A DNA stretch of 64,000 nucleotides, from the IMG/VR virus record IMGVR_UViG_2788500025_000001, positions 36,163 through 100,162 of that record; one strand, given 5' to 3'. Origin of the DNA: a virus. A program made the translations under genes and the position numbers. How positions within the stretch are numbered: position 1 is the stretch's first letter; each line of letters starts with the position of its first letter. The notes beneath the pieces were generated by a model. The model did not search any database and was not told the DNA's origin. It saw only the letters and a list, made by a program, of their open reading frames with translations. Below are positions 1 to 64,000 of this stretch, in pieces.

Positions 1-1
1 C

Positions 2-817
2 GGCGGTGACTACTTCCACATCAAGTCGCCCGGTCGGAACAGCCATGCGCTCGTCAACCGGACGGCAGAGCACCACAGCACCTACCCGTGTCCGGTCTAC
101 TGCACTCCGGGGAACCACGACGCGGTGTACGGTGACTACTCGTTCCTGCCCCAGCAGCCGTTGGGCGTCCTGTTCAGCACGGGCGTGTTCAAGCGGCTCT
201 ACGACGAGCACGAGGTCGTGTTCACCCAGGACGGGATCACCGTCCGTGTGGTTGGCATCCCGTACCACGGGACCACCTACGACATGGAGCGGTTCACCCG
301 CATCGAGAAGGGCGACGAGGACATCTTGATCTGCGTGGCCCATGTGCTCGCCTCCCACAAGGGCGGCACCATGTTTGAGGGCGAGGACATCATCAAGTAC
401 GCCGACCTCGTGGACACCGCGCCCGACGTGTACTTGTTCGGCCACTGGCACAAGGACCAGGGCGTCGAGGAGATCGGCGGCAAGCAGTTTGTGAACATCG
501 GCAGCCTGACCCGTGGGTCACTTTCGCAGGACAACCTGGACCGGATCCCCTCTGCGGCTGTGCTCCGCTGCACCGAGCAGGGTGTTGAGATCGAGGTCAA
601 ACCACTCAACGTCCGCCCTGCCGAGGAGGTATTCGACGTGGAGGGCCGCGCTCGCCAGGTCAAGCGACAGGTGGAGATGGACTCGTTCGTCGAGGCTATC
701 CGTGAAGCCCTCCAGCCAGCCGAGGGTGAGCAGACGCTGGCTGATGCGGTGTCAGGCATGGACAACGTGCCTCACGAGGTCCGCGAGCGAGCGTTGGCGT
801 ATCTGGAGAGCGCATGA
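2..817 (+). CDS. SbcD/Mre11-like calcineurin-type DNA nuclease (5' partial)
   Basis: Frame is open from the window edge: GGDYFH, PGNHD, AHVLA, LFGHWH and NIGSL metallophosphoesterase motifs. Confidence 0.85.
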   Translation, partial: GGDYFHIKSPGRNSHALVNRTAEHHSTYPCPVYCTPGNHDAVYGDYSFLPQQPLGVLFSTGVFKRLYDEHEVVFTQDGITVRVVGIPYHGTTYDMERFTRIEKGDEDILICVAHVLASHKGGTMFEGEDIIKYADLVDTAPDVYLFGHWHKDQGVEEIGGKQFVNIGSLTRGSLSQDNLDRIPSAAVLRCTEQGVEIEVKPLNVRPAEEVFDVEGRARQVKRQVEMDSFVEAIREALQPAEGEQTLADAVSGMDNVPHEVRERALAYLESA

Positions 818-1761
818 AACCAGTAACTCTGGCCCCCGGCATCGGTGACAACGCGCCCACGGCTGCCCTCTACTACGGACAGGACGTTCGGGATTCCCTT
901 CGGCTTCTCTCCGATGCCTCTGTTCACACTGTGTGTACGAGTCCCCCCTACTTTGGGTTGCGGGACTACGGAAAGGACGGGCAGATCGGACTGGAGCCGA
1001 CTCCTGACGAGTTCGTTGAATCTCTGGTCGAGGTGTTTCGTGAGATCAAACGGGTGCTCCGTCCCGATGGGACATTGTGGGTCAACCTCGGTGACTCCTA
1101 CAACAACCGCTCTGTCGCTCGCCCTTCCTCCCACCAAGGTGGGCTGGGGTTCAAGAACGACAGCATCCAGACCTCATGGGCAGACCATACAAAGGGGGGT
1201 CGGACTCGTTTGAGCCTTCGGACAGAAGGGTTCAAGGAAAAGGACATTCTGGGTATCCCCTGGCGAATGGCCTTTGCCCTCCAGCAGGACGGCTGGTATC
1301 TCCGACAGGACATCGTTTGGCACAAGCCCTTTTGTATGCCCGAAAGCGTTCGCGACCGTTGTACGAAGTCCCACGAGTATGTGTTCCTGTTGGCGCATCC
1401 CGACAGTGGAGGCCGCTACTACTACGACGCAGATGCCATCCGTAGACCTACGGGAAACAAGCGTTCGGTGTGGTCGGTGAACCCGAAGCCCTACAGGGGC
1501 GCTCACTTCGCCTGCTGGCCTCCCGATCTGGTTCGTCCCATGATCCTCGCTGGGTGTCCCGTAGGAGGCACGGTCCTCGACCCCTTCTCTGGATCGGCCA
1601 CTACCGGCATGGTGGCTCTCCAGGAGGCTCGCAACTACGTTGGGATCGATCTCAACTCCGACTACCTCGGTCTGGCACAGGCTCGTATTGAAGGCCGCAA
1701 GGCTCCGCAGCCTGTGGAACCGGATTCGGAGCGAGACATCTTCGACTTGTTTGGGGGGTAG
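814..1761 (+). CDS. DNA methyltransferase, N4-C/N6-A beta class
   Basis: TSPPY catalytic motif precedes the VLDPFSGSATT SAM-binding motif. Confidence 0.92.
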   Translation: MKPVTLAPGIGDNAPTAALYYGQDVRDSLRLLSDASVHTVCTSPPYFGLRDYGKDGQIGLEPTPDEFVESLVEVFREIKRVLRPDGTLWVNLGDSYNNRSVARPSSHQGGLGFKNDSIQTSWADHTKGGRTRLSLRTEGFKEKDILGIPWRMAFALQQDGWYLRQDIVWHKPFCMPESVRDRCTKSHEYVFLLAHPDSGGRYYYDADAIRRPTGNKRSVWSVNPKPYRGAHFACWPPDLVRPMILAGCPVGGTVLDPFSGSATTGMVALQEARNYVGIDLNSDYLGLAQARIEGRKAPQPVEPDSERDIFDLFGG

Positions 1762-1783
1762 GAGGCCGCCTTTCTCTCGGGTG

Positions 1784-1798
1784 CGGTGGAGTGTCTAT
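1784..1798 (+). promoter_or_regulatory. Near-match to late motif (CGGTGG-N5-CTAT)
   Basis: One mismatch to consensus, 28 nt upstream of ORF 1826. Confidence 0.45.
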
Positions 1799-1825
1799 TG
1801 AGCCCACCCCTGATGAGAGAGCACT

Positions 1826-2617
1826 ATGGAGCCTTGCGACCTAAACCCTGACAGCATTTCACTTCTGGTGAAAGGCCACTTGCTTCCCAACAGCGAAGGA
1901 GAGGGCTGGCGGGAGACATGGGGCTCTGAGTGCCTGTTGCAGGAGGGGGTCACGTTGAGGATTCCCTATGACCCCAACGAGATCAACGCGACTGAGGTGT
2001 CTCCTCAATCGGAGGATGGTCCTCCACTCACAGAGGGTGATGACCCGGCTGCGGAAGTCCGCAGCCGGGAAGTGGACCCTTCAACCGACCCGGTAGCCGA
2101 TGCTCCCCCCGAGGATCAGGCACCGCCCCCAAACCAAGAGGAGGCTGACATGCCTGATGAAACCCCGTCCCCAGCAGAGACCCCAGCAGAGACCCCAGCA
2201 GAGTTGGCCGCCTACGAAGCAGTAGACCCGGCACCCAATCTTGCCGGTGATCTCAACGCCCTGGCCCAAACCACGGGAGGGGATTCACTCCTCACCGTCA
2301 TTCTGGCTCTCGTCGCGGTGCTCGGTGGTGGCGCTGCGTGGAAGTTTTACCGACAGCACTCCGAGCAGAAGCATGAACAGGAGATGCAGAAGATGAAGTT
2401 GGAGGCGAAAGCGAAGGGCATGGAAGGCCAATCCCCCGGTCCTTGTCAGCAGGTCCACGCACAGTTGAAGGCTGAAGTCGAAGAGATGAAGTCTCGTTTG
2501 GACAAGGTGGACAAGAAGATGTTGGTGAACGCGGACTTCGATGGGGATGACGCAGAGCGTCGGATCCGTAAGTTGGAGAAGTGGCGGAAAGCACTCGAAG
2601 AAGATGAGGATGAGTAG
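1826..2617 (+). CDS. Hypothetical single-pass membrane protein with coiled coil
   Basis: Acidic Pro-rich N-terminus, TM LLTVILALVAVLGGGAAW, charged coiled coil; alternative start 2150 with GAGGAGG RBS. Confidence 0.7.
   Translation: MEPCDLNPDSISLLVKGHLLPNSEGEGWRETWGSECLLQEGVTLRIPYDPNEINATEVSPQSEDGPPLTEGDDPAAEVRSREVDPSTDPVADAPPEDQAPPPNQEEADMPDETPSPAETPAETPAELAAYEAVDPAPNLAGDLNALAQTTGGDSLLTVILALVAVLGGGAAWKFYRQHSEQKHEQEMQKMKLEAKAKGMEGQSPGPCQQVHAQLKAEVEEMKSRLDKVDKKMLVNADFDGDDAERRIRKLEKWRKALEEDEDE
2169..2203 (+). repeat. Tandem 12-bp repeat CCCCAGCAGAGA x~3 (PAET)
   Basis: Read directly; in-frame coding repeat. Confidence 0.9.
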
Positions 2618-5600
2618 GCTTCTCGCCGTTGCCGCGATCTTGATCCCAACCTCCGCATGGGGGTTGGAGGTGGACTCGTCTGAGGTCACACTTCCTGCGA
2701 CCACTTCAGCCACAACCGAGTTGTGGGAGAGCATCACCTTCGGGACGGCCTTCACCGACGTTCCGGTGGTCATTACCTCGCCAGGTCCGAGCACGGGAGG
2801 GCAGCCCTTCACGATCCGCATCCAGAACGTCACCACGACGGGTTTTGAGGCTCAGATCGTAGAGGCCGAAGGCACGTCCGGCCCCACCCACTACGCGGTG
2901 GACATGACCTACATCGCGATGGAGGAGGGGGTCCACGGCCTTCCTGACGGGTCCTTGATCGTCGTGGGGACCACCTCGACAACGGCTGAACAGTACGCCC
3001 CGAATCACGGGCTGACGGGCTCATGGGAGACCGTTTCGTTTGGGGCTTCCTACGCCTCTGCTCCTGTTGTCCTCACACAAGTGCAGACCACGGTGAACGA
3101 AACAGGCGCTGTGCCCGTGGACTACTCCACGCCCTTCTACACCGTTGCCGTGGAAAGCGTGACCACCACCGGATTCGATGCGGCGCTGGAGAGGTCCGAG
3201 GCCACCACCGGCACTACCGCACTCGACGAGGACATCGGTTGGATCGCGATCACGCCCAACACCGATGGCTCCCTGACAGCCACAGACGGGTCAACGGTGC
3301 TGTGGGAAAGCCTGCTGATCCCTGCTGCCTCTACGTCCATCGGCAAGGACGACGGGTGTACCACTGAATCCCTCTCTGCCAGTTTCGCCTCGACTGCCCC
3401 GGCTGTTGTCTCCCTCAACTCTCGGAACGAGAGCGACGGGGGCTGGGCGATTGTGTGCTCACTCTCCACTACTCAGATCGGCTACGCCATTGACGAGGAC
3501 TGGTACTACGACAGCGAGCGGTCCCATGTGGGGGAAGAAATAGGGGCGCTCCTCTTTGAGAGTGGGATCATCGACCTCGACCTGGACGCTGACGACGACG
3601 GGATCGACGACACCGTTGAGGACTCTCTCGGCACCGACTCGGCTGATCCTGACTCCGATGGTGACGGGTGGTGCGATGGGGTTGTCGATGTCTCCCCTGA
3701 TTGTGTAGCGGGAGAGGACGCCGCGTCGGGCACCGACTCTGACGGAGATGGGGTGCTGGACGCCCTTGAGACCGACTCGGACAATGACGGGGTGTTGGAC
3801 TCAGCGGAGGACTTCACCACCGATGTAGATGGGGATGGTCTTCCCACCATTCAAGACCCCGACGACGATGGAGACACCGTCCTCGATGGGGTCGATGCGT
3901 GCCCCGGCTACGATGACACCGTGGACTCGGACTCCGATGGTGTGGCGGATGGTTGTGACCCATGCCCTCTCGACCCGTTGGACGACGCCGATGGGGACGG
4001 AGTGTGCGCCGACATCGATCCTTGCCCCCTGGACAACCCAGACGACTCGGATGGAGACAGTGTGTGTGACACCGACGACGTATGCCCCGGCTACGACGAC
4101 CTGGTGGACACCGACGCAGACGGCGTGCCTGATGGGTGTGATCCCTGCCCCCTCGATGATCCAGACGATTCCGATGGGGATGGGATCTGCGACACCGACG
4201 ATGTGTGCCCTGGATTCGACGACCTGACCGACACCGATGGCGACTCCGTCCCTGATGGCTGCGATGTATGCCCCCTGGACAACCCCGATGACTCGGACGG
4301 CGACGGGGTGTGTGACTCGGATGATCTCTGTCCGGGGTTCGATGACACCCTTGATGGCGACTCTGATGGGGTGGCTGATGGGTGTGACCCGTGCCCAGTG
4401 GACCCGCTCGATGACTCGGATGGCGACGGCTCCTGCGACTCCGACGATCTCTGTCCGGGCTTTGATGACACGGTTGATGTCGATGGGGACGCCCAGCCCG
4501 ATGCGTGTGATCCGTGTCCCCTGGACAACCCCGACGATTCTGATGGGGATAGCGTCTGCGACTCAGACGACATCTGCGAGGGTGGCAGCGACTTCGACGA
4601 CGAGGACGGTGATCTCGTCCCTGATTTCTGCGATGTGTGTTGGGGTCACGACTGGGCTGGCGACACGGATGGCGACGGGACGTGTGACGACCTTGACGTG
4701 TGCCCGAATGATCCGCTGGATGACGAGGACGAGGACGGGGTCTGTGGCGACGAGGATGCGTGCCCCGGCTACGACGACTCCATCGACGCCGATGGGGACG
4801 GCCAGCCGTGGGGTTGTGACCCGTGCCCCCTGGACAACCCTGATGACACGGATGGGGACGAGATCTGCGACTCCGACGACCTGTGTTGGTTGGACCCCCT
4901 CAATGACGAGGACGACGACGGCTACTGTGGGGACATCGACAACTGCCCCGAAACCCCCAACGAAGATCAAGCCGACCTGGACGAGGATGGGATCGGGGAT
5001 GCGTGTGACCCAGAAGATGACCGCCCTGACACAGGTGACCCAGAAGACACTGGAGACACGGGATCGGAAGACACGTCACTCCCTCGTGATCTCGCAGGTG
5101 GTTGGGATTGCTCTGGGTGCTCTACGGGTGGAGGGAACCCCCGCACCGCGCTCTACCTGCTGCCTTGTTTGGGGGTGATTCTCCTTCGACGCCGACGCCG
5201 AACTTCTCTGTGGGGGGTTGCGGGGGCACTCCTTCTCACCGCCCCTCTCTTGATGGGGGCAGACGGCCAGACCTATCGGGTGCCGCTCGGGGACACCTAC
5301 ACCCTGCTCGACTCACCCATGCGTGCCGAGCAGGGATCGTTTCGGGCTGTCGGAGGCTATGCGTGGGCACCGTTGGTCTTACGCGCAGAGGAGACAGGGC
5401 TCGCAGACGACATGCTTTTGGAGCACCTGGTCCATGGTGACTTCCGGTATCAGCGCCGCATCGGCACACCGAAGGCGGGACTGGTCCTGGGAGGGGACGT
5501 TCCAATCCGCTACGCGAAGGACTACATCGGCGGCATGGCCAATCCACGGCTATCTGTCGGCTTCACCGGACACACCCCGTGGGTTGGAGCGGTGATTCGC

Positions 5601-6269
5601 GGTTCGGGGATCCTCCCTACTGGAACGGAGGGCAGTCCGTGGGGGGTTGAGGGAGAGGCTACGGTTGGCCTCTACCGCCCTCAATGGGGAGTGGCTGTAG
5701 GGGTTGGCGGCATCTACCGTCCTGAGGAGCCCGCCTTCCGCACCAAGGCAGGCTTCTACCTCGGTCCTGAATCCGCACGCTTTACCTCGGAGTGGGTGGG
5801 CGAGTTCGGGGTCCACTCTCCTTCCGAAGTGATCGTAGGAGGACGGTTCCAGAAGGGTCTGGTGGTCGTGTCCCCGGCTCTGGGCATCGGGGTGAACGGA
5901 GAGGCTGGGACTCCGCGCCTCCGTGGGCTCCTTTCCCTGTCCATTCAGCAACCTGCCCCTGCACCCCCTCCACCCCCGGTAGAGCCCCTTCCCGTCCCCG
6001 AGGCGCAGGTGGTGTCCCTTCCCGACTCCGTGTTCGGCAACCTCAGTCAAGTGGCTGAGGTGCTCGTGGTTTCTCCTGACTTGAAGATCCGGGTGGAGAT
6101 CCACGCACAAAGCAAGTGGGAGCCCGCCGAGGCAGAGCAACGGATCTCTGCATTGGAGAGGACGGTGACGGAGTATCTTGTGGGAGAGGGCGTGGACCCG
6201 GCCCGGATCAGCGTGGAGGCTCGCGGAGTGACAGGTTCGGACTGGATCGACATCGTGGTGACCGAGTAG
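2610..6269 (+). CDS. Large secreted protein: lectin-like N-terminus, TSP type-3-like Ca-binding repeats, internal MYXO-CTERM-like segment, beta-barrel and degenerate OmpA-like C-terminus
   Basis: Signal peptide MSRLLAVAAILIPTSAWG; DxDxDGxxDxCDxCP repeats; GGWDCSGC..LLPCLGVILLRRRRR; C-terminal YLVGEGVDPARISVEARG. Confidence 0.8.
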   Translation: MSRLLAVAAILIPTSAWGLEVDSSEVTLPATTSATTELWESITFGTAFTDVPVVITSPGPSTGGQPFTIRIQNVTTTGFEAQIVEAEGTSGPTHYAVDMTYIAMEEGVHGLPDGSLIVVGTTSTTAEQYAPNHGLTGSWETVSFGASYASAPVVLTQVQTTVNETGAVPVDYSTPFYTVAVESVTTTGFDAALERSEATTGTTALDEDIGWIAITPNTDGSLTATDGSTVLWESLLIPAASTSIGKDDGCTTESLSASFASTAPAVVSLNSRNESDGGWAIVCSLSTTQIGYAIDEDWYYDSERSHVGEEIGALLFESGIIDLDLDADDDGIDDTVEDSLGTDSADPDSDGDGWCDGVVDVSPDCVAGEDAASGTDSDGDGVLDALETDSDNDGVLDSAEDFTTDVDGDGLPTIQDPDDDGDTVLDGVDACPGYDDTVDSDSDGVADGCDPCPLDPLDDADGDGVCADIDPCPLDNPDDSDGDSVCDTDDVCPGYDDLVDTDADGVPDGCDPCPLDDPDDSDGDGICDTDDVCPGFDDLTDTDGDSVPDGCDVCPLDNPDDSDGDGVCDSDDLCPGFDDTLDGDSDGVADGCDPCPVDPLDDSDGDGSCDSDDLCPGFDDTVDVDGDAQPDACDPCPLDNPDDSDGDSVCDSDDICEGGSDFDDEDGDLVPDFCDVCWGHDWAGDTDGDGTCDDLDVCPNDPLDDEDEDGVCGDEDACPGYDDSIDADGDGQPWGCDPCPLDNPDDTDGDEICDSDDLCWLDPLNDEDDDGYCGDIDNCPETPNEDQADLDEDGIGDACDPEDDRPDTGDPEDTGDTGSEDTSLPRDLAGGWDCSGCSTGGGNPRTALYLLPCLGVILLRRRRRTSLWGVAGALLLTAPLLMGADGQTYRVPLGDTYTLLDSPMRAEQGSFRAVGGYAWAPLVLRAEETGLADDMLLEHLVHGDFRYQRRIGTPKAGLVLGGDVPIRYAKDYIGGMANPRLSVGFTGHTPWVGAVIRGSGILPTGTEGSPWGVEGEATVGLYRPQWGVAVGVGGIYRPEEPAFRTKAGFYLGPESARFTSEWVGEFGVHSPSEVIVGGRFQKGLVVVSPALGIGVNGEAGTPRLRGLLSLSIQQPAPAPPPPPVEPLPVPEAQVVSLPDSVFGNLSQVAEVLVVSPDLKIRVEIHAQSKWEPAEAEQRISALERTVTEYLVGEGVDPARISVEARGVTGSDWIDIVVTE
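3580..5010 (+). repeat. Coding array of TSP3-like DxDGDGxCD repeats
   Basis: Degenerate Asp/Cys-rich units, roughly 21-aa half-period and 42-aa period. Confidence 0.85.
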
Positions 6270-6357
6270 ACCCCTACCCAGACGCCCTGGATGGGGGGCT
6301 TTGGTGTAGAGGGGGTGGGTAAAGTAAGGGAGTGTCACACGCTCACCTGAGGCCCAC

Positions 6358-7278
6358 ATGAACCTGCAATCGACTCTCTACTGGTCCACCCTCAAGATGT
6401 TTGAGGAGTGCCCACAGAAGTTTGTCTGGTCGAAGGGTTGGGATCAGTACGACTGCGGTCACGGCCCCGGAAACCGCAAACCGAAGCCTGAGCAACGGTC
6501 CCGACACCACGCTGTGTACGGCATCACGATCCAGCAGGCTGTCGAGGACATGTACAACCAGAAGTTGTACCGGGATCCGAAGACGATGGTCTCACGGATG
6601 CTGGAGATCGGGAAGAAGGAGTTTGACCGTCAGATCGACAAGCCGAAGAACAACATTTCCTACTCGGAGGCTCGCATGACCCGAGCCGAGATGTGGGACA
6701 TGTGCGCCAGTGGGATCACGGGATTCGTCCAGACCATGAAGGCCCACCGATTCCTCGGCACCTACGCCAAGGCCGAGGTGGACCTGGTGGGGTGGATCGA
6801 CAAGAAGAACCCCATCGGAGGCCGAGCAGACACCATCGTCAAGCGCAGCGACACCGGCATCACGATCATCGACGGCAAGAACACCAAGTACAAGATGAAG
6901 TACACCGACCCGGACCAGTTGAGGTGGTACGCCTTGCTCTACAAGTTGCTCTACAGGGTCCTTCCCGACCGTCTGGCCTACGTCTGGTACAGATTCCCCT
7001 ACGACCAGGCCACAGGAGAGGAGGGTGTCGAGTGGGTTGAGTTTGACGAGGCGGATCTCCAGGGTCTTGCCCAGCGGGCGCTCGACGCGAAGACGGCCAT
7101 GCGTGCCGAGAAGTTCGACCCCACCCCCTCCCCGAAGGTCTGCAACTTTTGTGACTTCCTGACGGTCTGCGATGCACGGCGCAAGCAGAAGGCCGCCAAC
7201 TCTGCGAAGCGGAACAAGAAGTCCCGCATCAAGGAGATCACCGAAGCGACAACCGGGTTCGTGGACCTGACCCTGTGA
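6358..7278 (+). CDS. PD-(D/E)XK Cas4/RecB-like exonuclease
   Basis: N-terminal ECP; GRADTIV..IIDGK catalytic motif; C-terminal CNFCDFLTVC cluster-type cysteines. Confidence 0.85.
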   Translation: MNLQSTLYWSTLKMFEECPQKFVWSKGWDQYDCGHGPGNRKPKPEQRSRHHAVYGITIQQAVEDMYNQKLYRDPKTMVSRMLEIGKKEFDRQIDKPKNNISYSEARMTRAEMWDMCASGITGFVQTMKAHRFLGTYAKAEVDLVGWIDKKNPIGGRADTIVKRSDTGITIIDGKNTKYKMKYTDPDQLRWYALLYKLLYRVLPDRLAYVWYRFPYDQATGEEGVEWVEFDEADLQGLAQRALDAKTAMRAEKFDPTPSPKVCNFCDFLTVCDARRKQKAANSAKRNKKSRIKEITEATTGFVDLTL

Positions 7279-7339
7279 GTCCGCGTAGGGGGGGTGCGTG
7301 CCGACCCGGTTGGGTATGTCCCCCCATAGGGAGAATGTG

Positions 7340-7612
7340 ATGTCTGATCTGGACGAACGATTGAAGAAGGCCATCGCTTTGCGTGATCGCCTGAGTGCTG
7401 AATCCCAGCGGATTCAAGGCCGCAAGGATGCAGCAGACAAGGCTCTGTCCGCCGTAGAGGACGAGATCCGCTCAAAGAACCTCAGCCCGGACACCCTGCA
7501 AGAAACCCTCGATACCCTCGGGGTCGCCTACGAAAAGGAGGTCGCCTCTTTTGAGGCTGCCCTGGCGACCGCACAAACCGCCCTGTCCCCTTACCTGGAG
7601 AATGACGCATGA
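7340..7612 (+). CDS. Small coiled-coil protein (possible SbcC arm segment)
   Basis: Heptad-like helical sequence; GGGAG RBS. Confidence 0.6.
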   Translation: MSDLDERLKKAIALRDRLSAESQRIQGRKDAADKALSAVEDEIRSKNLSPDTLQETLDTLGVAYEKEVASFEAALATAQTALSPYLENDA

Positions 7613-8760
7613 ACATCGAAGTCGCAAAGTCGGACCTTGAGGTCGCCCTCAAGAACGCATCCCTCACGGTCGGATCGGGATCCGACCTGTCCTCCCACTA
7701 CCTGTTCCGCCACCACGAAGGTCAGATGGAGGTGCTGTCCTACGACATGCGCGTCTTCAGCCGTGCTCCGTTCACCGCCACCGTCGAAGGTGGGGATGGG
7801 GATGCCTTCACGGTCGAAGCCTGGCGGCTCGACAAGTGGATCGCCTCGGTAGGTGATGGTGTGCTCACGTTGACTTGTGACGACCAGGGGCAGGTCACCG
7901 CAAAGGGACCCCGCTCCAAGATCAAGTTGCGGAGCCTGGATGCCAGCCGCTTCCCCTACTGGGATGGTCTCATGACGCAGGCCGAGGATGTGGGGGACGT
8001 TCCCCCCTCGACTCTCTACCGTGCCCTGAACCTGACCAAGCACTTCGTGTCCTCCGATGACACCAGCCGCCCTGAGATCTGTCAGGCGGAAGCCTCGGGA
8101 GGAGTCCTCAAGGCAACCAACCGTCGCGCTGTGTCGTGCGTGACGATGCGCGACCTGCCTGGCCTGGACCTACGGATTCCCGGCAAGGACCTCACGGTGG
8201 TCCTCAAGTTCCTCTCCGACAAGACCACCCAGGAGAATGACGTGGCCGTCAAGCAGGCCAGTCGTCCTGACGGATCAGGTGGGGGTGCAGCATCCATCTT
8301 CATGCGCCCTGACGGCTCCTACGTCGGGGTCAGCCGCCCCACGGTGGCGATGCCGAAACTTCCCGTGGAGGTCGAGGAGTCGGATGTCACCCTCTCCCTC
8401 TCCGTGGAAGAGTTCAACGGCGCGGTCGATGTGCTGCTCGCTGCGGCCCCGAAGGGTCATGCTGCGGTTTCCTTTTCGGCGAGCGACGAAGGCACTCTCT
8501 ACCTGTCGATGCCTTCCGAGGCAGGAGGCATTGACGAGTACCCGATGATCCAGTCCACGGCTACGGGGCTCAACGACACTTCCTTCAAGATGGACTACTC
8601 CTACGTCGGCCATATCGCGGACATGTTCGACCTCGATTTCGTCACCTTCGGGGTGCATGAGCGAGGTCGTGGTGGGTATGTCTCCTTTGCCTACGAGGAC
8701 GAGGGAGCCACTGAGGACTCGGGCAACCACTACTACACGGTGATCGTTTGGCACTCGTAG
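7609..8760 (+). CDS. DNA polymerase sliding clamp, DnaN/beta-clamp-like
   Basis: 383 aa, the size of a three-domain beta clamp; N-terminus MNIEVAKSDLEVALK and ATNRRAVS resemble DnaN; lies near DnaX. Confidence 0.7.
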   Translation: MNIEVAKSDLEVALKNASLTVGSGSDLSSHYLFRHHEGQMEVLSYDMRVFSRAPFTATVEGGDGDAFTVEAWRLDKWIASVGDGVLTLTCDDQGQVTAKGPRSKIKLRSLDASRFPYWDGLMTQAEDVGDVPPSTLYRALNLTKHFVSSDDTSRPEICQAEASGGVLKATNRRAVSCVTMRDLPGLDLRIPGKDLTVVLKFLSDKTTQENDVAVKQASRPDGSGGGAASIFMRPDGSYVGVSRPTVAMPKLPVEVEESDVTLSLSVEEFNGAVDVLLAAAPKGHAAVSFSASDEGTLYLSMPSEAGGIDEYPMIQSTATGLNDTSFKMDYSYVGHIADMFDLDFVTFGVHERGRGGYVSFAYEDEGATEDSGNHYYTVIVWHS

Positions 8761-9389
8761 AGCAATACAACCAACTCACGCGGTCTTTGGCCCGAGTCGA
8801 GGCGTTGCGGGATGCGTCCCTCAAGGCCCTCTCGGAGTCGCAGACCCAGGTGGCTGTGTTGGAGGCTGAGGAGGAAACCCTCAGCCGCGTGGCAGACCTG
8901 TTTCGTGTCTTGATCGACCGAGAGGTCATGGACAACGCGAAGACGGTCGAGAGCCTCCTCACCGAGGGCTTGCAGGCCATCTTCGACGACCTGGACCTCT
9001 CCGTGCGGACGGAGATCGAGGTTCAGCGGGGCAAGGTCGCCGTCGATCTGGTGACTGTCCAGAAGCAGTCGGACGGGACCACCATCGAAGGCAGCAGTAC
9101 CGACGCTTGTGGCGGCTCTGTCTCCACGGTTCAGTCAGTCCTGCTCCGCATCGTGGTCCTAAACCGGCGCGGCCTGCGCCCCCTCCTGTTGCTGGACGAG
9201 TCCCTGGGGGCTGTGGCAGAACACTACGTCCCCCGTGTCGGGCAGTTCCTTTCCGTCCTGGCTGACAGGATGGGGCTGGACGTGCTGGCTGTGAGCCACA
9301 ACCCGGCACTGGTCGAGGCCGCCAACACCGCCTACCGCATTCAGAAGAAGGACGGCAAGGCGACCTTCCGCAAGATCGGGAGGAAGTGA
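8748..9389 (+). CDS. SbcC/Rad50 C-terminal ATPase half
   Basis: Coiled coil, then ACGGS signature, LLLLDESLGAV Walker B/D-loop and AVSHN H-switch; no Walker A. Confidence 0.85.
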   Translation: MALVEQYNQLTRSLARVEALRDASLKALSESQTQVAVLEAEEETLSRVADLFRVLIDREVMDNAKTVESLLTEGLQAIFDDLDLSVRTEIEVQRGKVAVDLVTVQKQSDGTTIEGSSTDACGGSVSTVQSVLLRIVVLNRRGLRPLLLLDESLGAVAEHYVPRVGQFLSVLADRMGLDVLAVSHNPALVEAANTAYRIQKKDGKATFRKIGRK

Positions 9390-9799
9390 CCATGAAGGAC
9401 GCCAGCGAGATCCAGCAGAAACTCAAGCAGGCCAAGTACCGGCATGTGAAGCGGATCTTGCGTCGGCGGTTTCCTTCCGGCCAGGACTGGCCGAAGGACG
9501 AGGTCGAGGAGATCAAGGCCGAGTACCGGACCTTCTTCCAGGAGGCTCCGATCCACGAGATCGCCAGAGATTTCCCCGACGTTGCAGCCCTGATGTGGGT
9601 CCTGGAAGACCAGCCGGATCAACCCCTGGCCGTCAACGGCACAATGGTTGGTGCGATGGGTGGGGTCATGCTGTGGGCTGACTCAGACGACGAAGCCGAC
9701 GCGGCAAGGGCCATGATCGACAAGATCGTGGATGCTGCGGTTGTCTCCAACACCCCTGCACCTGTGAAGCAGTCGTGGTGGCAGAGGTTGTTTGGATGA
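9386..9799 (+). CDS. Hypothetical protein
   Basis: Overlap-coupled ORF with coding-like composition. Confidence 0.65.
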   Translation: MTMKDASEIQQKLKQAKYRHVKRILRRRFPSGQDWPKDEVEEIKAEYRTFFQEAPIHEIARDFPDVAALMWVLEDQPDQPLAVNGTMVGAMGGVMLWADSDDEADAARAMIDKIVDAAVVSNTPAPVKQSWWQRLFG

Positions 9800-10317
9800 A
9801 CTCGCACCTGCTTGCCTCGATTGAACACCCGTTCCAGAAGCGTCCCCTGATGCTCGATGGGGTTCCTGTTCCTCCAGATGCAGGGCCGTTCCTGATCACC
9901 GCCTCCCGCAAGTTGATGTGGGTGGAACGAGCATTCGGCACCGGGTTCCTACGCCTGGCCGTGCGGCAGCAGAAAACAGACGAGTTGTACCGTGACCTCG
10001 TCACCGAGATTGCCGAGGAGGGCGTCCGTCGAGAGTGGGGGAACGTCCAACCTCCGACTGCGGAGGGTGTCCTGGAAGGGATGAACCACCTCCACTACTA
10101 CGACCTCCCCGACGCCACGCTGTTGTATGGGTCGGAGTTTGACATCGGCATCGCCCCTGACATGGCGCGTGCCCCGGCGGACTGGCTTCCCCCTTCGTGG
10201 GCGGTACTTGTCCCTGACCGATCCTATGTGGGGACCGTCTACCTGTTTGGGGACGGCTACCTGGGTGCTGTCGTACACAACCCATCCCGAGGCGTTGTCG
10301 TACTGCGGGGGGTCTGA
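9796..10317 (+). CDS. Hypothetical protein
   Basis: ATGA overlap with the previous gene. Confidence 0.65.
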   Translation: MNSHLLASIEHPFQKRPLMLDGVPVPPDAGPFLITASRKLMWVERAFGTGFLRLAVRQQKTDELYRDLVTEIAEEGVRREWGNVQPPTAEGVLEGMNHLHYYDLPDATLLYGSEFDIGIAPDMARAPADWLPPSWAVLVPDRSYVGTVYLFGDGYLGAVVHNPSRGVVVLRGV

Positions 10318-10344
10318 TCCCTCCGTGAACGGGTAAGCCACTCC

Positions 10345-11067
10345 ATGCGAGAGTGGTTGACCAACGCCCTACTGGACTCAGCCGAGTCTGTCCCCGAAGA
10401 AGCCGAAGGCCACGTCCTCGGACGGGGGTTGCCGTACCGGCTCATGGAGGAGATGCGTGTAGGCACCTGGCGCTGGCCGGAAGCCCCGTGTCCAGACGAC
10501 ACCTTCGTCAAGCGTCATGGCGACAAAGGCTTCCAGGTAGATGGCTGGCTCTCGATCCCCTTGTGGTCACCACGAGGTCGGATCGTCGGTGCCGAGTTCC
10601 GCCGCTGGGACGGCGAGAAGTCGGTGTCGAAGTACTTCCTCCCCGACACGTCCTGGTCCCCGGTGTTCGCTGGCATGACCCCATCGACGCTCAACCGCAT
10701 CTGGAAGGGTGGGGACATCTGGCTCGTCGAGGGGGTGTTTGATCTCGCCTTGACCCATGCGGTGCCTCGGAAGGACGTGGTGCTCTCGTGTGGGGGTGCC
10801 AAGATCACGCCCAACCAGGTGGCCTTCATCCGCCGGTTCCTTGATCCTCGTGCGATGGTCCACGTCGCCTTCGACATGGACGAGACTGGTCGCAAGATGG
10901 CTCTCGGCTACCAGCACCCGGACACTGGACGACGGGTCTGGGGAGTGGTGGAGCGCCTGGAGCGTGAGGGCGTCCGTTGCCGCGATGTGCAGTACCGTGG
11001 CAAGGACCCTGGAGCCATCTGGGAAGCAGGAGGATCTCCGGGTCTGTGTCGTGCCTTCCGTCTTTAG
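10345..11067 (+). CDS. DnaG-like primase, TOPRIM core without Zn-binding domain
   Basis: IWLVEGVFD and VAFDMDETG TOPRIM motifs; KDP near C-terminus. Confidence 0.85.
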   Translation: MREWLTNALLDSAESVPEEAEGHVLGRGLPYRLMEEMRVGTWRWPEAPCPDDTFVKRHGDKGFQVDGWLSIPLWSPRGRIVGAEFRRWDGEKSVSKYFLPDTSWSPVFAGMTPSTLNRIWKGGDIWLVEGVFDLALTHAVPRKDVVLSCGGAKITPNQVAFIRRFLDPRAMVHVAFDMDETGRKMALGYQHPDTGRRVWGVVERLEREGVRCRDVQYRGKDPGAIWEAGGSPGLCRAFRL

Positions 11068-11133
11068 GGGGGTCAGGACTGGCTGCTGACGGGTAAGGAT
11101 GGGGGACTGAGAACACCTACACAGGAGGGCCAC

Positions 11134-11604
11134 ATGGCCGTAGACATCTGGAAAGCCAACGACGACGTTCACGACAAGATCAAGGAACTGATCGGACAGA
11201 ACCACCCTGACCTGGCCTTGATCTCCGACGAGATCGTCATCGTCTTCCGCGAGAAGGCAGGCAAGAGCGGAGGGCAGGTTGTCCTCGGCAACAGCAAGAA
11301 GGTGGCCGCGCTCGCCAACGCCATCGGCAACACGGACTTCAAGTTCGTCATCGAGATCGCCGCCGACCAGTGGGAGCACGAGTTGACCTCCCGCCAGCAG
11401 GAGGCCCTTCTGGATCACCTGCTCACCGCGTGCCGGTGCGACGAGGATCCCAAGTCCGGTGAGTTCAAGTGTACGGTCGCCAAGCCGGACATCATGGCCT
11501 TCCGCGAGAACGTGGAACGGTATGGCATGTGGTTCCCGGTCGAGGCGAAGGAAGACGAAGGTCCGTCGCCTGTCGAGGAGATGTTTGGCGTAGATACTGA
11601 GTGA
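11134..11604 (+). CDS. Putative phage metallopeptidase-family protein with degenerate HExxH
   Basis: ALLDHLLTAC..PDIMAFRENVERYGMW pattern recalled from this family. Confidence 0.6.
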   Translation: MAVDIWKANDDVHDKIKELIGQNHPDLALISDEIVIVFREKAGKSGGQVVLGNSKKVAALANAIGNTDFKFVIEIAADQWEHELTSRQQEALLDHLLTACRCDEDPKSGEFKCTVAKPDIMAFRENVERYGMWFPVEAKEDEGPSPVEEMFGVDTE

Positions 11605-11633
11605 TCAACACCGTCTGACGGTCTGGAGGGCGT

Positions 11634-13070
11634 GTGGCTCTTGATACGAAATACCGCCCCCGGACCTACGGGGATGTGCTCGGGCAGCAGGCCACGGTGT
11701 CTGTGCTCAAGCAGTTTGTGGTCGAGGGCCGGGGGTATCACCAGTCCTACGTCTTCTGTGGTCAGCACGGCTCAGGAAAGACCACGTTGGGGCGCATCCT
11801 TGCCCGTGCGTTGCTGTGCGAGGCTCCGGTTGAGGGGTCTCCCTGCGACGAGTGTTCGTCGTGCCGCACCCTGCTGGATGGGCACACACACGAGTGCTTT
11901 GTGGAACTCGACGCGGCAACGAAGTCGGGGAAACCCGACCTCGCCCGTATCCTGGAGGACATGCAGTACTCCACAGTGAGCGGCAAACGCCGCATCTACC
12001 TGTTCGATGAATCCCACCGTCTGTCGAAGCAGGCTCTGGACGCGCTCCTCAAGCCTATGGAAGACAACTCGCCGGGGTCGGAGGACAAGCGGCTCGTCTG
12101 TATCTTCTGCACCACCGAGCCTGAAAAGATGGTGGGGACGATCTTTAGCCGATGTGCGCCAGCGTTCGTGATCCGCTCTGCCCCGCAGGGTGAGATTGTG
12201 GAGAGGTTGAACGAGATCTGCGGCCAGGAGGGCATCGAAGCCGAAGCCGACGCTCTCGATCTCATTGTCGAGCAGTCTGAATCCCATATCCGGGACGCCT
12301 TGAAGATGGTTGAGGGTGTGTCGATGCTGGGCGCGATCACCAGCAAGACCGTCGCCTCCTACCTCCACCTCGACGCCAACGATGGGGTGTTGGATCTCCT
12401 GGAGGCTCTCGGTAAGGACCTGGCCACAGCAGTTGCACGAGCGACAGACCTGTCGATGGCCCTCAGCCCGTCCGCCGCCTACGAGCGGATGGCGGAAGCG
12501 TCCATGCTTGCCTACAAGGTCCACCTCGGTGTGGTCAAACGCATCCCGGCGAAGTGGGACACAGAAAGAACTCAGGCTTTGTCTTCACAGGGTCCGGCGT
12601 GGTTGAATGTGGCGACTCGTTTCGCGGCTCCCCCTCACCGCCCCACGAGGCAAACCCTTGTGCTGGATGTAGCCTCCGCGCATCACTTGTTTGGAGACTT
12701 GAGTGCGGTTGTTCAAGGGCACCCGGTTGTGGTCACCTCCCCACCTCCCTCAGAAGGGGTCGGCAAAGCCAGGATCAGGGAATCTCCAGCAACGTCAACA
12801 CCTTCACCTGCACCGGTGGGTAATGTCGGACATGCTTCCGACGATCCTTCAGCACATCTCACCACCACCAACGTCTGGGTTGACCCCAGGGCTGTCGGCG
12901 GTGGACCCTCAGATCGCGCTGATCCCTCACCCAACCCCGCTGCCACAGAGTCGCACGTCCTCAATCCGAACGTCTTCCGTGAGTTGGTCCAGCATCATTT
13001 ACGGGGGTTGAGGCGTGGACGAAAGGGATCAAGTCACATGGGTGGTACTGGAACTGAGCCACCACGGTGA
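11634..13070 (+). CDS. dnaX: DNA polymerase III gamma/tau clamp-loader subunit
   Basis: KYRPRTYGDVLGQ, GQHGSGKTT, CDECSSC Zn motif, IYLFDESH, SRC, IRDAL. Confidence 0.92.
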   Translation: MALDTKYRPRTYGDVLGQQATVSVLKQFVVEGRGYHQSYVFCGQHGSGKTTLGRILARALLCEAPVEGSPCDECSSCRTLLDGHTHECFVELDAATKSGKPDLARILEDMQYSTVSGKRRIYLFDESHRLSKQALDALLKPMEDNSPGSEDKRLVCIFCTTEPEKMVGTIFSRCAPAFVIRSAPQGEIVERLNEICGQEGIEAEADALDLIVEQSESHIRDALKMVEGVSMLGAITSKTVASYLHLDANDGVLDLLEALGKDLATAVARATDLSMALSPSAAYERMAEASMLAYKVHLGVVKRIPAKWDTERTQALSSQGPAWLNVATRFAAPPHRPTRQTLVLDVASAHHLFGDLSAVVQGHPVVVTSPPPSEGVGKARIRESPATSTPSPAPVGNVGHASDDPSAHLTTTNVWVDPRAVGGGPSDRADPSPNPAATESHVLNPNVFRELVQHHLRGLRRGRKGSSHMGGTGTEPPR

Positions 13071-13554
13071 ACGCGCCGCTGAGGAGGGGATCCTCGCAGA
13101 AATCCTCCGTGATCACGCGGACCTGGACCATGACCACCCCGTCTTCGTCCCATACCTCACCTACACCCACCAGGGAAAGACCACCCTTCTCTCAGTGATG
13201 GAGGGGTACGTTTTTCTCGCGTCGGGGTTCGACGACCAGAGCCGCTCCGACCTCTCACGCTCCCCCTACATCACGAAGATCCTGTGTCGCGGGAGCGATC
13301 CTCACGCCGCCTGTGAGACCGTATCCCAGGCTTCAGTGGACCAGTTGCGCCAGCGAATGCGTGAACTGGTCGCCGTCGAAATACAGGAGGGGATGGAGGT
13401 TCGTATCGTTGACGGGACCCTCAGTGGTATAAGGGGATCCGTTGTGGGTGTGTCCGGGGGACACGCGACCCTACTGGTCCAGATGCGCTCCATCCAGGCC
13501 ATTCAATATCTTCCGTGCTTCCTATTACGCCCTGTGAGTGACGAAGATGAGTAA
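13015..13554 (+). CDS. NusG/RfaH-like transcription factor
   Basis: NGN-like VFVP..MEGYVFL; KOW IQEGMEVRIVDGTLSGIRGSV. Confidence 0.8.
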   Translation: MDERDQVTWVVLELSHHGERAAEEGILAEILRDHADLDHDHPVFVPYLTYTHQGKTTLLSVMEGYVFLASGFDDQSRSDLSRSPYITKILCRGSDPHAACETVSQASVDQLRQRMRELVAVEIQEGMEVRIVDGTLSGIRGSVVGVSGGHATLLVQMRSIQAIQYLPCFLLRPVSDEDE

Positions 13555-14173
13555 CTATTGGTGCAGCCACATTGTCTTAGACCCCTCGGACATCGAGAGG
13601 ATGTTTTCCAACGAGGATGGCCTTTCCTCGTTCCCCAGCACGACCGAAGAACTCTCCGACGAGAGCAAGGTCGAACTGGATCTGGTCAAGAGTGTGCTGG
13701 ACCAGATCCCACCCCGCGAAGCCGACTTCGTGGAGTTGTACTTCTTCCAGCGGATTCGACAGACTACCATCGCCTCGCTGTTCAACATCAGCCAGCCGAC
13801 CGTCTGCTACCGTCTACAACGGGCCGCATCCCGAATCCGTTACCTCCTCGACATGCCTACCCACGATGCGTGGCTCATGGAACAGGACCTCCGAGGGGTG
13901 CTCACGGACCCGAAGGACATCCAGATCATGATGGGCATGGTCGCCACGACCTGCCAGAGCGAGGTCGCCAAAGAACTCGGGGTCACACAAGGCTTCGTGC
14001 GGCACAGGTACTTCCGCACCATCGAACGCCTCAAGAAGATGCGGGGGATGGAGCAGTACGTCCGGGTCTTTGAGCACGTCGCTGCGAACCTGAACATCCT
14101 CAAAGAGACCCACCGTTCAAAGTGGGCCGAGCCGGTGATCTACGTCGTCGCGGAGACCCCAGCCCAGGCGTGA
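13547..14173 (+). CDS. Tandem sigma70 region-4-like HTH protein
   Basis: LDQIPPREADFVELYFFQRIRQTTIASLFNISQPTV and CQSEVAKELGVTQGFV. Confidence 0.75.
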   Translation: MSNYWCSHIVLDPSDIERMFSNEDGLSSFPSTTEELSDESKVELDLVKSVLDQIPPREADFVELYFFQRIRQTTIASLFNISQPTVCYRLQRAASRIRYLLDMPTHDAWLMEQDLRGVLTDPKDIQIMMGMVATTCQSEVAKELGVTQGFVRHRYFRTIERLKKMRGMEQYVRVFEHVAANLNILKETHRSKWAEPVIYVVAETPAQA

Positions 14174-14175
14174 GT

Positions 14176-14190
14176 CGGTAGTCGCTCTAT
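14176..14190 (+). promoter_or_regulatory. Late motif CGGTAG-N5-CTAT
   Basis: Exact match; upstream of 14223. Confidence 0.85.
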
Positions 14191-14222
14191 TGGGGAGGAC
14201 TGGTAGTCCTGGAGTGACCGGC

Positions 14223-14540
14223 ATGAGAGATAAGACCCCATCAGTCCGTCGCGTTTTGATGGCGAAGCGCGTGGCCCGCAACTGGCTTCAGGACCACGCC
14301 GAGCCAGAGTACCGGTTGACTGTTTACCGGGGGGCCTCCCGAGAGTCGCGCAACCTGCCCGGCCTGCTCCGGTCCTTCCGGGACGGCAGGATCAAGTTTG
14401 GCAACACCGACCGTGTGCCTGACCTGGGCATCAAGGTGGCTTTCGACTCCATCACAGTCTGGTCGAAAGACAAGAGCCGCCTGCAAGGTCTGGAGGCAGC
14501 CCTTCAGAAGATGGGCTGCGAGACCACGGGAGTTTTCTGA
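14223..14540 (+). CDS. Hypothetical late protein (KRVARNW leader)
   Basis: Follows the motif; carries the RVA motif. Confidence 0.7.
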   Translation: MRDKTPSVRRVLMAKRVARNWLQDHAEPEYRLTVYRGASRESRNLPGLLRSFRDGRIKFGNTDRVPDLGIKVAFDSITVWSKDKSRLQGLEAALQKMGCETTGVF

Positions 14541-14968
14541 TGGCCGCCTCCCTCGCCCAGTCCGAGTTCGTCTACAGGTCGGGCACGAGCCCCGACATCT
14601 ACACGTTCACCATCACTTCCGATTCCCAGGGGAACCTGTCGGTGCGGGACATCGAAGACCCTTATGGGTTCGTGATCTCGCCGTACACCCAGATCCCCCA
14701 GAGCGTGACCGCCGACATCTCGTCCGCCATGTCAGCAGTGGAGACTATTTTGGCACTCACATCAGCCGTCAACGGCACCCTGACCTTCACCGCTGAAACA
14801 TCGAAGTCCGTGACCTTCGCCGAGGCGTTTGCCGACACCTCGTACCGGGTCCAGACGACCTCCGACATCTTTGCCCCCTTCCGTATCACAAACAAGACCG
14901 TCCTGGGGTTCACCATCCAGGCTGGTGCTACCGTCACAGCGAACGTCGGGTACGACGTCTTCGTGTGA
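14540..14968 (+). CDS. Putative structural protein; C-terminus paralogous to ORF 41032
   Basis: Beta-rich; NKTVLGFTIQ..VGYDV versus NKTATEFRIE..VGYSI. Confidence 0.65.
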   Translation: MAASLAQSEFVYRSGTSPDIYTFTITSDSQGNLSVRDIEDPYGFVISPYTQIPQSVTADISSAMSAVETILALTSAVNGTLTFTAETSKSVTFAEAFADTSYRVQTTSDIFAPFRITNKTVLGFTIQAGATVTANVGYDVFV

Positions 14969-14972
14969 TCCA

Positions 14973-14987
14973 CGGTAGCGAGCCTAT
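14973..14987 (+). promoter_or_regulatory. Late motif CGGTAG-N5-CTAT
   Basis: Exact match; upstream of 15016. Confidence 0.85.
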
Positions 14988-15015
14988 GCCCCCGTGGGGG
15001 TGACTGGAGATTTCA

Positions 15016-15864
15016 ATGACCACACTCCCCATCGAACGATTCGCATCCGAGCGCGAGGCCGAGAAGTTTGAAGCCGAGGCCGAAGCCGCCAACGCGCAGG
15101 CCGAAGCCGACCGCCAGAAGGCCGACGCCTCCCGCTTGAAGGAAGGAGCCGGTGGCCTCTACGGCTACACGAAGGGCACCCAGCGGGACGTGGAAGCGTC
15201 TGTCCGCAAGGCACAGCGCCGGGCCGCCTCCGTCGCGAAGGCTCTCTACGCGAAGGACGAGCGGAGCGTGGACTTCTTGAAGGCACATGTGAAGCGGGCC
15301 AACAGCAAGACTGCCCGCCTGATCCTGGCTGCCATGAAGAACCTCGGACCCCGCGTGGCATCCGAGATGCTTCCCAGCGAGCGTCACGTCGCCCGAGTGG
15401 CTGCCGAGGAGAAGGTCGCTGGTGGCCTCTACGGCTACCCTACGAAGACCGCCCGGCTCGCCCTGGTCGCTTGCTCCGATCTCCGTGCCTACGTTGGGGA
15501 GGTTGCCTACAACCTCCACAGCCGCCGCACCGCGAAGTACGCGAAGATGACCGGCTTCCTCAAGGAGCACGGCAAGACCGCCAAGTGCGCTTACTCCCGC
15601 ATGATCCTGGACTGCTACCCCGACGCCCCGGTGTCGAAGGAAGCGAAGGAGAAGTACCCCTGGCCCGAGTGCATCAAGGACCAGGAGAAGGAGTACGGCA
15701 GCAAGGAGATCGCCGAGAAGGTCTGCGGCAAGATCAAGTCACAGTCCCAAGGCAAGAGCGCAGCGGACCAGATGCTCCGCAAGGCTTTTGTGCCTGACTC
15801 GGTGGATGCCTGGCTGGAGTGGGAGGACGGCACCCGCACGGCTGCCACTCGCCGCCGTGCTTGA
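15016..15864 (+). CDS. Hypothetical virion protein with duplicated GGLYGY module
   Basis: Two GGLYGY units, RVA and KTA/KSA motifs, CI..C mini-domain. Confidence 0.75.
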   Translation: MTTLPIERFASEREAEKFEAEAEAANAQAEADRQKADASRLKEGAGGLYGYTKGTQRDVEASVRKAQRRAASVAKALYAKDERSVDFLKAHVKRANSKTARLILAAMKNLGPRVASEMLPSERHVARVAAEEKVAGGLYGYPTKTARLALVACSDLRAYVGEVAYNLHSRRTAKYAKMTGFLKEHGKTAKCAYSRMILDCYPDAPVSKEAKEKYPWPECIKDQEKEYGSKEIAEKVCGKIKSQSQGKSAADQMLRKAFVPDSVDAWLEWEDGTRTAATRRRA

Positions 15865-15953
15865 CAGGATGGCGAGGAGCGGTCGCTCCCTCACACCCAT
15901 CCCCACCCCGAAGACATTGACGAGTGGAACCCCGTGATCAACCAGGACGACAC

Positions 15954-17612
15954 ATGAGCCAGAACACCACAGACAAGCAGGCGTACCTGAACGCCACTCC
16001 CATGCAGAGGGAAGTGGTGCGTCGGCTGCTGTGCGATGTGTTGGGGTGTCTCCGAGCGCAGTATCTCTCGTACCAGACGAGCCATTGGCAGGTCGTTGGG
16101 CAGTCCTTCTACGGCAACCACCTCCTTTTCAACCGGCTCTACGAGTCTGTCATGCTCCAGATCGACTCTCTCGCCGAGAAGTTGGTGGGCTACCTCGGAC
16201 GTGAGGTCGTTGATCTCAACCACCAGATGCGGCACATCACGGGCTACACGATGGCCTGGTCCCAGATCGACTGCCACCACAAGCGAGGCATCCGGTCAGA
16301 ACAGGACCTCCAGGCTGCACTCCGGCGAGCCTACGATGGGATCAAGCAGGCACAAGCCATGACCCTGGGCCTCGATGACTGGATCATGGCTACAGCCAAC
16401 GCTCACGAGGAGAACGAGTACCTCCTCCAGCAGGCGCTGACCCCAGTGCCCGGACAGAAGCAGGCTGGAACCTACGACCGCTACCCTTCCATCCGCGTAC
16501 CACGAGGATGGCGTCCTTCCGCAGACCAGAGCGAGGGTTGCACCGAAGAGTACATGGACGAAGTCTCTGAGGACTTCACCAAAACCTCCGAGACCTTCAT
16601 CAAGCGGGCGATTCTCCCAGCCCTCAAAAAGCGCGGCTGGGGCGCGGAGTCCCATGGGGTCACGGAACCTCTCTACTCGGAGGACGGGGCCACTGTGGAG
16701 GTAGAAGTCTGGGGGAGAGCCGGACAGAAGATCGGTCTCGGAGGTCGGAAGTACATCGTCCTTGACCGGGATGTGTCCAGGGTCGTCGAGATCATGATGA
16801 TCCCGAAGTTGGCGGACGAGACCTTTGAAGGGTCCGAGCAGTTCGACGTAGACGAGTTCGCTGAATGGTCATGGGAGGCAGAGTGCCCCACGGACGAGAT
16901 CCGCGCACTGGGGTACTCCGGTTCCGAGTTTGCTCCCACGCCCAAAGGGGTCGAGGAGTTGCTGGGAGCCTTTGATCGCGACTGGATTCGCTCCAGCCGG
17001 GTCCGCTCCAAGATCCAGAAGCGGGCCAAGTTCAACCCGAGCAAGCGGGAAGACCTCATTGGCTACTTCTTTGCCCTGCATGACCAACTGGAGCGGGAGT
17101 TCACCGCTACCCCAGACGAGATCAAGGGCATGTCCAATGCCTTGCTCCGTCGTCGGACCATGCAGATGGCCGAGCAACTGGCCGACTCGCATGTCAGGGG
17201 GATGACGGGTGAGGAGGCCGTGGAGGCTGCCAAACGCGCTGCTCCAAAAGCCTACCGCTGGATGCTGCGCGTATTGGGAGAGCGGAAGTTGGCATCGACC
17301 GATGAAGCCTACTTCTACAAGGCCCCCGACCAGCGTGCCGTCCTGGAGTTTGCTCGGAGCAACGCCATCTCCAACGATGTGGCCGTTGCAGAAGACGCAG
17401 CCAAAGAGGACCACCTGGACATTCCCGAATCCCAGGCCATCGCTGAAGCCGAAGAAGCCCCGCCGCTCCCCACGGAGATCGCGAAGGAGCCTGGCGGTGC
17501 AGCGGTGTCCACACTGAACCAGTACGTCATAAAGTCAGAAGACCCCGTGGCTGAGGAAGCCGTTCCCATGAACGAGTCCCGCATGGCAGCCTGGCTCCAG
17601 GAGTTGACCTGA
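15954..17612 (+). CDS. Dps/ferritin-like domain fused to unknown modules
   Basis: SHWQVVGQSFYGNHLLFNRLY..IDSLAEKL ferroxidase pattern, flanked by KQA sites. Confidence 0.8.
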   Translation: MSQNTTDKQAYLNATPMQREVVRRLLCDVLGCLRAQYLSYQTSHWQVVGQSFYGNHLLFNRLYESVMLQIDSLAEKLVGYLGREVVDLNHQMRHITGYTMAWSQIDCHHKRGIRSEQDLQAALRRAYDGIKQAQAMTLGLDDWIMATANAHEENEYLLQQALTPVPGQKQAGTYDRYPSIRVPRGWRPSADQSEGCTEEYMDEVSEDFTKTSETFIKRAILPALKKRGWGAESHGVTEPLYSEDGATVEVEVWGRAGQKIGLGGRKYIVLDRDVSRVVEIMMIPKLADETFEGSEQFDVDEFAEWSWEAECPTDEIRALGYSGSEFAPTPKGVEELLGAFDRDWIRSSRVRSKIQKRAKFNPSKREDLIGYFFALHDQLEREFTATPDEIKGMSNALLRRRTMQMAEQLADSHVRGMTGEEAVEAAKRAAPKAYRWMLRVLGERKLASTDEAYFYKAPDQRAVLEFARSNAISNDVAVAEDAAKEDHLDIPESQAIAEAEEAPPLPTEIAKEPGGAAVSTLNQYVIKSEDPVAEEAVPMNESRMAAWLQELT

Positions 17613-20600
17613 TGCCTCCCCGTCCCTCCATGGCCACGATGGCTCTCTCTGATCGCGCCTTCACCCAGTACCTTCGGACGTTTGGGCGCAACCCGAAGAT
17701 CGTGGACATGGTTCAGATCTACAAGGACCTCAAGGATTCCTTCGATGGGGTCACCATCGAAGGAGAGGTTGAGACCGATGACGAGGAGGACAACGTCGCA
17801 CGCGACGACTGGTTCCGTCGTTTCCAACGCGCCCTGCTCCAGATGGAGATGGAGGTGGACAGTGAACCTTCGATCAACGCCATCGACGACAAAGGCAACG
17901 AGATCAAACCCCTCCTGCGCCGACTGGGGAGCCAAGGAAAACTCAGCCCGAACCTTTGGCGGCGACTGATCCCGGCCTACTCCGACCTGTTGCGGACCCT
18001 GGTTGCCGATAAGGACCTCTACTGGGCACCCCGAGCCATTCCCGGACGGGACGGTGTGCGGTGGGTTCAGTTGCGGAACGCCAGCCCGAAGCAACGGGTC
18101 GTCGAGCAAGTCCGCCGTGATGATCCTTCGTTGTTTGAGCGCCTTCAGGTGTCGAAAGAGCAGCGCAGCAGCATGGACGACAAGATCAACAAGCGCATCG
18201 GGAAGATGGGCCTGGAGACAGGCCGCCAGCGCATCCGTGGTCGTTTCATCCAGGTCGGAGTTGACCCTGCCTTGATCGACAACGAGGTCGTCGTCCGCGA
18301 GACCTACCGCGAGCCTGACCCCAGAAACCCCCGCAAGAAGATCCGCAAGTCCCGGACGTACACGCTCTCCCGAGAGGAGGCCCTGGAGCGTCTGGATGAC
18401 CCCAGTGTGGTCGCGTCCCTTCCGTCTGAGGCTGTCATGGTCTTCGACGATGACGGCTCCGTGGCCTCCCGTGAGGACTTCACGGTCAAAGTGGACCAGG
18501 TGAACGAAGCCTACAAGGGGTTGTCCAAGATCAACCAGTTGGTCCGCAAGAAGCGTGGCGGCAAAGGCTACGCCTACATTGACCCGGAAGAACTCCGCAG
18601 CGTCAGCCGCGCCGAGTTTGAGGAAGCCTTCGGGAACAACCCAAAGCCCGATGAGTACGTCGCCCTCACTGATGACCCTTACAAGAGCACCGCGCTCACG
18701 AAGATCTACCCGGTCAAGGAGTACCGGGGGAAGCAGATCATCACCGCCGGACGGTTCAAGGGCTACTACGTTTCGGACCTGGTGAACCGAGCAGGCCGCC
18801 TCATTGAGGGTTCCAGCACCTACTACAACCCCGCGACCGGCGAACTCGACCGCCGCGAGGTCGTCAACGATGATGGCTCCGTGAACGTCCGCAAGATCAC
18901 CGAGCCTTACGTCACCGTGGATCAGGGTAAACTTCTCCTCACTCTGGAGGGGGGCACAGGCAGCAGCGCCTTGCTGCGTCAGTCGGTGCGCCAACTCACG
19001 AAGGTGGTGCCGAGCATCACCTACGACGAGGGGACGAAGAATCGGGTCTTCCGCTTTGACCCCAAGGACTTCGCTGCCATCCGAGAAGCCATCGGTGCCA
19101 TGGCCCTGTCCAACGCCGCGTCCCGGATGCTCCAGAAGTACTTCGACAAGTTGGCGAAGGCCGAGCGGGCTACCTCCAAGCAGAGCATCAAGCGGTACAG
19201 CAAGGAGAAGTTGGGCCTGACGGTCAACCTCCGTGAGCAGCAGGCACAGGCTGTCGCCTGGCTGGACGCCAACGACAACACCGGCATCTGCGCCCTGGAC
19301 ACAGGTGTGGGCAAGACCGGCGTGGCTGTCGCCACCATGCAGAACCTCCGTCGCAAGCCTGACGTGATGAAGGAAGGCAACGGGCGCTTCCTGTTCGTCT
19401 GCAAGCGGGCGCTTGCAGGGAACCTCCCGAAGGAGATCTTCAAGTTTGTGGCTGGCGACGTGGAGGCGAAGGAGTTGGTCGATATGACCGACATCGTGAC
19501 CTACTTCGGGTTCAGCAAGAATCGAGACAAAGACGAGAAGTGGGGTGACGACTACGTCGCCATCTTCTTCGACGAGGCCCACGAGCGGTTGAAGAAGAAG
19601 GAGAGCGCCTTCTACAAGAAGATCAGCGCGTGCAAAGCGAAGCGCAAGATCCTCCTGACCGCCTCTCCGATGGTGCGGTCCCCGAAGGAGGTCTTCACCC
19701 TCGCATCCGTCGCCAACGGCGTGGACCTCAACACGAAGGAAGGCCGTTCCGCTCTGCGGAAGTTCAACAACCGCTTCTCCGAGACAGTCGGAGGTCGCGT
19801 GGTTGGGATCAAGCGAGTGGACGATAGCCTGTTCGCCTACAAGAACTACGTCAAGGCCGAAGAAGAAGCCGGGCGGGTCCCCCTCTCCCGAGATGAGTGG
19901 CCGGGTCAGGTTGACCCCATCGTGACGCGAGACTTCAACTCATGGGTCAAGTCCAACCTCTTCTACGCGGACAAGCGCGACGTGGCCGATGAAAAAGGCA
20001 AGAAGTTGGATGAGTTGAACGTCATGGAACCTGAGGCCGTCAACATGACCCCGGAGGTAGAGAAGATCTACCGCCGGACCATGAAGGACGTGATCAAGGC
20101 ACTCCGCGACGTCACAAAGAAGAAGTACAAGGGCGACCAAGCCCTCGCCATTGAGGCTGCGAAGGTCAAGTTGCGTCGGGAACTCGCGCTCCTTACCCGG
20201 TTGAGTGATGTCCCGAACCTGGTGATCCCAGGCCAGCCCAACCCGAAGATCGACCGGGCTGAGGAGATCCTTGACCAGGTGTCGGGCCGCACCATCCTGT
20301 TCACCGACTCCCCGGACATGGCGAAGTCCACCTTCGACCAGTTGGCAACGAAGCCAGGCAAAGGCACCGCCATGGCCCTGTCTGACGGCATCTTTATGAA
20401 GCCTGCTGTTGGGGACACCATTCGCTTCACCGCGAAGAAGTACCCCGACTTCGACAAGAAGGCGGGCCGGGGGCGTGGCTTCTTGCTCAAGTACGAGAAC
20501 GGGACGGCGAAGGTCTTCCGCAACGAGAACCCCCGAGTAGTTGGGTTCCACCGAGCCAAGAAGGACGCCTGGAAGGTCATCGTCCTCCAGAAGATCATCC

Positions 20601-21034
20601 AGCGTGACCCCACCATCAACACCCTGACCTTGACTGGCACCTATGCCGTGGGTCAGAACCTTCAGTCCTTCACCAACGTCATTCATCTCGACCGTGACGA
20701 CTGGTCCAACGAGACCATGAAGCAGCGGTCGGCTCGCGCCTGGCGTGCTGGTCAGAGTGAGATCGTCAACGAGTACACGCTTGACACGACGTACCCTGAC
20801 GCCGTGTCGAACGACGACGCGGACAAGACCCTCGACGAGATCCGCAGGATCATCCAAAGCATGGACGCCGATCTGTTCAACGAGGTTGTCCTGGAGTCAC
20901 AGACCGCCCGACTGGGTGAGGAGTGGGCCGAGGTCAAGAAGCAGCGGTCCATGCTCCACCAGGTTGACCGCAAGATGATGGAACGCGCTCTCTCGCCTTA
21001 CGCCAGCCAGATGGGCCGACAGGAGAAACCATGA
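17612..21034 (+). CDS. SF2 (SNF2-like) helicase with long N-terminal extension
   Basis: DTGVGKT, FFDEAH, LTASP, GQNLQ, QRSARAWRAGQ. Confidence 0.88.
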   Translation: MPPRPSMATMALSDRAFTQYLRTFGRNPKIVDMVQIYKDLKDSFDGVTIEGEVETDDEEDNVARDDWFRRFQRALLQMEMEVDSEPSINAIDDKGNEIKPLLRRLGSQGKLSPNLWRRLIPAYSDLLRTLVADKDLYWAPRAIPGRDGVRWVQLRNASPKQRVVEQVRRDDPSLFERLQVSKEQRSSMDDKINKRIGKMGLETGRQRIRGRFIQVGVDPALIDNEVVVRETYREPDPRNPRKKIRKSRTYTLSREEALERLDDPSVVASLPSEAVMVFDDDGSVASREDFTVKVDQVNEAYKGLSKINQLVRKKRGGKGYAYIDPEELRSVSRAEFEEAFGNNPKPDEYVALTDDPYKSTALTKIYPVKEYRGKQIITAGRFKGYYVSDLVNRAGRLIEGSSTYYNPATGELDRREVVNDDGSVNVRKITEPYVTVDQGKLLLTLEGGTGSSALLRQSVRQLTKVVPSITYDEGTKNRVFRFDPKDFAAIREAIGAMALSNAASRMLQKYFDKLAKAERATSKQSIKRYSKEKLGLTVNLREQQAQAVAWLDANDNTGICALDTGVGKTGVAVATMQNLRRKPDVMKEGNGRFLFVCKRALAGNLPKEIFKFVAGDVEAKELVDMTDIVTYFGFSKNRDKDEKWGDDYVAIFFDEAHERLKKKESAFYKKISACKAKRKILLTASPMVRSPKEVFTLASVANGVDLNTKEGRSALRKFNNRFSETVGGRVVGIKRVDDSLFAYKNYVKAEEEAGRVPLSRDEWPGQVDPIVTRDFNSWVKSNLFYADKRDVADEKGKKLDELNVMEPEAVNMTPEVEKIYRRTMKDVIKALRDVTKKKYKGDQALAIEAAKVKLRRELALLTRLSDVPNLVIPGQPNPKIDRAEEILDQVSGRTILFTDSPDMAKSTFDQLATKPGKGTAMALSDGIFMKPAVGDTIRFTAKKYPDFDKKAGRGRGFLLKYENGTAKVFRNENPRVVGFHRAKKDAWKVIVLQKIIQRDPTINTLTLTGTYAVGQNLQSFTNVIHLDRDDWSNETMKQRSARAWRAGQSEIVNEYTLDTTYPDAVSNDDADKTLDEIRRIIQSMDADLFNEVVLESQTARLGEEWAEVKKQRSMLHQVDRKMMERALSPYASQMGRQEKP

Positions 21035-21315
21035 ACATTACCGATCCGGTCACCGTCGAGGAATGGGGCCAGTACATCAGCAACCTGAGTGGGGCGAAGT
21101 TGTTTTCGCAAGCCATCGCAGCGAACACCCTCAACTTCGTGGGGATGCTTCAGAGCGAGGGTTTCAGCAGTGACGAGGTCACCGATGTCTTGCTGATGTT
21201 CGCCATGCGTTTCCGTGACACCAAACTCGACATGCCCAACGGTATCCCTGGCGAGTACATCTCCTACCCGGATCTTCTGGATTCGGTAGGCCGCCTATCG
21301 GACGCACAGGTATAG
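21031..21315 (+). CDS. Hypothetical protein
   Basis: ATGA overlap; GGAG RBS. Confidence 0.65.
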   Translation: MNITDPVTVEEWGQYISNLSGAKLFSQAIAANTLNFVGMLQSEGFSSDEVTDVLLMFAMRFRDTKLDMPNGIPGEYISYPDLLDSVGRLSDAQV

Positions 21316-21324
21316 GAGCCTCCC

Positions 21325-22017
21325 ATGTCTTTCAAAGCCCACCTACGTTCCATCCTTGCTTCCGAAGGGCTGCTTCCCTCAGATCGTGTTGCGGGCAGGT
21401 CCATGCCACGCCTCGACTGGATGATCCCGACCGCTGAGAAGGGAGGGGCGCGTGAGGAGAAGATGTCTGACGGGATGCTTCGCGTCTGGCGGTGGGACAC
21501 AGACCACGTCCACAAGCGCACCGGCAACCCCTACACTCGCTACCACCTGCTGGTGGGGTCAGCCTCCAAGCGGGCGAAGAACGCCCTGGCCTGGGAATAC
21601 CACACCTCAAAGGCCGCTCGGGACAAGGCAATCGACTCCTGGGTTTCCTACTACGACCGGAAGGCTCAAGAGAAGGCTGACCGGCAGGAGGCCGCCAAAA
21701 ACTTCCAGCATGGCCTCCAGGTCGGAGACATCCTCTCCGCGTCCTGGGGCTACAACCAGACCAACGTGAACTTCTACGAGGTCACGCGAGTCGTTGGGAA
21801 GGCAACCGTGGAGGTCCGAGAGGTTCAGTCGAAGGTCGTCCGCGAGTCCGGCCATGCCCTCTACGTCGTGCCTCGCAAAGGCAAGTGGACGGCTCGCAGC
21901 ACCACCATGAAGAAGCGCGTCAGCCCCAGCGGGCACGTCAAGATCAACAGTTCCATTTCCGCCTCCGAGTGGAGCGGCAAACCCATGTACGAAACGTCAC
22001 CCTACGCAGGCCATTAG
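21325..22017 (+). CDS. Leader-A protein with GDILSASWGYNQTNVNFYEV domain
   Basis: HLRSILASEGLL leader; RBS AGGAG. Confidence 0.75.
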   Translation: MSFKAHLRSILASEGLLPSDRVAGRSMPRLDWMIPTAEKGGAREEKMSDGMLRVWRWDTDHVHKRTGNPYTRYHLLVGSASKRAKNALAWEYHTSKAARDKAIDSWVSYYDRKAQEKADRQEAAKNFQHGLQVGDILSASWGYNQTNVNFYEVTRVVGKATVEVREVQSKVVRESGHALYVVPRKGKWTARSTTMKKRVSPSGHVKINSSISASEWSGKPMYETSPYAGH

Positions 22018-22026
22018 GAGAACCCC

Positions 22027-22356
22027 ATGAAGTCCCTGACAGCATCCGACCGCAAGACCCTCATTCGCCTGGCCTCATCCCTCCCCGTAGGTGACGAGAC
22101 CCGCAAGGCCCTTATCAACGGACTCGCCCAGACCCGTGAAGCGGGCCGCCCCTGGGGCGGCGACGGCTACGCGGCGAAGGCCGAGGACTACGACATCCCT
22201 CCCGCACAGGGGGGCAGCGGCTCCCCGCCGTGCCAGCCGAAGGGTGACGGACCCTGCTACCGCAAGCATCACGAGTACGGCGCGGCCAACAGCGGTGCCA
22301 ACGGCTCTGCCGCCCGGCGCAAGTACAACGAGTGGTATCGCGAAAACGCGATGTAG
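22027..22356 (+). CDS. Leader-B small protein
   Basis: LTASDRKTLIRLASSLPVGDETRKAL leader; AGGAG RBS. Confidence 0.75.
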   Translation: MKSLTASDRKTLIRLASSLPVGDETRKALINGLAQTREAGRPWGGDGYAAKAEDYDIPPAQGGSGSPPCQPKGDGPCYRKHHEYGAANSGANGSAARRKYNEWYRENAM

Positions 22357-22379
22357 TCGCCTGACGGTCCTGCCGTTGG

Positions 22380-22394
22380 CGGTATCTCGCCTAT
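22380..22394 (+). promoter_or_regulatory. Late motif variant CGGTAT-N5-CTAT
   Basis: One mismatch; upstream of 22448. Confidence 0.65.
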
Positions 22395-22447
22395 GGAGCC
22401 TCCCACGGTAGAGTGCATCTGCACCCTTCCACTGGGAGGCTTTCGCC

Positions 22448-23677
22448 TTGTTCGCTACCCTTACCGAAGCCCTCAAGCGGCGCATGATCGAGGAGATCCG
22501 GTACTACTGGGGCCAAGACCCCCAGTATCGGGACTCGCTTGTGCCCAACATTCAGGGTCGGTTTTCTTTCCAGGAGCGACCACAGCAGGCCATCATCCTC
22601 AAGAGTCAGTCGGCCAGCCCCTACCAGATGGCGGCGGACCACTACCAGGGAGCGATTGTCTCCTACTGCTACCTCACGAAGGTGTACGGGCAGCGAGGCA
22701 CGAGCATCGAGTGGGTGCGGGAGAACGCCGTCGCGATCCAGGCGAACAACGGGGTGTTCCCAACCCCTGCCGGGGTCTACTACATCGAGGTCCGCTCCGA
22801 AGTCATCGACGTTCGCGGTGTCCCGAAGGAAAAACTGGTCTTCTATGTGGACCCCCTCCTGGAGGTCATCGACCAGCGAGCCACGATGCTTGATCCCAGG
22901 CTCTACGAAGTAGGCGCGGGGTCGTTCCATCCAGGATCACTCCGGGTCTATGAGATGCCTGGCAGTGTCCCGTACTATGAGAACGTCAACTACACGGCTG
23001 ACTCCACCACAGGCAGGATCACACTCGCCAGCCCCCTCGCTCCCAACACCTACCTGTCGGTGGACTATCGCTACGCGGGCACCAGCAGCGGGCCGTTCCC
23101 CCTGCCCATGAACGGGGCCAACGTCGAAGCCATTCCAGGCGTCGTCCTGGCCTTCGGTCGTCAAGCCTACGATGGGGACATCATGGCAGTCGTGGTGGGC
23201 ACGACTCGGGAGACAGTGGCGAAGGAGTTCGGCGGGCGGTGGGAGATGAACATCGACTTCGACATCATGGCGCGGGACGTCTACGCCCAGGGTGAGATCA
23301 CCGACCGCACGTTGATGTACCTCTACACCGATGCGAGGGACCGGCTCTCTACGGAGGGCATTGAGATCACGATGGTCACCATGGGCGGCGAGGCTGAGGA
23401 GATCTACGACGATGTGGGCGATGACTACTTCTACACCGCCAACATCTCGATGACGATCATGACCGACTGGGCGATCCATGTGCCCATCGGACGCACGCTG
23501 ATCCGAGCCGAGGCGAACACGGTGTCTGAGACTGAGATGGTCGCCGGGCTCACGGACGACCAGTTGATCGAGATGGGGTCACCGACCGGCCTGCACTACG
23601 CGGAGACCCTGAACCTCATTGAGATCCGTGATCCCTACTTCCGGGGGCGCACGAAGACCTACGACCTGATCCGGTAG
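22448..23677 (+). CDS. Putative neck/tail-completion structural protein
   Basis: TTG start with GGAGG RBS; beta-rich with terminator-like C-terminal half; function inferred from context. Confidence 0.5.
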   Translation: MFATLTEALKRRMIEEIRYYWGQDPQYRDSLVPNIQGRFSFQERPQQAIILKSQSASPYQMAADHYQGAIVSYCYLTKVYGQRGTSIEWVRENAVAIQANNGVFPTPAGVYYIEVRSEVIDVRGVPKEKLVFYVDPLLEVIDQRATMLDPRLYEVGAGSFHPGSLRVYEMPGSVPYYENVNYTADSTTGRITLASPLAPNTYLSVDYRYAGTSSGPFPLPMNGANVEAIPGVVLAFGRQAYDGDIMAVVVGTTRETVAKEFGGRWEMNIDFDIMARDVYAQGEITDRTLMYLYTDARDRLSTEGIEITMVTMGGEAEEIYDDVGDDYFYTANISMTIMTDWAIHVPIGRTLIRAEANTVSETEMVAGLTDDQLIEMGSPTGLHYAETLNLIEIRDPYFRGRTKTYDLIR

Positions 23678-23686
23678 TGATCCTAT
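23672..23686 (+). promoter_or_regulatory. Late motif CGGTAG-N5-CTAT
   Basis: Exact match; its TAG is the stop of ORF 22448. Confidence 0.85.
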
Positions 23687-23722
23687 GGCCTCGACAGAGG
23701 TACTTCCCATTGGAGAGACGCT

Positions 23723-24187
23723 ATGCCCCGCAACCTTACTGCCGCCGACCGGTCCACCCTCATTCGTCTTGCCTCGACGCTTCCTGTGGGGAGCGAGGAG
23801 CGGAAGGCCATCCTCGCCGGGCTCGCTGCCGAAGGTCTGCTTTCCGACAAGCAAGCCTCTCGCCCCCCTCTGGACAAGGAGCAGATCGCCGAGATCGAGA
23901 AGGAGGGCTGGCCCGACATGATGTCGCAGGCTGAGGCGTCCGACTGGGCCGTGAACACGATCCGGCAGGCATGGCGGGAGCGAGGCATGGTCGGAAAGCC
24001 CGAACAGATGATGCGCGAGGAGTTCGACCGCATCCGTAAGGGGAACCTCGACTATCTCAAGTACCTCCGGGTGAGCCGTGCTGGGTCGAAGTTCCGTATC
24101 GACCGGGCGATGCGTCGTGCGATCTACATCCAGTACCTCGCCAAAAACAAGAAGGTGAAGTCCGAGTTGTGGCGCAGGCTCCGGTAG
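23723..24187 (+). CDS. Hybrid leader-B/A small protein
   Basis: LTAADRSTLIRLASTLPVGSEERKAILAGLAAEGLLSDKQA. Confidence 0.75.
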   Translation: MPRNLTAADRSTLIRLASTLPVGSEERKAILAGLAAEGLLSDKQASRPPLDKEQIAEIEKEGWPDMMSQAEASDWAVNTIRQAWRERGMVGKPEQMMREEFDRIRKGNLDYLKYLRVSRAGSKFRIDRAMRRAIYIQYLAKNKKVKSELWRRLR

Positions 24188-24196
24188 CGTGCCTAT
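24182..24196 (+). promoter_or_regulatory. Late motif CGGTAG-N5-CTAT
   Basis: Exact match; its TAG is the stop of ORF 23723. Confidence 0.85.
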
Positions 24197-24224
24197 GGGC
24201 CGCCTCCAGGCAAAGGAGTCCCCC

Positions 24225-24596
24225 ATGGGCAACCTACGCAACATCCTTTCCGAAGAGGGCCTGCTTTCCGACAGGTTGAAGACCGCTGGAGGCACCGGAT
24301 GGCCTCTCACCCCGAAGGACATCAAGGTCGGGCTGCGCCGCATCAAGAAGGTCTGCTACGACTCTGGGGCGTTCCGAGAGGCTTTCCTCGATGGAATGGA
24401 TTGGGGGAGGGTCGAGTTCGACAAGCCCGAGAAGAACCCCTACCGATCCAGCGGAACGCTTGTGTGGTGGCGGGTGTACCCAATGGGCAAGGTCGGAGAC
24501 AAGAAGAGTGACTACATCTACGGCTATGTGATGACCGAATGGGTCAGCGGACCCAAGGGCATCGAGATCTCTGGCACGGTGACCGTCAAGCACTGA
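24225..24596 (+). CDS. Leader-A small protein
   Basis: NLRNILSEEGLLSDRLKTA; AAGGAG RBS. Confidence 0.75.
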   Translation: MGNLRNILSEEGLLSDRLKTAGGTGWPLTPKDIKVGLRRIKKVCYDSGAFREAFLDGMDWGRVEFDKPEKNPYRSSGTLVWWRVYPMGKVGDKKSDYIYGYVMTEWVSGPKGIEISGTVTVKH

Positions 24597-24600
24597 TCTC

Positions 24601-24615
24601 CGGTAGCGTGCCTAT
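24601..24615 (+). promoter_or_regulatory. Late motif CGGTAG-N5-CTAT
   Basis: Exact match; upstream of the endolysin. Confidence 0.85.
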
Positions 24616-24654
24616 GGGTAGGGTCTGGCGAGCCTTTAGCCGGAGAAACCTCTC

Positions 24655-25479
24655 ATGCCATCAACCATCCGAAAGGGATCACGCGGAAGCGATGTGATCC
24701 TCTGCCAAGACAGCCTCACCAAGAAGGGCTACCCCTGCACCGCTGACGGGATCTTCGGGTCCGGCACCGAGTCGAAGGTCAAGCGGTTCCAGGCCGCCAA
24801 CGGCCTTGTGGCTGACGGCATCGTCGGCAACGGGACCTGGGGCAAGTTGCTCGCCGAGAACCCGGATGATGTGGGCATCGCTGCCCCCTCCCCTCTCCCT
24901 CCCGTGATCGCCCATGCTCAGAGCCTCGGCTACGAGACCTGGGGTGATCCCTGGCGTCTGTTCCTGTTTGGAGTCCGCTCCGCAGAGCGGAAGGCTGACG
25001 CCTTCGACGACATGCTGGGATGCGCCTACGTCAATGACGACGGCCTGTGGGAAGCCTTCTACTGGCCAGGAACCACGGACCCCGGTGCGTACTACCTGGA
25101 GCATCCGATGAACAGTGCGGGCTGCGCCATCCTCGTGAAGGGCCAGTACCTCGACACCTGGACCATCGACCTCCACGGCGGCAAGTATGAGGCTCTGTGC
25201 CAGAGGGCGGGCGAGGTGTCTGTTTTTCGTGATGATTCGATGGACGACAAGTTGGACCTCGACCCCAGCACCATCGCTACCGGCTACTTTGGGATCAACC
25301 TCCATGCCGCAACAAGGACCGAGCACCAGACTTCTACGGTCGTTGGCAAGTGGTCCGCAGGCTGCCAGGTCCATGCCTCGGCTGATGGGTTCGCCAAGAT
25401 GATGGAGTTGGCCCACCAGCAGCAGGACAAGACGGGCCGCAAGACCTTCTCGTACACCCTCATGGACAAGTGGTGGTGA
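24655..25479 (+). CDS. Endolysin-like protein: peptidoglycan-binding domain plus L,D-transpeptidase(YkuD)-like domain
   Basis: DGIFGSGTESKVKRFQAANGLVADGIVG PG_binding_1 pattern; GINLH..SAGCQV His/Cys motif. Confidence 0.8.
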   Translation: MPSTIRKGSRGSDVILCQDSLTKKGYPCTADGIFGSGTESKVKRFQAANGLVADGIVGNGTWGKLLAENPDDVGIAAPSPLPPVIAHAQSLGYETWGDPWRLFLFGVRSAERKADAFDDMLGCAYVNDDGLWEAFYWPGTTDPGAYYLEHPMNSAGCAILVKGQYLDTWTIDLHGGKYEALCQRAGEVSVFRDDSMDDKLDLDPSTIATGYFGINLHAATRTEHQTSTVVGKWSAGCQVHASADGFAKMMELAHQQQDKTGRKTFSYTLMDKWW

Positions 25480-25487
25480 GGTGAACC

Positions 25488-25664
25488 GTGCTGGATGCCT
25501 TCATCATCGAACGCATCCGTCGCAGGGAGAAGCGTGAGAAGAGGGAGCGAGAGCGCCCTCGTCTACGCATCCCCCCTCCTGATCCCCCTCGGCCTCCGAT
25601 CCCGGAGGTTCAGGAGGACAAGGACTCAGGACGTGGGGTCACCATCATCGACTTTGGGCTCTGA
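25488..25664 (+). CDS. 58-aa small protein MLDAFIIERIRRRE...RGVTIIDFGL (not in ORF track)
   Basis: GTG start with GAGGTG RBS; manual translation; stop TGA 25662-25664. Confidence 0.7.
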   Translation: MLDAFIIERIRRREKREKRERERPRLRIPPPDPPRPPIPEVQEDKDSGRGVTIIDFGL

Positions 25665-25859
25665 ACAGAGCCCTCGGCGGATCAGGTGCATCGCCTCCCG
25701 CCCGAACCAGCCCTGGAGACTCCACGCCAACCCGGTGTCGATCAACTCCTGCCAGGCGGCGTAGTACGCATCCATCTGCTCCTCCGGGGTGTCTCCAGGA
25801 GGGCGTTCCACCCCTTCGCAGATCAGGATGGTTTTGGAGGATGGCAGAGGCTTGCTCAT
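25626..25859 (-). CDS. Small hypothetical phage protein
   Basis: AWQELIDTGLAWSLQGWFGR pattern recalled from phage proteins. Confidence 0.7.
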   Translation of the reverse strand: MSKPLPSSKTILICEGVERPPGDTPEEQMDAYYAAWQELIDTGLAWSLQGWFGREAMHLIRRGLCSEPKVDDGDPTS

Positions 25860-25907
25860 GGGGGGACCTTACCCGCTGGGTAGGGTGAGCGCACAGAGAG
25901 GTCACCA

Positions 25908-26369
25908 ATGCCCATCTACGAGTTCACCTGTCAGTCCTGCGGCCTGCGCTTTGAGAAACTGTTCCGGCGCGTGTCGGACCAACCCACACACCCATGCCCC
26001 AACTGCGAGGGTGAAGGCATCAAGCAGGTCTCAGCGGCCAGTTTTGCGTTCAAGCACCCGGCCAGCCAACGCAACGGACCTCTCCCACCCAGCACCGGAA
26101 CGAGCGACGACTGGAACTTCGACAAGGCCATCGGCCATGACGCTGCTGAGAAGTGGGGCAAGATTCACGAGAACAACGCCCGCAAAGACAAGATGGTGGC
26201 CGAGGCGGCGAAGGAAGGCCGTGGGATCAGCCGTGACCACCTGGTCCGAAAGCGGGAGGGGGGCTACCGTGAGGTCACCGAGGGCGAGCGCAAGTACATC
26301 AACCAGAACCGCGAAGCCGCTCACGCTGTCTCCCAGGCAGCCACAAAGCAAGCCAAAGAGAAGAAGTAG
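25908..26369 (+). CDS. FmdB-like zinc-ribbon protein
   Basis: MPIYEFTCQSCG..CPNC..SAAS. Confidence 0.85.
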   Translation: MPIYEFTCQSCGLRFEKLFRRVSDQPTHPCPNCEGEGIKQVSAASFAFKHPASQRNGPLPPSTGTSDDWNFDKAIGHDAAEKWGKIHENNARKDKMVAEAAKEGRGISRDHLVRKREGGYREVTEGERKYINQNREAAHAVSQAATKQAKEKK

Positions 26370-26485
26370 AGCCCGGTTCGATACCCCGTCTATACTCGGC
26401 ACCAGGTGTAACACTGGCCTTCGTCGGTCGGGATCCCGCGCTTGCACCCTCTCAGCGCCGCTGAGTCAAGATCACGAGGTTCATC

Positions 26486-29400
26486 ATGTCCTTTCCAGGC
26501 TCCATTTACGCCCCTCCGGGCGTCTACACCCAGACTCTCTTTGAAGACCCCCTCCAGAGCATCGCGGGCAGCGTCCGCATCCCCCTGCTCATGGGTACGG
26601 GGTCCGAGATCCTGACCCAGAGCGGCCTGGAGTTGGTGCGCGGTTCGTCCTCGTCGGTTGACCAGCGCGTCGTCCAGGAAGACGAGACTGCTCGCGCTGT
26701 CGTGTCCATCACGGATGCTGGGGCTGTGACCCTGGGAGCCTTCGACGGCGTCTGGGACCGCATCCAGACGAAGCACTTCCCCATCGTGAACGGCAACGGC
26801 ACGGGCACCACGGCGACTGACTCCGCTTCGGTCAACGTCACCATCAACGGTGAGCCGGTTGTGGTCCTCGCCATTGACGGTGCGAAGGGCATCCTCACCC
26901 TGTCGAGCAGCCCCGATCTGGGCGACGAAGTGAAGGTGACCTACTACTTCAACCGCACCGACACCCTGATCACCGACACTCTCAGTGACCAGATTTCTCC
27001 CGACGCCCCCGAGATCATCGGTGCGGTCGGTGAGTCCTACGTCGTCATTGAAGGTGTCAACGACACGCTTTCCTTCACGGTGGACAGCGCGACCGTCGTG
27101 GACGTGACCATCACTCCTTCCGCCCCCGGCGGGTGGACCGCTGCACAGGTGGCCTCGTTCATCAACGCTGCGGCTGCTGGGACGAGCCTCACGGCTTCGA
27201 CCACGGTGGACAACCTCGGCAACACGGTCCTCTACATGACCGCTGACCGCGACATTGTGGTGGGCAACGGACTGGCGAACACCACCCTCGGTCTGAACCT
27301 CGGTGCCGACACGGGCCGAAACAAGACCTTCTACACCTTCCAGCGCCCCATCGTGGACGGCTCCAACGGTGGTGTGACTACCACTGACCCGGCTGACGTG
27401 ACGGTCAAGGTGGACGGCACCCAGGTGATCCCGACTGCTGTGGACGGGGCTTCCGGTGCTGTGGTCCTTCCCTTCGCGCCAGAAATCGGCGCTGTGGTCA
27501 CCTGCCAGTACTACTTCAACTCGTGGCAGGACACGTTCGACTACCTCCAGCACCGCTCCGTTGTCGAGATTACCCAGTGCGGGATCACCCCCGACCGGAA
27601 CGACTACATCGACGGCGCGGACTTCGTGCTCAAGGATGACAAGATCCTCTGGGGCACCGCAGCCACCGTCGAGGCAGGCGTCTACACCACAGGTGGGGTC
27701 TACCTCGATGACGTTCAGGTCTCCGAGACCCTGGTGGACACCCGCCAGTACCTCGCCGCCTGCTCTGCCGTGGTCAACACGAGCGTGAACCCGCCCGTCG
27801 AGAACCGCCTTGACTTCAAGTTGCCCCTCCAGCCAACCACCGGAAACGGTCGCTCCACCCCGCTGGGTGCCGAGACCTACGCCAAGGTGGCCAACGGACG
27901 GGTTGACCTTCCCACTGACCGTCCTGACCTCGTGTGGGCCTACTGGGGATACTCCCTGGAAGACGCTCTCGACCGTGGTCGCGTCGAGGTCACGAAGGTC
28001 GAATCTTCAACCAGCACCCTGACGCTGCGCGAGCCGGTTCCGGTCGGCGCAACTGTCTACGCTACCTTCTACTACAACACCCTCGTGGACCAGGCATACA
28101 GTGTTGCCTGTGACTCCGCTGGCGCAAGCGGCGTGGGCACCTACTCGGTGACCAACGAGGACGGCGTGGCACTCATGACCCCGCAGTTCGGCTCCAAGAG
28201 CGCCGCACTCGCTACGGTCACCGTCGAGTTCCCGAGCGGTTCCGAGCGCACGCCGGACTGCCGCTTTGAGGTCCCCTTCACCTCGACTTCCTTTGTCGGA
28301 CCTGTCGAGGAGGATGTGACCGTCACGTTCGCTTCCCAGGACGCAACCCTGGCGAAGTACGCGCTCCCCGGTGCTGGCCCCTACTACATGGTCCAGAACG
28401 CCAGTGACCAGTTGTCCATCAACATGCAGAACACTGGATTTCCGGGCGACATCGACCTGTCCACGGCCAGCCGTGCATGGGTTGTCGGTGACGAGGTTGT
28501 CTACAGCCCCGATGGCACCAACGAGTACGAGGACGGTGTGGCGACGACCAACAACGAGGTCGATCTGATGATCGACGGCGTGTTGATCCAGTCACGGGCC
28601 GACACGGGCGACCGTACTGCCGTCGTCGCAACGGACTTCCAGGACATCGGACGCTACGCGCAGTCCATCAACCGCGCAGCCTTCGGTGACTACGCCGATG
28701 CTGCGGGAGTCGCGCTCGCTCTGGCGGGGTCAACGGATGCGAACAACTTCCAACTGTCCGCCGAGGCTTCCAACATTGACGACTACTACGTCGGCTGGAC
28801 CGTCCGCATCACCAGTGGTGGTGAAGCAGGTAGCGAGGCCACCGTCACGTCCTACAACGGCACCACCAACGCGGTGGTCGTCGGTGCGGGGCTCGGTGGT
28901 GATCCTGGTTTGGCCGACTACGTCCTCTACAACCCGGACACGCTTCCGGTGTTGAAGGCGTCCACGCGCTTCCTGTCCACGACGACCATCGCAGCGGGCG
29001 AGTTCGACATCATCAACTTCCGAATCGTTGGTTCGGCTGTCAGCCTGGGCACTCTGACCACGCTGACCGGCGACCTCACGGGTGGTTCGCCCTACACTTC
29101 GGCTACCGATCTGGCTGCGGCTGTGCAGACCGCGATGCAGAACGCTATCGATCTGGTTGCGGGTGCAGTGCCTCAGCAGGTGCTCGTCACGGCGGACTCC
29201 GATGGGCGGCTCACCTTCAAGTTGGTCCCCGATGGGACTGACCTCACGGGTGCCTACCTGGAGTTCGTCGCCGATGCAGCCCCCGCCCAGGACTTCTGTG
29301 TCCTCGCCGGTCTGGACACCGACACGGCTGGCGGCACCCAGACTCAACTTCACAACAGTGCCATCGCCAGCACCTTTGAGTTCGCGGGTGCTACCACCAC

Positions 29401-31651
29401 CCTGCGCCTCAACGACCGCCTGTTCCTCCAGAACCGCATCCAGCCTGGTGCGGGAACGGCCAACATGGACACCCAGTTTGTGCTCGACCAGTGCCAGTTG
29501 AAGGTGATGGGAGGTACGGGCCTCGCCCAGGCCGCCCTGACCGCCAACGAGCAGGGTCAGGCTGCCATCCGGGCCACCATCATGCCCCCCACCGCCTACG
29601 GTGAGGTCGGCTTCGCGGATGGTCAGGACGCTGCTGGACAGCCTGTCGTGACCTTCTTCGCGGCTGGCGGCACCACCGACCAGAACAACGTCTTCCAGAT
29701 GACCTACGAAGGCACTCCGGTCACTGTCGAGTTCGTCCAGGCGGACGGCGTGACCCCGATTGCTGCTGGCGGTTCGGCAGATGTTCCGCTGGGACCGTTG
29801 ACCGACGCAGGGAGTATCCTGGGTCAGATCAACGCAGCCATGGCCACCGCTGGGGTCACGGGGATTTCTCAGGAGGGTGCGGGCATTCGCTTCCGTGGTT
29901 CCTCCTCGGCATCCTCGGCCAGCATCGTCATTGGCAGCGCCAGCGCCAACACCGACCTGGGCTTCGACGACGGCGACATCGTGTACCGCACGGCTGTCCC
30001 TGTGGAGTCCCTGGTCAGTGTCCTCAACTCCAGCGACCTTTGGGACGACGGTGCTGGACGCGGCTTCGCCAAGACCGTCCGGGACGACACCAACGCCGCC
30101 TTCCTGTTCCTTCAGGACACGGGTACGGCAGGTGCCGGTACGACCTCCTCCATCGCCATCGAGGATGCAGCAACGGACAACGCGCTGCGCCCCGGCAGCG
30201 GTCTGGGGGCTACGGACGGTGACGGCAACGTGGGTGAAGCAGCCATCGACGGCTACTACGTTACCTCGTCTGACCCTGTGTCCGGCTCTGGTACTGCCAA
30301 CACCTCCATCCTCAACTCGGGAACGGGTCAGGACGGAAACGTCGGTGAGACCTACCGTGACCTGGTGACCGGATTGACCTTCACCATCCTGCCTCGTGCG
30401 GGCGGTGCGGCCTACCCGGCTACCGCGACCCTGACCTTCACGGTTCGGGCGAGCGTCACGACGGATGCCAACCTCCCGGTCAATACCATCCCTGGTATTG
30501 AACTCTATGTCTCCAACACTTCTGGGGTCGTCGTTGGCGACACCGCTGTGGTGCAGACCTACGAGAAGGGTGGCAACCAGCCTTCCGTGGGCGACATCTA
30601 CTATGTCTCCTACGACTACCAGAAGCAGGACTACTCCACGGCGCTGTTCACGAAGCAGTCTGCTGTCGAGGCGACCTACGGCGCAGCCAGCCCCAACAAC
30701 CCGGTCTCGCTGGGCGGTTACCTGGCCATCCTCAATGGTGCGGTGCTCATCGCCATCAAGCAGGTGAAGAAGGACACTGACACCGACGCTGACGGTGCGA
30801 AGGACACGGCGTCCACGGATGCCTACCTCGCTGCCATCGACGAGGTGGAAGGCACCCTTCCAGGAGGTTCCTACCCGGACATGATCATTCCGCTGAAGGG
30901 TGATTCCCTGGAGTTGTTCCAGTACCTTGCACGGTCCTGCGACATCCAGTCGAGCATCCGCTACCGCGCCGAGCGCACTGCCATCTGTGGACTCTCCGCA
31001 GGTACGCAGCCGCGTGAAGCCGGTGAGACGGCGGAAGCCATCGCCCGGACCCGGATGCGCCTCGTGTACCCGGACATCTGCACCCTGAGCCTGTCACGGG
31101 CTGACGGGTCCACGGACTCCTACCTGCTCGACGGCACCTACATCGCCGCCGCGTGGTCCGGGAACCGTGCCTCGCCGACCATCGACGTGGCGACCCCGTG
31201 GACGCGGGGCCGTATCTTCGGGTTCGATGAGATCGCTCGGAAGTTGGATGCAGTCCAGGAGAACCAGGTCGCTACTCGTGGGGTCACGGTGTTCAGCCAG
31301 CGCCAGTCCATCATCGAGTGCCGCCAGGGTCTGTCCACCGACATGACCAACGTGCTGACCAAGACCCCGACCGTGATCACCATCGCGGACGAGGTCCAGC
31401 GCCAGGCTCGTGCCACCCTGGACAAGTTCATCGGGATCAAGTTCCTGTCGAACGTCACCACGACCATTGAGGGTCAGTTGTCCAAGACCCTCAAGCAGTT
31501 GGTCGCGGCTCAGATCATCAACGCCTTCACGGGCGTCACCGCCAACGTGTCGCCTGATGATCCGACCGCAGCCGAAGTGGAGGCGTACTACCAGCCCGTC
31601 TTCCCGCTGCTCTACATCGTCGTGACGTTCAACCTGCGTTCCAGTCTGTAG
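26486..31651 (+). CDS. Contractile tail sheath protein, very large (1721 aa)
   Basis: N-terminal PPGVYTQT; C-terminal IADEVQRQARATLDKFIG..YQPVFPLLYIVVTFNL sheath signature. Confidence 0.85.
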   Translation: MSFPGSIYAPPGVYTQTLFEDPLQSIAGSVRIPLLMGTGSEILTQSGLELVRGSSSSVDQRVVQEDETARAVVSITDAGAVTLGAFDGVWDRIQTKHFPIVNGNGTGTTATDSASVNVTINGEPVVVLAIDGAKGILTLSSSPDLGDEVKVTYYFNRTDTLITDTLSDQISPDAPEIIGAVGESYVVIEGVNDTLSFTVDSATVVDVTITPSAPGGWTAAQVASFINAAAAGTSLTASTTVDNLGNTVLYMTADRDIVVGNGLANTTLGLNLGADTGRNKTFYTFQRPIVDGSNGGVTTTDPADVTVKVDGTQVIPTAVDGASGAVVLPFAPEIGAVVTCQYYFNSWQDTFDYLQHRSVVEITQCGITPDRNDYIDGADFVLKDDKILWGTAATVEAGVYTTGGVYLDDVQVSETLVDTRQYLAACSAVVNTSVNPPVENRLDFKLPLQPTTGNGRSTPLGAETYAKVANGRVDLPTDRPDLVWAYWGYSLEDALDRGRVEVTKVESSTSTLTLREPVPVGATVYATFYYNTLVDQAYSVACDSAGASGVGTYSVTNEDGVALMTPQFGSKSAALATVTVEFPSGSERTPDCRFEVPFTSTSFVGPVEEDVTVTFASQDATLAKYALPGAGPYYMVQNASDQLSINMQNTGFPGDIDLSTASRAWVVGDEVVYSPDGTNEYEDGVATTNNEVDLMIDGVLIQSRADTGDRTAVVATDFQDIGRYAQSINRAAFGDYADAAGVALALAGSTDANNFQLSAEASNIDDYYVGWTVRITSGGEAGSEATVTSYNGTTNAVVVGAGLGGDPGLADYVLYNPDTLPVLKASTRFLSTTTIAAGEFDIINFRIVGSAVSLGTLTTLTGDLTGGSPYTSATDLAAAVQTAMQNAIDLVAGAVPQQVLVTADSDGRLTFKLVPDGTDLTGAYLEFVADAAPAQDFCVLAGLDTDTAGGTQTQLHNSAIASTFEFAGATTTLRLNDRLFLQNRIQPGAGTANMDTQFVLDQCQLKVMGGTGLAQAALTANEQGQAAIRATIMPPTAYGEVGFADGQDAAGQPVVTFFAAGGTTDQNNVFQMTYEGTPVTVEFVQADGVTPIAAGGSADVPLGPLTDAGSILGQINAAMATAGVTGISQEGAGIRFRGSSSASSASIVIGSASANTDLGFDDGDIVYRTAVPVESLVSVLNSSDLWDDGAGRGFAKTVRDDTNAAFLFLQDTGTAGAGTTSSIAIEDAATDNALRPGSGLGATDGDGNVGEAAIDGYYVTSSDPVSGSGTANTSILNSGTGQDGNVGETYRDLVTGLTFTILPRAGGAAYPATATLTFTVRASVTTDANLPVNTIPGIELYVSNTSGVVVGDTAVVQTYEKGGNQPSVGDIYYVSYDYQKQDYSTALFTKQSAVEATYGAASPNNPVSLGGYLAILNGAVLIAIKQVKKDTDTDADGAKDTASTDAYLAAIDEVEGTLPGGSYPDMIIPLKGDSLELFQYLARSCDIQSSIRYRAERTAICGLSAGTQPREAGETAEAIARTRMRLVYPDICTLSLSRADGSTDSYLLDGTYIAAAWSGNRASPTIDVATPWTRGRIFGFDEIARKLDAVQENQVATRGVTVFSQRQSIIECRQGLSTDMTNVLTKTPTVITIADEVQRQARATLDKFIGIKFLSNVTTTIEGQLSKTLKQLVAAQIINAFTGVTANVSPDDPTAAEVEAYYQPVFPLLYIVVTFNLRSSL

Positions 31652-31674
31652 CCCTCAGCGGCACACAGCAGGTA

Positions 31675-31715
31675 GAAGCCCCCAGTCCGAAGCCCTCGGC
31701 TGGGGGCTTCGTTCG
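31675..31715 (+). terminator. Intrinsic terminator-like hairpin
   Basis: GAAGCCCCCAG / CTGGGGGCTTC stem after the sheath gene; weak T tail. Confidence 0.7.
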
Positions 31716-31716
31716 T

Positions 31717-31731
31717 CGGTAGGTAACCTAT
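31717..31731 (+). promoter_or_regulatory. Late motif CGGTAG-N5-CTAT
   Basis: Exact match, directly after the terminator. Confidence 0.85.
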
Positions 31732-31768
31732 GGACTCACCACAGTATCATCGTAGGAGTGGTCCCATC

Positions 31769-32278
31769 ATGCCCCGCACCATCACCGCAGCCGACCGTAG
31801 TGCCCTGATTCGCCTTGCCTCCACCATGGAGAAGGGCTCCCCTGAGCGGAAGGCCATCCTCGCCGGACTGTCGAAGCAAGCCGAAGCCCCCATGCCAGAC
31901 GACGTGGGCGCGGAGGTTTGGCAGCAGTTCAGCGGGAAAGTAAACAAGTCGGTGGCCTTGCTGGAAAGGGCAGGAGCACGGCTGGTCAAGTACAACCCCC
32001 GCCGAGGGCCGTTTGACTACGCACACTTTACTGCGGGGCCGTACAAGTTTGCGCTTTCCGCAGAGGACTTAGCGAATGACTCTGCGGTGGCTTCGGCCAC
32101 CCGCCAGTGGCGCAAGATCATGGAGGTTGCTGATTCCTTCGACAATGTTTCCGATCCCTTCCACGACTCTATTTACTCCAAACTCAAGAACGCCATGGGC
32201 AGTAGCAAGGGGCGTTCCATCGCTTACCACATCGTCGCGGATGCGATCAAAAGCACCGGGAAAAAGGTGTGGTCGTGA
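31769..32278 (+). CDS. Leader-B small protein
   Basis: ITAADRSALIRLASTMEKGSPERKAILAGLSKQA. Confidence 0.75.
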   Translation: MPRTITAADRSALIRLASTMEKGSPERKAILAGLSKQAEAPMPDDVGAEVWQQFSGKVNKSVALLERAGARLVKYNPRRGPFDYAHFTAGPYKFALSAEDLANDSAVASATRQWRKIMEVADSFDNVSDPFHDSIYSKLKNAMGSSKGRSIAYHIVADAIKSTGKKVWS

Positions 32279-32511
32279 GCAAACTACGCAATATCCTCGC
32301 CTCCGAGGGCCTTGTCGCCGGACTGGAGAAGTCGGCCAGGGTCACCACGAAGAAGGTGACCTTCCAACACCACCGTGGCCGGGAGACTGTGACCATTTCG
32401 GGGGACGCCAAAGCCGTAGGTCTTGCAGAAACGTACCTGAAGAACTCCTGGCAGAACGCCATGGCGGCTGAGGAGTGCCAGTTGGAACTCTGGAAGTGCC
32501 AGGACGAGTGA
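32275..32511 (+). CDS. Leader-A small protein
   Basis: KLRNILASEGLVAGLEKSA; GTGA overlap. Confidence 0.7.
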   Translation: MSKLRNILASEGLVAGLEKSARVTTKKVTFQHHRGRETVTISGDAKAVGLAETYLKNSWQNAMAAEECQLELWKCQDE

Positions 32512-32522
32512 CGTTGGTGGCA

Positions 32523-32537
32523 CGGTAGCCTCTCTAT
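32523..32537 (+). promoter_or_regulatory. Late motif CGGTAG-N5-CTAT
   Basis: Exact match. Confidence 0.85.
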
Positions 32538-32562
32538 GGACTCCCTGTGAGCAGGAGAGCCC

Positions 32563-34242
32563 ATGTCTCGCAAGACCGCCAAAGCAGATGTGATCCCGGT
32601 TCGACAGCAGAACCAGTACAACTGCATGACTACCTCACTGGCCATGGCGCTTCGCGCCCTCGGCGTGCCGGACGAGGAGTGTGCGGTGCAACGGGTGAAC
32701 AAGGTCGTGGGTGCGATGCCTCTCCGTGGTGCTGCCTGGGAGCCGTTGCTCGCAGCAGCAAACCACTACGGGATGAGGGCTACCCTGACCCTGCCTTCCA
32801 CAGTGCGGCAGTTGAAGCAGTGGACCGATGCAGGCACCCCTGTCGTCATCGCATGGAACCCGGAGAACCGGGAGTGGTCCCATGCCTCACTGGTGTTCGA
32901 TGTGGACGACGACCTGAATGTCTACGTCGCTGACCCCAACATCCCGGACCCCGACGAGACTGTGCGAGTGGTTCCGAAGGCTGAGTTTTACGGCAAGTGG
33001 TACGAGAAGTCCCCCCAGGGGTTCCTGATCCGACGCCCGGCCTGTGCCATCCAGCGGGAGATCACCGCTGACGGGAGACAGGTCATGGCATCATCAAACA
33101 AACGCCCCAACCCGCCCATAGAGTTCCTGGACGGCGGCGATGACCTCATGGTCATGGTGGCCGCAGAGCCGGTTGAGGAGGACGTCAAGGACCGCGACCT
33201 CCCAGAGCCCCCCGACGAGGAGATGCTGGCTGACGGTATTCCCCACCTGGTGGACGCCTACTACAGGGATATGGAGTTGTGGGAGAAGTGGCAGCGCCAG
33301 GGATGGTGGCCGCGACCTGTCAAGGTGTGGAAGTGGAAGGTTGTCGTCCTCCACCGCCCTACGAACAAGCACTTTGAGAGCGATCCCTTCGACACGAAAA
33401 GGGAGGCCACTCGCATGGCCATGGCGGCTATCCCCAAAGTGTTGGCCCACCGCCGCCCGCGATGGCTGAAGCCTGCCAACCCCAACGAATACAAGGGCCA
33501 CCGGAGAACGGCATCTGCCAAGCGTGTGGCTTCTCGGAAGACCGCCCAGTGGAAGCCCCTGTTCGACGGAAAGGGCAAGAAGTACATCACCGATGATCTC
33601 CGGGTCTATGTGTCCCCAGAGGACGTTTGGGAAACCGTGAGGGACCGTGACGTCCCCGACCTCTACGAGGTTGCTGACCCAGAGATGCTGGCTGACGGTA
33701 TTCCCGAGTTGATGGATGCCTACGAGAACGCCGAACGCGACCACGCGAAGTGGGTCCGTCAAGGCTGGTGGCCGCGACCGGAGAAGGTCCAGAAGTGGCG
33801 GATCTACGTCACGCACCGTCCCACGAAGAAGAACTTTGAGAGCAAAGGGCTCTACGACTCCGAGCGCGAAGCCCTCCGCATGGCGGACATCGCCATCCCC
33901 AAGATTCAAGCACGTCGGCGTCCGCGCTGGCTCGTACCAGACTCCGACAATGAGGCGGCTACCATGAGATCAGCGAAGAAAACCAAACGCAAGGACCGCA
34001 CTACCGAGATCCGCGAGAAGAAGGACAAGAGCAAGGTCAAGGTCAAGTTCACCCCCGGTGGAGGTCGCAACCCTCACGCCGAGGACGCCTTGAGCCGTAA
34101 GCCGACTCGCGGCCACAAACGCAAGGAGCGTGCTCGCGCTGTCGGCAAGGGTCACAGTCGGAAGCAGAAGCACAAGGGGCAACGCGCCTACGCTTCTGCT
34201 GCTCGCGTGGCGACTATGTTCATGCTCAAGGACAAGGAGTAG
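32563..34242 (+). CDS. C39-like cysteine peptidase plus duplicated ~90-aa domain plus basic tail
   Basis: RQQNQYNC, SHASLV, VADP papain-like triad; EMLADGIP..RQGWWPRP x2. Confidence 0.8.
   Translation: MSRKTAKADVIPVRQQNQYNCMTTSLAMALRALGVPDEECAVQRVNKVVGAMPLRGAAWEPLLAAANHYGMRATLTLPSTVRQLKQWTDAGTPVVIAWNPENREWSHASLVFDVDDDLNVYVADPNIPDPDETVRVVPKAEFYGKWYEKSPQGFLIRRPACAIQREITADGRQVMASSNKRPNPPIEFLDGGDDLMVMVAAEPVEEDVKDRDLPEPPDEEMLADGIPHLVDAYYRDMELWEKWQRQGWWPRPVKVWKWKVVVLHRPTNKHFESDPFDTKREATRMAMAAIPKVLAHRRPRWLKPANPNEYKGHRRTASAKRVASRKTAQWKPLFDGKGKKYITDDLRVYVSPEDVWETVRDRDVPDLYEVADPEMLADGIPELMDAYENAERDHAKWVRQGWWPRPEKVQKWRIYVTHRPTKKNFESKGLYDSEREALRMADIAIPKIQARRRPRWLVPDSDNEAATMRSAKKTKRKDRTTEIREKKDKSKVKVKFTPGGGRNPHAEDALSRKPTRGHKRKERARAVGKGHSRKQKHKGQRAYASAARVATMFMLKDKE
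33220..33930 (+). repeat. Internal domain duplication
   Basis: Identical 24-mer GAGATGCTGGCTGACGGTATTCCC at 33220 and 33682; protein similarity continues to RRPRWL. Confidence 0.85.
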
Positions 34243-34245
34243 CCC

Positions 34246-34833
34246 ATGGCCAAAGTCATCTCAGCACAGCGCCCGTTCACGATGCTGTTGGGCACCTTGC
34301 GTCAAGGGAGTGATCCCAGCCTCGGACCCGCAGGGAACCCCGAGGTGACTCGTGCAACAGCCACCGTCCAGTACATGCCCGAAGTGGCTGTCAAGAATGG
34401 ACCTGACGCTGTCTCGCTCAACAACGATACTCGCGGCCTGACCACCTACCGGGGGAACCTCCTGGAGCCTTCGGGCCTGGGTCCTCAGAACGCTACTGGC
34501 ACGGTCACTGTAGGGTCGGCCATCTTCTCCGGGCCTACCAGCCTGATTCTGGGTCAGTACACGCTGACTACGGACCTCGACTTCGTCGTGGACCCGCTCA
34601 GTATCCCCAACACCACCGCAGCCCTCACGGCTGCCCTCGACGCGCTGCCTGGGTATTCAGCGGTGGATGACGGGGTGAGCGAGATCACCATCACCGGCCC
34701 TGTGGGTCTGATGGGTAATGTAGTTGAGTTCCGGGTCGGCGGCGTGACCCCCAACAACTTCACGTTGGATCCGGCTGATGGATCACTCGACGGTGCCGAG
34801 CCGACGATTGGACCCTGGACCTTCACCTCGTAG
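34246..34833 (+). CDS. Putative structural protein
   Basis: Gly/Thr/Val-rich beta composition; AAGGAG RBS. Confidence 0.6.
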   Translation: MAKVISAQRPFTMLLGTLRQGSDPSLGPAGNPEVTRATATVQYMPEVAVKNGPDAVSLNNDTRGLTTYRGNLLEPSGLGPQNATGTVTVGSAIFSGPTSLILGQYTLTTDLDFVVDPLSIPNTTAALTAALDALPGYSAVDDGVSEITITGPVGLMGNVVEFRVGGVTPNNFTLDPADGSLDGAEPTIGPWTFTS

Positions 34834-34841
34834 GAGAGAAC

Positions 34842-35531
34842 ATGTCCGCACCGAAGCGTCAGTCGAAGGAGGACCGGGAGTACATCCTCGCCAACCTTCC
34901 AGGCGGGGTGAGGCGTGTACAGGTCATTGAGCCCAGCGGAAAGCAGACGTACAAGCGCCCGGACGACGTGGACGTGGTCCGGGATCAGATCATGCTTGCC
35001 CGCGACGGCACCCCCATCTGCATGAGGGGCAAGCCTGGCCGCAAGGCGAAGGCTCAGTTGAACGCTGTGACCCCCCAGATCGCAGAAGTCGAACAGGCTC
35101 GTCAGGACCACATCAGTCAGGACTCTCTACGCAACGCTGCAAGGCAGGACGCCGAAAGCGATTCGGTGCTCAACGGCATCATCGCTGCGATGGCGGACGA
35201 AGCCGCTGCCATCGAGTTTGAGCGGTCTGAGGCCGCACGGCACGGGCAAGACACCACCAACCATTCCTCCAAGAGGGCACGGGTCCTCAAAGGCATGGCC
35301 GATACCTGGCTCAAGCGGAAGCAGCAGTTGGACGGTGGGATCATCGACCTTGACTCCCCAGCGTTCGCCGCCTTGTTCAGCATGATCCTGGAGACCTTCA
35401 AGGGAGCGATGGCCGACGCCGGTACTCGCCCGGAGCACATCGAGACCATCTTCGCCAAACTGGTGAAGGAACTCGACGAGGAATCGTGGCGTGAGGAGGC
35501 GAAGGCCCGCATGAAGGAAAAGGTGCGCTGA
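34842..35531 (+). CDS. Hypothetical protein, terminase small subunit candidate
   Basis: Helical; two genes upstream of TerL; positional inference only. Confidence 0.45.
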   Translation: MSAPKRQSKEDREYILANLPGGVRRVQVIEPSGKQTYKRPDDVDVVRDQIMLARDGTPICMRGKPGRKAKAQLNAVTPQIAEVEQARQDHISQDSLRNAARQDAESDSVLNGIIAAMADEAAAIEFERSEAARHGQDTTNHSSKRARVLKGMADTWLKRKQQLDGGIIDLDSPAFAALFSMILETFKGAMADAGTRPEHIETIFAKLVKELDEESWREEAKARMKEKVR

Positions 35532-35719
35532 TGCCTACGAACGTGGTCAAGACCCCCGAAGACGAACGCCTGTGGCAGAAAGCCAAGACCCGAGCGAAGG
35601 AGCAGGGTAAGGCCGACAACTACGGCTACATCATGGGCATCTACAAGCAGATGAACCCAGACCGCTTCAAGAAGTCTGCTCGACGGGTCGCGCAGCGGTA
35701 CGCCGCCAAGGCTGGGTGA
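35531..35719 (+). CDS. 62-aa protein (WQKAK..YGYIMGIYKQM; RRVAQRY)
   Basis: Stop/start overlap; RVA motif. Confidence 0.7.
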   Translation: MPTNVVKTPEDERLWQKAKTRAKEQGKADNYGYIMGIYKQMNPDRFKKSARRVAQRYAAKAG

Positions 35720-35722
35720 CCA

Positions 35723-37678
35723 ATGGGTCTTGCCGACATCGCCGCCGCAGTCGGGCGGCGGTCGTCCACCAGTGCGGTCGATGTGGTGGATGTCATCACC
35801 TTCATCGAGTCGGCGTGGGGGCTACACCTACGCCTGTACCCTGTTCAACGGATCATCCTCAAGGCCCACTACGGCATGGCGCTGGATGACAACCCGCTGG
35901 ACATCCCCCTGGACATCCCGATTGACCAGACACACCCCCAGTGGAACGACTCGTGGGCCGAGCACCTGGACGACGAGGGCTTCTACAAGTGGCGCATCGT
36001 GGTCACCGACTTCCGCCGCGAGAACGTCCAGTACACGACAGAGGCGGGCTACCTCCGCTTCCTCCACGACGAGGGCCGGTGCAACATCCGGGAAGTCGTC
36101 CCTGGCAAGCAGCGTCGGGAAATGGTCCTGTCTGTGGGGCGTCGTTCGGGCAAGACCCTCATAACGTCCTGCATCGTGGCTTATGAGAACTACAAACTGC
36201 TGCTGCTGGGCAATCCCCAGAAGCACTACGGGTCTTCTCAGTCCAACGTGATCCAGTTGATCTCGGTGGCAACCGACCGAGATCAGGCCGGGCTCCTGTA
36301 CCGGGAAGCCTCAGGCCACTTTACGAAGTGCGACTTCTTCAAACCCTACGCCGCCAACGCCACCCAATCCTTCGCGACGTTCCAGACCCCGTTCGACATC
36401 GAGCGGTACGGCTCCTACGCCGACAACCAGAAGGCCCGGTTCAGCATCAACGTGACCTTCCGGTCCTGTGTGGCGAAGGGGCTTCGCGGTGGTGCCAACA
36501 TCCTTGTGGCTCTGGACGAGGTTGCCCACTTCGGCGACAAGGGTCAGGCGTCTGCTGACGAGGTGTACCAGGCAGTCGAGCCGAGTACCCGTACCTTCAG
36601 CCCCAAAGACCCAAGAAACCCAACCCGCCCCATTGGGGAGAACGAGGGTCGGATCATCCTGATCTCATCGCCCCTGGGCAAGCAGGGGTTGTTTTTCAAG
36701 CAGTACCGACTGGGCTTCGGGAGCAACAAAGCAGCCGACAATCTGCTGTGCATCCAGGCTCCGACCTGGGAGGTCAACCCGACTGTTCCCGCCGAGACGT
36801 TCGTGGCGTCGTACCTCAAAGACCCCAACGTCTTCTTCACTGAGTTCGGGGCCGAGTTTTCCGACCGGACCCGTGGCTGGATCACCGACAAGGCCGACCT
36901 CATGGCTTGTGTGGACCCCAACCTGCGCCCGAAGCCTCGCGCCCCCTCCCGGATGCCGCACTTCATGGGCCTCGATGTCGCGTTGGTAGGCGACTACACT
37001 TCCGTTGCCATCGGCCACAACGACGCCAACGGCAACGTGGTCCTCGACTACATCGACAGGATCAAGGCGGGTGAAGGGGACTACGAGCACCTGGACCGGC
37101 TGGAGTTCGACGACGTGGCCGACTGGGTCTATGACCTCAGCCGCAGGTTTTACATCAGCGAGGGCATGTTCGACCAATGGTCCGGCATCCCCATGGAGCA
37201 GGCGTTGAAGAAGCGGGGTCTGTCTACGCTCAAGTCGGTCCACCACACCCGGAACCTGTCGAGCCAGATGTTCCAGAACTTCAAGAACCTGATGCTCGAC
37301 AAGAAGATGACCCTGTTCGACTGGCCCATCCCGGACGGGGACGACCACTCAGCCCACATCACGGAGTTGCTGGAACTCCAGGGTGAGTTCATCAGCAAGT
37401 ACATCATCAAGGTTGAGGCTCCTAAGATCGAAGGCAAACACGACGACCTCTCCGATGCGTTGATCCGCATGGTCTGGACCGCCACGAACAACTCAGCGAA
37501 GCGGGTGATCCTGTCAGGACACCGGGCAGGCGGGGCGCGTCCTTCTGTAGGGGGCGCGGGATCACGGTTCGGACGGGTCCCCACATCGCTCAAAGGGCGC
37601 ACTGGCTCCCACCCTTCCCGGCAGATTCCGAAGAAGGGTCGCGGTGGTGGTGGCGGTCGCGGTGGTGGGCGGCGGTAG
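35723..37678 (+). CDS. terL: Terminase large subunit
   Basis: GRRSGKT Walker A, VALDEVAH Walker B, LISS motif C, MGLDVA and KHDDLSDAL nuclease motifs. Confidence 0.92.
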   Translation: MGLADIAAAVGRRSSTSAVDVVDVITFIESAWGLHLRLYPVQRIILKAHYGMALDDNPLDIPLDIPIDQTHPQWNDSWAEHLDDEGFYKWRIVVTDFRRENVQYTTEAGYLRFLHDEGRCNIREVVPGKQRREMVLSVGRRSGKTLITSCIVAYENYKLLLLGNPQKHYGSSQSNVIQLISVATDRDQAGLLYREASGHFTKCDFFKPYAANATQSFATFQTPFDIERYGSYADNQKARFSINVTFRSCVAKGLRGGANILVALDEVAHFGDKGQASADEVYQAVEPSTRTFSPKDPRNPTRPIGENEGRIILISSPLGKQGLFFKQYRLGFGSNKAADNLLCIQAPTWEVNPTVPAETFVASYLKDPNVFFTEFGAEFSDRTRGWITDKADLMACVDPNLRPKPRAPSRMPHFMGLDVALVGDYTSVAIGHNDANGNVVLDYIDRIKAGEGDYEHLDRLEFDDVADWVYDLSRRFYISEGMFDQWSGIPMEQALKKRGLSTLKSVHHTRNLSSQMFQNFKNLMLDKKMTLFDWPIPDGDDHSAHITELLELQGEFISKYIIKVEAPKIEGKHDDLSDALIRMVWTATNNSAKRVILSGHRAGGARPSVGGAGSRFGRVPTSLKGRTGSHPSRQIPKKGRGGGGGRGGGRR

Positions 37679-37687
37679 CGTGCCTAT
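37673..37687 (+). promoter_or_regulatory. Late motif CGGTAG-N5-CTAT
   Basis: Exact match; its TAG is the TerL stop. Confidence 0.85.
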
Positions 37688-37712
37688 CCTTCCGGGCGGT
37701 TAGGAGACACAC

Positions 37713-38288
37713 ATGGCCACCTTCATTCAGAACTCAAACGAAGACGACGCTGGCGACGTCCAGTTGATGTTCCCCGGCGACCGTTTTCCGGTGATCGCCG
37801 GGCCTACCCTCCGTACCAACGGTTGGAGAGGAGGCATCTGGGTGCAATACGTCGCGGCCAATGATGACTTCACTGTGGAGATCAGCGACGGCAACGACTC
37901 ATGTGGGTTCATCTTGTTCCAGGCTGAGGATTACGACCTCAGCCCGCCCACGGGAACAGGGCCAGGGTCACCCCAGAACTTTTTGGCGGCTCAGTACCGC
38001 AACCCTGTAGGGGGGAACAACGTCGTCACCATGATCAACGGAGGCACCCGCGCCTACTTCCGCATGTTTGAGACTGTGGCACTCGACGCGCTGGGGAACA
38101 GGGCTGGCGGTGCGATCACCTACACCCTGAACGAAGACCTCAAAATCAGCGAGAATGGCCTCCTGTGCAACGACACGGATGTAAACCTGGCTGCGGCTGG
38201 AGTCACAACACCCATCGTCGTCGGTATTGTGTCGGCAGTGCCCTCGGCTGCCAACAGCAACCGGCTGTGCATCGACATGAAGTACTGA
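37713..38288 (+). CDS. Capsid decoration-like protein, paralog of ORF 57648
   Basis: GAITYTLNEDLKISENGLL versus GAVTYTTGDSLAASINGYL. Confidence 0.6.
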   Translation: MATFIQNSNEDDAGDVQLMFPGDRFPVIAGPTLRTNGWRGGIWVQYVAANDDFTVEISDGNDSCGFILFQAEDYDLSPPTGTGPGSPQNFLAAQYRNPVGGNNVVTMINGGTRAYFRMFETVALDALGNRAGGAITYTLNEDLKISENGLLCNDTDVNLAAAGVTTPIVVGIVSAVPSAANSNRLCIDMKY

Positions 38289-38295
38289 GGTTCCT

Positions 38296-38604
38296 TTGTC
38301 CCGTCTGCGTGCCACATTGTCTCCCACCGAGACAGACCGAGAGATTCAACTGGCCCTTGACCGAGCGGCCCGTGAGATTGAGTCTGCGTTGCGCGTGGTT
38401 GCGGCTTCACCGCTGGATAGGTATCGCAAGCGCGGGACGGTGGGCGATCTCCAGGGAGCATTGGACCAGGTCACGCGGGTTCGATACCTTGCCCCACCTC
38501 GTCGCGAGCAGGAGTCCTATGAGGACTGGAAGGCTCGACAGGACAAGCGGGATCAAGAGCGCCGTGAGCGCCGTGCGTTGAGGGAGCAGGCCGATGTCGG
38601 ATAA
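38296..38604 (+). CDS. Hypothetical protein
   Basis: Lies between the decoration-like gene and the portal; start uncertain. Confidence 0.55.
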   Translation: MSRLRATLSPTETDREIQLALDRAAREIESALRVVAASPLDRYRKRGTVGDLQGALDQVTRVRYLAPPRREQESYEDWKARQDKRDQERRERRALREQADVG

Positions 38605-40297
38605 GAACGAAGGCAAGCCCGTCAGCAAGGTCCGTAACGGTGACGGGAAGAAGAAGGCGAAGACAGGCAAGCCCCGTAAGATCACGTCCAGCAGTATGCG
38701 GGCGAAGACCGCCAACTTTGGGTCCATCGGCAACGGTGGGTCCTCGGAAGGCATCGGCGGAAACTTCTACTCACCGGAGTTGTCCACCGACTTCCTGGAG
38801 TTGCCTCAGAGCCTCCACGAACAGTGGAACTACTACCGATTCTTCTACCGCACCGAACCATTCGTCGGCCAGGCCATCGATCTCCACACCGAGTTGCCGA
38901 TCAGCAAGGTCCGCATCGGCATGGCGAAGGCGAAGAGCCGCGACCTTGCGGTCAAGGCGACTCGATTCTGCGAGCGTTGGGCGCAGCGCATCAACCTCCT
39001 CGACCGGCTGCTGTGCATCACCCACGAACGCAACCTGATTGGGGTGGTGAACATCTGGTGCGAGGACGCCAACGAGGAGATGCCCCGCGACGTCCGGGAA
39101 GAAGAGGTCCGCATCCTCAAGGAGGACGGCGAGGCCATTGAGGAATGGCAACTCCGTGGGGACGCCGACGAACGCGCCGTGGCATGGCTGAAGAAGAACT
39201 ACAAGGGCTGGACCAGCGTGCGTGTGCTTCCGCCCGAGCAGATCAAGATGCAGTCGTTCAACTTCACGGACGAGCGCATCTTTGAGTTGATCCCGGACAG
39301 CAAGACGAAGGCCATCATCGAGAAGTACCAGGCCGGGGACAAGGACGCGAAGCGCATCGTGGAGTCCATGCCTCCTGCTGTGGTCAAGGCGGTCGTCGAG
39401 GGGTCCAACATCCCGCTCAACACTGACCCCATGGCCGGGTCATACATCTACTGCCTGGTGAACCGGAAGTCCGACTACGACCCGGAGGGTCGCTCCATCC
39501 TGGGTCGGTGCATGAGGATCCTGGTGTACCGGGACAAGTTGCGCCAGGCGCAGACAAGCATCGCCTCCCGGCACATGACACCGATCCGCATCGTCTACGG
39601 GGAAGACCTCGACATCGCGGACGTGGAAGCCTTGCGCGAGCAGGTGGACATGGCGTTGCAGGACCCTGACTACAGCATCATCGCCAACTTCCAGGTCAAC
39701 TGGGACGAGATGGGGGCCGACCAGCGGCTCCTGGACCTAAATGGCGAGTACGACCTCACCGACCGTCAGTTGTACGCTGGCCTCGGGGTCACCGAAGGTC
39801 TGCTCTCGGGCGAGTCCTCCTACAGCGGAGACAGGATCAACCTGGAGGTCATCAACACCCGGTACATGCTGCTGCGCGAGCAGTTGCAGGACTTCGTGGA
39901 GAATCACTTGTTTGAGCCGATGTGCCGCCGGATGGGCTTCATCGAGGAAGACGAGGACGGCGAGGAACGGGTCATCGTGCCTACGCTGTCGTTCACTCGA
40001 CTGGCTCTGCGGGACAACCGAGACACCTTCGACGCCCTGTACAACCTGTACCAGAAGGGCAGCCTGGACGTGGACACCATCCTTGAACTGCTCAACCTCG
40101 ACCCTGTTGCGGTGCGGGAGCGCATCGAGCGTGATCTCTTCACGGTCAATGACCCCACGTTCAACGAGGTCCTTCGGGGCATCTACGGTGACACGGGCCG
40201 GGCGATTGCCGAGAACTCCGATGCAGCCGAGAAGATTGCGAAGGTCCTGGGCCTCAAGTTTGAGAAGCCTGCCGAAGAGGGAGGGGGCCGCTTCTGA
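38594..40297 (+). CDS. Portal protein
   Basis: 567 aa, follows TerL; FFYRTEPFVGQAIDLHTELP, GRSILGR, KLRQAQ..IASRHMTP patterns. Confidence 0.8.
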   Translation: MSDKNEGKPVSKVRNGDGKKKAKTGKPRKITSSSMRAKTANFGSIGNGGSSEGIGGNFYSPELSTDFLELPQSLHEQWNYYRFFYRTEPFVGQAIDLHTELPISKVRIGMAKAKSRDLAVKATRFCERWAQRINLLDRLLCITHERNLIGVVNIWCEDANEEMPRDVREEEVRILKEDGEAIEEWQLRGDADERAVAWLKKNYKGWTSVRVLPPEQIKMQSFNFTDERIFELIPDSKTKAIIEKYQAGDKDAKRIVESMPPAVVKAVVEGSNIPLNTDPMAGSYIYCLVNRKSDYDPEGRSILGRCMRILVYRDKLRQAQTSIASRHMTPIRIVYGEDLDIADVEALREQVDMALQDPDYSIIANFQVNWDEMGADQRLLDLNGEYDLTDRQLYAGLGVTEGLLSGESSYSGDRINLEVINTRYMLLREQLQDFVENHLFEPMCRRMGFIEEDEDGEERVIVPTLSFTRLALRDNRDTFDALYNLYQKGSLDVDTILELLNLDPVAVRERIERDLFTVNDPTFNEVLRGIYGDTGRAIAENSDAAEKIAKVLGLKFEKPAEEGGGRF

Positions 40298-40300
40298 TCT

Positions 40301-40315
40301 CGGTAGCGTGCCTAT
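40301..40315 (+). promoter_or_regulatory. Late motif CGGTAG-N5-CTAT
   Basis: Exact match. Confidence 0.85.
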
Positions 40316-40342
40316 CCCCCCGACCCCTCCAAGGAGACCCCC

Positions 40343-40780
40343 ATGTTCAAGACAAGCACACTTCGCCGCATCCTTGCCTCCGAGGGCCTGCTCAAGACAG
40401 CATACGCCAACACCCTGTCCTACAAGGTGCAGTTGGGAAGTGATGCCGCGAACTACGGTGCGATCACGCGAAGTGAGGACGACCTACCCAACTACCGCGA
40501 CACTGCCATGCAGGTCGAGCGTCTTCTGCGGAAGGCAGTCCGCAACATTGAGGACATCACCTTCGAGCCCCGGAAGGGGCACTTCCGGGTGTACTTGACG
40601 TTCGATTCTGGGGCCGACGAGGAGAAGTCCTTGTACAAGGCCGAGGCCGATCTGGAGAGGGCCTTCAAGGGGATCGGCAAGGGGCACGACCATCACCGCT
40701 ACTTCCTCTACGGGAGCATCGACGGCGATTACTCCGACTTCAAGATCGAGGACGGTGAAGTCGAGTCCTGGTCTGATTGA
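40343..40780 (+). CDS. Leader-A small protein
   Basis: TLRRILASEGLLKTA; AAGGAG RBS. Confidence 0.75.
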   Translation: MFKTSTLRRILASEGLLKTAYANTLSYKVQLGSDAANYGAITRSEDDLPNYRDTAMQVERLLRKAVRNIEDITFEPRKGHFRVYLTFDSGADEEKSLYKAEADLERAFKGIGKGHDHHRYFLYGSIDGDYSDFKIEDGEVESWSD

Positions 40781-40782
40781 CG

Positions 40783-40926
40783 TTAGGCGTGCGCCCGAGC
40801 CTTTGAGTGGGTGGGGTACACCCCGATCCATTCACCAGCACGGTTCCACACATGGAACCCGTCAAGCATCAGCCCGGTCGGTGAAGGCCACGTTCCGATC
40901 CAGATCAATGGGGTGGGGTACTGCAT
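40783..40926 (-). CDS. 47-aa ORF MQYPTPLIWIG...ARAHA (not in ORF track)
   Basis: AAGGAG RBS 7 nt upstream of ATG; fills the intergenic gap. Confidence 0.5.
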   Translation of the reverse strand: MQYPTPLIWIGTWPSPTGLMLDGFHVWNRAGEWIGVYPTHSKARAHA

Positions 40927-40975
40927 AGCGACATCTCCTTCACTACGACGCTTCCATAGACACAGTAGGGAGGGT

Positions 40976-40990
40976 CGGTAGTGACGCTAT
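40976..40990 (+). promoter_or_regulatory. Late motif CGGTAG-N5-CTAT
   Basis: Exact match. Confidence 0.85.
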
Positions 40991-41031
40991 ACCCCTGGGG
41001 GCTGTAGACACTCACCGGGAGAAATCAGCAC

Positions 41032-42594
41032 ATGGCCCAGCCTCCCTTCCTTGTAGACGAACTCCAGATCGAACCTGGCAGCGGTGACACCATCACTCTG
41101 TCGCGGGACTCGACAGACGGGGCGATGAAGTTCGTCGATGCCGTGCTCACCTCTGGCGTGCTGCTCCCTGACCTCGTTGGCCTACGGAATGTCACCGGGG
41201 TCTACGTCGTGGGTCGGGCTGGCGATGGCGCGGCCTACACGAGCATCCAGGATGCTCTCGACGCTGTGCCCGACTCGTCCAGCGCAGCGGCCCCCTCACT
41301 GATCATGATCCTGCCGGGCGTCTACACGGAGAACGTGACCATCCAGAAGGACGGCGCGTATCTCGTAGGTCTCGGTGGGGTCACACTCACCAACAACGGC
41401 GTGAGCGACACTGTCGAGATCAGCGCCGCCATCACCACGACCCCACAGGACGTCCTGCTCCGAGGGCTCAAGATCCAGAACACCTCTGGAGGACGGTCCT
41501 GCGTGAGGATCCTCGGTGCGGATTCGTTCGCTTCCGGGACGGTCACGGTGAACGCTGCCCCCCTGGCTACCGGGGACACCATCACCATCAACGGCACAGC
41601 CCTCACGGGAACCGCTGGGGTCAGGACATCCGGGAGCAACGACTTTTCGGTCAGCAGCATGACCTCGGACGGCATCGCTGCCGAGATTGTCGCGGCCATC
41701 AACGACACAGCCAACTCGTTCGCCACCCTGGTCGAAGCAGAAGCCGCGTTCAACGTGGTCACCCTCACCGCTGTCACAGCAGGGTCAGCAGGCAACGCCA
41801 TCACGCTCGTGTCTGCCACAACCCCACCTGGGGGCATGACGGCTCCCGTAAGCGGTCTGCTCGCGGGAGGTGGTTCAGCAGGATCACTCGTCGGGAATGG
41901 CGTCATCACCATTGACGACTGCGAACTTCTCGCTGCTGGAGCCGCTGGCTACCAGGTCCGGGCAGACACGTCGGGCCACATTCGGGTCCGAGGCGGCACC
42001 TGGCGCGGTGGCGACAACGCCAGCCTCTCCACAGCCTCCAACTGCGCTCTCTTCTCCGTGGCAGGGGTCGAGTGGGCCAACGACTTTGAGGTCGCTTACG
42101 ACACCACTCTCGACCGCCCAGCCGACACTACCTGCGAGTACGAGATCCTGAGCGTGGGTCGCATCAACGGAGTCCTGTCCAACCTCTCGGGTGCAGGATC
42201 ACTGGCCATCAAGAACTGCCCTGTGATGGCGACCATGAGCCAGGACGGCGACCAGGCGTTCAACGCCTACCTCTCCAACCTGGGAGCACTGACCCTCAAC
42301 GGCACGACCGCCGCTACGCTCTACGGCAGCACGCGGACTACCGCGACCCAGGCTGGCGGCAGCCCTACGCTGGCCGAGCCGCACATCCGAAGCGAGGTCG
42401 TGTTCACCGCCTCAACTTCCGAGACCATCACTTTCGACGTTCCAGGACCGGACGTCAACTACACGGTGCTGGTGGAGAACCCATCACCCACTGGCACCCT
42501 GGCGATTCGGAACAAGACAGCCACGGAGTTTCGCATTGAGGCCACCCCGGCTCTCACGGAAACCGTTGGCTACTCTATTGTCCGCAGCCTGTAG
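41032..42594 (+). CDS. Fiber/appendage-like structural protein with beta-helix-like segment
   Basis: YTSIQDALDA..ILPGVYTENVTI pectin-lyase-type start; C-terminal domain shared with ORF 14540. Confidence 0.65.
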   Translation: MAQPPFLVDELQIEPGSGDTITLSRDSTDGAMKFVDAVLTSGVLLPDLVGLRNVTGVYVVGRAGDGAAYTSIQDALDAVPDSSSAAAPSLIMILPGVYTENVTIQKDGAYLVGLGGVTLTNNGVSDTVEISAAITTTPQDVLLRGLKIQNTSGGRSCVRILGADSFASGTVTVNAAPLATGDTITINGTALTGTAGVRTSGSNDFSVSSMTSDGIAAEIVAAINDTANSFATLVEAEAAFNVVTLTAVTAGSAGNAITLVSATTPPGGMTAPVSGLLAGGGSAGSLVGNGVITIDDCELLAAGAAGYQVRADTSGHIRVRGGTWRGGDNASLSTASNCALFSVAGVEWANDFEVAYDTTLDRPADTTCEYEILSVGRINGVLSNLSGAGSLAIKNCPVMATMSQDGDQAFNAYLSNLGALTLNGTTAATLYGSTRTTATQAGGSPTLAEPHIRSEVVFTASTSETITFDVPGPDVNYTVLVENPSPTGTLAIRNKTATEFRIEATPALTETVGYSIVRSL

Positions 42595-42602
42595 GAGATC
42601 AC

Positions 42603-44042
42603 ATGAGCAACGACGACTTCTGGACCAGCCTCGCTACGAGCCACACCAACACGGTGCTGGCTGGAGCGATGGACTCTCACCTGTCAGGCAAGAGCATTGA
42701 CGAGTCGTTCGGCTCCGTTCGGACCCTGACCGACATTCACCGACAGGCCAACGCGCTCTCCCTCCCTGTGGAGGCTGGTACGAAGGTCGTGTTCGCTGGC
42801 GGCCTGGGTGCAGTCATGTCCTACGACGACGTGCCTGCTGATGGGATCACTGGCGAGGTCGTCACGGTCAAGTCTGCCACGGGTGAGATCACTCACCACG
42901 ATGGCAAGGTCTTCGTGAAGTGGGCAGACGGCAAGTTCCGTCCCACCCACGCCGAGCATCTGCGGCTCGCTTCTGGCAAGACCGCCAGCGGTGAGATGGC
43001 CGTCAAGCAGGTGGCCGGTAAGTTGCTCAACGACCGCACCGTCAAGAAGCACCTCAACTTTTCCAAGGACCTGGAAGGCGGGAAGGTCAAGAAGATCCGC
43101 CTGGATGATGGGATGCGTATGCTTGTCATCACCCTTGCCGATCAGTACCCCGGCATCAGTTTCTTCGTCGAGGGTAACAAAGGTGGCAGGAGGAACCAGA
43201 TCCTCGCGCAGAGCCGAGGGGGCATCCCTGCACATGGATCCATCAGCAAGGTCTTCTCGCCCATCATGAAGGCTGTGGAGGAATGGCTTGAAGAAGGCGA
43301 GACCGACCTGCTCAAGGCCGCTTCCGTGCCTCGCAAGAAGATGGAGAACGCCATCGCTGGGAAGATGCCACCTGACTCCAAGAGGGGTCGCGGTGCGAAC
43401 CGGGTGATCATGCTGACCGGAAACGCTGCCAAAGCCATTGGCAAAGACAACTATTCGACGCACAAGATGGCCGACCTGTCCGACGAGGACATCACCACCC
43501 TCTACAACCTCCTCGTGCTTCGCAAGCGGGCCTCTGACATCAAGGCGCAGTTTGAGAAGATCAAGGCCATGGCCGAGAAGCGCCCGGACAGCAAGTTCCT
43601 CAAGTCGCTCTTGAAGCAGATGGCCGACAAGGGCTTCGCCCCGACCGAGAAGCAGATGGCTGTGGTCAAGAAGATCGAGGAAGAGATCAAGCAGCAGTCC
43701 GAGATGAAGAAGGAGTTGAAGGGCCTCGACAAGGGCGCTGGCTTCGACGCGAGCACCATCGGTGAACGCAAGGGCAAGCCGGTCCAGATGGACGACGAAG
43801 ACAAGGACACCGTAGGCAACTTCGGCCAGGGTGAGCACCACGACATGACTGATGCAGCCCGAGGCAAGAAGGCAACCTTCCGGGTCGCCAGCCTCGGTGA
43901 TCTCAGTGAGTTCCTGAAGGTCGCCAACGGCGCTCTGGTTCACAAGAGCACGAAGGACCTGTGGTCCTACAGCAAGGACGCGGACGGCAACTTCCTGGTC
44001 TCCCGGCTGTTCGACGACGAGGGTGAGCCCCTGAAGGTGTGA
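42603..44042 (+). CDS. Mosaic late protein segmented by KxA sites
   Basis: GKTA, LKAA, RKRA and GKKA delimit apparent modules. Confidence 0.7.
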   Translation: MSNDDFWTSLATSHTNTVLAGAMDSHLSGKSIDESFGSVRTLTDIHRQANALSLPVEAGTKVVFAGGLGAVMSYDDVPADGITGEVVTVKSATGEITHHDGKVFVKWADGKFRPTHAEHLRLASGKTASGEMAVKQVAGKLLNDRTVKKHLNFSKDLEGGKVKKIRLDDGMRMLVITLADQYPGISFFVEGNKGGRRNQILAQSRGGIPAHGSISKVFSPIMKAVEEWLEEGETDLLKAASVPRKKMENAIAGKMPPDSKRGRGANRVIMLTGNAAKAIGKDNYSTHKMADLSDEDITTLYNLLVLRKRASDIKAQFEKIKAMAEKRPDSKFLKSLLKQMADKGFAPTEKQMAVVKKIEEEIKQQSEMKKELKGLDKGAGFDASTIGERKGKPVQMDDEDKDTVGNFGQGEHHDMTDAARGKKATFRVASLGDLSEFLKVANGALVHKSTKDLWSYSKDADGNFLVSRLFDDEGEPLKV

Positions 44043-44968
44043 CCTTGCTTGCTTCGTCCCCATCACCGCTACGGGTGGCTTCTCTTTTCTCCGACCAGCA
44101 CGAGTTGGCGAGTCGGGTTGCTGCCAGGCACCAGGTTCGGCGGGTGGCTCGCCAGGCCGCTTCGGATCTGGGTTTGGCTACGACAACGAAAACTGCCGCC
44201 GTTGACGGACATAGCCCCTGTCGTGGGATCACGGCTGAGGCATTGTCAGCGTTTGCCGAGGCTTTCTGGCTGCCACAACAGAGTGGGATCAGACGAGCCT
44301 CACTCAGGGGGCTGGCCAAGCGGCTCAAGCAACTCGGCCAGTTGTTCAAGAAGGCCCCCCGCCTCTGGGAGCAGTTCAAACGCCTGGTGGGTGTAGAGTC
44401 CATGACCGACCTTCCTCGACGGCTCAAGGATCTGGCCGCACAAGGGAAGAAGACCCTGGCCCGTTTTCTCGGTAAGGCGTTCAACACCTTCCCTCTCCAG
44501 ATCTTCACCATCAAGGGGGCCAACCTCAACGCTTTCCTCGGTCAACTGACCCAGCAGGTCCCAGGGCTCGACAAGGCCCTGGCTCGTGTCCGGGCGGGGG
44601 CCGACGTGCTGGGTGACTGGCTCAGGAAGCACGCACCCCGCTTGTCGAAGGTGCTGATCGTCGCCACGTTCATCTTCATCTGGATGAACGTGGTCGAGTT
44701 TGAGTGGAACCTCTCGGACCTGGCCGACGCCCTGGTGGGGAACATCGGTTTCGGTGATCTCCTGGCAAGCCTGCCGGGCAGCGCACTCGGATTCCTGATG
44801 AACGGTCTGGGTCTGGGCACCTTTACCTTGCTTCCCGCTGCTCTCGTTGCCCGTGTTGTGTGGTTGATGCACAAGGGCTACGTCGTTTGGGACGGTCGTT
44901 GGTTCGATCTGAACCGGACGGCCCTCCTGCGTGACGGCTACGAGGTGGCTCCTGCTGGGGTTCGGTAG
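44039..44968 (+). CDS. Hypothetical membrane-associated protein with RVA leader
   Basis: LRVASLF..SRVAARH..KTA, then C-terminal hydrophobic helices. Confidence 0.7.
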   Translation: MTLLASSPSPLRVASLFSDQHELASRVAARHQVRRVARQAASDLGLATTTKTAAVDGHSPCRGITAEALSAFAEAFWLPQQSGIRRASLRGLAKRLKQLGQLFKKAPRLWEQFKRLVGVESMTDLPRRLKDLAAQGKKTLARFLGKAFNTFPLQIFTIKGANLNAFLGQLTQQVPGLDKALARVRAGADVLGDWLRKHAPRLSKVLIVATFIFIWMNVVEFEWNLSDLADALVGNIGFGDLLASLPGSALGFLMNGLGLGTFTLLPAALVARVVWLMHKGYVVWDGRWFDLNRTALLRDGYEVAPAGVR

Positions 44969-44977
44969 ACCGCCTAT
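44963..44977 (+). promoter_or_regulatory. Late motif CGGTAG-N5-CTAT
   Basis: Exact match; its TAG is the stop of ORF 44039. Confidence 0.85.
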
Positions 44978-45005
44978 CGCCCCCCACCCCGTAGGAGAGA
45001 CATCC

Positions 45006-45626
45006 ATGCGTCCTGATCCCACCCGCGTTGCTGCCCGATACGCTTCGCAGTCGAAGACTGCGGGCATGGTCCGTACTGCGGGCGAGGTTCGCTTCATCAA
45101 GGACCGTAGCGGTGACGCTGGGGAGTGGGCTTTCGGTCCTCCTGGTCCCAACGAGCGGGACATTGAGCAGGACTTCGTGTTCAACGCGAAGTACCTCAAG
45201 CCCCTGGCAGCCACTCTCCGGTCTGCCCTCATGGCTCTCGGTCACACAACCAGCGCCTACAACCGCTTCGTCAAGATCAAGAGCCGCAACGTGTCCCCGG
45301 ACGGGTCACTGGGCGGCAAGGGGTACATTCAGAAGATCCCTGACATGCGGAGGCAACTGATGAACTGTGTGGAAGCCCTCTCTGCCCTGACCGATACGGT
45401 CTACGACGAGATGAAGGCCCCGCACTGGAACCCCACCGAGGACACTCTCGACCCCCGCGACCGTGAAGAGGTCAAGGAGATCATCGAGGACGCGGAGGAG
45501 ATCAAGGACGATCCCGAAGCATGGGCGTCCGGCCAGGAAGAAGAAATGGACGCGGAGAACGAGGAGGCGATGGGCAAGACTGCCCGCCGCGTGATGTTCC
45601 GCTACGCGAACAGGAGGCTCGCATGA
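45006..45626 (+). CDS. Hypothetical virion protein (TRVAARY..SKTA leader)
   Basis: AGGAG RBS; leader motifs. Confidence 0.75.
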   Translation: MRPDPTRVAARYASQSKTAGMVRTAGEVRFIKDRSGDAGEWAFGPPGPNERDIEQDFVFNAKYLKPLAATLRSALMALGHTTSAYNRFVKIKSRNVSPDGSLGGKGYIQKIPDMRRQLMNCVEALSALTDTVYDEMKAPHWNPTEDTLDPRDREEVKEIIEDAEEIKDDPEAWASGQEEEMDAENEEAMGKTARRVMFRYANRRLA

Positions 45627-47797
45627 GCAACGACAAGAACGCTGAACTCGACATCCTCGCAGAAGCCTTCCTACCCTCCGACCTTTTGACCCCTTCGCTG
45701 GGGTCCAACTACGGCATGGATGGTTACCCCGACATGGAGTACAACATGGGTGTGCTCGATGCCGTGGTGAACCCCGAGTACCATGAAGCCCCCGCTCTCC
45801 CCTCAGGCATTCGCATGACTGCCGCTGCGGAGTTGGATGTTCAGGACATCCTGGATGGGCAACCCCTCGCTGACCTGGATTGGCTCGACCCGAGCCAGAT
45901 GCAGGATGAGGACCGTCTTCCTGAAAACCCTGTGGATCTCGGAATCCCAGAACTCATTGAGGCATGGGGTGTGAACCGCCGTACTGACGGCACACACCTC
46001 ACAGCGCACCATCGAGACCTCACCCGTGCTCGCTACGAGCAGTCCCTTGAGGGGCAGGGTGAATCGAAGCGCGTCAACGCTCGCACCATGGAAAAGGTGA
46101 TCACACACGCTATGCGCCGGTCCATTGAGGGACAGCACATTGACCGTGTGGTGCGCGAAGCCGCCGAGAGTCTGGGAACCGAGTTCAAGCGCATCGTCCC
46201 CCACCTCCGTGCCGTCAAGGCGGATCACGGACTCGCAGGGAACGTCTTCATCCGAGCCTCTGCCTACCCCGGATGGGGTGCAGGCAAAGGCAAGGTACAC
46301 GCGAAGAAGCACGCCAAGCAGGCCCGCTACCTCATTGTCTCCGAGCGGGACATGGAGCAGGCTACCTGGATTCAGAACGGTCGCTGCGCCTACACGGGCA
46401 AGGTGGCTGTGACCCAGGTTCCCTGGAAGCAGGCTCTTGCTTTCTATGCGCCTCGGCTGGAAGCCACAGGCCGGAAGGTTGCATCGGGTGATCCGAAAGC
46501 AGCACTCCGGGCAGCCTTCCTGACCAACCAAGTCCAGCGTGTCGCCCACGGTGAGCATCTCCCTGTCTACAAGGCAGCGGGCGATGATCTCACTGCTGCG
46601 GAGGCACGCCTCGCCGTGGACCAGGCCGACACCACCCGCAAGGTGGTCGAGGTCACGGAAGCCCACGTCCGGCAGCGCCTTGCTGCCTGGCGTCAGGCCC
46701 ACATGCTCGACGACATGCAAGTGCGATCCATCATCGACAGCGCGGCCTCACCCAACGACAAGTTGGCCGCAGCGGTCGAGATGGTCACAGCAACCCGACA
46801 CGGCTCCTTCACCGGGGCCGTGAACCGTGGGGAGGATGCGGCGCAGGAGCGCCAAGAACGCACCCTCGCTGCGAAGCGGGAACGTCGCCAGGCCCACAGC
46901 GAGCGGTTGGCTGCTCTTTCCGAGCAGCGCCGTCAGGAAGACATCAAGGCCCGTGTGGCTACGGTGATCAAGCACATCGAGCGTGGTGCTCGTGGTTCAT
47001 ACCTGCGGAAGATCATCGCGAAGACGATCCCACAGGAGTACGCCGCCACCGCCACCTCGATGCTGCTGCCCACCCTCAAGAAGACGGGCGCTCTCCGCGA
47101 CTCCGTGGCAAAGGTCGCCTCCTACGACGGGCCGACCTTTGAGGCCGCCCAGCCAGAACGCGAGTCGGTCACGCTGACTGCCCACGAGAAGTCTCTCGTC
47201 AAGGCGGCGTCGGCTGGGGACACCAGTGTTGGGGTCATCCGAAACACCCTCCAGACCATCCGCAGGGCGATGTCCGAAGGTATGGCTGGCAAGGACTTGT
47301 CCGGGTTCATCAACCTGCGGTTTACCGAGCGGGTCCTGACTGCCTCCTCAGACCTCATCGCTGAGGTCCGGGGCCGCCATGAAGGGGCTTCCGGTCACCT
47401 GTATGTCGATGCCGAAGCATACGCCTCCCCCACGGGATCAGGCGGTTGCGAAAAGGCGGCGTCGAAGCACCGCGCCAATCAGGTCCCCTCGGTGGCTGCG
47501 ATGCCCCGATGTGGCTCCTGCACAAAGGCGCGTGCTCTGGAAGACGGCACCATGAAGTGTGGCGTCTACAACAAGGCACTCCTGGAGGACACCACAGGAG
47601 CCGAGATCGACCAGATCCGGGCAGCCAACATCAAGGGCGCGGACATGAACGATGCTGAGGTCACGGCTTCGATGTTCGCACCGACCTACGACCCCTCAGA
47701 GTTCAACCTTCACAACGCGAACCTGGAAGGCATCAGCACACCCCTCCCTGAGACCGAGAAGTTGTCTGAGATTCTGTTCGGTGGTTGGTCGCTGTAA
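45623..47797 (+). CDS. Large hypothetical virion protein with Cys-rich C-terminal region
   Basis: ATGA overlap; C..CGSC..CGVY; KAA sites. Confidence 0.7.
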   Translation: MSNDKNAELDILAEAFLPSDLLTPSLGSNYGMDGYPDMEYNMGVLDAVVNPEYHEAPALPSGIRMTAAAELDVQDILDGQPLADLDWLDPSQMQDEDRLPENPVDLGIPELIEAWGVNRRTDGTHLTAHHRDLTRARYEQSLEGQGESKRVNARTMEKVITHAMRRSIEGQHIDRVVREAAESLGTEFKRIVPHLRAVKADHGLAGNVFIRASAYPGWGAGKGKVHAKKHAKQARYLIVSERDMEQATWIQNGRCAYTGKVAVTQVPWKQALAFYAPRLEATGRKVASGDPKAALRAAFLTNQVQRVAHGEHLPVYKAAGDDLTAAEARLAVDQADTTRKVVEVTEAHVRQRLAAWRQAHMLDDMQVRSIIDSAASPNDKLAAAVEMVTATRHGSFTGAVNRGEDAAQERQERTLAAKRERRQAHSERLAALSEQRRQEDIKARVATVIKHIERGARGSYLRKIIAKTIPQEYAATATSMLLPTLKKTGALRDSVAKVASYDGPTFEAAQPERESVTLTAHEKSLVKAASAGDTSVGVIRNTLQTIRRAMSEGMAGKDLSGFINLRFTERVLTASSDLIAEVRGRHEGASGHLYVDAEAYASPTGSGGCEKAASKHRANQVPSVAAMPRCGSCTKARALEDGTMKCGVYNKALLEDTTGAEIDQIRAANIKGADMNDAEVTASMFAPTYDPSEFNLHNANLEGISTPLPETEKLSEILFGGWSL

Positions 47798-47807
47798 GGA
47801 GGGTGCT

Positions 47808-49175
47808 ATGGCTCTTTCCAGGGCATCAGTCCATAGGGTAGCCCGCCGCAAGCAGGCTGAGATGGAAACGGAGGGGGCCAAGGCACTGATGAAGTGGTTG
47901 GCTCGCCACGTCCGTGGGGCGAAGCATATCTATGTCGTGGGCGGCGCGGTTCGGAACTACAAGATCGACCAGCCCGTCAAGGACATCGACATGGTGGTGG
48001 ACTCGCTCAATCTGGGCAAGGACGCCGCCTGGGTAGCGGAACACATCGCTCACAAGATCCCTGCTCAGACGAGGATCGAAGGGCCTGACAACCTCCGGGT
48101 CACCAAAGTCCACATCAAGAGCCCCTGGAGCATCGACGGCTACGAGATGGAGGGTGAAACCCTCGACATCGTTGACGCTCGCACAGAGGAGTACGCCAGG
48201 GACCCGGAGACAGGGGACTACGTCGGCCACAAGCCGATCCGGGTGGACCCCACCACAATGGAAGACGACGTGACTCGACGGGAGTTCACGTTCAACACTC
48301 TGATGTGGCGACTCAGCGAACTCGCCAACGGCCCGGACAAGGCCGAGATCATCGACATCACCGGCTGCGGGGTCAAGGATCTGGAGAACCGTGAGATGCG
48401 GTGCCCAGGGGATCCCGACGAGGTGTTCGCGATTGACCCCACCCGCATCATCCGCATCATCAAGTTTGCCTTCAAGTACGGCTTCAAGTTGCCCCCCGAC
48501 GTGAAGGCGGCAGCGAAGCGCCAGGTGAAGGGGCTCAAGCGCATCCCGACGAAGGCGTTTGAGGCGATCAGGAAGATCGCGTTGGACAACCCGGACTACA
48601 AGAAGGCCATCGGTGTCATGGAAGACCTCGGCGTGATCGACGTCATGGCCGAGATGATGGAGTCCGATAAGCAGTTTCGGTCGTCCATGACCAACTACGC
48701 CGAGAAGCGGGGCATCGCCTACCTGTTTTACATGATGGACAAGGGCCTGCCGGTCGGGGCCTCGTTGAAGTTCCTGGACCGAGCGCAGCAGCAACGGTTT
48801 CGGGAGATCACCGCTCCCATGGACCGTGACGAGGCGTTGGACTTCCGTGCGGCTGTGAGCAATCCCGGCAACGTCTACGACAAGAAGTTCATCCCCACCC
48901 TCGCCGCGACCCTCGGTTTCAGCAAGAAGCAGATGCGGGACCTCATGCAGGTGGTCCTTCCGATTGGCCGAGAGGCCCTGTTGCGTGACCCCAGCCTCAA
49001 GGACAAGCCATCGGCGTTGATGCGCCAGGTCGAGCAGGCCGCAAAGCGAGCCATCCCTACTCGGGTAGCCATGCGCTGGGCTGCGACCGGTAAGGAATCC
49101 AGGCTCCAACGCATCCAGATGAAGCGGGAAGCCTCGGCACGTCTCCGTGCTGCGTGGCGGGGCGAAGATGGCTGA
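47808..49175 (+). CDS. Class II tRNA nucleotidyltransferase / poly(A) polymerase family enzyme
   Basis: YVVGGAVRN..KDIDMV, DARTE, RREFTFNTL, DPTRIIRIIKF. Confidence 0.88.
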   Translation: MALSRASVHRVARRKQAEMETEGAKALMKWLARHVRGAKHIYVVGGAVRNYKIDQPVKDIDMVVDSLNLGKDAAWVAEHIAHKIPAQTRIEGPDNLRVTKVHIKSPWSIDGYEMEGETLDIVDARTEEYARDPETGDYVGHKPIRVDPTTMEDDVTRREFTFNTLMWRLSELANGPDKAEIIDITGCGVKDLENREMRCPGDPDEVFAIDPTRIIRIIKFAFKYGFKLPPDVKAAAKRQVKGLKRIPTKAFEAIRKIALDNPDYKKAIGVMEDLGVIDVMAEMMESDKQFRSSMTNYAEKRGIAYLFYMMDKGLPVGASLKFLDRAQQQRFREITAPMDRDEALDFRAAVSNPGNVYDKKFIPTLAATLGFSKKQMRDLMQVVLPIGREALLRDPSLKDKPSALMRQVEQAAKRAIPTRVAMRWAATGKESRLQRIQMKREASARLRAAWRGEDG

Positions 49176-52100
49176 CCCGAAGCGCATCGCAGCCCTCCAC
49201 AAGCAGGGGGGCATCTACAAGCCTATGTCGGAGATCACTCCCGGCACTCAGGACTTGCTCGACTCGCCGACCCCAGCGTGGCTGGATCGCGACTACCCCT
49301 ACGTCGCACCCCCAGGAGAAGACCACACACTCCAGGAACTCGACTACCTGGTCTCGCTGATCCCCCTACGGGAGAAATGGGCCTCGTTCATCAAGGCAGC
49401 CGACGAGGACATGACCCCTCTGTTCGTCACGCTGTGTTCCGAGTTGGGCGCACCGTGCGATGTGGACGCCCTCAATGAGATGGCCTCCGAAGCGTCCATC
49501 CTGATCACGAAGTTGAAGTGGCTCTACAACAGGCCGCGCCCCTACCAGGTCGCCGCCAAGCATCTACGCCTGTCGGGTCAAGGAGGAGTCTTCAAGAAGG
49601 GGGACTTCTCGGTCATGGGCACCACGAGTGCCCACTCCCCGGCGTACCCGAGCGGCCACACCATTCAGGCTCACCTGATGGCCTCACGGTTGAGCGAGAC
49701 CTCTCCACAGCACCGTAGGGCGTTCATGGATCTCGCCGAGAAGGTGTCCTTCTCCCGAGCCGTTGCGGGCTACCACTGGCCGAGTGATCTCGCGTTCGGA
49801 CAGGACATCTTCCGCCACATCGTCATGCCCCTGATGCCCTCGGCTGTCCGTGTTGCCAAGACCTTCACGGTGAACAAAGGCGACCTGGTTTGGTATGGCA
49901 AGTACAAGAACCAGCGCGGCAAGGTCAAGAACTTCGGCATGAGCGACAAGGGTGATCCCACGGTCACCGTCGAGCAACTACCGAGCCCGTCCGCCCGGAA
50001 GCCGAAGAAGAAGTCTCCGAAGACCATGAACCTGTTCAAGATCCGCCCTCGCAAGAAGGACGAGCACGACGAGGCTGCGGACAAGACTGCTGGTGGATCA
50101 CGGACGCTCTACCACGTCGGCAAGCGCCCAGCGCAGCCTCAACCAAAGCGTGCCGAGTGGCGTCAGCGGGGACAACCGGAGCCTGACTGGGTGCGCCCAT
50201 GGCTCGATGCACCTGTGTCGAAGGGTGTCTTCCTGACCCCCAACCCGTTCCTGGTTGCTCCAAAGCACGGTGTGTTCGGTCACGTCTATGCCTACCAGGT
50301 GCCCAACTGGGTCATCAAGCAGGCCAAGGGCATCAACCGCAAGGATGGGGTCAGCGAGGTCTTGATCCCCGAGCCGTTGTGGGAGCATGTGAAGTTCAAG
50401 GGCAAGTCCATGGACCGAGAGGACTTCCTGAACCAGGTTTACAGGAGCGAGGACGCCGCCTTCACCGGATCACGGGCGAACAAGTACCGCACCAAGTCGG
50501 ACTGGGAGGCGCTTCGCAGCACCAGGCTGGCCGCATCGAAGGCTCTCTCCAAGAAGAAGGTCCCGAAGGCAGACGGGTCGGGCACCACGACCGTCTACGA
50601 GTACGGCCCGCGCCAGGTGGCTCAGAGAAATAAGGAGAAGGCTGTTCGCATCGAAACCCTCCGCAAGAAGATGGGGGACCTGCGCAAGAAGGCACAGAGT
50701 GACCTCACTGCAAGTGATCCTGAGACCAGGCTTGCGGCCCTGGCTGTGTGCTTGATGGACGAGACTTATGCACGGGTAGGAAACGAGAAGTCCGCCGAGG
50801 AGGGCCATCATGGGGTCACCAACTGGTTGGCCGACCATGTGACCCTGGGGGACAAGGCAGCGACCATCCGCTACACCGGCAAGTCCGGGGTCAAGCAGGA
50901 GAAGAAGATCACCAACTCCCGTGTCCTTGCGGCGCTCCGAAAGGCCCTGGAAGGCAAGGGCAAGGGCGACAAGGTGCTTTGTGACGGGGACGAGTGCTCG
51001 GTCCTGGCGAAGGACGTGAACGCCTACCTCAAGCCTTTCAGCATCACCGCGAAGGACATCAGAGGTCTACATGCCAACGAGGAAATGAAACGTCACCTCA
51101 GGGACCAACGCAAGGCTGGCCCGGACCTCCCTCGCTCCAGGAAGGAGAAGGACAAGATATTGAAGGCTGAGTTCAAGGCCGCGCTGGAACTCGCTTCCGA
51201 TGCCGTGGGGCACAAGGACTCCACGCTACGCAGTCAATACCTGGTCCCCAGCATGGAAGAAGCCTACGTCCACGACGGCACCGTGTTGGACCGCCTCGAC
51301 AAGAAGGCCACCCTTTCCGACTCCGAGAAGGAGGAGCGAGAGGCCGAGCGCCTGGTCCGCCAGTCTCCGAAGTTGAAGCCGCCCCGCCGCGACAAGGAGC
51401 GAGGCAGGATCAAAGACACTGATCCCGACACCGACCCAGACGAGAAGCAGGATCGGAAGGACCGGTCGAACAACTACAAGGATGCCGCAGTGGCGAAGGC
51501 CATGCGGAAGTACCTGGCCCTGACCGCAGGTACAGCGAGGTCGAAACGCCGCCGGAAGAGGCAACCATCATCCCGTGAAGTCGCTCGCCGGAAGCAGCAG
51601 TCCGACACTGCGAAAGGGTCGAAGCCTAAGGCCCCACCGAAACTCAAGGAGGCCCCCGCACCGGGCAGCGGGCGTAAGAAGCCGAATGTTGGGGATACCT
51701 GGAAACCCGAGGGTAGTGACAAGTGGTCCGCAAAGAGCAAGGATGGCACTGAGTCAGGCTTTGCTTCCCAGGAGGCCGCGAAGGCGTGGTTGACTGGAGG
51801 GCCTGGGCCTGGTGCGTCCGGTGACACTGCTACTGATTCCTCCCCCGCTGCCGACACGGCCCCGAAGCCTCCTGACAAGAAGCCTTCCGCAAAAGGGCGG
51901 CTGACTCGTAAGCAGAAGCGCGAGATGGTGGACGCCCTCGTTGCAGATCTGGCGAAGGGTGCAGCAGCCGTCCTGAGCAACCTCCCGGAAGACCTCCTCA
52001 AGGAAGTCGGGGACGCCCTCGGTGAACCCGCACGGGCCGTCGTGGACGCCCTGTTGGGTATTGGTACGGAGGCTCTTCAGGAACGGGCGACCTTCGCCAG

Positions 52101-53325
52101 AGCCACGTTGAAGCGTGTACCCACCAGCAAACGCCCGACCGCCGAGCAGGTTGCCGCTGCTGAGACCCTTGTGGAGGAGGATGAGGACGGCCTGGAGTCC
52201 CTACAAGATCAGTTGGATGATCTGGAGGGATCTGCTCCTGACAGTTCCAGTGAGGATTCCAAGGCACACAAGGCCAAGGTCACGGCCCTCAAGGCGAAGA
52301 TCAAGAAGATCGTAGCCGCCGAAAAGACCATCCAGGCCGCTGAGGAGTGGGCCAACGCACCCTCTCCCGCAGAAATCGCAGAGTCTCTCGTGGCTCTCAG
52401 GTCAGTCGAGGTCCGCAACGACCCTCTCTTGCTGGACCTTTCTAACCCCATCACCAATCTCTCCACGGACCCCCTGAACCTGGAGGGTGGTCCTCAAAAG
52501 CAGTTCATGGGCGAGATGGGCGACCTCACGGTGTCAACCGCCTCCGAGTACCGGGCGTTGTCCAAGAAGGACCGTGACTCACACAGGCAAGGGTTGGCCG
52601 ACCACATGCAGGCGTTGGAGGACAAGGGTCAGACTGACACGAAGCAGTACCATCACACCCTCGCTCAGATGCGGGGCCTCCAGATGGCATCCGCACTGGA
52701 AGATGGTGACGATGCCACTGGAGTCTCAGCGGAGTTTCAGACCTTCCTCAAGGCCGCCCAGTCTCAAGGCGCAGAGGTGCTGGACAAGTTCATCAAACTC
52801 AATGTCACCGGAGCCGCCGAAGGGGACGTAGATGCCCAACAGCAGTTTCGGGATGTCCTTCGCGGAGTACCTCCTGCGGAACTCAGGACGATGGTCCCCC
52901 AAGACAACCCGGCAGCCGAAACCCTCGACATGATCACGGGGGCGCACCTCACAGGCAAGAGGAAGGAACTGTGGTTGGGCAGCATGGACGATGAGACCCG
53001 ACAGTTGCTCCAGGAGCACGCCGAGGACATGATCATGGATGAGATCATGTTCACGGACATGGATCTCGTCCGGGCCGGGAAGTCGGTGGGCCAGCAGAAG
53101 AAGAAAAGCGGCAAGCAGAAGAAGCAGACCGCCGAGCGGGCAACGCGGAGAGGCAGGAGGCACAAGTCCGTCCTCGATGAACTACGCAAGAAGTGGGCGA
53201 AGATGCGTAACCAAACCCTCCACTCTCTTTCTTCGGCCCTCTTCGGCACACCCCCATCCACAGCAAAGACCTCTGACCTCAACGCCCTCCAGGCGTATGA
53301 CTTTCACCCCTGGGGGACCCTTTGA
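49168..53325 (+). CDS. Polyprotein: PAP2 phosphatase + SH3/KOW-like + ART-like + topoisomerase IB + unknown C-terminal domain
   Basis: KWLYNRPRP/PSGH/SRAVAGYHWPSD; LYH..GVFLT..EVLIP; RVGNE, GKSGV, KDIR, GH, SQYL. Confidence 0.88.
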   Translation: MADPKRIAALHKQGGIYKPMSEITPGTQDLLDSPTPAWLDRDYPYVAPPGEDHTLQELDYLVSLIPLREKWASFIKAADEDMTPLFVTLCSELGAPCDVDALNEMASEASILITKLKWLYNRPRPYQVAAKHLRLSGQGGVFKKGDFSVMGTTSAHSPAYPSGHTIQAHLMASRLSETSPQHRRAFMDLAEKVSFSRAVAGYHWPSDLAFGQDIFRHIVMPLMPSAVRVAKTFTVNKGDLVWYGKYKNQRGKVKNFGMSDKGDPTVTVEQLPSPSARKPKKKSPKTMNLFKIRPRKKDEHDEAADKTAGGSRTLYHVGKRPAQPQPKRAEWRQRGQPEPDWVRPWLDAPVSKGVFLTPNPFLVAPKHGVFGHVYAYQVPNWVIKQAKGINRKDGVSEVLIPEPLWEHVKFKGKSMDREDFLNQVYRSEDAAFTGSRANKYRTKSDWEALRSTRLAASKALSKKKVPKADGSGTTTVYEYGPRQVAQRNKEKAVRIETLRKKMGDLRKKAQSDLTASDPETRLAALAVCLMDETYARVGNEKSAEEGHHGVTNWLADHVTLGDKAATIRYTGKSGVKQEKKITNSRVLAALRKALEGKGKGDKVLCDGDECSVLAKDVNAYLKPFSITAKDIRGLHANEEMKRHLRDQRKAGPDLPRSRKEKDKILKAEFKAALELASDAVGHKDSTLRSQYLVPSMEEAYVHDGTVLDRLDKKATLSDSEKEEREAERLVRQSPKLKPPRRDKERGRIKDTDPDTDPDEKQDRKDRSNNYKDAAVAKAMRKYLALTAGTARSKRRRKRQPSSREVARRKQQSDTAKGSKPKAPPKLKEAPAPGSGRKKPNVGDTWKPEGSDKWSAKSKDGTESGFASQEAAKAWLTGGPGPGASGDTATDSSPAADTAPKPPDKKPSAKGRLTRKQKREMVDALVADLAKGAAAVLSNLPEDLLKEVGDALGEPARAVVDALLGIGTEALQERATFARATLKRVPTSKRPTAEQVAAAETLVEEDEDGLESLQDQLDDLEGSAPDSSSEDSKAHKAKVTALKAKIKKIVAAEKTIQAAEEWANAPSPAEIAESLVALRSVEVRNDPLLLDLSNPITNLSTDPLNLEGGPQKQFMGEMGDLTVSTASEYRALSKKDRDSHRQGLADHMQALEDKGQTDTKQYHHTLAQMRGLQMASALEDGDDATGVSAEFQTFLKAAQSQGAEVLDKFIKLNVTGAAEGDVDAQQQFRDVLRGVPPAELRTMVPQDNPAAETLDMITGAHLTGKRKELWLGSMDDETRQLLQEHAEDMIMDEIMFTDMDLVRAGKSVGQQKKKSGKQKKQTAERATRRGRRHKSVLDELRKKWAKMRNQTLHSLSSALFGTPPSTAKTSDLNALQAYDFHPWGTL

Positions 53326-53348
53326 CCCCTCAGAGTAGAAATCCTCCC

Positions 53349-53363
53349 CGGTAGGGTTTCTAT
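53349..53363 (+). promoter_or_regulatory. Late motif CGGTAG-N5-CTAT
   Basis: Exact match; heads the capsid assembly cluster. Confidence 0.85.
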
Positions 53364-53432
53364 AGTGCTGCCCTATGGGTAGGACTTGTTGTGCAAGCCC
53401 TTACCGGGAATCCACCTCTTTCGGAGAACACC

Positions 53433-53867
53433 ATGGCCAAACTGACCCGACAGGGAGCACGCAATCTGACTGCTACCCTCGACCGCATCGCTTCCGCAGT
53501 ACAGGAAAACCCTGCACTGCTCGGCATTGACATCAAAATCGCAAAGGACTTCGCGTACCGTTGTGATCTCATCTCGGACGCTGTTGAGCGTACCGCTGTC
53601 ACCAACTTTCCGAAGCAGGCTGACATCAACAGTGCTGTTCCCAGTGCAGGCGGCGAGTACGACACCGCGAAGCCTGGCATCGAGAAGGAAATCGGCGCTG
53701 AGGTCAAGGGTCCCATCTATGAGGAAGACCCCTCGGACGATCAGGACATCAAAGGCCACTTCACCCAGGCTGACTTTCACCAGTTGACCGAACTGGCCGA
53801 GAAGTTGAAGACCGCCGCCCGCAACGGCACGGTCGTCAGCGACCACGGATTCAACCTCACCAAGTAG
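53433..53867 (+). CDS. Hypothetical head protein
   Basis: GGAG RBS; KQA and KTA sites. Confidence 0.7.
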   Translation: MAKLTRQGARNLTATLDRIASAVQENPALLGIDIKIAKDFAYRCDLISDAVERTAVTNFPKQADINSAVPSAGGEYDTAKPGIEKEIGAEVKGPIYEEDPSDDQDIKGHFTQADFHQLTELAEKLKTAARNGTVVSDHGFNLTK

Positions 53868-53875
53868 GAGGCACC

Positions 53876-54451
53876 GTGCGTCGGTTTGCCGAAAACTACG
53901 TCAACTACCAAGAGCGGGCCACCGAGTTTTCTGTCGGAGACGTCGTGGTGCCGTTTGGCCTGTGGGATTCCCAGAGCGGTCGTGTCACGGCTGTGTGGCC
54001 TGCTATTGGTATGGTGGATGTAGAGTTCCCATCCGGCAACGCACGCTTCCCCGTCGAGGAACTTCAGCGCATGGGCGCTGATGGGCAGGCCGAACCGCCC
54101 AGAACGGACTCCGCTCCGGGCGGGGGTGGGTCTGTTTCTGTGCCGGGTGGTCCGTACCCAGACAAGAAGAAGGCAGCCAATCGTGTGGCGCGGGCGTTCG
54201 TCAAGCAGTCCCTTTACTGGGCGCAGAAGGACCGCCAGTACCGCATGACAGGACCAGAGAGCGTGGAGGGGAAACCCAACTGCCCAAAGTGTCCTGAGAT
54301 CCCTCTCCAGAAGGCGATCTACAAACGCCGCGACGGATCCAGCGAACGGCTCCAGGGCTGCCCTGGTTGCATGTTCCTCATCAAGGACGCGGACATTGTG
54401 AACTTCGGCCCTGTTAGTGCCGAGGAGATTGAGATCGAGGGGCAGGGCTGA
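53876..54451 (+). CDS. SH3-like plus Zn-ribbon head-associated protein
   Basis: VGDVV..GRVTAV..VDVEF; KKAANRVARAF; CPKC..CPGC. Confidence 0.7.
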   Translation: MRRFAENYVNYQERATEFSVGDVVVPFGLWDSQSGRVTAVWPAIGMVDVEFPSGNARFPVEELQRMGADGQAEPPRTDSAPGGGGSVSVPGGPYPDKKKAANRVARAFVKQSLYWAQKDRQYRMTGPESVEGKPNCPKCPEIPLQKAIYKRRDGSSERLQGCPGCMFLIKDADIVNFGPVSAEEIEIEGQG

Positions 54452-55890
54452 TGGCTTTCCTCAAACGTGCCAATGCTATGGTCGTCCATCCCCGCATCTC
54501 TGGACGCGGTTGGGGTGGGATCCGCAAAACGGCTTCGGCAGGGTCCTCCCGGAACCTGACTGACCAGGCGCGGGAAATCCTCGGAGGATCGCTGTCGTCC
54601 GACGACTACCTGGTCACGCACTGCACCATCGTGGCGTCTGTAGACACCGACAAGGCCCCCAACGTGAAGTTGGGCAACGTCAAGGTCGGCACCCAGACGG
54701 TCAACAGACAGTGGGACGACTACCTGATCAAGCCCTCGTCCTCCCAGTTTGTGAACAACAACGGCGACTCGTGGAGCCGCCCGGTGCTGAGGATGGCGTA
54801 CCCGACCTTTATTGGGGCGCACAACTTCCGTGAGCACGTCCAGATCGAGGACCAGTCGAAGGGCCGGATCATCGACGCCTGTGCTCGTGACATTGGTGAC
54901 TCCCTCTATGTGGACATCCTGGTTGCCACGAACAAGAAGCACGCGGCGCTCGTCCAGGACATCCAGTCAGGCAAGATGGCGACCCTCTCCATGGGTTGCA
55001 CAACTGACTTCACGACTTGCTCTAAGTGCGGTCACTTCGCTGTGGACGAGACCCAGTTGTGTGATCACATCAAGTACGCGAAACTCAACACCTTCATGGA
55101 CGATTCCGGCCAGAAGCGTGTGATCGCAGAACTCTGTGGACACCAGTCCTACGACGAGAACCCGGACGCCCCTGGTGGGGTCAGGTTCATCGAGGCTTCC
55201 TGGGTCGCGGTTCCTGCGTTCCCCGGTGCCGTGATGCGGAACATCCTTGATCCCAGCGCGGCGTCCGACGACCAGGTTCGCAAAGTGCTCGCCTCCCCTC
55301 CCCCTCAGTGGTCAGACCACGCGGTCGCAAAGGCCGCGTCCATGTCGGCCCTTGCCTTCGACTTCGGTGGTGGCGGGGATGATGAGGACGACGCCCCTGC
55401 AAAGGACGAGAAGCCATCGCCCCCGTTTCAGGGGATCGAAGATGCGGTGTACGAAGCCCTCAAGGTCCGAGTCAGGGAGCGCCTGGAGCGCGATCTCGCC
55501 CAGAAGGCTGTTGAGGATTCTGAGCCGGAACCTGATGGCACAATGGAGCCGAACGACTCCATCATCAAGGAAGGTCGAGCACACTCGACTTCAGTCAAAG
55601 CACTTGTTCGTGTAGCCTCCTCCGAGGTCGCTCTTGTAGACGGTATTGCTTCCGTTGACGCCGCGCATGGTGTCAAGGTTGCACGCCACCTCTACAGAGT
55701 CGCCCTGGCGGCGGGGGTTCCCACCGAACACCCTTCTCTTGACCGTTACCTGTTTGCCTGTAAGAAGGCGGCGGGACGGGATCTGAGTACTGCCGAAATC
55801 CGGGTTGTTGTCCGGGTCGGCACCCTGTTGGCCCAATGGGCTGACAATAACAACCCCAAACCCCACTATCCTATGAGGAGACTGCCATGA
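54451..55890 (+). CDS. Prohead (capsid maturation) protease, putative
   Basis: Lies before scaffold and MCP; HNFREH, LSMGC..CSKCG, FIEASWVAVPA. Confidence 0.7.
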   Translation: MAFLKRANAMVVHPRISGRGWGGIRKTASAGSSRNLTDQAREILGGSLSSDDYLVTHCTIVASVDTDKAPNVKLGNVKVGTQTVNRQWDDYLIKPSSSQFVNNNGDSWSRPVLRMAYPTFIGAHNFREHVQIEDQSKGRIIDACARDIGDSLYVDILVATNKKHAALVQDIQSGKMATLSMGCTTDFTTCSKCGHFAVDETQLCDHIKYAKLNTFMDDSGQKRVIAELCGHQSYDENPDAPGGVRFIEASWVAVPAFPGAVMRNILDPSAASDDQVRKVLASPPPQWSDHAVAKAASMSALAFDFGGGGDDEDDAPAKDEKPSPPFQGIEDAVYEALKVRVRERLERDLAQKAVEDSEPEPDGTMEPNDSIIKEGRAHSTSVKALVRVASSEVALVDGIASVDAAHGVKVARHLYRVALAAGVPTEHPSLDRYLFACKKAAGRDLSTAEIRVVVRVGTLLAQWADNNNPKPHYPMRRLP

Positions 55891-57407
55891 GCCGTCAACG
55901 AATGACTTGGACAGACGCTGGGGTGTCTCGGCACGCCTCCGAGCACCCTGCAACCCCCGACGAGGGACCCGCTTCCCCCGCCCACAAGGCCCAGCCCGGC
56001 CCCGACGCCTACAAGAGTGGAGACACTTCTTCCTGGGCTGAGGACGTGCATCCTGGCCCCTACGCGAACGGTGAGCATCCTGCCACCCCCGACGAGGGAC
56101 CTGCCAGCCCTGCCTACAAGGCTGCCGCCCTGGAACGCAAGGCTGCAAAGTGCATCCGTCTCGCTACCGCCATGCTCGGTGAGGGTGCTACCGTCGCCGC
56201 CATCGAGAACCAGGCCCTGGAACTGATGGACCTTCCTGACCGTTCGATCAAGGCCAGCCTCTCCCGGCTCGCTGAGGACGCCGACGAAGCCATCGACGAT
56301 GACGACGCCGCCGAAGCCGAGGCCGATCTCGCTGAGGAAGGCAAGAAGAAGGCTTCTGTCTCCGACCGCATCGCTCGTCTGGAGCGCGTGCTCATCAAGT
56401 TGGCTGAATCCGAAGACCCTGAAGGTGACGGCGACGACTCCGAGTCCGAAGACCCCGAGGGTGACGACGACGACGACGGCAGCGAAGACCCCGGCGAAGA
56501 CGAGGACATGAAGAAGTCCGCGTCCGACGACGAGGACGACGAGGACGACGACGAGTCCATGCAGAAGAAGTCGGCCCTTGAGCGCCGCATGGACCGCATC
56601 GAGCGCGTCCTGCATCGCCTGGCTGCTGGCAAGAAGGACGACGGTGAGTCGAAGGGCGACCAGTCCAAGACCCACATCGACTATGCCGACGCGAAGGACG
56701 GCGACAAGGAGACTGGCCACGGCGAGTCTGCTGGCGATCAGTCCAAGTCCCACGAGGACTACGAAGGCAAGAAGGCTTCCGACCACGACGACGACGAGTC
56801 CATGGATGACGAAGAGTCGAAGAAGAAGGCTGGCTGGGAGCCGGGTCACCGTGCTGAAGGTGGCTGGGACCCCGGTCACATGGAGTCCATGAGCGACGAG
56901 GAGTCCATGCTGGAAGAGATGATGCTGGAAGAGATGCTTGCCGAGGAGAGCATGGATCAGAATGATCCCGAGGCTTTCTACGGTGATGATCCTTCCGGTG
57001 ATGGTGTTCCTGAGGTCATCGAGGCCGAAGGCGTCGTTGAGTCCATGATGGACCCCATGGGTCTGGACGACGAGATCGTGGAGGAGGATGACATGATGAT
57101 CCTCGCTTCCCTTTTCGGCAAGGAAGCCGACCTCAAGGATGAGGACAAGAAGGAGAAGGAAGACCACGACAAGGGTGCCATCGCCGACGACAAGGACCAC
57201 ATCGAGAAGTTGGAGAAGGACGAAGACGAGGACGCTGAGGATCTGGAGAAGGAGGAGTCGAAGAAGAAGGCTTCCCTCCGTCCCCAGCCGAAGCGTGCCA
57301 GCAAGGGTGCAAAGACCCTCGGTGGTGTGTCGAAGGAAGCGGCTTCTGAGGTCGGTGATCTCAGCAAGTTGTGGGACTCGGCTCCTGACGTGTCTCGCTT
57401 CTTCTAA
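55887..57407 (+). CDS. Capsid scaffold/core protein
   Basis: Extremely acidic, low complexity; many KKA/KSA/KEA sites; EHPATPDEGPASPA x2, EDP(E/G) x3. Confidence 0.75.
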   Translation: MSRQRMTWTDAGVSRHASEHPATPDEGPASPAHKAQPGPDAYKSGDTSSWAEDVHPGPYANGEHPATPDEGPASPAYKAAALERKAAKCIRLATAMLGEGATVAAIENQALELMDLPDRSIKASLSRLAEDADEAIDDDDAAEAEADLAEEGKKKASVSDRIARLERVLIKLAESEDPEGDGDDSESEDPEGDDDDDGSEDPGEDEDMKKSASDDEDDEDDDESMQKKSALERRMDRIERVLHRLAAGKKDDGESKGDQSKTHIDYADAKDGDKETGHGESAGDQSKSHEDYEGKKASDHDDDESMDDEESKKKAGWEPGHRAEGGWDPGHMESMSDEESMLEEMMLEEMLAEESMDQNDPEAFYGDDPSGDGVPEVIEAEGVVESMMDPMGLDDEIVEEDDMMILASLFGKEADLKDEDKKEKEDHDKGAIADDKDHIEKLEKDEDEDAEDLEKEESKKKASLRPQPKRASKGAKTLGGVSKEAASEVGDLSKLWDSAPDVSRFF

Positions 57408-57427
57408 GAAGTACGGCCAACAGGCCA

Positions 57428-57463
57428 AAACGCCCTGCCGGGATCCCTCCCGGCAGGGCGTTT
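57428..57463. terminator. Bidirectional intrinsic terminator
   Basis: AAACGCCCTGCCGGGA / TCCCGGCAGGGCGTTT perfect 16-bp stem. Confidence 0.85.
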
Positions 57464-57519
57464 GCTCGTTCCGGTCCTGACTTTGCATCACAGGGGGTCA
57501 GACTTTTCGCCCTGGGTTT

Positions 57520-57534
57520 CAATAGCCCTCCTAT
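57520..57534 (+). promoter_or_regulatory. Late motif variant CAATAG-N5-CTAT
   Basis: Follows the terminator, upstream of the decoration/MCP operon. Confidence 0.55.
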
Positions 57535-57647
57535 ATCAACCCGTAAGGGTAGGACGTTCGCGTTCTACTGCTTCGGAAGCACCCTGCTCTCGGAGCGTTG
57601 AAACAACCCCGCCCCTGTAAACAGGGAGCATAGGCCCGGAGATAATC

Positions 57648-58259
57648 ATGGCTTTGCTTGGACAGGCGAGTGGTGGATGGACTGAAAGTTCCTCGGCCCT
57701 GCGTCTTTTGCACGTTGGGATTCGGAACACGGTCGGAATCCTCACCACCGATGCTTTCACCCAGACCAACCCCCCCGACGCGGCGACGTTCACGACCAGC
57801 ACCAGTGCTGGCATGGACACCGCAACCCTCGGAGTCCTCAGCGGCTCTGTGGCGTTCACCCGTGGCGATGCCGCTGGTGGTTCCAACGAGATTGGCGGCC
57901 CCGGTGCTGTTGCTCCCGGAACCGCTGGAGTCGTCGAACTGGGCGTCTTCATCAACACCGCAGTCGGAAACGCCTACGAGAACACCCCCGGCCCCGCAAG
58001 TGGCAAGGGTCCGTACATGTCCGGCCAGGGCACCTACGCGAACAGCCTCTATGAGACCAGCAACACTGCTGGAGCCGTCACCTACACGACTGGTGATTCT
58101 CTGGCTGCCTCGATCAACGGCTACCTGATCTCGTCCAGCGCGACCTCCGGGTCGGCTGTTGGTGACTACTTCTGTGGTGCGACCGCAGTGCTCATGGGCA
58201 TTCTCAAGATGCCTGCTGACGCTGTGCAGCCCGAAATCGTCTACGACCAGCGCATCTGA
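57648..58259 (+). CDS. Capsid decoration/cement protein
   Basis: Gly/Ala/Thr-rich, immediately before the MCP. Confidence 0.7.
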   Translation: MALLGQASGGWTESSSALRLLHVGIRNTVGILTTDAFTQTNPPDAATFTTSTSAGMDTATLGVLSGSVAFTRGDAAGGSNEIGGPGAVAPGTAGVVELGVFINTAVGNAYENTPGPASGKGPYMSGQGTYANSLYETSNTAGAVTYTTGDSLAASINGYLISSSATSGSAVGDYFCGATAVLMGILKMPADAVQPEIVYDQRI

Positions 58260-58299
58260 CGCTGATTCAACAACCCCTTCAACTCTTAGGAGACATCCC

Positions 58300-59172
58300 A
58301 TGTCTGTGAACAACAGCGTAAAGGCGAAGTTGATCAGCGAGTACATCGGCACTGCTGCCGGTCGTGCGAAGTTGGCTGCTTCAATGACTCAACCCCTGCG
58401 ACTCCGTCGCGATTACATGGCCGTAGGCCGAAAGACATTTCTCGTCGAACAGTTGCCTGATGGGGCACTTCCGATTTACGACAAGGATGCGGACGTCACC
58501 GCTTACGTCGTTGGTGAAGAAGGTGAGAACATCATCGCCGTCACCAAGCCTCGTCGTGTGATCTTCCCGCTCTTTGAGATCGCGTCGAACCCCGAGATCC
58601 CGCTCACGCAGATCAAGGAACGTCGTTTCGACCTCATCGAGCGTGCCCAGGACCTGGCTCGTGCCCAGATCCAGGCTGCGGAAGACGAGCGTGTCTTCGC
58701 CGTCCTCGATGCCATCGCCACCAACGGCTTCGACAGCGTGGGAGCCGTCAACGCGGACATCCCCGTCGTCGCTCCCCTCAGTGGTGATGTCCTGGCCGAC
58801 GCATTCAGCCTGATCGAACGTCATGACCTGCGAGTTGCTCGCGTGTTCATGAACGCTCGTGACTACGCTGACCTGCGTAAGTTCGGACGCGACATCCTGG
58901 ACATCGAGACCCAGCGTGACCTGCTCAAGACTGGTCTGATGGCTACCCTTTGGGGCGCTCAGATCATCGTCAGCCGCCTGGTCCCTGTCGGAACCGTCTA
59001 CGTCTGCTGCGAGCCCGAGATGTTTGGCCGGATGCCTGTCCGCACCGAACTGACCGTCCTCAGCGCCGACGATCCGAAGGCCCGCACCATCGGCTTCTCG
59101 TGCTTTGAGAACCTGGGTATCGGCGCGTTCAACCCTCGCGGTCTGGCCCGTCTGACCATCACTCGTCCGTAG
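58300..59172 (+). CDS. Major capsid protein (HK97-fold, inferred)
   Basis: LAASMTQPLRLRRDYMAVGRKTFLVEQLPDGALPIYDKD; follows scaffold; strong RBS; followed by a terminator. Confidence 0.85.
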   Translation: MSVNNSVKAKLISEYIGTAAGRAKLAASMTQPLRLRRDYMAVGRKTFLVEQLPDGALPIYDKDADVTAYVVGEEGENIIAVTKPRRVIFPLFEIASNPEIPLTQIKERRFDLIERAQDLARAQIQAAEDERVFAVLDAIATNGFDSVGAVNADIPVVAPLSGDVLADAFSLIERHDLRVARVFMNARDYADLRKFGRDILDIETQRDLLKTGLMATLWGAQIIVSRLVPVGTVYVCCEPEMFGRMPVRTELTVLSADDPKARTIGFSCFENLGIGAFNPRGLARLTITRP

Positions 59173-59205
59173 TCTCTGACTCCTGACGGGGGTCGATGAT
59201 CCCTT

Positions 59206-59245
59206 GAAGCCCTCCGATCTTCGGATCGGGGGGCTTCTTCGTTTT
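59206..59245 (+). terminator. Intrinsic terminator
   Basis: GAAGCCCTCCGATC-TTCG-GATCGGGGGGCTTC plus TTCGTTTT. Confidence 0.9.
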
Positions 59246-59249
59246 GGGA

Positions 59250-59278
59250 TTGACGGGTCTCCGTCATCCTCGTAGCCT
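59250..59278 (+). promoter_or_regulatory. Sigma70-like promoter TTGACG-N17-TAGCCT
   Basis: Direct count of the 17-bp spacer. Confidence 0.6.
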
Positions 59279-59283
59279 GCATG

Positions 59284-59470
59284 GGCCGCTGCCCCTTCCC
59301 CCCACTCCGCAGCGGCACCCCGAGACCCTTCGACCCGCGAGCAGTCTGCCGTAGTAGCGCCGTGAGACGAAGGGGGGACCGCTGGGCCGATCCCCCGGCG
59401 GTCCCTCTCTCGTGGGCACCGCCCGCTATGACAGTGAACAACCATGAGAGGGGGGTGCCGCTTCTTCTTC
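59284..59470 (+). ncRNA. Candidate structured RNA, four-way junction, unknown class
   Basis: Nested stems 59311-21/59452-62, 59326-32/59368-74, 59375-86/59394-405, 59407-15/59442-50; G-U pairs valid on the + strand. Confidence 0.55.
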
Positions 59471-59608
59471 TGAAATGGTCCATAGTGACCTCCTTCAGTA
59501 AGCAAGACGGCGTGATCCTTCGTCGGCGGACAGATCCGGCGCAAAAAAACTTCAAGCCCACCTGACAGCACCCCTTCGATGGGTACTGTCACGGGTGTAG
59601 GAGTTGCC

Positions 59609-60208
59609 GTGCGAATCGCTGTCTCAGGAACCATTGGAGCAGGGAAGTCCACCCTGTGTGCCCATCTCTCAACTGCCCTCAAGTACGAGGTCTTTGAGGA
59701 ACCTGTGGCGGACAATCCGTACCTGGAGGACTTCTACGCCGACCCTCACCGCTGGGCCTTCGACGCCCAGGTGTTCATGATCTCGCATCGGTTCCGGCGG
59801 CAGATGGAGGCTGTTCATGCAGCCGAGAACAAGGGCTTCCTGCTGGATCGCTGCTTCCACGAGGACCGGGTGTTCGCAGAGGTCAACCACGAGATCGGTC
59901 ACATCAGCGACCGTGATTGGAACACCTACCTGCACTTGTACGAGTCCTTCTGCCGGATCGTCCCACCCCCGGAGGTCATCGTCTACCTCCAGACTGACCC
60001 CACGGTCGCCATGGGGCGCATCCAAAGCCGGGGTCGGGGATCAGAGCAGGAGATCCCCATGGACTACATGGCTCGGCTTCACGCGGCCTACGAACGCTGG
60101 GCTGAGGATATGGACAGCAAGACGAAGGTGATCTCGGTCCCTTGGAACGACTACAGCACACCAGGGTGGCAAGGCGTCTACGACCGGCTGGTCACTCCAG
60201 CGTCTTGA
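59609..60208 (+). CDS. Deoxynucleoside kinase (dNK family)
   Basis: IAVSGTIGAGKST P-loop, FEEPV, LLDRC, RIQSRGRGSE lid. Confidence 0.9.
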   Translation: MRIAVSGTIGAGKSTLCAHLSTALKYEVFEEPVADNPYLEDFYADPHRWAFDAQVFMISHRFRRQMEAVHAAENKGFLLDRCFHEDRVFAEVNHEIGHISDRDWNTYLHLYESFCRIVPPPEVIVYLQTDPTVAMGRIQSRGRGSEQEIPMDYMARLHAAYERWAEDMDSKTKVISVPWNDYSTPGWQGVYDRLVTPAS

Positions 60209-60566
60209 GGCGTTCGTAGACCTGGTAGAAGTCCATGTAGTGCTCTGGGGTCGCCTCCCCGCAGAAGGGGCAGTGGATGGACGCAGGGATGTCGTCCTCG
60301 CCCAGGTACGCCGCCCATATCGCATCGCAGTTGGGGCATTGGGGCGCGAGCCAGGGCTGGACCAAACCCTCCTGGACCAAAACCTCTACTATAGCCTCGG
60401 CTTGGACAACCTCGATACCGACCTCTTTGGCCAGGCTGGCGGTCGTGAAGAAGTACTCCCCTGACATGCGCTTCAACGCCTGAGGCCAGATCGGCTCCCC
60501 GACTGTGTCGTCTGGCGTTGGCATTTCATCCTCATCCTCGACTCCCATGAAGGATAGGAAAGCCAC
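60192..60566 (-). CDS. Hypothetical Zn-ribbon protein
   Basis: CPNC..CPFC; GGAGG RBS. Confidence 0.7.
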   Translation of the reverse strand: MAFLSFMGVEDEDEMPTPDDTVGEPIWPQALKRMSGEYFFTTASLAKEVGIEVVQAEAIVEVLVQEGLVQPWLAPQCPNCDAIWAAYLGEDDIPASIHCPFCGEATPEHYMDFYQVYERLKTLE

Positions 60567-60569
60567 CGC

Positions 60570-61250
60570 CTATCCTCCAGTAGCGCGGGTGCGTGCGAGC
60601 ATCGCTGTTGCGCGTTGGAGGTCCTCCGGGGTGGCCGTACCCTCTTCGATGCGAGACTCAATCTCGGCCAACTCGATGTCGTCCAGATCACTGTCTTCTG
60701 GACCGGGCTCGTCCAGATCATCATCCACCGAAAGAAGGTCTCCCTCGTCGGCTTCGGTGAGGGAGGCAAACCAATGCCCCTTTTCTACTGGGAGGGGTTC
60801 CTTGTCGTCTACCACAGCATCGACGGCTTCGGTGGTCCAGTTGTCGCCCCAGTCGGGATCACCCCCGAGAGCAGTGATCATCTCTTTCCAGTCGTCGGCC
60901 TCTTGCCCGTGCATGACCTTGAGGCGGGTCTCGGGGTCGATGGAGGCCAACTCGATCCCGTACTGGTGGGTCACACCTTCGGGGATGGGGGCCAGGTGGA
61001 ACTGCTTGTGGATCTCTTCCAGCATGTTGATCCGGCCTGACAGTAGATCGGCCTGCTGCTGGATCTGCTTCTGGATCACAATCAAGGCGTCCCGCTCTCC
61101 CTGGACCGCACCCATGATCCCAGCCTGCTCGCACAACGCATCGATCTTTCGGTCACTTGCCCGCTGGGCTGCCGCAAACTGGTCCGGGAGCGTGTTCAGG
61201 GATTCGCGGTACTGCTTCAAAGCAGCCGTGATGAAATCGGCTTCGGTCAT
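60570..61250 (-). CDS. Hypothetical coiled-coil, acidic protein
   Basis: AAGGAG RBS before MTEADF. Confidence 0.7.
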   Translation of the reverse strand: MTEADFITAALKQYRESLNTLPDQFAAAQRASDRKIDALCEQAGIMGAVQGERDALIVIQKQIQQQADLLSGRINMLEEIHKQFHLAPIPEGVTHQYGIELASIDPETRLKVMHGQEADDWKEMITALGGDPDWGDNWTTEAVDAVVDDKEPLPVEKGHWFASLTEADEGDLLSVDDDLDEPGPEDSDLDDIELAEIESRIEEGTATPEDLQRATAMLARTRATGG

Positions 61251-61364
61251 GGGAAGTCTCCTTTCGGGGACTGTACCCACAAAAACGAAAAAACTTCGCC
61301 TGATGCTGTCCGCCAACCGGGGTGGGGTGCGTCTGTACTGGTGTGACCACAAGGAGAGTCCCCC

Positions 61365-61835
61365 ATGCACGTTTCCATCCGCCCCCTCACCCGCCAGGAC
61401 GTAGAGTCCGTCCTCTCTGCTCGCCGCGCTGACCGCGTCCGCACGCTCGCATTCGCTCGACGGGTGGGGATTACGCAAGTGATCAGGTGGCACGACTCTG
61501 GCCGCGCAGCAAAGGTCCACGCCCGCAAGGACAACATCTTGGTGGACCTGCTCTCATCGCCTCCTGAGGGCCGCCTTCGGGATGCTCTCGCCTTCTACAT
61601 CCCCATCGAGAAGGCCGAAAAGCAGGCGGGAGGCCCCGACTACTCCTCCGAGTACAGCCTGTTGCCCTGGCTGCTGCGTGTCGAGGCTCACCTGGAAGAG
61701 GGCCGCCTGGACCTTGCTTTCCTGGAACTGCACACCATGACCACGACGTTGGGTGATGCGGTCGTTCCAGACGGCTTGAACCCGGCCAGTGACGAGTACA
61801 TCGACGTGGAGGTCACGGCCAGCCCTTCGGCTTGA
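61365..61835 (+). CDS. Hypothetical protein
   Basis: AAGGAG RBS; divergent from ORF 61250. Confidence 0.6.
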   Translation: MHVSIRPLTRQDVESVLSARRADRVRTLAFARRVGITQVIRWHDSGRAAKVHARKDNILVDLLSSPPEGRLRDALAFYIPIEKAEKQAGGPDYSSEYSLLPWLLRVEAHLEEGRLDLAFLELHTMTTTLGDAVVPDGLNPASDEYIDVEVTASPSA

Positions 61836-62712
61836 TGAACGTGGCCCGGAGCCGGGCGGTGCCACTTGATCCCGACTCGGCCTCGATGATGCGTCCTTGC
61901 TCGTCCACAGTGATGGTGGCGTTGGTGTATGTCGCCGCTGTGACCCCGGTGTCCGTGAGTTTGACCTCCACCGTTGCGCCTGCACCACCGTCGTCGATCT
62001 CAATGCCCGTGCCTGCCTCCAGCGTCCGGGCATTGGGGAGGCTCGCGTCCGCCGACAAGGTGACGTACTCGGCGGTGTCTGGCGCACCCGCCCCATCCCC
62101 AGCCGTCTTGCCGATGTACCGGAAGCCGACGATCCAGGGATCAAAGGCCGCCGCGACGAGGCCCGTCACGGTGTAGAAGTCCGACGAGATCAGCAGCAGT
62201 CCGTTGGCGTAGTTGAACGTCCACCCCACCGTCTTGTTCGCCCCTGTGCCAGTCTGGCCTTCGGTCGTCGTGACCAGGATGCCTCCTGCATTGGGGTCAC
62301 CGTTGTACAACTGGACGGCGTATCCGTTGCTCGGAGCGCCCGACGCCTGAGGGATCAACTGCGGCAGGAGCCAGTTTTTCATCTGGTCCGAGGAGGTGTC
62401 CCCTGGGGTCTCGTAGGTGGCATAGGTCGAGAAGTTCGTGCCGGGCACCAGGGTCATCTGGGTCGCCGCCGCTGTGTCGGAGAGGTCCTGGATCAGCGTC
62501 GGGTTCGCAGCGGCGTTGCTCCGGGCGGTGGCCAGGTTGGAGGCAGGTAGCCCACGGAGGGTCGCCATCTCCGTCCATACCTGCTCGGAAGACAAGATGA
62601 AGGTGAACGGGAAGAAGACCTCGTACCAGACGCTGTTCGGGTTGGCGTCAACGACACCTGCCTGGAGGGCCTTCGCCGCGATGTTGATCCGTTCCAGTTG
62701 CGAGAAACCCAT
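61813..62712 (-). CDS. Fiber-like structural protein
   Basis: LPNARTLEAGTGIEI..TYTNATITVDEQGRI fiber-type motifs. Confidence 0.7.
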   Translation of the reverse strand: MGFSQLERINIAAKALQAGVVDANPNSVWYEVFFPFTFILSSEQVWTEMATLRGLPASNLATARSNAAANPTLIQDLSDTAAATQMTLVPGTNFSTYATYETPGDTSSDQMKNWLLPQLIPQASGAPSNGYAVQLYNGDPNAGGILVTTTEGQTGTGANKTVGWTFNYANGLLLISSDFYTVTGLVAAAFDPWIVGFRYIGKTAGDGAGAPDTAEYVTLSADASLPNARTLEAGTGIEIDDGGAGATVEVKLTDTGVTAATYTNATITVDEQGRIIEAESGSSGTARLRATFIKPKGWP

Positions 62713-63032
62713 CACTCACCCCCTGTTTCGGCCATGTACTGCCCGAGGACAGGCATGACCTCATGCTCCGCGAGCCGGTAGACGCTGCGGGTGTGCATCC
62801 CGGTCTGGACGGAAAGGGAGAAGAACCCTCCCGATGCCTTGAACCTGGCTCGCATGGTCATGCACCCGGCGTACTCAGGCACCTTCTCCCACATGGCTTC
62901 AGCGACGTACCTGAAGTCGTGATCCGACAGGGTGATCTCGTCCACCCGCCCCTCGGAGGTGGCAATCGAGAGCCGGACGGTCTGGACTTCTGTGTCTCTG
63001 GAAATGTGAAGGGTCTGGGTGAAGCGGGACAT
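62712..63032 (-). CDS. Hypothetical protein
   Basis: GAGG RBS; coupled to the next gene. Confidence 0.6.
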   Translation of the reverse strand: MSRFTQTLHISRDTEVQTVRLSIATSEGRVDEITLSDHDFRYVAEAMWEKVPEYAGCMTMRARFKASGGFFSLSVQTGMHTRSVYRLAEHEVMPVLGQYMAETGGE

Positions 63033-63041
63033 GGGGACCTC

Positions 63042-63998
63042 TCAGATGAACGAAACGACGATGGAGTCAACTTGAATGGCGGGGTTCGCGATCTCAATCT
63101 CCATGAAGATACCGTCCTCGCAAGAGAAGCCTCCGAAGGTGATGTTGACGGTGTTGCCACTGCTTGTGGCTTCCCGGATGTAGGACCCCGCCACGGTCGC
63201 GCCGTCATCGAACACAGCGAAGTTGTAGAGCCCCCCGTGAACCCGGAGAGGGTTCGCCCCTGGTCCGGTGCTTCCACCTGTGGCTGAGGCCACACGACGG
63301 ACGTAGACCCGAAGGTCTTCGGCTGCCAGGTCGGTGGTGGCCGTCCCCAGGAAGGACCCTGCGAAGTTCAAGGTCATGGAGGAACGGTTCAACCCGCTCG
63401 TGTCCACGAAGGCCCGGTAGTAGGACACCGTGCCGCCCAGGGCCGTGTAGTCAGGCCCCCCTGCGGGGTTGTAGGTGGTCCAATCCACTACGGGAGCCTG
63501 GTTGGGCACACATAGTTTCCCGTCGCAGACCATCGCCTCGCCGGGCACCAGGGTCGTGACACTGTTCCAGTTGCCTGTCGTGGTGCCTCCGTTGTAGCCA
63601 GAGTCTTGTCGTCGAGCCTCGTCGTTGAAGTACTCAGCGGTGTTTGTGCTGCTCGTCCCGTAGGTATCGGCCACCAGGGGGAACGCAGGGCTCGCGACTG
63701 AACCTCCCGAGGCCCAGGTGTCCCTGGCCTGGGCGGTCGCGACGAGGTTGTTCGCCAGAAGCCGGTAGTTGCTTCCGGTGAGTGCCCAGTCCGTCTTGGA
63801 GTAGGTGACCCCATCAACGGTGTTCACGTTCGTCCAGCCCGCGAAGTTGGCGGCCCCGGCCCCGAAGGGACATTGGTTCAATGTGGGGAGTCTGCCTCCA
63901 ACCCCGGACGGGGTGATGCTGAGGTTGTTCGACGTCCGGGCTGTGTTCCGCATCAACTGGTCGATGCCTGTGACCCCAGTCGTGAATCGGCTCGCGGT
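63042..63998 (-). CDS. Structural protein (5' partial, frame open to window edge)
   Basis: Thr/Gly/Asn-rich beta sequence; no stop upstream within the window. Confidence 0.7.
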   Translation of the reverse strand, partial: TASRFTTGVTGIDQLMRNTARTSNNLSITPSGVGGRLPTLNQCPFGAGAANFAGWTNVNTVDGVTYSKTDWALTGSNYRLLANNLVATAQARDTWASGGSVASPAFPLVADTYGTSSTNTAEYFNDEARRQDSGYNGGTTTGNWNSVTTLVPGEAMVCDGKLCVPNQAPVVDWTTYNPAGGPDYTALGGTVSYYRAFVDTSGLNRSSMTLNFAGSFLGTATTDLAAEDLRVYVRRVASATGGSTGPGANPLRVHGGLYNFAVFDDGATVAGSYIREATSSGNTVNITFGGFSCEDGIFMEIEIANPAIQVDSIVVSFI

Positions 63999-64000
63999 CT

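What the first reader, a model, noticed from the sequence alone, without database searches (positions are those of the whole stretch)
47808..49175. CCA-adding/poly(A)-polymerase-family enzyme embedded in the head region with cargo tags at both ends
Seen: a class II nucleotidyltransferase with an intact DxD, but variant motifs (GGAVRN, RREFTFN, IDPTR in place of GGAVRD, RRDFT, EDxxR). It has an N-terminal RVARRKQA leader and a C-terminal RVAMRW. Established: EDxxR templates CCA specificity, and tRNA 3'-end damage is used by some anti-phage and toxin systems. Inference: a virion-delivered tRNA-repair or RNA-tailing counter-defence enzyme, possibly with altered specificity.
Basis: partly seen in the sequence, partly recalled or inferred. 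Interest (0 to 1): 0.85.

Follow-up and report, generated by a model that had tools for sequence, protein, structure and literature searches.

The report
Head-operon CCA-type tRNA nucleotidyltransferase of huge phage
A very large uncultured phage encodes an intact CCA-adding-type tRNA end-repair enzyme among its head-assembly genes, flanked by a short peptide motif that marks module borders in related giant multi-enzyme proteins, so it may be carried in the capsid to repair host tRNAs, though this is not shown.

Summary
ORF 47808-49175 (455 aa, strong Shine-Dalgarno) is a full-length class II nucleotidyltransferase. It has the DxD and third carboxylate, and the quoted variants GGAVRN, RREFTFN and IDPTR. 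The AlphaFold model (pLDDT 92) matches CCA-, A- and CC-adding enzymes and PAP over about 410-430 columns.

The gene lies between the portal and prohead protease genes of a 141-kb fragment of a huge phage related to Bacillus phage G. This position is conserved in 10 of 16 related contigs.

In relatives the same enzyme is one module of 1,000-3,400-aa head-operon polyproteins, joined to topoisomerase IB, 2H, HAD_SAK, PAP2 and RNA ligase domains. One relative fuses exactly this gene with the next gene.

The R-V-A motif is real and acts at protein level. It is enriched at NTase module borders (39% and 29% of flanking windows, against 10% elsewhere). The "C-terminal tag" is better read as the header of a module that a 98%-identical relative still has.

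Best reading: a tRNA 3'-end repair enzyme made late, and a detached module of a polyvalent protein. Capsid loading and trimming are plausible but unproven, and CCA specificity is untested.

The scan has noted the same theme on other genomes. I class it as a new variant of a known kind.

The parts
47796..47802 (+). Shine-Dalgarno AAGGAGG, 5-6 nt before the ATG
   Evidence: Read directly. It overlaps the TAA stop of the upstream gene.
47808..49175 (+). Class II (CCA-adding/PAP family) nucleotidyltransferase, 455 aa plus stop
   Evidence: AF2 model pLDDT 92. Foldseek matches full-length CCA-, A- and CC-adding enzymes and PAP.
47835..47858 (+). N-terminal header RVARRKQA (residues 10-17): an R-V-A motif followed by a K-x-A site
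   Evidence: Conserved in orthologues down to about 40% identity. R[VIL]A is present in 69 of 175 windows just upstream of the NTase domain, against 168 of 1732 elsewhere in the same proteins.
47940..47990 (+). Motif A: GGAVRN (45-50) ... K58-D59-I-D61, catalytic carboxylates
   Evidence: G45, G46, R49, N50, K58, D59 and D61 are invariant in 40 homologues. Aligned to the GGxVRD...DxD of E. coli Cca and PcnB.
48165..48167 (+). D120, candidate third catalytic carboxylate (D or E across the family)
   Evidence: Aligned to the acidic residue in PDB homologues. The family consensus is IEIANAR.
48276..48296 (+). Motif B: RREFTFN (157-163)
   Evidence: R157, R158, F160 and N163 are invariant. RRE occurs in 221 of 234 clade members.
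48354..48383 (+). Motif C: DITGCGVKDL (183-192)
   Evidence: D183, T185, G186, G188, D191 and L192 are invariant.
48432..48467 (+). Motif D: IDPTRIIRIIKF (209-220). D210 and R213 are the nucleotide-templating residues; I209 replaces the canonical Glu.
   Evidence: D210, R213, R216, K219 and F220 are invariant. Position 209 varies: D184, E25, Q16, K9, L6, N3, I2.
49062..49079 (+). RVAMRW (419-424): junction or header motif after the NTase tail domain
   Evidence: In P0002 (98% identical), P0010 and others, a 190-340-aa extra module follows exactly here and the same C-terminal tail comes after it.
49101..49172 (+). Conserved basic C-terminal tail RLQRIQMKREASARLRAAWRGEDG (432-455), containing K-R-E-A|S
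   Evidence: Conserved in orthologues and kept at the extreme C-terminus of the longer fused forms. Predicted helix with low pLDDT.
49168..53325 (+). Downstream PAP2 - SH3-like - topoisomerase IB - helical-domain polyprotein. Its start overlaps the NTase stop by 8 nt (ATGGCTGA).
   Evidence: Pfam PAP2 7e-11 and Topoisom_I 4e-20. Overlap read directly. P0123 (1704 aa) is colinear with NTase plus this protein.
44963..44977 (+). CGGTAG-N5-CTAT promoter-like motif at the head of the 4-gene unit 45006-53325 that holds the NTase
   Evidence: 13 exact + strand copies (17 matches with up to 1 mismatch; about 0.9 expected at that setting). The next copy is at 53349.
38594..40297 (+). Portal protein (context)
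   Evidence: phrog_16240 E=5e-33. 36% identical to the Tunturi_5 portal and 27% to phage G gp14.
54451..55890 (+). Prohead (head maturation) protease (context)
   Evidence: phrog_18299 E=9e-13.
55887..57407 (+). Acidic scaffold-like protein with repeated KKxA[S/G] sites (context)
   Evidence: 6 [KR][KRSQTE]A[SG] sites against 0.5 expected.
58300..59172 (+). Major capsid protein (context)
   Evidence: 41% identical to phage G gp27, 50% to the Tunturi_5 major head protein, 86% to LR745208. Weak Pfam Phage_capsid hit.

Best explanation
The gene encodes a catalytically intact class II tRNA nucleotidyltransferase of the CCA-adding/repair type.

It is the free-standing form of a module that related huge phages carry inside giant 'polyvalent' proteins encoded in the head operon, joined to RNA end-healing domains and topoisomerase IB. 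It is transcribed with the head genes from a late-type promoter and is translationally coupled to the PAP2-topoisomerase IB polyprotein that follows it.

Most likely function: it restores missing 3'-terminal C, C and A residues on tRNAs whose ends have been damaged, for example by tRNA-targeting host immunity. A neighbouring or fused phosphoesterase would first clear a 3'-phosphate or 2',3'-cyclic phosphate.

The R-V-A-x-R-[Y/W] motif with nearby K/R-x-A marks module borders. The most probable meaning is a site read by the head-assembly machinery, either prohead protease trimming or docking. In that case the enzyme would be loaded into the capsid and enter the next host with the DNA.

Shown: the enzyme family, intact active-site residues, the fold, the conserved head-operon position, the fusion partners, and the motif enrichment.

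Inferred: the tRNA substrate and CCA specificity (about 0.6), late expression (about 0.7), capsid packaging and processing (about 0.45). The overall confidence of 0.5 is for the statement as a whole; that it is an active class II nucleotidyltransferase module of a head-operon polyvalent system I hold at about 0.9.
For: - Family and fold: PF01743 and PHROG tRNA NTase. PDB sequence hits to CCA-adding and A-adding enzymes and PAP. AF2 pLDDT 92 and Foldseek matches over about 410-430 columns to full-length CCA-adding enzymes (6qy6, 3h38, 9kma), E about 1e-12.
- Active site under selection: G45, G46, R49, K58, D59, D61, R157, R158, N163, D183, D210, R213 and R216 are invariant in 40 homologues.
- The E. 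coli PcnB signature GRRF is absent, as it is in E. coli Cca.
- Head-module position: portal ... NTase ... topo IB ... protease ... MCP is conserved in 10 of 16 IMG/VR loci at 40-64% identity and in two further contigs.
- Module nature: more than 200 representative clusters at E<1e-30, many of 1,000-3,400 aa. P0123 equals the window's two genes fused.
- Repair partners: fusions to 2H, HAD_SAK_1, PAP2, InPase and RNA ligase. ART-PolyVal and C39 peptidase also occur in the set.
- Not needed for maturation in a relative: in a complete 436-kb relative the only PF01743 domain is the head-operon one, while 62 of 64 tRNA genes examined already encode CCA.
- Motif: border enrichment, a protein-level signal, and repeated KKxA[S/G] in the scaffold-like protein.
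- Late motif shared with structural genes.
- Concept: phages package effectors encoded beside virion genes (PMC5512222). CCA-tail cleavage is now a known immune strategy with no known viral counter (PMC12851939).
Against: - No virion proteomics, expression data or enzymology exist for this uncultured phage.
- The window gene itself is single-domain.
- The motif could be only a linker left by module shuffling.
- The contig is 31% complete, so the phage may carry CCA-less tRNAs that need ordinary maturation. None are seen in the 141 kb.
- A late-made cytoplasmic enzyme could serve heavy late translation without being packaged.
- I209 replaces the canonical Glu of EDxxR, and its effect is unknown.
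- Sequence and fold do not separate CCA-adding, A-adding and poly(A) activities. All NCBIfam equivalog scores are far below their cut-offs.
- PAP2 domains are not established RNA 3'-phosphatases.
Confidence: 0.5

Rival explanations
1. It is an ordinary cytoplasmic phage CCA-adding enzyme. It matures or maintains phage-encoded (and host) tRNAs during infection and is not packaged. Its place in the head operon only gives it late, high expression, and the RVA motifs are inert linker remnants of domain shuffling.
For: - CCA-adding enzymes are common in jumbo phages and are read as tRNA maturation or repair factors (PMC7824862, PMC5852040, PMC6102473).
- Relatives carry 9-67 tRNA genes. In one (G004) 7 of 21 examined lack CCA, and in G003 none of 9 has it.
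- The own contig is only 31% complete.
Against: - The position between portal and protease is kept across 40-64% identity even where other genes are rearranged.
- The domain sits inside 2,500-3,400-aa head-operon polyproteins with topo IB.
- In the complete 436-kb relative nearly all tRNAs encode CCA.
- In G003, whose tRNAs all lack CCA, the NTase is a tandem double enzyme outside the head module, a different arrangement.
- The motif is enriched 3-4-fold at module borders.
Confidence: 0.3
2. It is an RNA-tailing enzyme with a substrate other than tRNA 3' ends, such as poly(A) or another homopolymer. It might mark host transcripts for decay, or act on nucleic-acid ends together with the neighbouring topoisomerase IB.
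For: - Sequence and fold are equidistant from PAP and the CCA enzymes: TIGR01942 pcnB 71.6 bits against PRK13299 CCA 71 bits, and PAP structures are among the Foldseek hits.
- The canonical Glu of motif D is lost here (I209). In the clade it is mostly Asp, with non-acidic residues in 36 of 245 members.
- The constant partnership with topo IB (10 of 39 multidomain homologues) is not explained by tRNA repair.
Against: - The G[RK][RK]F signature present in E. coli PcnB is absent.
- A full body and tail domain like that of tRNA-binding enzymes is present.
- D210 and R213 are invariant.
- Fusion partners are RNA end-healing and sealing domains (2H, HAD_SAK_1, RNA ligase), typical of repair rather than decay.
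Confidence: 0.12
3. It is a catalytically dead or purely structural internal head protein derived from a nucleotidyltransferase.
For: Deviations from canonical motifs (GGAVRN, RREFTFN, IDPTR).
Against: All metal-binding carboxylates and the motif B, C and D core residues are invariant across 40 to over 240 homologues. The variant residues are themselves conserved clade hallmarks, which points to purifying selection on an active site.
Confidence: 0.03

Closest known systems
Bacterial and eukaryotic class II CCA-adding enzymes (e.g. Planococcus halocryophilus 6QY6, Thermotoga maritima 3H38/5HC9, Bacillus stearothermophilus 1MIV, E. coli Cca)
   Same: Head-neck-body-tail architecture. Motifs A-D with the DxD, an RRD-like motif B, and the D..R template of motif D. 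About 400-residue core. E. coli Cca also couples the transferase to phosphohydrolase activities for 3'-end repair. The phage clade achieves the same combination by fusion or adjacency to 2H, HAD or PAP2 domains.
   Different: Only 14-20% identity in the structural alignments. Clade-specific GGxVRN and RRE. Insertions after the DxD and between motifs B and C. Glu of EDxxR replaced (Ile here). Extra N-terminal header and C-terminal tail. Encoded in a phage head operon.
CCA-adding enzymes of jumbo phages (Iyer et al. 2021, PMC7824862; XacN1 ORF446, Atu_ph07 gp18, phage G gp522)
   Same: Phage-borne class II tRNA nucleotidyltransferases, interpreted as tRNA maturation or repair factors in phages with many tRNA genes.
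   Different: Those genes lie among metabolic and tRNA genes; in phage G the gene is about 370 kb from the head genes. They are at most about 33% identical to this one. They are not described as head-operon modules, polyprotein parts or tag-bearing.
Polyvalent proteins of phages and conjugative elements (Iyer, Burroughs, Anand, de Souza, Aravind 2017, PMC5512222)
   Same: Many unrelated enzymatic modules (2H, InPase, GNAT, ART-PolyVal, peptidases) strung in one protein, encoded next to virion genes and predicted to be packaged and injected. Solo versions of modules also occur.
   Different: That survey's Pol-beta NTases are minimal protein-modifying versions. The text I searched does not describe class II CCA-type enzymes or topoisomerase IB as modules. 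It also reports 2H domains never associated with RNA ligases, whereas P0130 joins RNA ligase, NTase, HAD_SAK and 2H. The window gene is a single module.
Capsid targeting sequences and prohead-protease processing of internal or ejection proteins (T4 IPs and Alt with gp21; SPN3US ejection proteins with gp245; PMC9958956, PMC5694885, PMC10052503)
   Same: Short terminal peptides shared by unrelated cargo proteins, a cleavage motif also repeated in the scaffold, and genes clustered with head genes.
   Different: Different sequences: R-V-A-x-R-[Y/W] and K/R-x-A here, against L/I-x-E or S/A/G-x-E. The motif is also internal, at every module border. No experimental evidence of targeting or cleavage exists here.

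Membership tests
Class II nucleotidyltransferase (PF01743, CCA-adding/PAP family) | Motif A: GGxVRD followed by the DxD metal ligands | tested here: met
   GGAVRN 45-50 and D59-I-D61. Aligned to E. coli Cca and PcnB and PDB homologues. Asn replaces the final Asp in 218 of 241 clade members.
Class II nucleotidyltransferase (PF01743, CCA-adding/PAP family) | Third catalytic carboxylate on the neighbouring strand | tested here: met
   D120 aligns with the Asp or Glu of PDB homologues. It is acidic (mostly Glu) in the family consensus.
Class II nucleotidyltransferase (PF01743, CCA-adding/PAP family) | Motif B RRDxxxN (ribose recognition) and motif C DxxxGxxDL | tested here: met
   RREFTFN 157-163, with a conservative D to E change that is the clade norm. 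DITGCGVKDL 183-192, with its core invariant.
Class II nucleotidyltransferase (PF01743, CCA-adding/PAP family) | Motif D EDxxRxxR amino-acid template | tested here: inconclusive
   D210, R213 and R216 are invariant, but Glu is replaced by Ile here (2 of 245 in the clade; Asp in 184). The consequence for specificity is unknown.
Class II nucleotidyltransferase (PF01743, CCA-adding/PAP family) | Head-neck-body-tail fold | tested here: met
   AF2 pLDDT 92 and pTM 0.82. Foldseek aligns about 410-430 columns to full-length enzymes, probability 1.00.
CCA-adding (tRNA-specific) subtype, as opposed to poly(A) polymerase | Template-independent addition of exactly C, C, A to tRNA 3' ends | not testable with these tools
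   Needs enzymology. All NCBIfam equivalog models score far below their cut-offs.
CCA-adding (tRNA-specific) subtype, as opposed to poly(A) polymerase | Absence of the bacterial PAP signature (G[RK][RK]F region) and presence of the loop between motifs A and B | tested here: met
   GRRF is found in E. coli PcnB at residue 103, and not in E. coli Cca or P0001. The loop ARTEEY...GHKP..V is present and is longer than in E. coli Cca. The diagnostic value of both features is recalled from the literature, not tested here.
Polyvalent proteins (Iyer et al. 2017) | Two to fifteen unrelated effector domains in one polypeptide | tested here: not met
   The window protein has a single enzymatic domain. Its orthologues meet the criterion and P0123 fuses it with the next gene. 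It is therefore a solo module of such a system, not itself a polyvalent protein.
Polyvalent proteins (Iyer et al. 2017) | Encoded among virion or late genes of a phage | tested here: met
   It lies between portal and prohead protease, conserved in relatives.
Polyvalent proteins (Iyer et al. 2017) | Packaged in the virion and delivered with the DNA | not testable with these tools
   No proteomics exist for this uncultured clade.
T4-type capsid-targeted, protease-trimmed head cargo | Short shared terminal peptide on unrelated proteins | tested here: met
   RVA.R occurs 9 times against 1.2 expected. The motif is at the N-termini of orthologues and is enriched at module borders. Two further leader families were seen in 10 and 6 proteins.
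T4-type capsid-targeted, protease-trimmed head cargo | Cleavage by the prohead protease at a motif also found in the scaffold | tested here: inconclusive
   K/R-x-A sites lie between tag and domain at both ends of the NTase. The scaffold-like protein has 6 KKxA[S/G]-type sites against 0.5 expected. No cleavage data exist.

The most novel reading that the evidence does not exclude
A clade of huge phages uses a portable peptide code, an R-V-A-x-R-[Y/W] header plus K/R-x-A cut sites. The code loads interchangeable enzyme modules into the capsid and releases them there. This phage pre-loads a tRNA 3'-end repair kit (CCA-type transferase plus PAP2 phosphatase, alongside topoisomerase IB). The kit enters the cell with the DNA and would blunt immunity that cuts tRNA CCA tails, such as Cas12a3, or otherwise damages tRNA 3' ends, before any phage gene is expressed.
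Probability: 0.3. Interest if true: 0.8.

Novelty: new variant of a known kind. Interest (0 to 1): 0.55.

Why it matters
Cutting the universal CCA tail of tRNAs was recently shown to be a bacterial immune strategy for which "yet unknown" viral counter-measures were predicted (PMC12851939). A CCA-type repair enzyme is built into the head operon of a widespread clade of 300-480-kb phages. It is often fused to end-healing and ligase domains, so it is a concrete candidate for such a counter-measure.

It would also be the first class II tRNA nucleotidyltransferase proposed as capsid cargo. The recurring border motif offers a testable handle on how giant phages choose and process what they package.

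If the enzyme is not packaged, it is simply one more phage CCA-adding enzyme in an unusual genomic position.

Tried and rejected
- DNA-level origin of the RVA motif. Both NTase copies read GGGTAGCC, which resembles the late motif CGGTAG. Rejected: across 37 instances the Val codon is GTG 15, GTT 9, GTC 8, GTA 5, and the Arg and Ala codons vary too.
- Longer ORF from ATG 47652 (507 aa). Rejected: it overlaps the upstream gene, has no ribosome-binding site, gives a junk-like peptide, and orthologues start at the 47808 equivalent.
- tRNA genes in the contig as a simple explanation. Aragorn finds none in 141 kb, but the contig is 31% complete, so this is uninformative on its own.
- My first CCA count in relatives' tRNAs was confounded by acceptor-stem CC plus discriminator A. 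I redid it with stem pairing.
- Sub-typing by NCBIfam equivalogs: all are far below cut-off and PAP and CCA models tie.
- Sigma-70 promoter and terminator scans around the gene: chance level.
- Literature search for a virion-detected phage tRNA nucleotidyltransferase: none found. One search failed on term length and one returned nothing.
- I ran no phylogeny against characterised CC-, A-, CCA-adding and PAP enzymes, because only E. coli Cca and PcnB were available as anchors.
- I sent no complex-prediction job, because I do not claim a specific binding partner for the tags.
Full report
**What is there.** The window is part of a 141,282-bp IMG/VR virus contig that CheckV rates 31% complete, so it is a fragment of a very large phage. 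ORF 47808-49175 on the + strand encodes 455 residues. The start is secure. AAGGAGG lies 6 nt upstream, directly after the TAA of the preceding gene. The longer frame from 47652 overlaps that gene and reads as junk. Orthologues begin at the equivalent Met. The stop overlaps by 8 nt (ATGGCTGA) the start of the next gene, a 1,385-residue PAP2 / SH3-like / topoisomerase IB protein.

**Enzyme identity.**
- Pfam PolyA_pol (PF01743) matches residues 41-198 at E=4e-14. PHROGs call it a tRNA nucleotidyltransferase at E=2e-22.
- Sequence search of the PDB finds CCA-adding, A-adding and poly(A) enzymes at E 1e-11 to 1e-8.
- An AlphaFold2 model built on 40 homologues has mean pLDDT 92 and pTM 0.82.
- Foldseek aligns about 410-430 columns of the model to full-length class II enzymes: psychrophilic, Thermotoga, Arabidopsis and human CCA-adding enzymes, Aquifex A-adding and CC-adding enzymes, and E. 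coli PAP. The whole head-neck-body-tail architecture is therefore present.

GGAVRN is residues 45-50, D59-I-D61 is intact, RREFTFN is 157-163 and IDPTR is 209-213. They need re-weighting, however. In 40 homologues G45, G46, R49, N50, K58, D59, D61, R157, R158, N163, D183, G186, G188, D191, D210, R213 and R216 are invariant. Across about 240 clade members, Asn follows GGxVR in 218 of 241 and motif B reads RRE in 221 of 234. These are clade hallmarks under selection, not signs of decay.

Only the residue before D210 is free: D 184, E 25, Q 16, K 9, L 6, N 3, I 2. The two residues that template the incoming base in canonical enzymes are fixed. The Ile is a rare local variant and gives no positive evidence of altered specificity.

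The G[RK][RK]F stretch that I find in E. coli PcnB is absent from E. coli Cca and from this protein. NCBIfam models for PcnB and for CCA enzymes tie at about 71 bits, far below their cut-offs. Sequence therefore cannot settle CCA-, A- or poly(A)-adding activity.

**Genomic setting.** Gene order is as follows:

| Coordinates | Product |
|---|---|
| 26486-31651 | giant tail-sheath-like protein |
| 35723-37678 | large terminase |
| 38594-40297 | portal |
| next seven genes | include the NTase and the topo IB polyprotein |
| two small genes | conserved, unassigned |
| 54451-55890 | prohead protease |
| 55887-57407 | very acidic scaffold-like protein |
| about 58300-59172 | major capsid protein |

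The capsid protein is 41% identical to gp27 of Bacillus phage G, 50% to the major head protein of Tunturiibacter phage Tunturi_5, and 86% to the 485-kb metagenomic phage LR745208. The portal agrees with these relationships.

The promoter-like motif CGGTAG-N5-CTAT occurs 13 times exactly on the + strand between 14 and 54 kb, always before structural-region genes. With up to one mismatch there are 17 matches against 0.94 expected. Copies at 44963 and 53349 bracket a four-gene unit, 45006-53325, that contains the NTase. Sigma-70-like sites are at chance level. The gene is thus most likely co-expressed with head genes. 'Late' is an inference from the company it keeps.

**Conservation of the setting.** Sixteen IMG/VR loci encode relatives of 39-64% identity. 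In ten of them the NTase lies in the same portal ... protease ... MCP block. This holds even where other genes have moved, as in L008 and L017, where the portal directly precedes it. The contigs reach 297, 381 and 436 kb. In LR745208 the block keeps the topoisomerase IB but has no NTase. The enzyme is therefore an accessory module in a conserved cargo-like interval.

**The enzyme is a module.**
- An exhaustive HMMER search finds 207 representative clusters at E<1e-30, very many of 1,000-3,400 residues with the NTase embedded.
- Among 39 multidomain homologues, 10 also carry topoisomerase IB, 10 a 2H phosphoesterase, and 4 the HAD domain of 'Swiss Army Knife' RNA repair proteins. Others carry DUF5661, inorganic pyrophosphatase, GNAT, C39 peptidases, ART-PolyVal, SOD or inteins.
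- P0130 (2,792 aa) strings RNA ligase, NTase, HAD_SAK, 2H and topo IB. It sits in the same head synteny on a 266-kb contig.
- P0123 (1,704 aa) is colinear with the window's NTase (residues 1-439) followed by its PAP2-topo IB protein (residues 20-1384). It too lies between the 721-aa upstream gene and the protease-MCP set.

The window gene is therefore the split-off N-terminal module of what is one protein elsewhere. These partners are end-healing phosphoesterases, a PPi remover and a ligase. They are what one expects around an RNA 3'-end repair transferase, and they mirror the phosphohydrolase domain fused to E. coli Cca.

**tRNA maturation versus repair.**
- No tRNA gene occurs in the 141 kb, but the genome is incomplete.
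- Relatives encode 0, 9, 29 and 67 tRNAs.
- In the complete 436-kb relative (direct terminal repeats), the only PF01743 domain is the head-operon one, inside a 2,495-residue frame. There, 62 of 64 tRNA genes examined already encode CCA after the discriminator. De novo CCA synthesis on phage tRNAs is therefore not its main job in that phage.
- The 376-kb relative whose nine tRNAs all lack CCA has instead a tandem double NTase in one 948-residue frame, outside the head module.

The sample is tiny but points towards repair for the head-operon form.

**The tags.**
- RVA occurs 37 times in the contig's 141 predicted proteins against 18.8 +/- 4.5 in shuffles. RVA.R occurs 9 times against 1.2.
- Codons differ among instances, so selection is on the peptide.
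- Orthologues down to about 40% identity keep [RK][VI]A-x-[RK] a few residues from the N-terminus. Many keep R[VL]A-x-x-W after the tail domain.
- In 241 homologues the motif R[VIL]A is present in 69 of 175 45-residue windows just upstream of the NTase domain and in 51 of 173 just downstream. This compares with 168 of 1,732 windows elsewhere in the same proteins and 65 of 1,913 inside the domain. In fusions it precedes 2H, PAP2 and other modules as well. It is a module-border motif.

P0002, 98% identical, has about 190 extra residues inserted exactly between RVAMRW and the conserved tail RLQRIQMKREASARLRAAWRG. P0010 has about 340. RVAMRW is therefore the header of a module that is absent here, and the true C-terminal element is the basic tail.

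K/R-x-A sites lie between each motif and the enzyme core: RRKQA|E at residue 17, AAKRA|I at 415, and KREA|S in the tail. The scaffold-like protein has six KKxA[S/G]-type sites against 0.5 expected. This is the pattern of a scaffold cut to pieces by a prohead protease. R-V-A itself fits K/R-x-A.

The AlphaFold model places residues 8-34 in one helix continuous with the first helix of the head domain. The C-terminal 419-452 forms two low-confidence helices. These data fit processing and/or docking signals, but prove neither.

**Comparison with what is known.**
- CCA-adding enzymes in jumbo phages are known and are read as repair or maturation factors (PMC7824862, PMC5852040, PMC6102473). None of the papers I searched reports one in virions.
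- Polyvalent proteins encoded next to virion genes and predicted to be injected are known (PMC5512222). The text I searched describes minimal Pol-beta NTases, not class II CCA-type enzymes. It does not describe topo IB as a module. It states that its 2H domains never accompany RNA ligases.
- T4 and SPN3US show that head cargo can carry shared targeting peptides and be trimmed by the prohead protease (PMC9958956, PMC5694885, PMC10052503).
- Cas12a3 shows that cutting tRNA CCA tails is a real immune mechanism, with viral counters still unknown (PMC12851939).

**Earlier notes of this scan.** Notes on other genomes describe the same theme: 2H-NTase-topo IB head polyproteins, and tags bordered by K/R-x-A. 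They are unchecked AI notes. I treat them as leads only, and the tests above were made here.

**Verdict.** The enzyme family, its intact active site, the conserved head-operon position, its modular nature and its RNA-repair partners are all shown. tRNA/CCA specificity, late timing, capsid loading and cleavage are inferred. It is a new variant of known kinds: a phage CCA-adding enzyme, and a polyvalent-protein module.

Noticed in passing
window 49168-53325; L022 (LR745208) 12295-13206: Topoisomerase IB is the constant element of the portal-protease interval in this phage group. It is present even in a 485-kb relative that lacks the NTase and PAP2 modules, which suggests a head-associated topo IB.
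   Followed up: partly
window 55887-57407: The very acidic 506-aa scaffold-like protein carries six KKxA[S/G]-type sites (0.5 expected) and two DRIxRLERVL-type repeats. It is a candidate substrate map for the prohead protease.
   Followed up: partly
window 21325, 24189, 32269, 40343 and contig genes outside the window (e.g. window coordinates -26409, -24849, -24111, 88681, 89980): Ten proteins begin with an LRxILAxEGL leader. Six carry a DRxxLIRLAxxLPxGxxER leader: 22027, 23723, 31730, and outside the window -29979 and -15445, the last at both ends. The parts downstream of the leaders are unrelated.
   Followed up: no
L011 10001-12445 (G003, 376-kb complete relative): Two NTase domains (39% and 34% identical to the query) lie in tandem in one 948-residue open frame outside the head module. 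All nine tRNA genes of this genome lack an encoded CCA. It may be a fused CC-adding and A-adding pair.
   Followed up: partly
window 14176-53363: CGGTAG-N5-CTAT occurs in 13 exact + strand copies before structural-region genes (17 matches with up to 1 mismatch; 0.94 expected at that setting). It is a candidate late promoter of a non-sigma-70 type.
   Followed up: partly
P0002 and P0010 (homologues of window 47808-49175): Near-identical NTases differ by whole modules of 190-340 aa inserted between RVAMRW and the conserved C-terminal tail. Module gain and loss happens precisely at the border motif.
   Followed up: partly
homologue set A2: Two NTase-containing polyproteins carry inteins (Intein_splicing plus LAGLIDADG), one carries an Fe/Mn superoxide dismutase, and one an ART-PolyVal domain.
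   Followed up: no
window 53876-54451 and 49860-49990; P0048 and P0125 N-termini: A small SH3/KOW-like unit (GD..V.YGKYKN..G.V) recurs as a mobile module next to RVA motifs. It also occurs in a conserved 191-aa head-operon protein that has a Cys4 ribbon.
   Followed up: no
window 26486-31651: A 1,721-residue protein matches tail sheath only in its last about 360 residues (phrog_2839, E=3e-22). This is an unusually large sheath-like protein.
   Followed up: no

Follow-up and report, generated by a model that had tools for sequence, protein, structure and literature searches.

The 64,000-nt stretch of viral DNA analysed here (hereafter the window) belongs to a 141-kb, approximately 31% complete fragment of a huge soil phage, whose full genome is placed at ~450 kb by the completeness estimate. 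It encodes a terminase large subunit (35723-37678; phrog_2, E 4e-20), a portal protein (38594..40297, + strand; phrog_16240, E 5e-33) and a block of head genes, co-oriented with which is a + strand gene for a large polyprotein (49168..53325) with no PHROG match. The frame of this gene is open from 49147 (GTG) or 49168 (ATG) to 53325, and the starts of its homologues coincide with the ATG at 49168 (MADPKRIAAL...), giving a product of 1385 aa plus the stop. Its start overlaps by 8 nt (ATGGCTGA) the stop of an upstream gene (47652..49175, + strand) of the CCA-adding/poly(A) polymerase family (Pfam PolyA_pol, E 5e-14), which PHROG reads as a tRNA nucleotidyltransferase.

Five independently evolving modules share the single frame of the polyprotein. 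The initial annotation had allowed that the fusion might be an assembly artefact. That an assembly error or frameshift had united neighbouring genes is a reading to which the occurrence of the same modules as separate, overlapping genes in some relatives lends a measure of plausibility. We nevertheless regard it as exceedingly improbable: the frame is unbroken over 1385 codons, a separate 257-kb contig encodes a near-identical protein, and fusions of the PAP2 and topoisomerase IB (topo IB) modules recur at 43-90% identity in 22 independent protein clusters, which derive from ENA, JGI and Logan assemblies made by different pipelines from different samples, with contigs as long as 257 kb.

The modules had been read from the sequence as a PAP2 domain with all three of its motifs (K-x6-RP, PSGH and SR-x5-H-x3-D), a short 'SH3/KOW-like' segment, an 'ART-like' segment, a topo IB with a full R-K-R-H-Y pentad and an 'unknown helical domain of ~550 aa'. 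The PAP2, ART-like and topo IB assignments are borne out below; the second segment stands as a conserved module with a doubtful relationship to KOW, and the last, although all-alpha in part, is better described as three parts. Module A (aa 1-230; 49168..49857, + strand) is a soluble PAP2/class A acid-phosphatase-like domain, recovered by Pfam PF01569 over aa 109-211 with 42.4 bits (E 7e-11; cut-off 27.2), with its motifs at K115-x6-R122-P123 (nt 49510-49536), P161-S-G-H164 (nt 49648-49659) and S196-R-x5-H203-x3-D207 (nt 49753-49788). Among solved structures, it is closest to the class A non-specific acid phosphatases of the PhoN/PhoC type (E 6e-11), which give the top sequence matches and display the same three signature motifs. 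Whereas these enzymes are secreted and periplasmic, the PAP2 domain here is a module of a cytoplasmic or virion polyprotein, on which no export signal is recognisable by eye. Its candidate substrates are nucleotides, nucleic-acid 3' ends and lipids. Module B (aa 231-308; 49858..50091, + strand) is a small basic beta module of ~75 aa, conserved in 21 homologues, in several of which it is N-terminal, and closed by a DKTA junction (nt 50080-50091). Its likeness to KOW is weak: the Pfam profile matches four of the 21 members (best E 0.006) but not the copy in the window, and the module has no named neighbour in the Atlas.

Module C (aa 309-454; 50092..50529, + strand), with a domain of ~115 aa that opens with GGSRTLYH straight after DKTA, is widespread, being found in 187 representative clusters. 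Its AF2 model (pLDDT 88.9) is predicted to adopt the split beta-sheet fold of the ADP-ribosyltransferases (ARTs), and nearly all of its best structural matches are to that fold: in an exhaustive VIA-align search, the RES toxin (Z 5.9), ParT (5.8), TreTu (5.5) and diphtheria toxin (5.2) rank ahead of PARPs and DarT, and the same families recur in Foldseek searches of the PDB, AFDB and Atlas. As these Z values are middling, the evidence is at the level of the fold. The conserved elements comprise LYH316 on beta1, GVF355LT on beta2 and xE397VLIP on beta5; E397 and F355 are invariant, whereas H316, on strand 1, is replaced by Tyr in some close homologues. Relative to the catalytic H-Y-E or R-S-E triad that ARTs carry on strands 1, 2 and 5, a Phe stands where the Tyr is usually found, so that the triad is a putative one. 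A whole-protein search yields no Pfam match over this module at E values up to 1, and it falls in none of the named Pfam ART families (PARP, ART-PolyVal, RES, DarT, Tpt1 and others); it thus represents an uncurated, divergent family.

Module D (aa 455-714; 50530..51309, + strand) is predicted to be a minimal, catalytically complete type IB topoisomerase. It is detected by the Pfam Topoisom_I profile (PF01028) over aa 486-686 with 72.7 bits (E 3.8e-20; cut-off 23.7) and aligns with Deinococcus radiodurans TopIB (PDB 2f4q; E 4.9e-11), such that R536, K572, R632, H682 and Y691 (nt 50773-51240) occupy the columns of R137, K174, R239, N280 and Y289, respectively, the catalytic residues of that enzyme. 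The pentad is kept across more than 50 homologues. The catalytic domain is homologous to those of vaccinia Top1 and D. radiodurans TopIB, with a vaccinia-like spacing of 9 residues between the His and the Tyr. However, where the poxvirus and bacterial enzymes carry their usual ~80-residue N-terminal domain, module D has only ~30 aa before the conserved YEYGP strand, the alignment beginning at residue 76 of 2f4q. It further differs from them in being embedded in a polyprotein, between an N-terminal element (RLAASKAL here, RVAAKY in relatives) and a terminal DK-x-A element (LDRLDKKA; nt 51298-51309).

The C-terminal tail begins with a conserved, charged 70-aa segment (E; aa 715-785; 51310..51522, + strand), delimited by BLAST break points in relatives (e.g., P0047, P0030, P0036), some of which insert up to ~600 aa between it and the topo IB; it travels with the C-terminal part. 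It is followed by ~280 aa of low-complexity sequence rich in K/R and D/E (segment F; aa 786-1062; 51523..52353, + strand), which was delineated by the coverage profile and composition and is poorly conserved. The protein ends in a conserved all-alpha domain of 323 aa (domain G; aa 1063-1385; 52354..53322, + strand) with 42 homologues, whose AF2 model (aa 1040-1385; pLDDT 80.4, with the core above 90) has no fold match in the PDB, AFDB clusters, BFVD or Atlas. No stand-alone homologue of it was recovered, all occurrences being at the C-terminus of these topo IB proteins; on the strength of the model, it is a novel domain with no known counterpart.

The junctions between these modules were earlier noted as RVAKT, DKTA and DKKA linkers, and their positions are confirmed (aa 228-232, 305-308 and 711-714, respectively). 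Among relatives, the modules are shuffled, split and fused exactly at these linkers. What stays constant across the family is the topo IB and domain G, and the N-terminal enzymes vary. Separately encoded homologues, for which the initial annotation proposed a search, do exist: the PAP2 and topo IB are separate, overlapping adjacent genes in two relatives (L002 and L007). Conversely, P0023 fuses PolyA_pol, DUF5661, PAP2 and topo IB, and the CCA-adding enzyme that is encoded upstream in the window is likewise joined to the topo IB polyprotein in P0034, P0038, P0047-49 and P0054. The PAP2 domain is swapped in relatives for HAD, 2H or CapA-type phosphoesterases, as in LR745208.1 (HAD_SAK_1 plus topo IB), P0078 (2H, HAD and topo IB with module C) and P0039 (PGA_cap plus topo IB). 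Module C is placed after the topo IB in P0008, and P0170 couples a LigD 3'-phosphoesterase to an ART-like module with no match to topo IB. Further partners include ITPase, GGACT/ChaC, PARP-like and Ntn-hydrolase domains.

The earlier statement that these activities have 'no obvious shared pathway' is hence probably too strong. The repeated joining of topo IB to the non-homologous PAP2, HAD_SAK_1, 2H and PGA_cap phosphoesterases and to the CCA-adding enzyme, together with that of LigD to the ART-like module, indicates that these predicted enzymes share a theme, the healing of nucleic-acid 3' ends. The displacement of one phosphoesterase by another further suggests a functional coupling to the topo IB, rather than random cargo. 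One explanation would be an uncleaved, unpackaged, cytoplasmic 'Swiss-army-knife' repair enzyme with the K-x-A sequences as mere linkers, wherein the domains would act one after another on broken RNA or DNA ends: the phosphoesterase would heal the 3' end, the CCA-adding enzyme would rebuild tRNA ends, and the topo IB would join or cleave strands via 3'-phosphate/5'-OH chemistry. We consider this reading as a whole rather unlikely. Type IB topoisomerases produce 2',3'-cyclic phosphate ends at ribonucleotides. Several of the partners bear Pfam names drawn from RNA repair (HAD_SAK_1, 2_5_RNA_ligase2 for the 2H domain, PolyA_pol), the first being named after the 'Swiss Army Knife' RNA-repair proteins, and jumbo phages carry RNA-repair kits that include CCA-adding enzymes; these and the 3'-end-healing phosphoesterases are recognised counter-defence tools (PMC7824862). 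The overview of such kits makes no mention of topo IB (PMC7824862), and, compared with them, the protein in the window has a PAP2 in place of a HAD and no ligase or kinase module. Moreover, RNA ligase, RtcB, polynucleotide kinase and tRNA were not found in the 141-kb fragment (31% of the genome), and the ITPase, GGACT/ChaC, PARP-like and Ntn-hydrolase partners fit no single repair pathway.

The genomic setting is that of head morphogenesis. Downstream of it follow, in order, two small genes, a prohead protease, a scaffold, one small gene and the major capsid protein, and the topo IB gene lies directly upstream of this block in the window as well as in all seven relatives examined. The prohead (head maturation) protease (54451..55890, + strand; phrog_18299, E 9e-13), our candidate processing enzyme, has Peptidase_S77/S78/S80 as its neighbours in the Atlas and shares 41% identity with the Tunturiibacter phage Tunturi_5 protein that is annotated as a head maturation protease. 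The acidic scaffold-like protein (55887..57407, + strand) contains six K[KST]A motifs, and the major capsid protein (58300..59172, + strand) is recovered by phrog_2522 (E 2e-54) and Pfam Phage_capsid. In L008, the topo IB gene lies directly between the head block and a portal-sized (567-aa) gene, which we read by its position as the portal. The head genes and the polyprotein gene are also found behind the same promoter-like motif, CGGTAG-N5-CTAT, which has 13 exact copies on the + strand against 0.03 expected; one copy (44963..44977, + strand) opens the transcription unit that ends with the polyprotein, and the next (53349-53363) lies just past its stop codon.

This position could alternatively be that of a prohead-core or packaging accessory, in which the topo IB would relieve torsion in the filling head or at the portal while a long genome is packaged, with the C-terminal region as an anchor to the core and the other modules as incidental passengers. 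The constancy of the topo IB and domain G amid variable N-terminal enzymes, the location of the gene between those for the portal and the core, protease and scaffold proteins, and the estimated genome size of ~450 kb are in keeping with such a role. Yet LR745208.1, whose major capsid protein is 86% identical, has a topo IB protein of just 508 aa with the HAD and topo IB and without domain G, and the steady supply of phosphoesterase and nucleotidyltransferase partners would be left unexplained; we know of no phage that requires a topoisomerase for packaging. We deem this reading improbable.

The junctions themselves bear on the earlier proposal of a 'cleavable multi-cargo cassette', which draws real but indirect support from the shuffling at the linkers, the K-x-A borders, the shared scaffold motif and the head block, except as regards RVAKT. 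RVA(A/K) is built into the N-terminal portion of both module B and the topo module, stand-alone proteins included, and therefore need not be a cleavage site, making RVAKT the least convincing candidate of the three linkers. KRIA↓A occurs at the N-terminus of module A. Over its entire length, the polyprotein shows no enrichment of K-x-A (14 observed against 15.3 expected). It has only four K[KST]A sites, two of which fall exactly on independently defined module borders, the other two lying inside the folded topo domain. A K-x-A is found 18-19 residues past the catalytic Tyr motif in 36 of 37 homologues, and at least eight unrelated sequences follow it across the family. The DK-x-A after the topo IB could alternatively be merely part of a conserved C-terminal helix. 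Ahead of module C, [KR]-x-A-G-G is present in ~30 diverse proteins, among them stand-alone versions of that module, where it lies in a short N-terminal leader.

The same motif marks the scaffolds. Across the late proteins, K[KST]A occurs 37 times against 17 expected, and in six divergent scaffold homologues encoded next to the prohead protease it is 4-10 times over-represented, each containing 4-6 copies against 0.5-1.6 expected, counts reached by at most three of 1000 shuffles. The scaffold in the window has six (KKKA↓S, KKSA↓S, KKSA↓L, GKKA↓S, KKKA↓G and KKKA↓S) against 1.0 expected, with none of 1000 shuffles reaching that number. An alternative to cleavage is that these KK-x-A sequences form a binding patch. 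Two relatives carry an Ntn-hydrolase domain, which requires a free N-terminal Cys and here begins right after SKTA↓C and PRTA↓C. The two cases are homologous to each other, and the Ntn-hydrolase family can self-process. On these comparisons, there is good circumstantial support for the prohead protease as the putative processing enzyme and for a putative delivery from the capsid, and the resemblance of the motifs between domains to head-protease cutting sites suggests that the polyprotein may be a capsid-loaded enzyme kit. A purely cytoplasmic repair enzyme would account neither for the strict head-block position nor for a promoter motif of the late type, and would leave unexplained a C-terminal region that is conserved but non-enzymatic and a junction motif that the scaffold also carries. 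Nevertheless, a repair function and delivery from the capsid are compatible, and both may hold.

The closest known counterparts of a capsid-delivered kit are the polyvalent proteins of phages and conjugative elements (Iyer, Burroughs, Anand, de Souza, Aravind 2017; PMC5512222), which are predicted to be carried in the virion, to be injected alongside the DNA and to undergo processing into units, the packaging of T4 Alt and other effectors being a precedent. Like these, the polyprotein is a very large protein that joins two or more effector-type enzymatic domains unrelated to one another (ART folds, 2H and phosphoesterases in the described cases), has variable architectures and is encoded among the late or virion genes of a portal-terminase phage (PMC5512222). 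The described versions usually have their own metallopeptidase or Hint domain and MuF or portal fusions (PMC5512222), a frequent trait of that class more than a defining one; none of these was detectable here by Pfam or PHROGs. Nor did Pfam reveal any in-cis peptidase, so any processing would fall to the prohead protease, acting in trans at K-x-A sites. In that account, topoisomerase appears in the reference list only and PAP2 is absent (PMC5512222), and our literature searches recovered no description of a topo IB in a phage head module; the present family would accordingly be a topo IB-centred variant of the polyvalent or ejected proteins, with the topo IB focus being new.

A second comparison is offered by T4, where the gene order of portal, core proteins, protease, scaffold and capsid is the same as here. 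The internal proteins of T4 carry a capsid-targeting sequence. Its cargo is encoded by separate small genes, with one N-terminal targeting peptide each that is cut at L/I-x-E, whereas several cargo modules share one frame here and the candidate site is K/R-x-A. The latter is closer than the T4 site to those of the herpesvirus assemblin, which cuts at Ala↓Ser. The T4 internal proteins and Alt, which include enzymes, an ART among them, follow the route proposed for the polyprotein: they enter the prohead, its protease trims them at a short motif, and they are ejected with the DNA (PMC5512222).

We accordingly favour, as a reading about as likely to be right as wrong, a head-associated polyvalent polyprotein that would be built into the prohead. 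The prohead serine protease would cut it at module borders, on the C-terminal side of the Ala in K/R-x-A; A308 (DKTA↓GG) and A714 (DKKA↓T) are the most confident sites, with A230 and A454 as possible ones. Once freed, the enzymes would exit the capsid along with the DNA. The topo IB may then relax or re-seal the incoming ~450-kb genome, as does the poxvirus topoisomerase, which is carried in the virion; the phosphatase could heal DNA or RNA ending in a 3'-phosphate or a 2',3'-cyclic phosphate; the ART-fold module might modify a host or nucleic-acid target using NAD+; and the upstream CCA-adding enzyme would be part of the same toolkit. A bolder version, which we offer tentatively as possible but doubtful, is a strategy like that of eukaryotic viruses, with the polyprotein, translated within the programme of head assembly, diced at the very K/R-x-A sites at which the scaffold is dismantled, and with a topo IB core obligatorily accompanied by an interchangeable 3'-end-healing phosphoesterase (PAP2, HAD, 2H or CapA-type). 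If so, a prohead protease of the assemblin fold would dice a string of enzymes whose pieces are ejected as a toolkit for the first minute of infection, and topo IB would have a previously undescribed job in mending or re-sealing the 3'-phosphate/5'-OH breaks that host defences introduce into nucleic acids of the phage or the host. In the nearest cultured relative, whose host group is Acidobacteriota, an unrelated protein fills the syntenic slot.

The polyprotein is encoded by an uninterrupted frame on the + strand, extending from 49147 (GTG) or 49168 (ATG) to 53325, and because its homologs begin at the ATG with a shared MADPKRIAAL, the protein is taken to comprise 1385 residues. Its start overlaps by 8 nt the stop of the directly upstream gene (47652-49175, +), which codes for a protein of the CCA-adding/poly(A) polymerase family. 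Break points in BLAST alignments with 58 homologs delineate the successive parts A (aa 1-230), the PAP2 module; B (231-308), a basic, small β module; C (309-454), an ART-fold module; D (455-714), topo IB; E (715-785), a conserved charged segment; F (786-1062), a low-complexity region; and G (1063-1385), an all-α domain. No PHROGs family matches the protein, no paralog of any of its modules occurs elsewhere in the 141-kb record, and the full protein is absent from the cultured phages in a collection of 50,697 records.

The union of PAP2 and topo IB recurs in 22 protein clusters from different assemblies (43-90% identity, one on a 257-kb contig), and we hence reject the reading of the fusion as an assembly artefact, a concern raised by the initial annotation. 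The representative of one such cluster (P0002, 90% cluster), which differs from the window protein by few residues, comes from the 257-kb contig, so that a near-identical phage is available in a longer assembly. The separately encoded homologs that were to be looked for in relatives are also found: topo IB and PAP2 come from adjacent, overlapping genes in the related loci L002 and L007, where the PAP2-containing products are 1065 and 923 aa long, respectively.

Two domains score above the curated Pfam thresholds, namely PAP2 (aa 109-211) and the topo IB catalytic core (aa 486-686). The former displays K115-x6-RP123, PSGH164, and SR-x5-H203-x3-D207, and among solved proteins its module is closest to the soluble class A acid phosphatases, not the membrane lipid phosphatases. 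The latter aligns with the Deinococcus radiodurans TopIB (PDB: 2f4q), such that R536, K572, R632, H682, and Y691 occupy the columns of R137, K174, R239, N280, and Y289, which we take to be the catalytic residues of that enzyme. The continuous frame, the full set of PAP2 motifs, and these aligned residues confirm that a single ORF joins the two enzymes. The topo IB module reaches its conserved YEYGP strand after only about 30 residues; therefore, the usual N-terminal domain of these enzymes appears strongly reduced. No relevant report of topo IB in phages or huge phages was found in the literature searched.

Module B, initially described as an SH3/KOW-like segment, is a conserved small β module kept in 21 homologs, where it may occupy the protein N-terminus; the KOW affinity itself is backed by weak Pfam matches in 4 of the 21 copies, and a feature search of the Atlas returned only unnamed viral clusters, all below 0.85. 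The proposed ART-like domain, module C, fares better: its fold, modeled with a pLDDT of 88.9 from a 56-sequence alignment, retrieves almost only ADP-ribosyltransferase folds at the top of a search independent of Foldseek (RES toxin, Z 5.9; ParT, 5.8; TreTu, 5.5; diphtheria toxin, 5.2; then PARPs, DarT, and MbcT), and the Foldseek, AFDB, and Atlas lists give the same families, including ART-PolyVal, DUF3990, and Tpt1. Its invariant E397 and F355, together with an LYH element, whose His is replaced by Tyr in some close homologs, lie on the strands carrying the E, Y, and H of ARTs. Based on these structural matches and strand positions, we accept a predicted ART-like fold for module C, with NAD+ use only putative. 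The C-terminal domain G yields a confident all-α model (pLDDT 80.4, core above 90) without a fold match in four structure libraries (PDB Foldseek, AFDB clusters, BFVD, and Atlas) or a stand-alone homolog of 190-605 aa. The analysis thereby adds two families lacking a curated description, viz., this all-α domain and the 115-aa ART-fold domain, which an exhaustive HMMER search places in 187 representative clusters, mostly small phage-like proteins along with some giant multidomain ones.

The window record is a 141-kb IMG/VR viral contig of about 31% completeness, implying a phage of roughly 450 kb, in which all genes of the polyprotein region lie on the + strand. The terminase (35723-37678) and the portal (38594-40297), the latter with several unknown genes downstream, are followed by the CCA-adding family gene and the polyprotein, after which come two small genes. 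Next, the prohead protease occupies 54451-55890 and an acidic scaffold-like protein 55887-57407, and a 203-aa gene separates the latter from the major capsid protein (58300-59172). This block, which lies downstream of topo IB, retains its order and similar sizes in L002, L004, L006, L007, L008, and the contig of cluster P0023, and in L008 the polyprotein lies directly between the head block and a portal-sized gene (567 aa; a portal by position). The motif CGGTAG-N5-CTAT occurs in 13 copies between 14176 and 53363, all at gene starts on the + strand, against 0.03 expected from shuffling; it is likely a phage-specific middle or late promoter, and the copies at 44963 and 53349 flank a transcription unit ending in the polyprotein. 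The closest cultured phage, the 309-kb Tunturiibacter phage Tunturi_5 (PP885688.1; protease 41% and major capsid protein 50% identical), infects an acidobacterium from Arctic tundra soil. As no cultured relative of the head module is closer, a soil Acidobacteriota-like host is suggested for the window phage (GC content of the window, 61%). In the syntenic slot of Tunturi_5 is an unrelated protein, gp328, whose annotation reads DNA ejection protein; an hhalign comparison of it with domain G found nothing (probability 0.06%).

The initial annotation viewed the polyprotein as cleavable cargo. This view is supported in part, given the mobility of the modules and the tripeptide K-x-A at their borders. 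Across the whole polyprotein K-x-A is not enriched (14 observed against 15.3 expected); the narrower K[KST]A occurs only four times, twice exactly at independently defined borders, DKTA/GG (305-308) and DKKA/T (711-714; the slash marks the putative cut point), and twice inside the folded topo domain. In 36 of 37 homologs a K-x-A lies 18-19 residues past the catalytic-Tyr motif, and at least eight unrelated sequences come next. Upstream of module C, [KR]-x-A-G-G is present in about 30 of 100 diverse proteins, among them stand-alone module C proteins in which it ends a short N-terminal leader. The scaffold-like protein of the window contains six K[KST]A where 1.0 is expected, and five further homologs have 4-6 each against 0.5-1.6, the observed number being reached by at most 3 of 1000 shuffles in any homolog. 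Window late proteins contain the motif 37 times against 17 expected, often near the N-terminus (portal, protease, and several unknown proteins). Further, an Ntn-hydrolase domain, a type that requires its N-terminal Cys to be free, starts right after SKTA/C and PRTA/C in two relatives (at residue 23 in P0051 for the latter). From the border positions, scaffold enrichment, late-protein counts, and Ntn-hydrolase starts taken together, K/R-x-A emerges as a strong candidate for the site at which the prohead protease cuts, with a structural role as the alternative. The protease has no sequence match in the PDB at E-values up to 10; its class shares the assemblin fold, and the herpesvirus assemblin cuts between Ala and Ser.

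The cleavable-cargo reading is less convincing for the RVAKT-like linkers. This RVA element forms an integral portion of the N-terminus of both module B and the topo module, even where one of these opens the protein (MPRRPSSRRVAAKY...), and it may serve for docking or targeting instead of cleavage. With crude gene calls for the 141-kb record, strict RVAxR[YWFH] is counted 3 times against 0.58 expected and R[VI]A 45 times against 30 +/- 5, differences too slight to carry weight.

Within the family the constant parts are topo IB and, mostly, the E-F-G tail, and the N-terminal enzymes vary. P0023 fuses PolyA_pol, DUF5661, PAP2, and topo IB; the published 485-kb phage LR745208.1 (L004; major capsid protein 86% identical) has only a minimal 508-aa HAD_SAK_1 + topo IB protein; and P0008 places module C after topo IB rather than before it. 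Elsewhere, topo IB or module C is combined with 2H + HAD_SAK_1 (P0078, 3196 aa), PGA_cap (P0039), Ham1 + HAD_SAK_1 (P0043), GGACT (P0053), ChaC (P0058), the LigD 3'-phosphoesterase (P0170), and a PARP-like segment and Ntn hydrolase (L002). That topo IB is persistently paired with phosphoesterases not homologous to one another, and with a CCA-adding enzyme, suggests a role in healing 3'-phosphate or cyclic-phosphate ends, and the replacement of one phosphoesterase by another points to a functional pairing that should be testable by simple enzymology. To our knowledge, cellular topo IB biology offers no such pairing. Healing of 3'-ends is a theme of phage counter-defense against nucleases (PMC7824862). 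tRNA, RNA ligase (PF09414), and RtcB genes were not found in the 141-kb fragment, which at about 31% completeness is uninformative on this point. The main rival reading, in which the protein would remain uncleaved as a cytoplasmic repair enzyme, accounts for the phosphoesterase pairing and is compatible with packaging, but leaves unexplained the position in the head block, the conserved non-enzymatic tail, and the motif shared with the scaffold.

The best-supported reading of these sequence patterns is a head-associated polyvalent polyprotein. It would be synthesized along with the head proteins, incorporated into the prohead, and cut by the prohead protease at the K-x-A borders, with the pieces ejected together with the DNA, whereupon topo IB could act on the incoming genome by relaxing or re-sealing it. 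The poxvirus virion topoisomerase, which aids early transcription, offers a parallel; if the proposal is true, this would be the first phage head with a built-in type IB topoisomerase and would clearly exemplify how tailed phages process enzyme polyproteins in trans, with new cargo gained simply via module insertion between K-x-A sites. It would also provide a testable candidate specificity for an uncharacterized prohead protease lineage and a handle on the first moments of infection by roughly 450-kb phages of soil Acidobacteriota-like hosts. T4 Alt and the T4 internal proteins set a precedent for packaged or ejected proteins, as do the polyvalent proteins described by Iyer et al. (PMC5512222); these last usually carry a peptidase of their own, which Pfam does not detect in the window protein, and none of them contains topo IB or PAP2. 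We class the polyprotein as a topo IB-centered variant of the phage polyvalent/ejected proteins, with a candidate trans-processing motif and two uncurated domains.

Several further observations concern other genes of the window and its relatives. A number of relatives have the CCA-adding family gene joined in frame to that of the topo IB protein, and the L002 version additionally has DUF5661 and HAD_SAK_1. Besides PAP2, the 1065-aa protein of L002 (6814-10011) comprises the PARP-like segment (WWHGTS...GGIYFSS) and the ART-fold module C, and it closes with an Ntn-hydrolase (AAT-like) domain that has its nucleophile Cys right behind SKTA. Between the CCA-adding and PAP2 genes, L002 codes for a 1317-aa protein (2868-6821) with three (W/G)KKKA(S/G) motifs and no Pfam match; this and the K-x-A-rich 758-aa upstream protein of the window (45521-47797; 13 against 4.8 expected) may be further processed head cargo. 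The scaffold-like proteins (window, L002, L004, L006, L007, and L008) conserve their N-terminal part and a C-terminal ...DLSKLW(E/D)SAPDVS.FF tail around a center that is non-alignable yet always has (S/G/E)KK(K)A(S/G/A) motifs. At 21325-40780 (several small ORFs), many small late proteins start with the leader (L/I)R.ILA.EGL(L/V) and have K/R-x-A only a few residues behind it (e.g., SDKQA, QKKVA, and LKTA), which fits a removable targeting peptide. In L004 an IS605 OrfB/TnpB (Cas12f-like) gene (3985-5286) adjoins a terminase-like gene, and the window encodes a 1721-aa protein with a C-terminal tail-sheath domain (26486-31651) and a 1242-aa protein combining an H-type lectin domain with a weak OmpA-like end (2541-6269).
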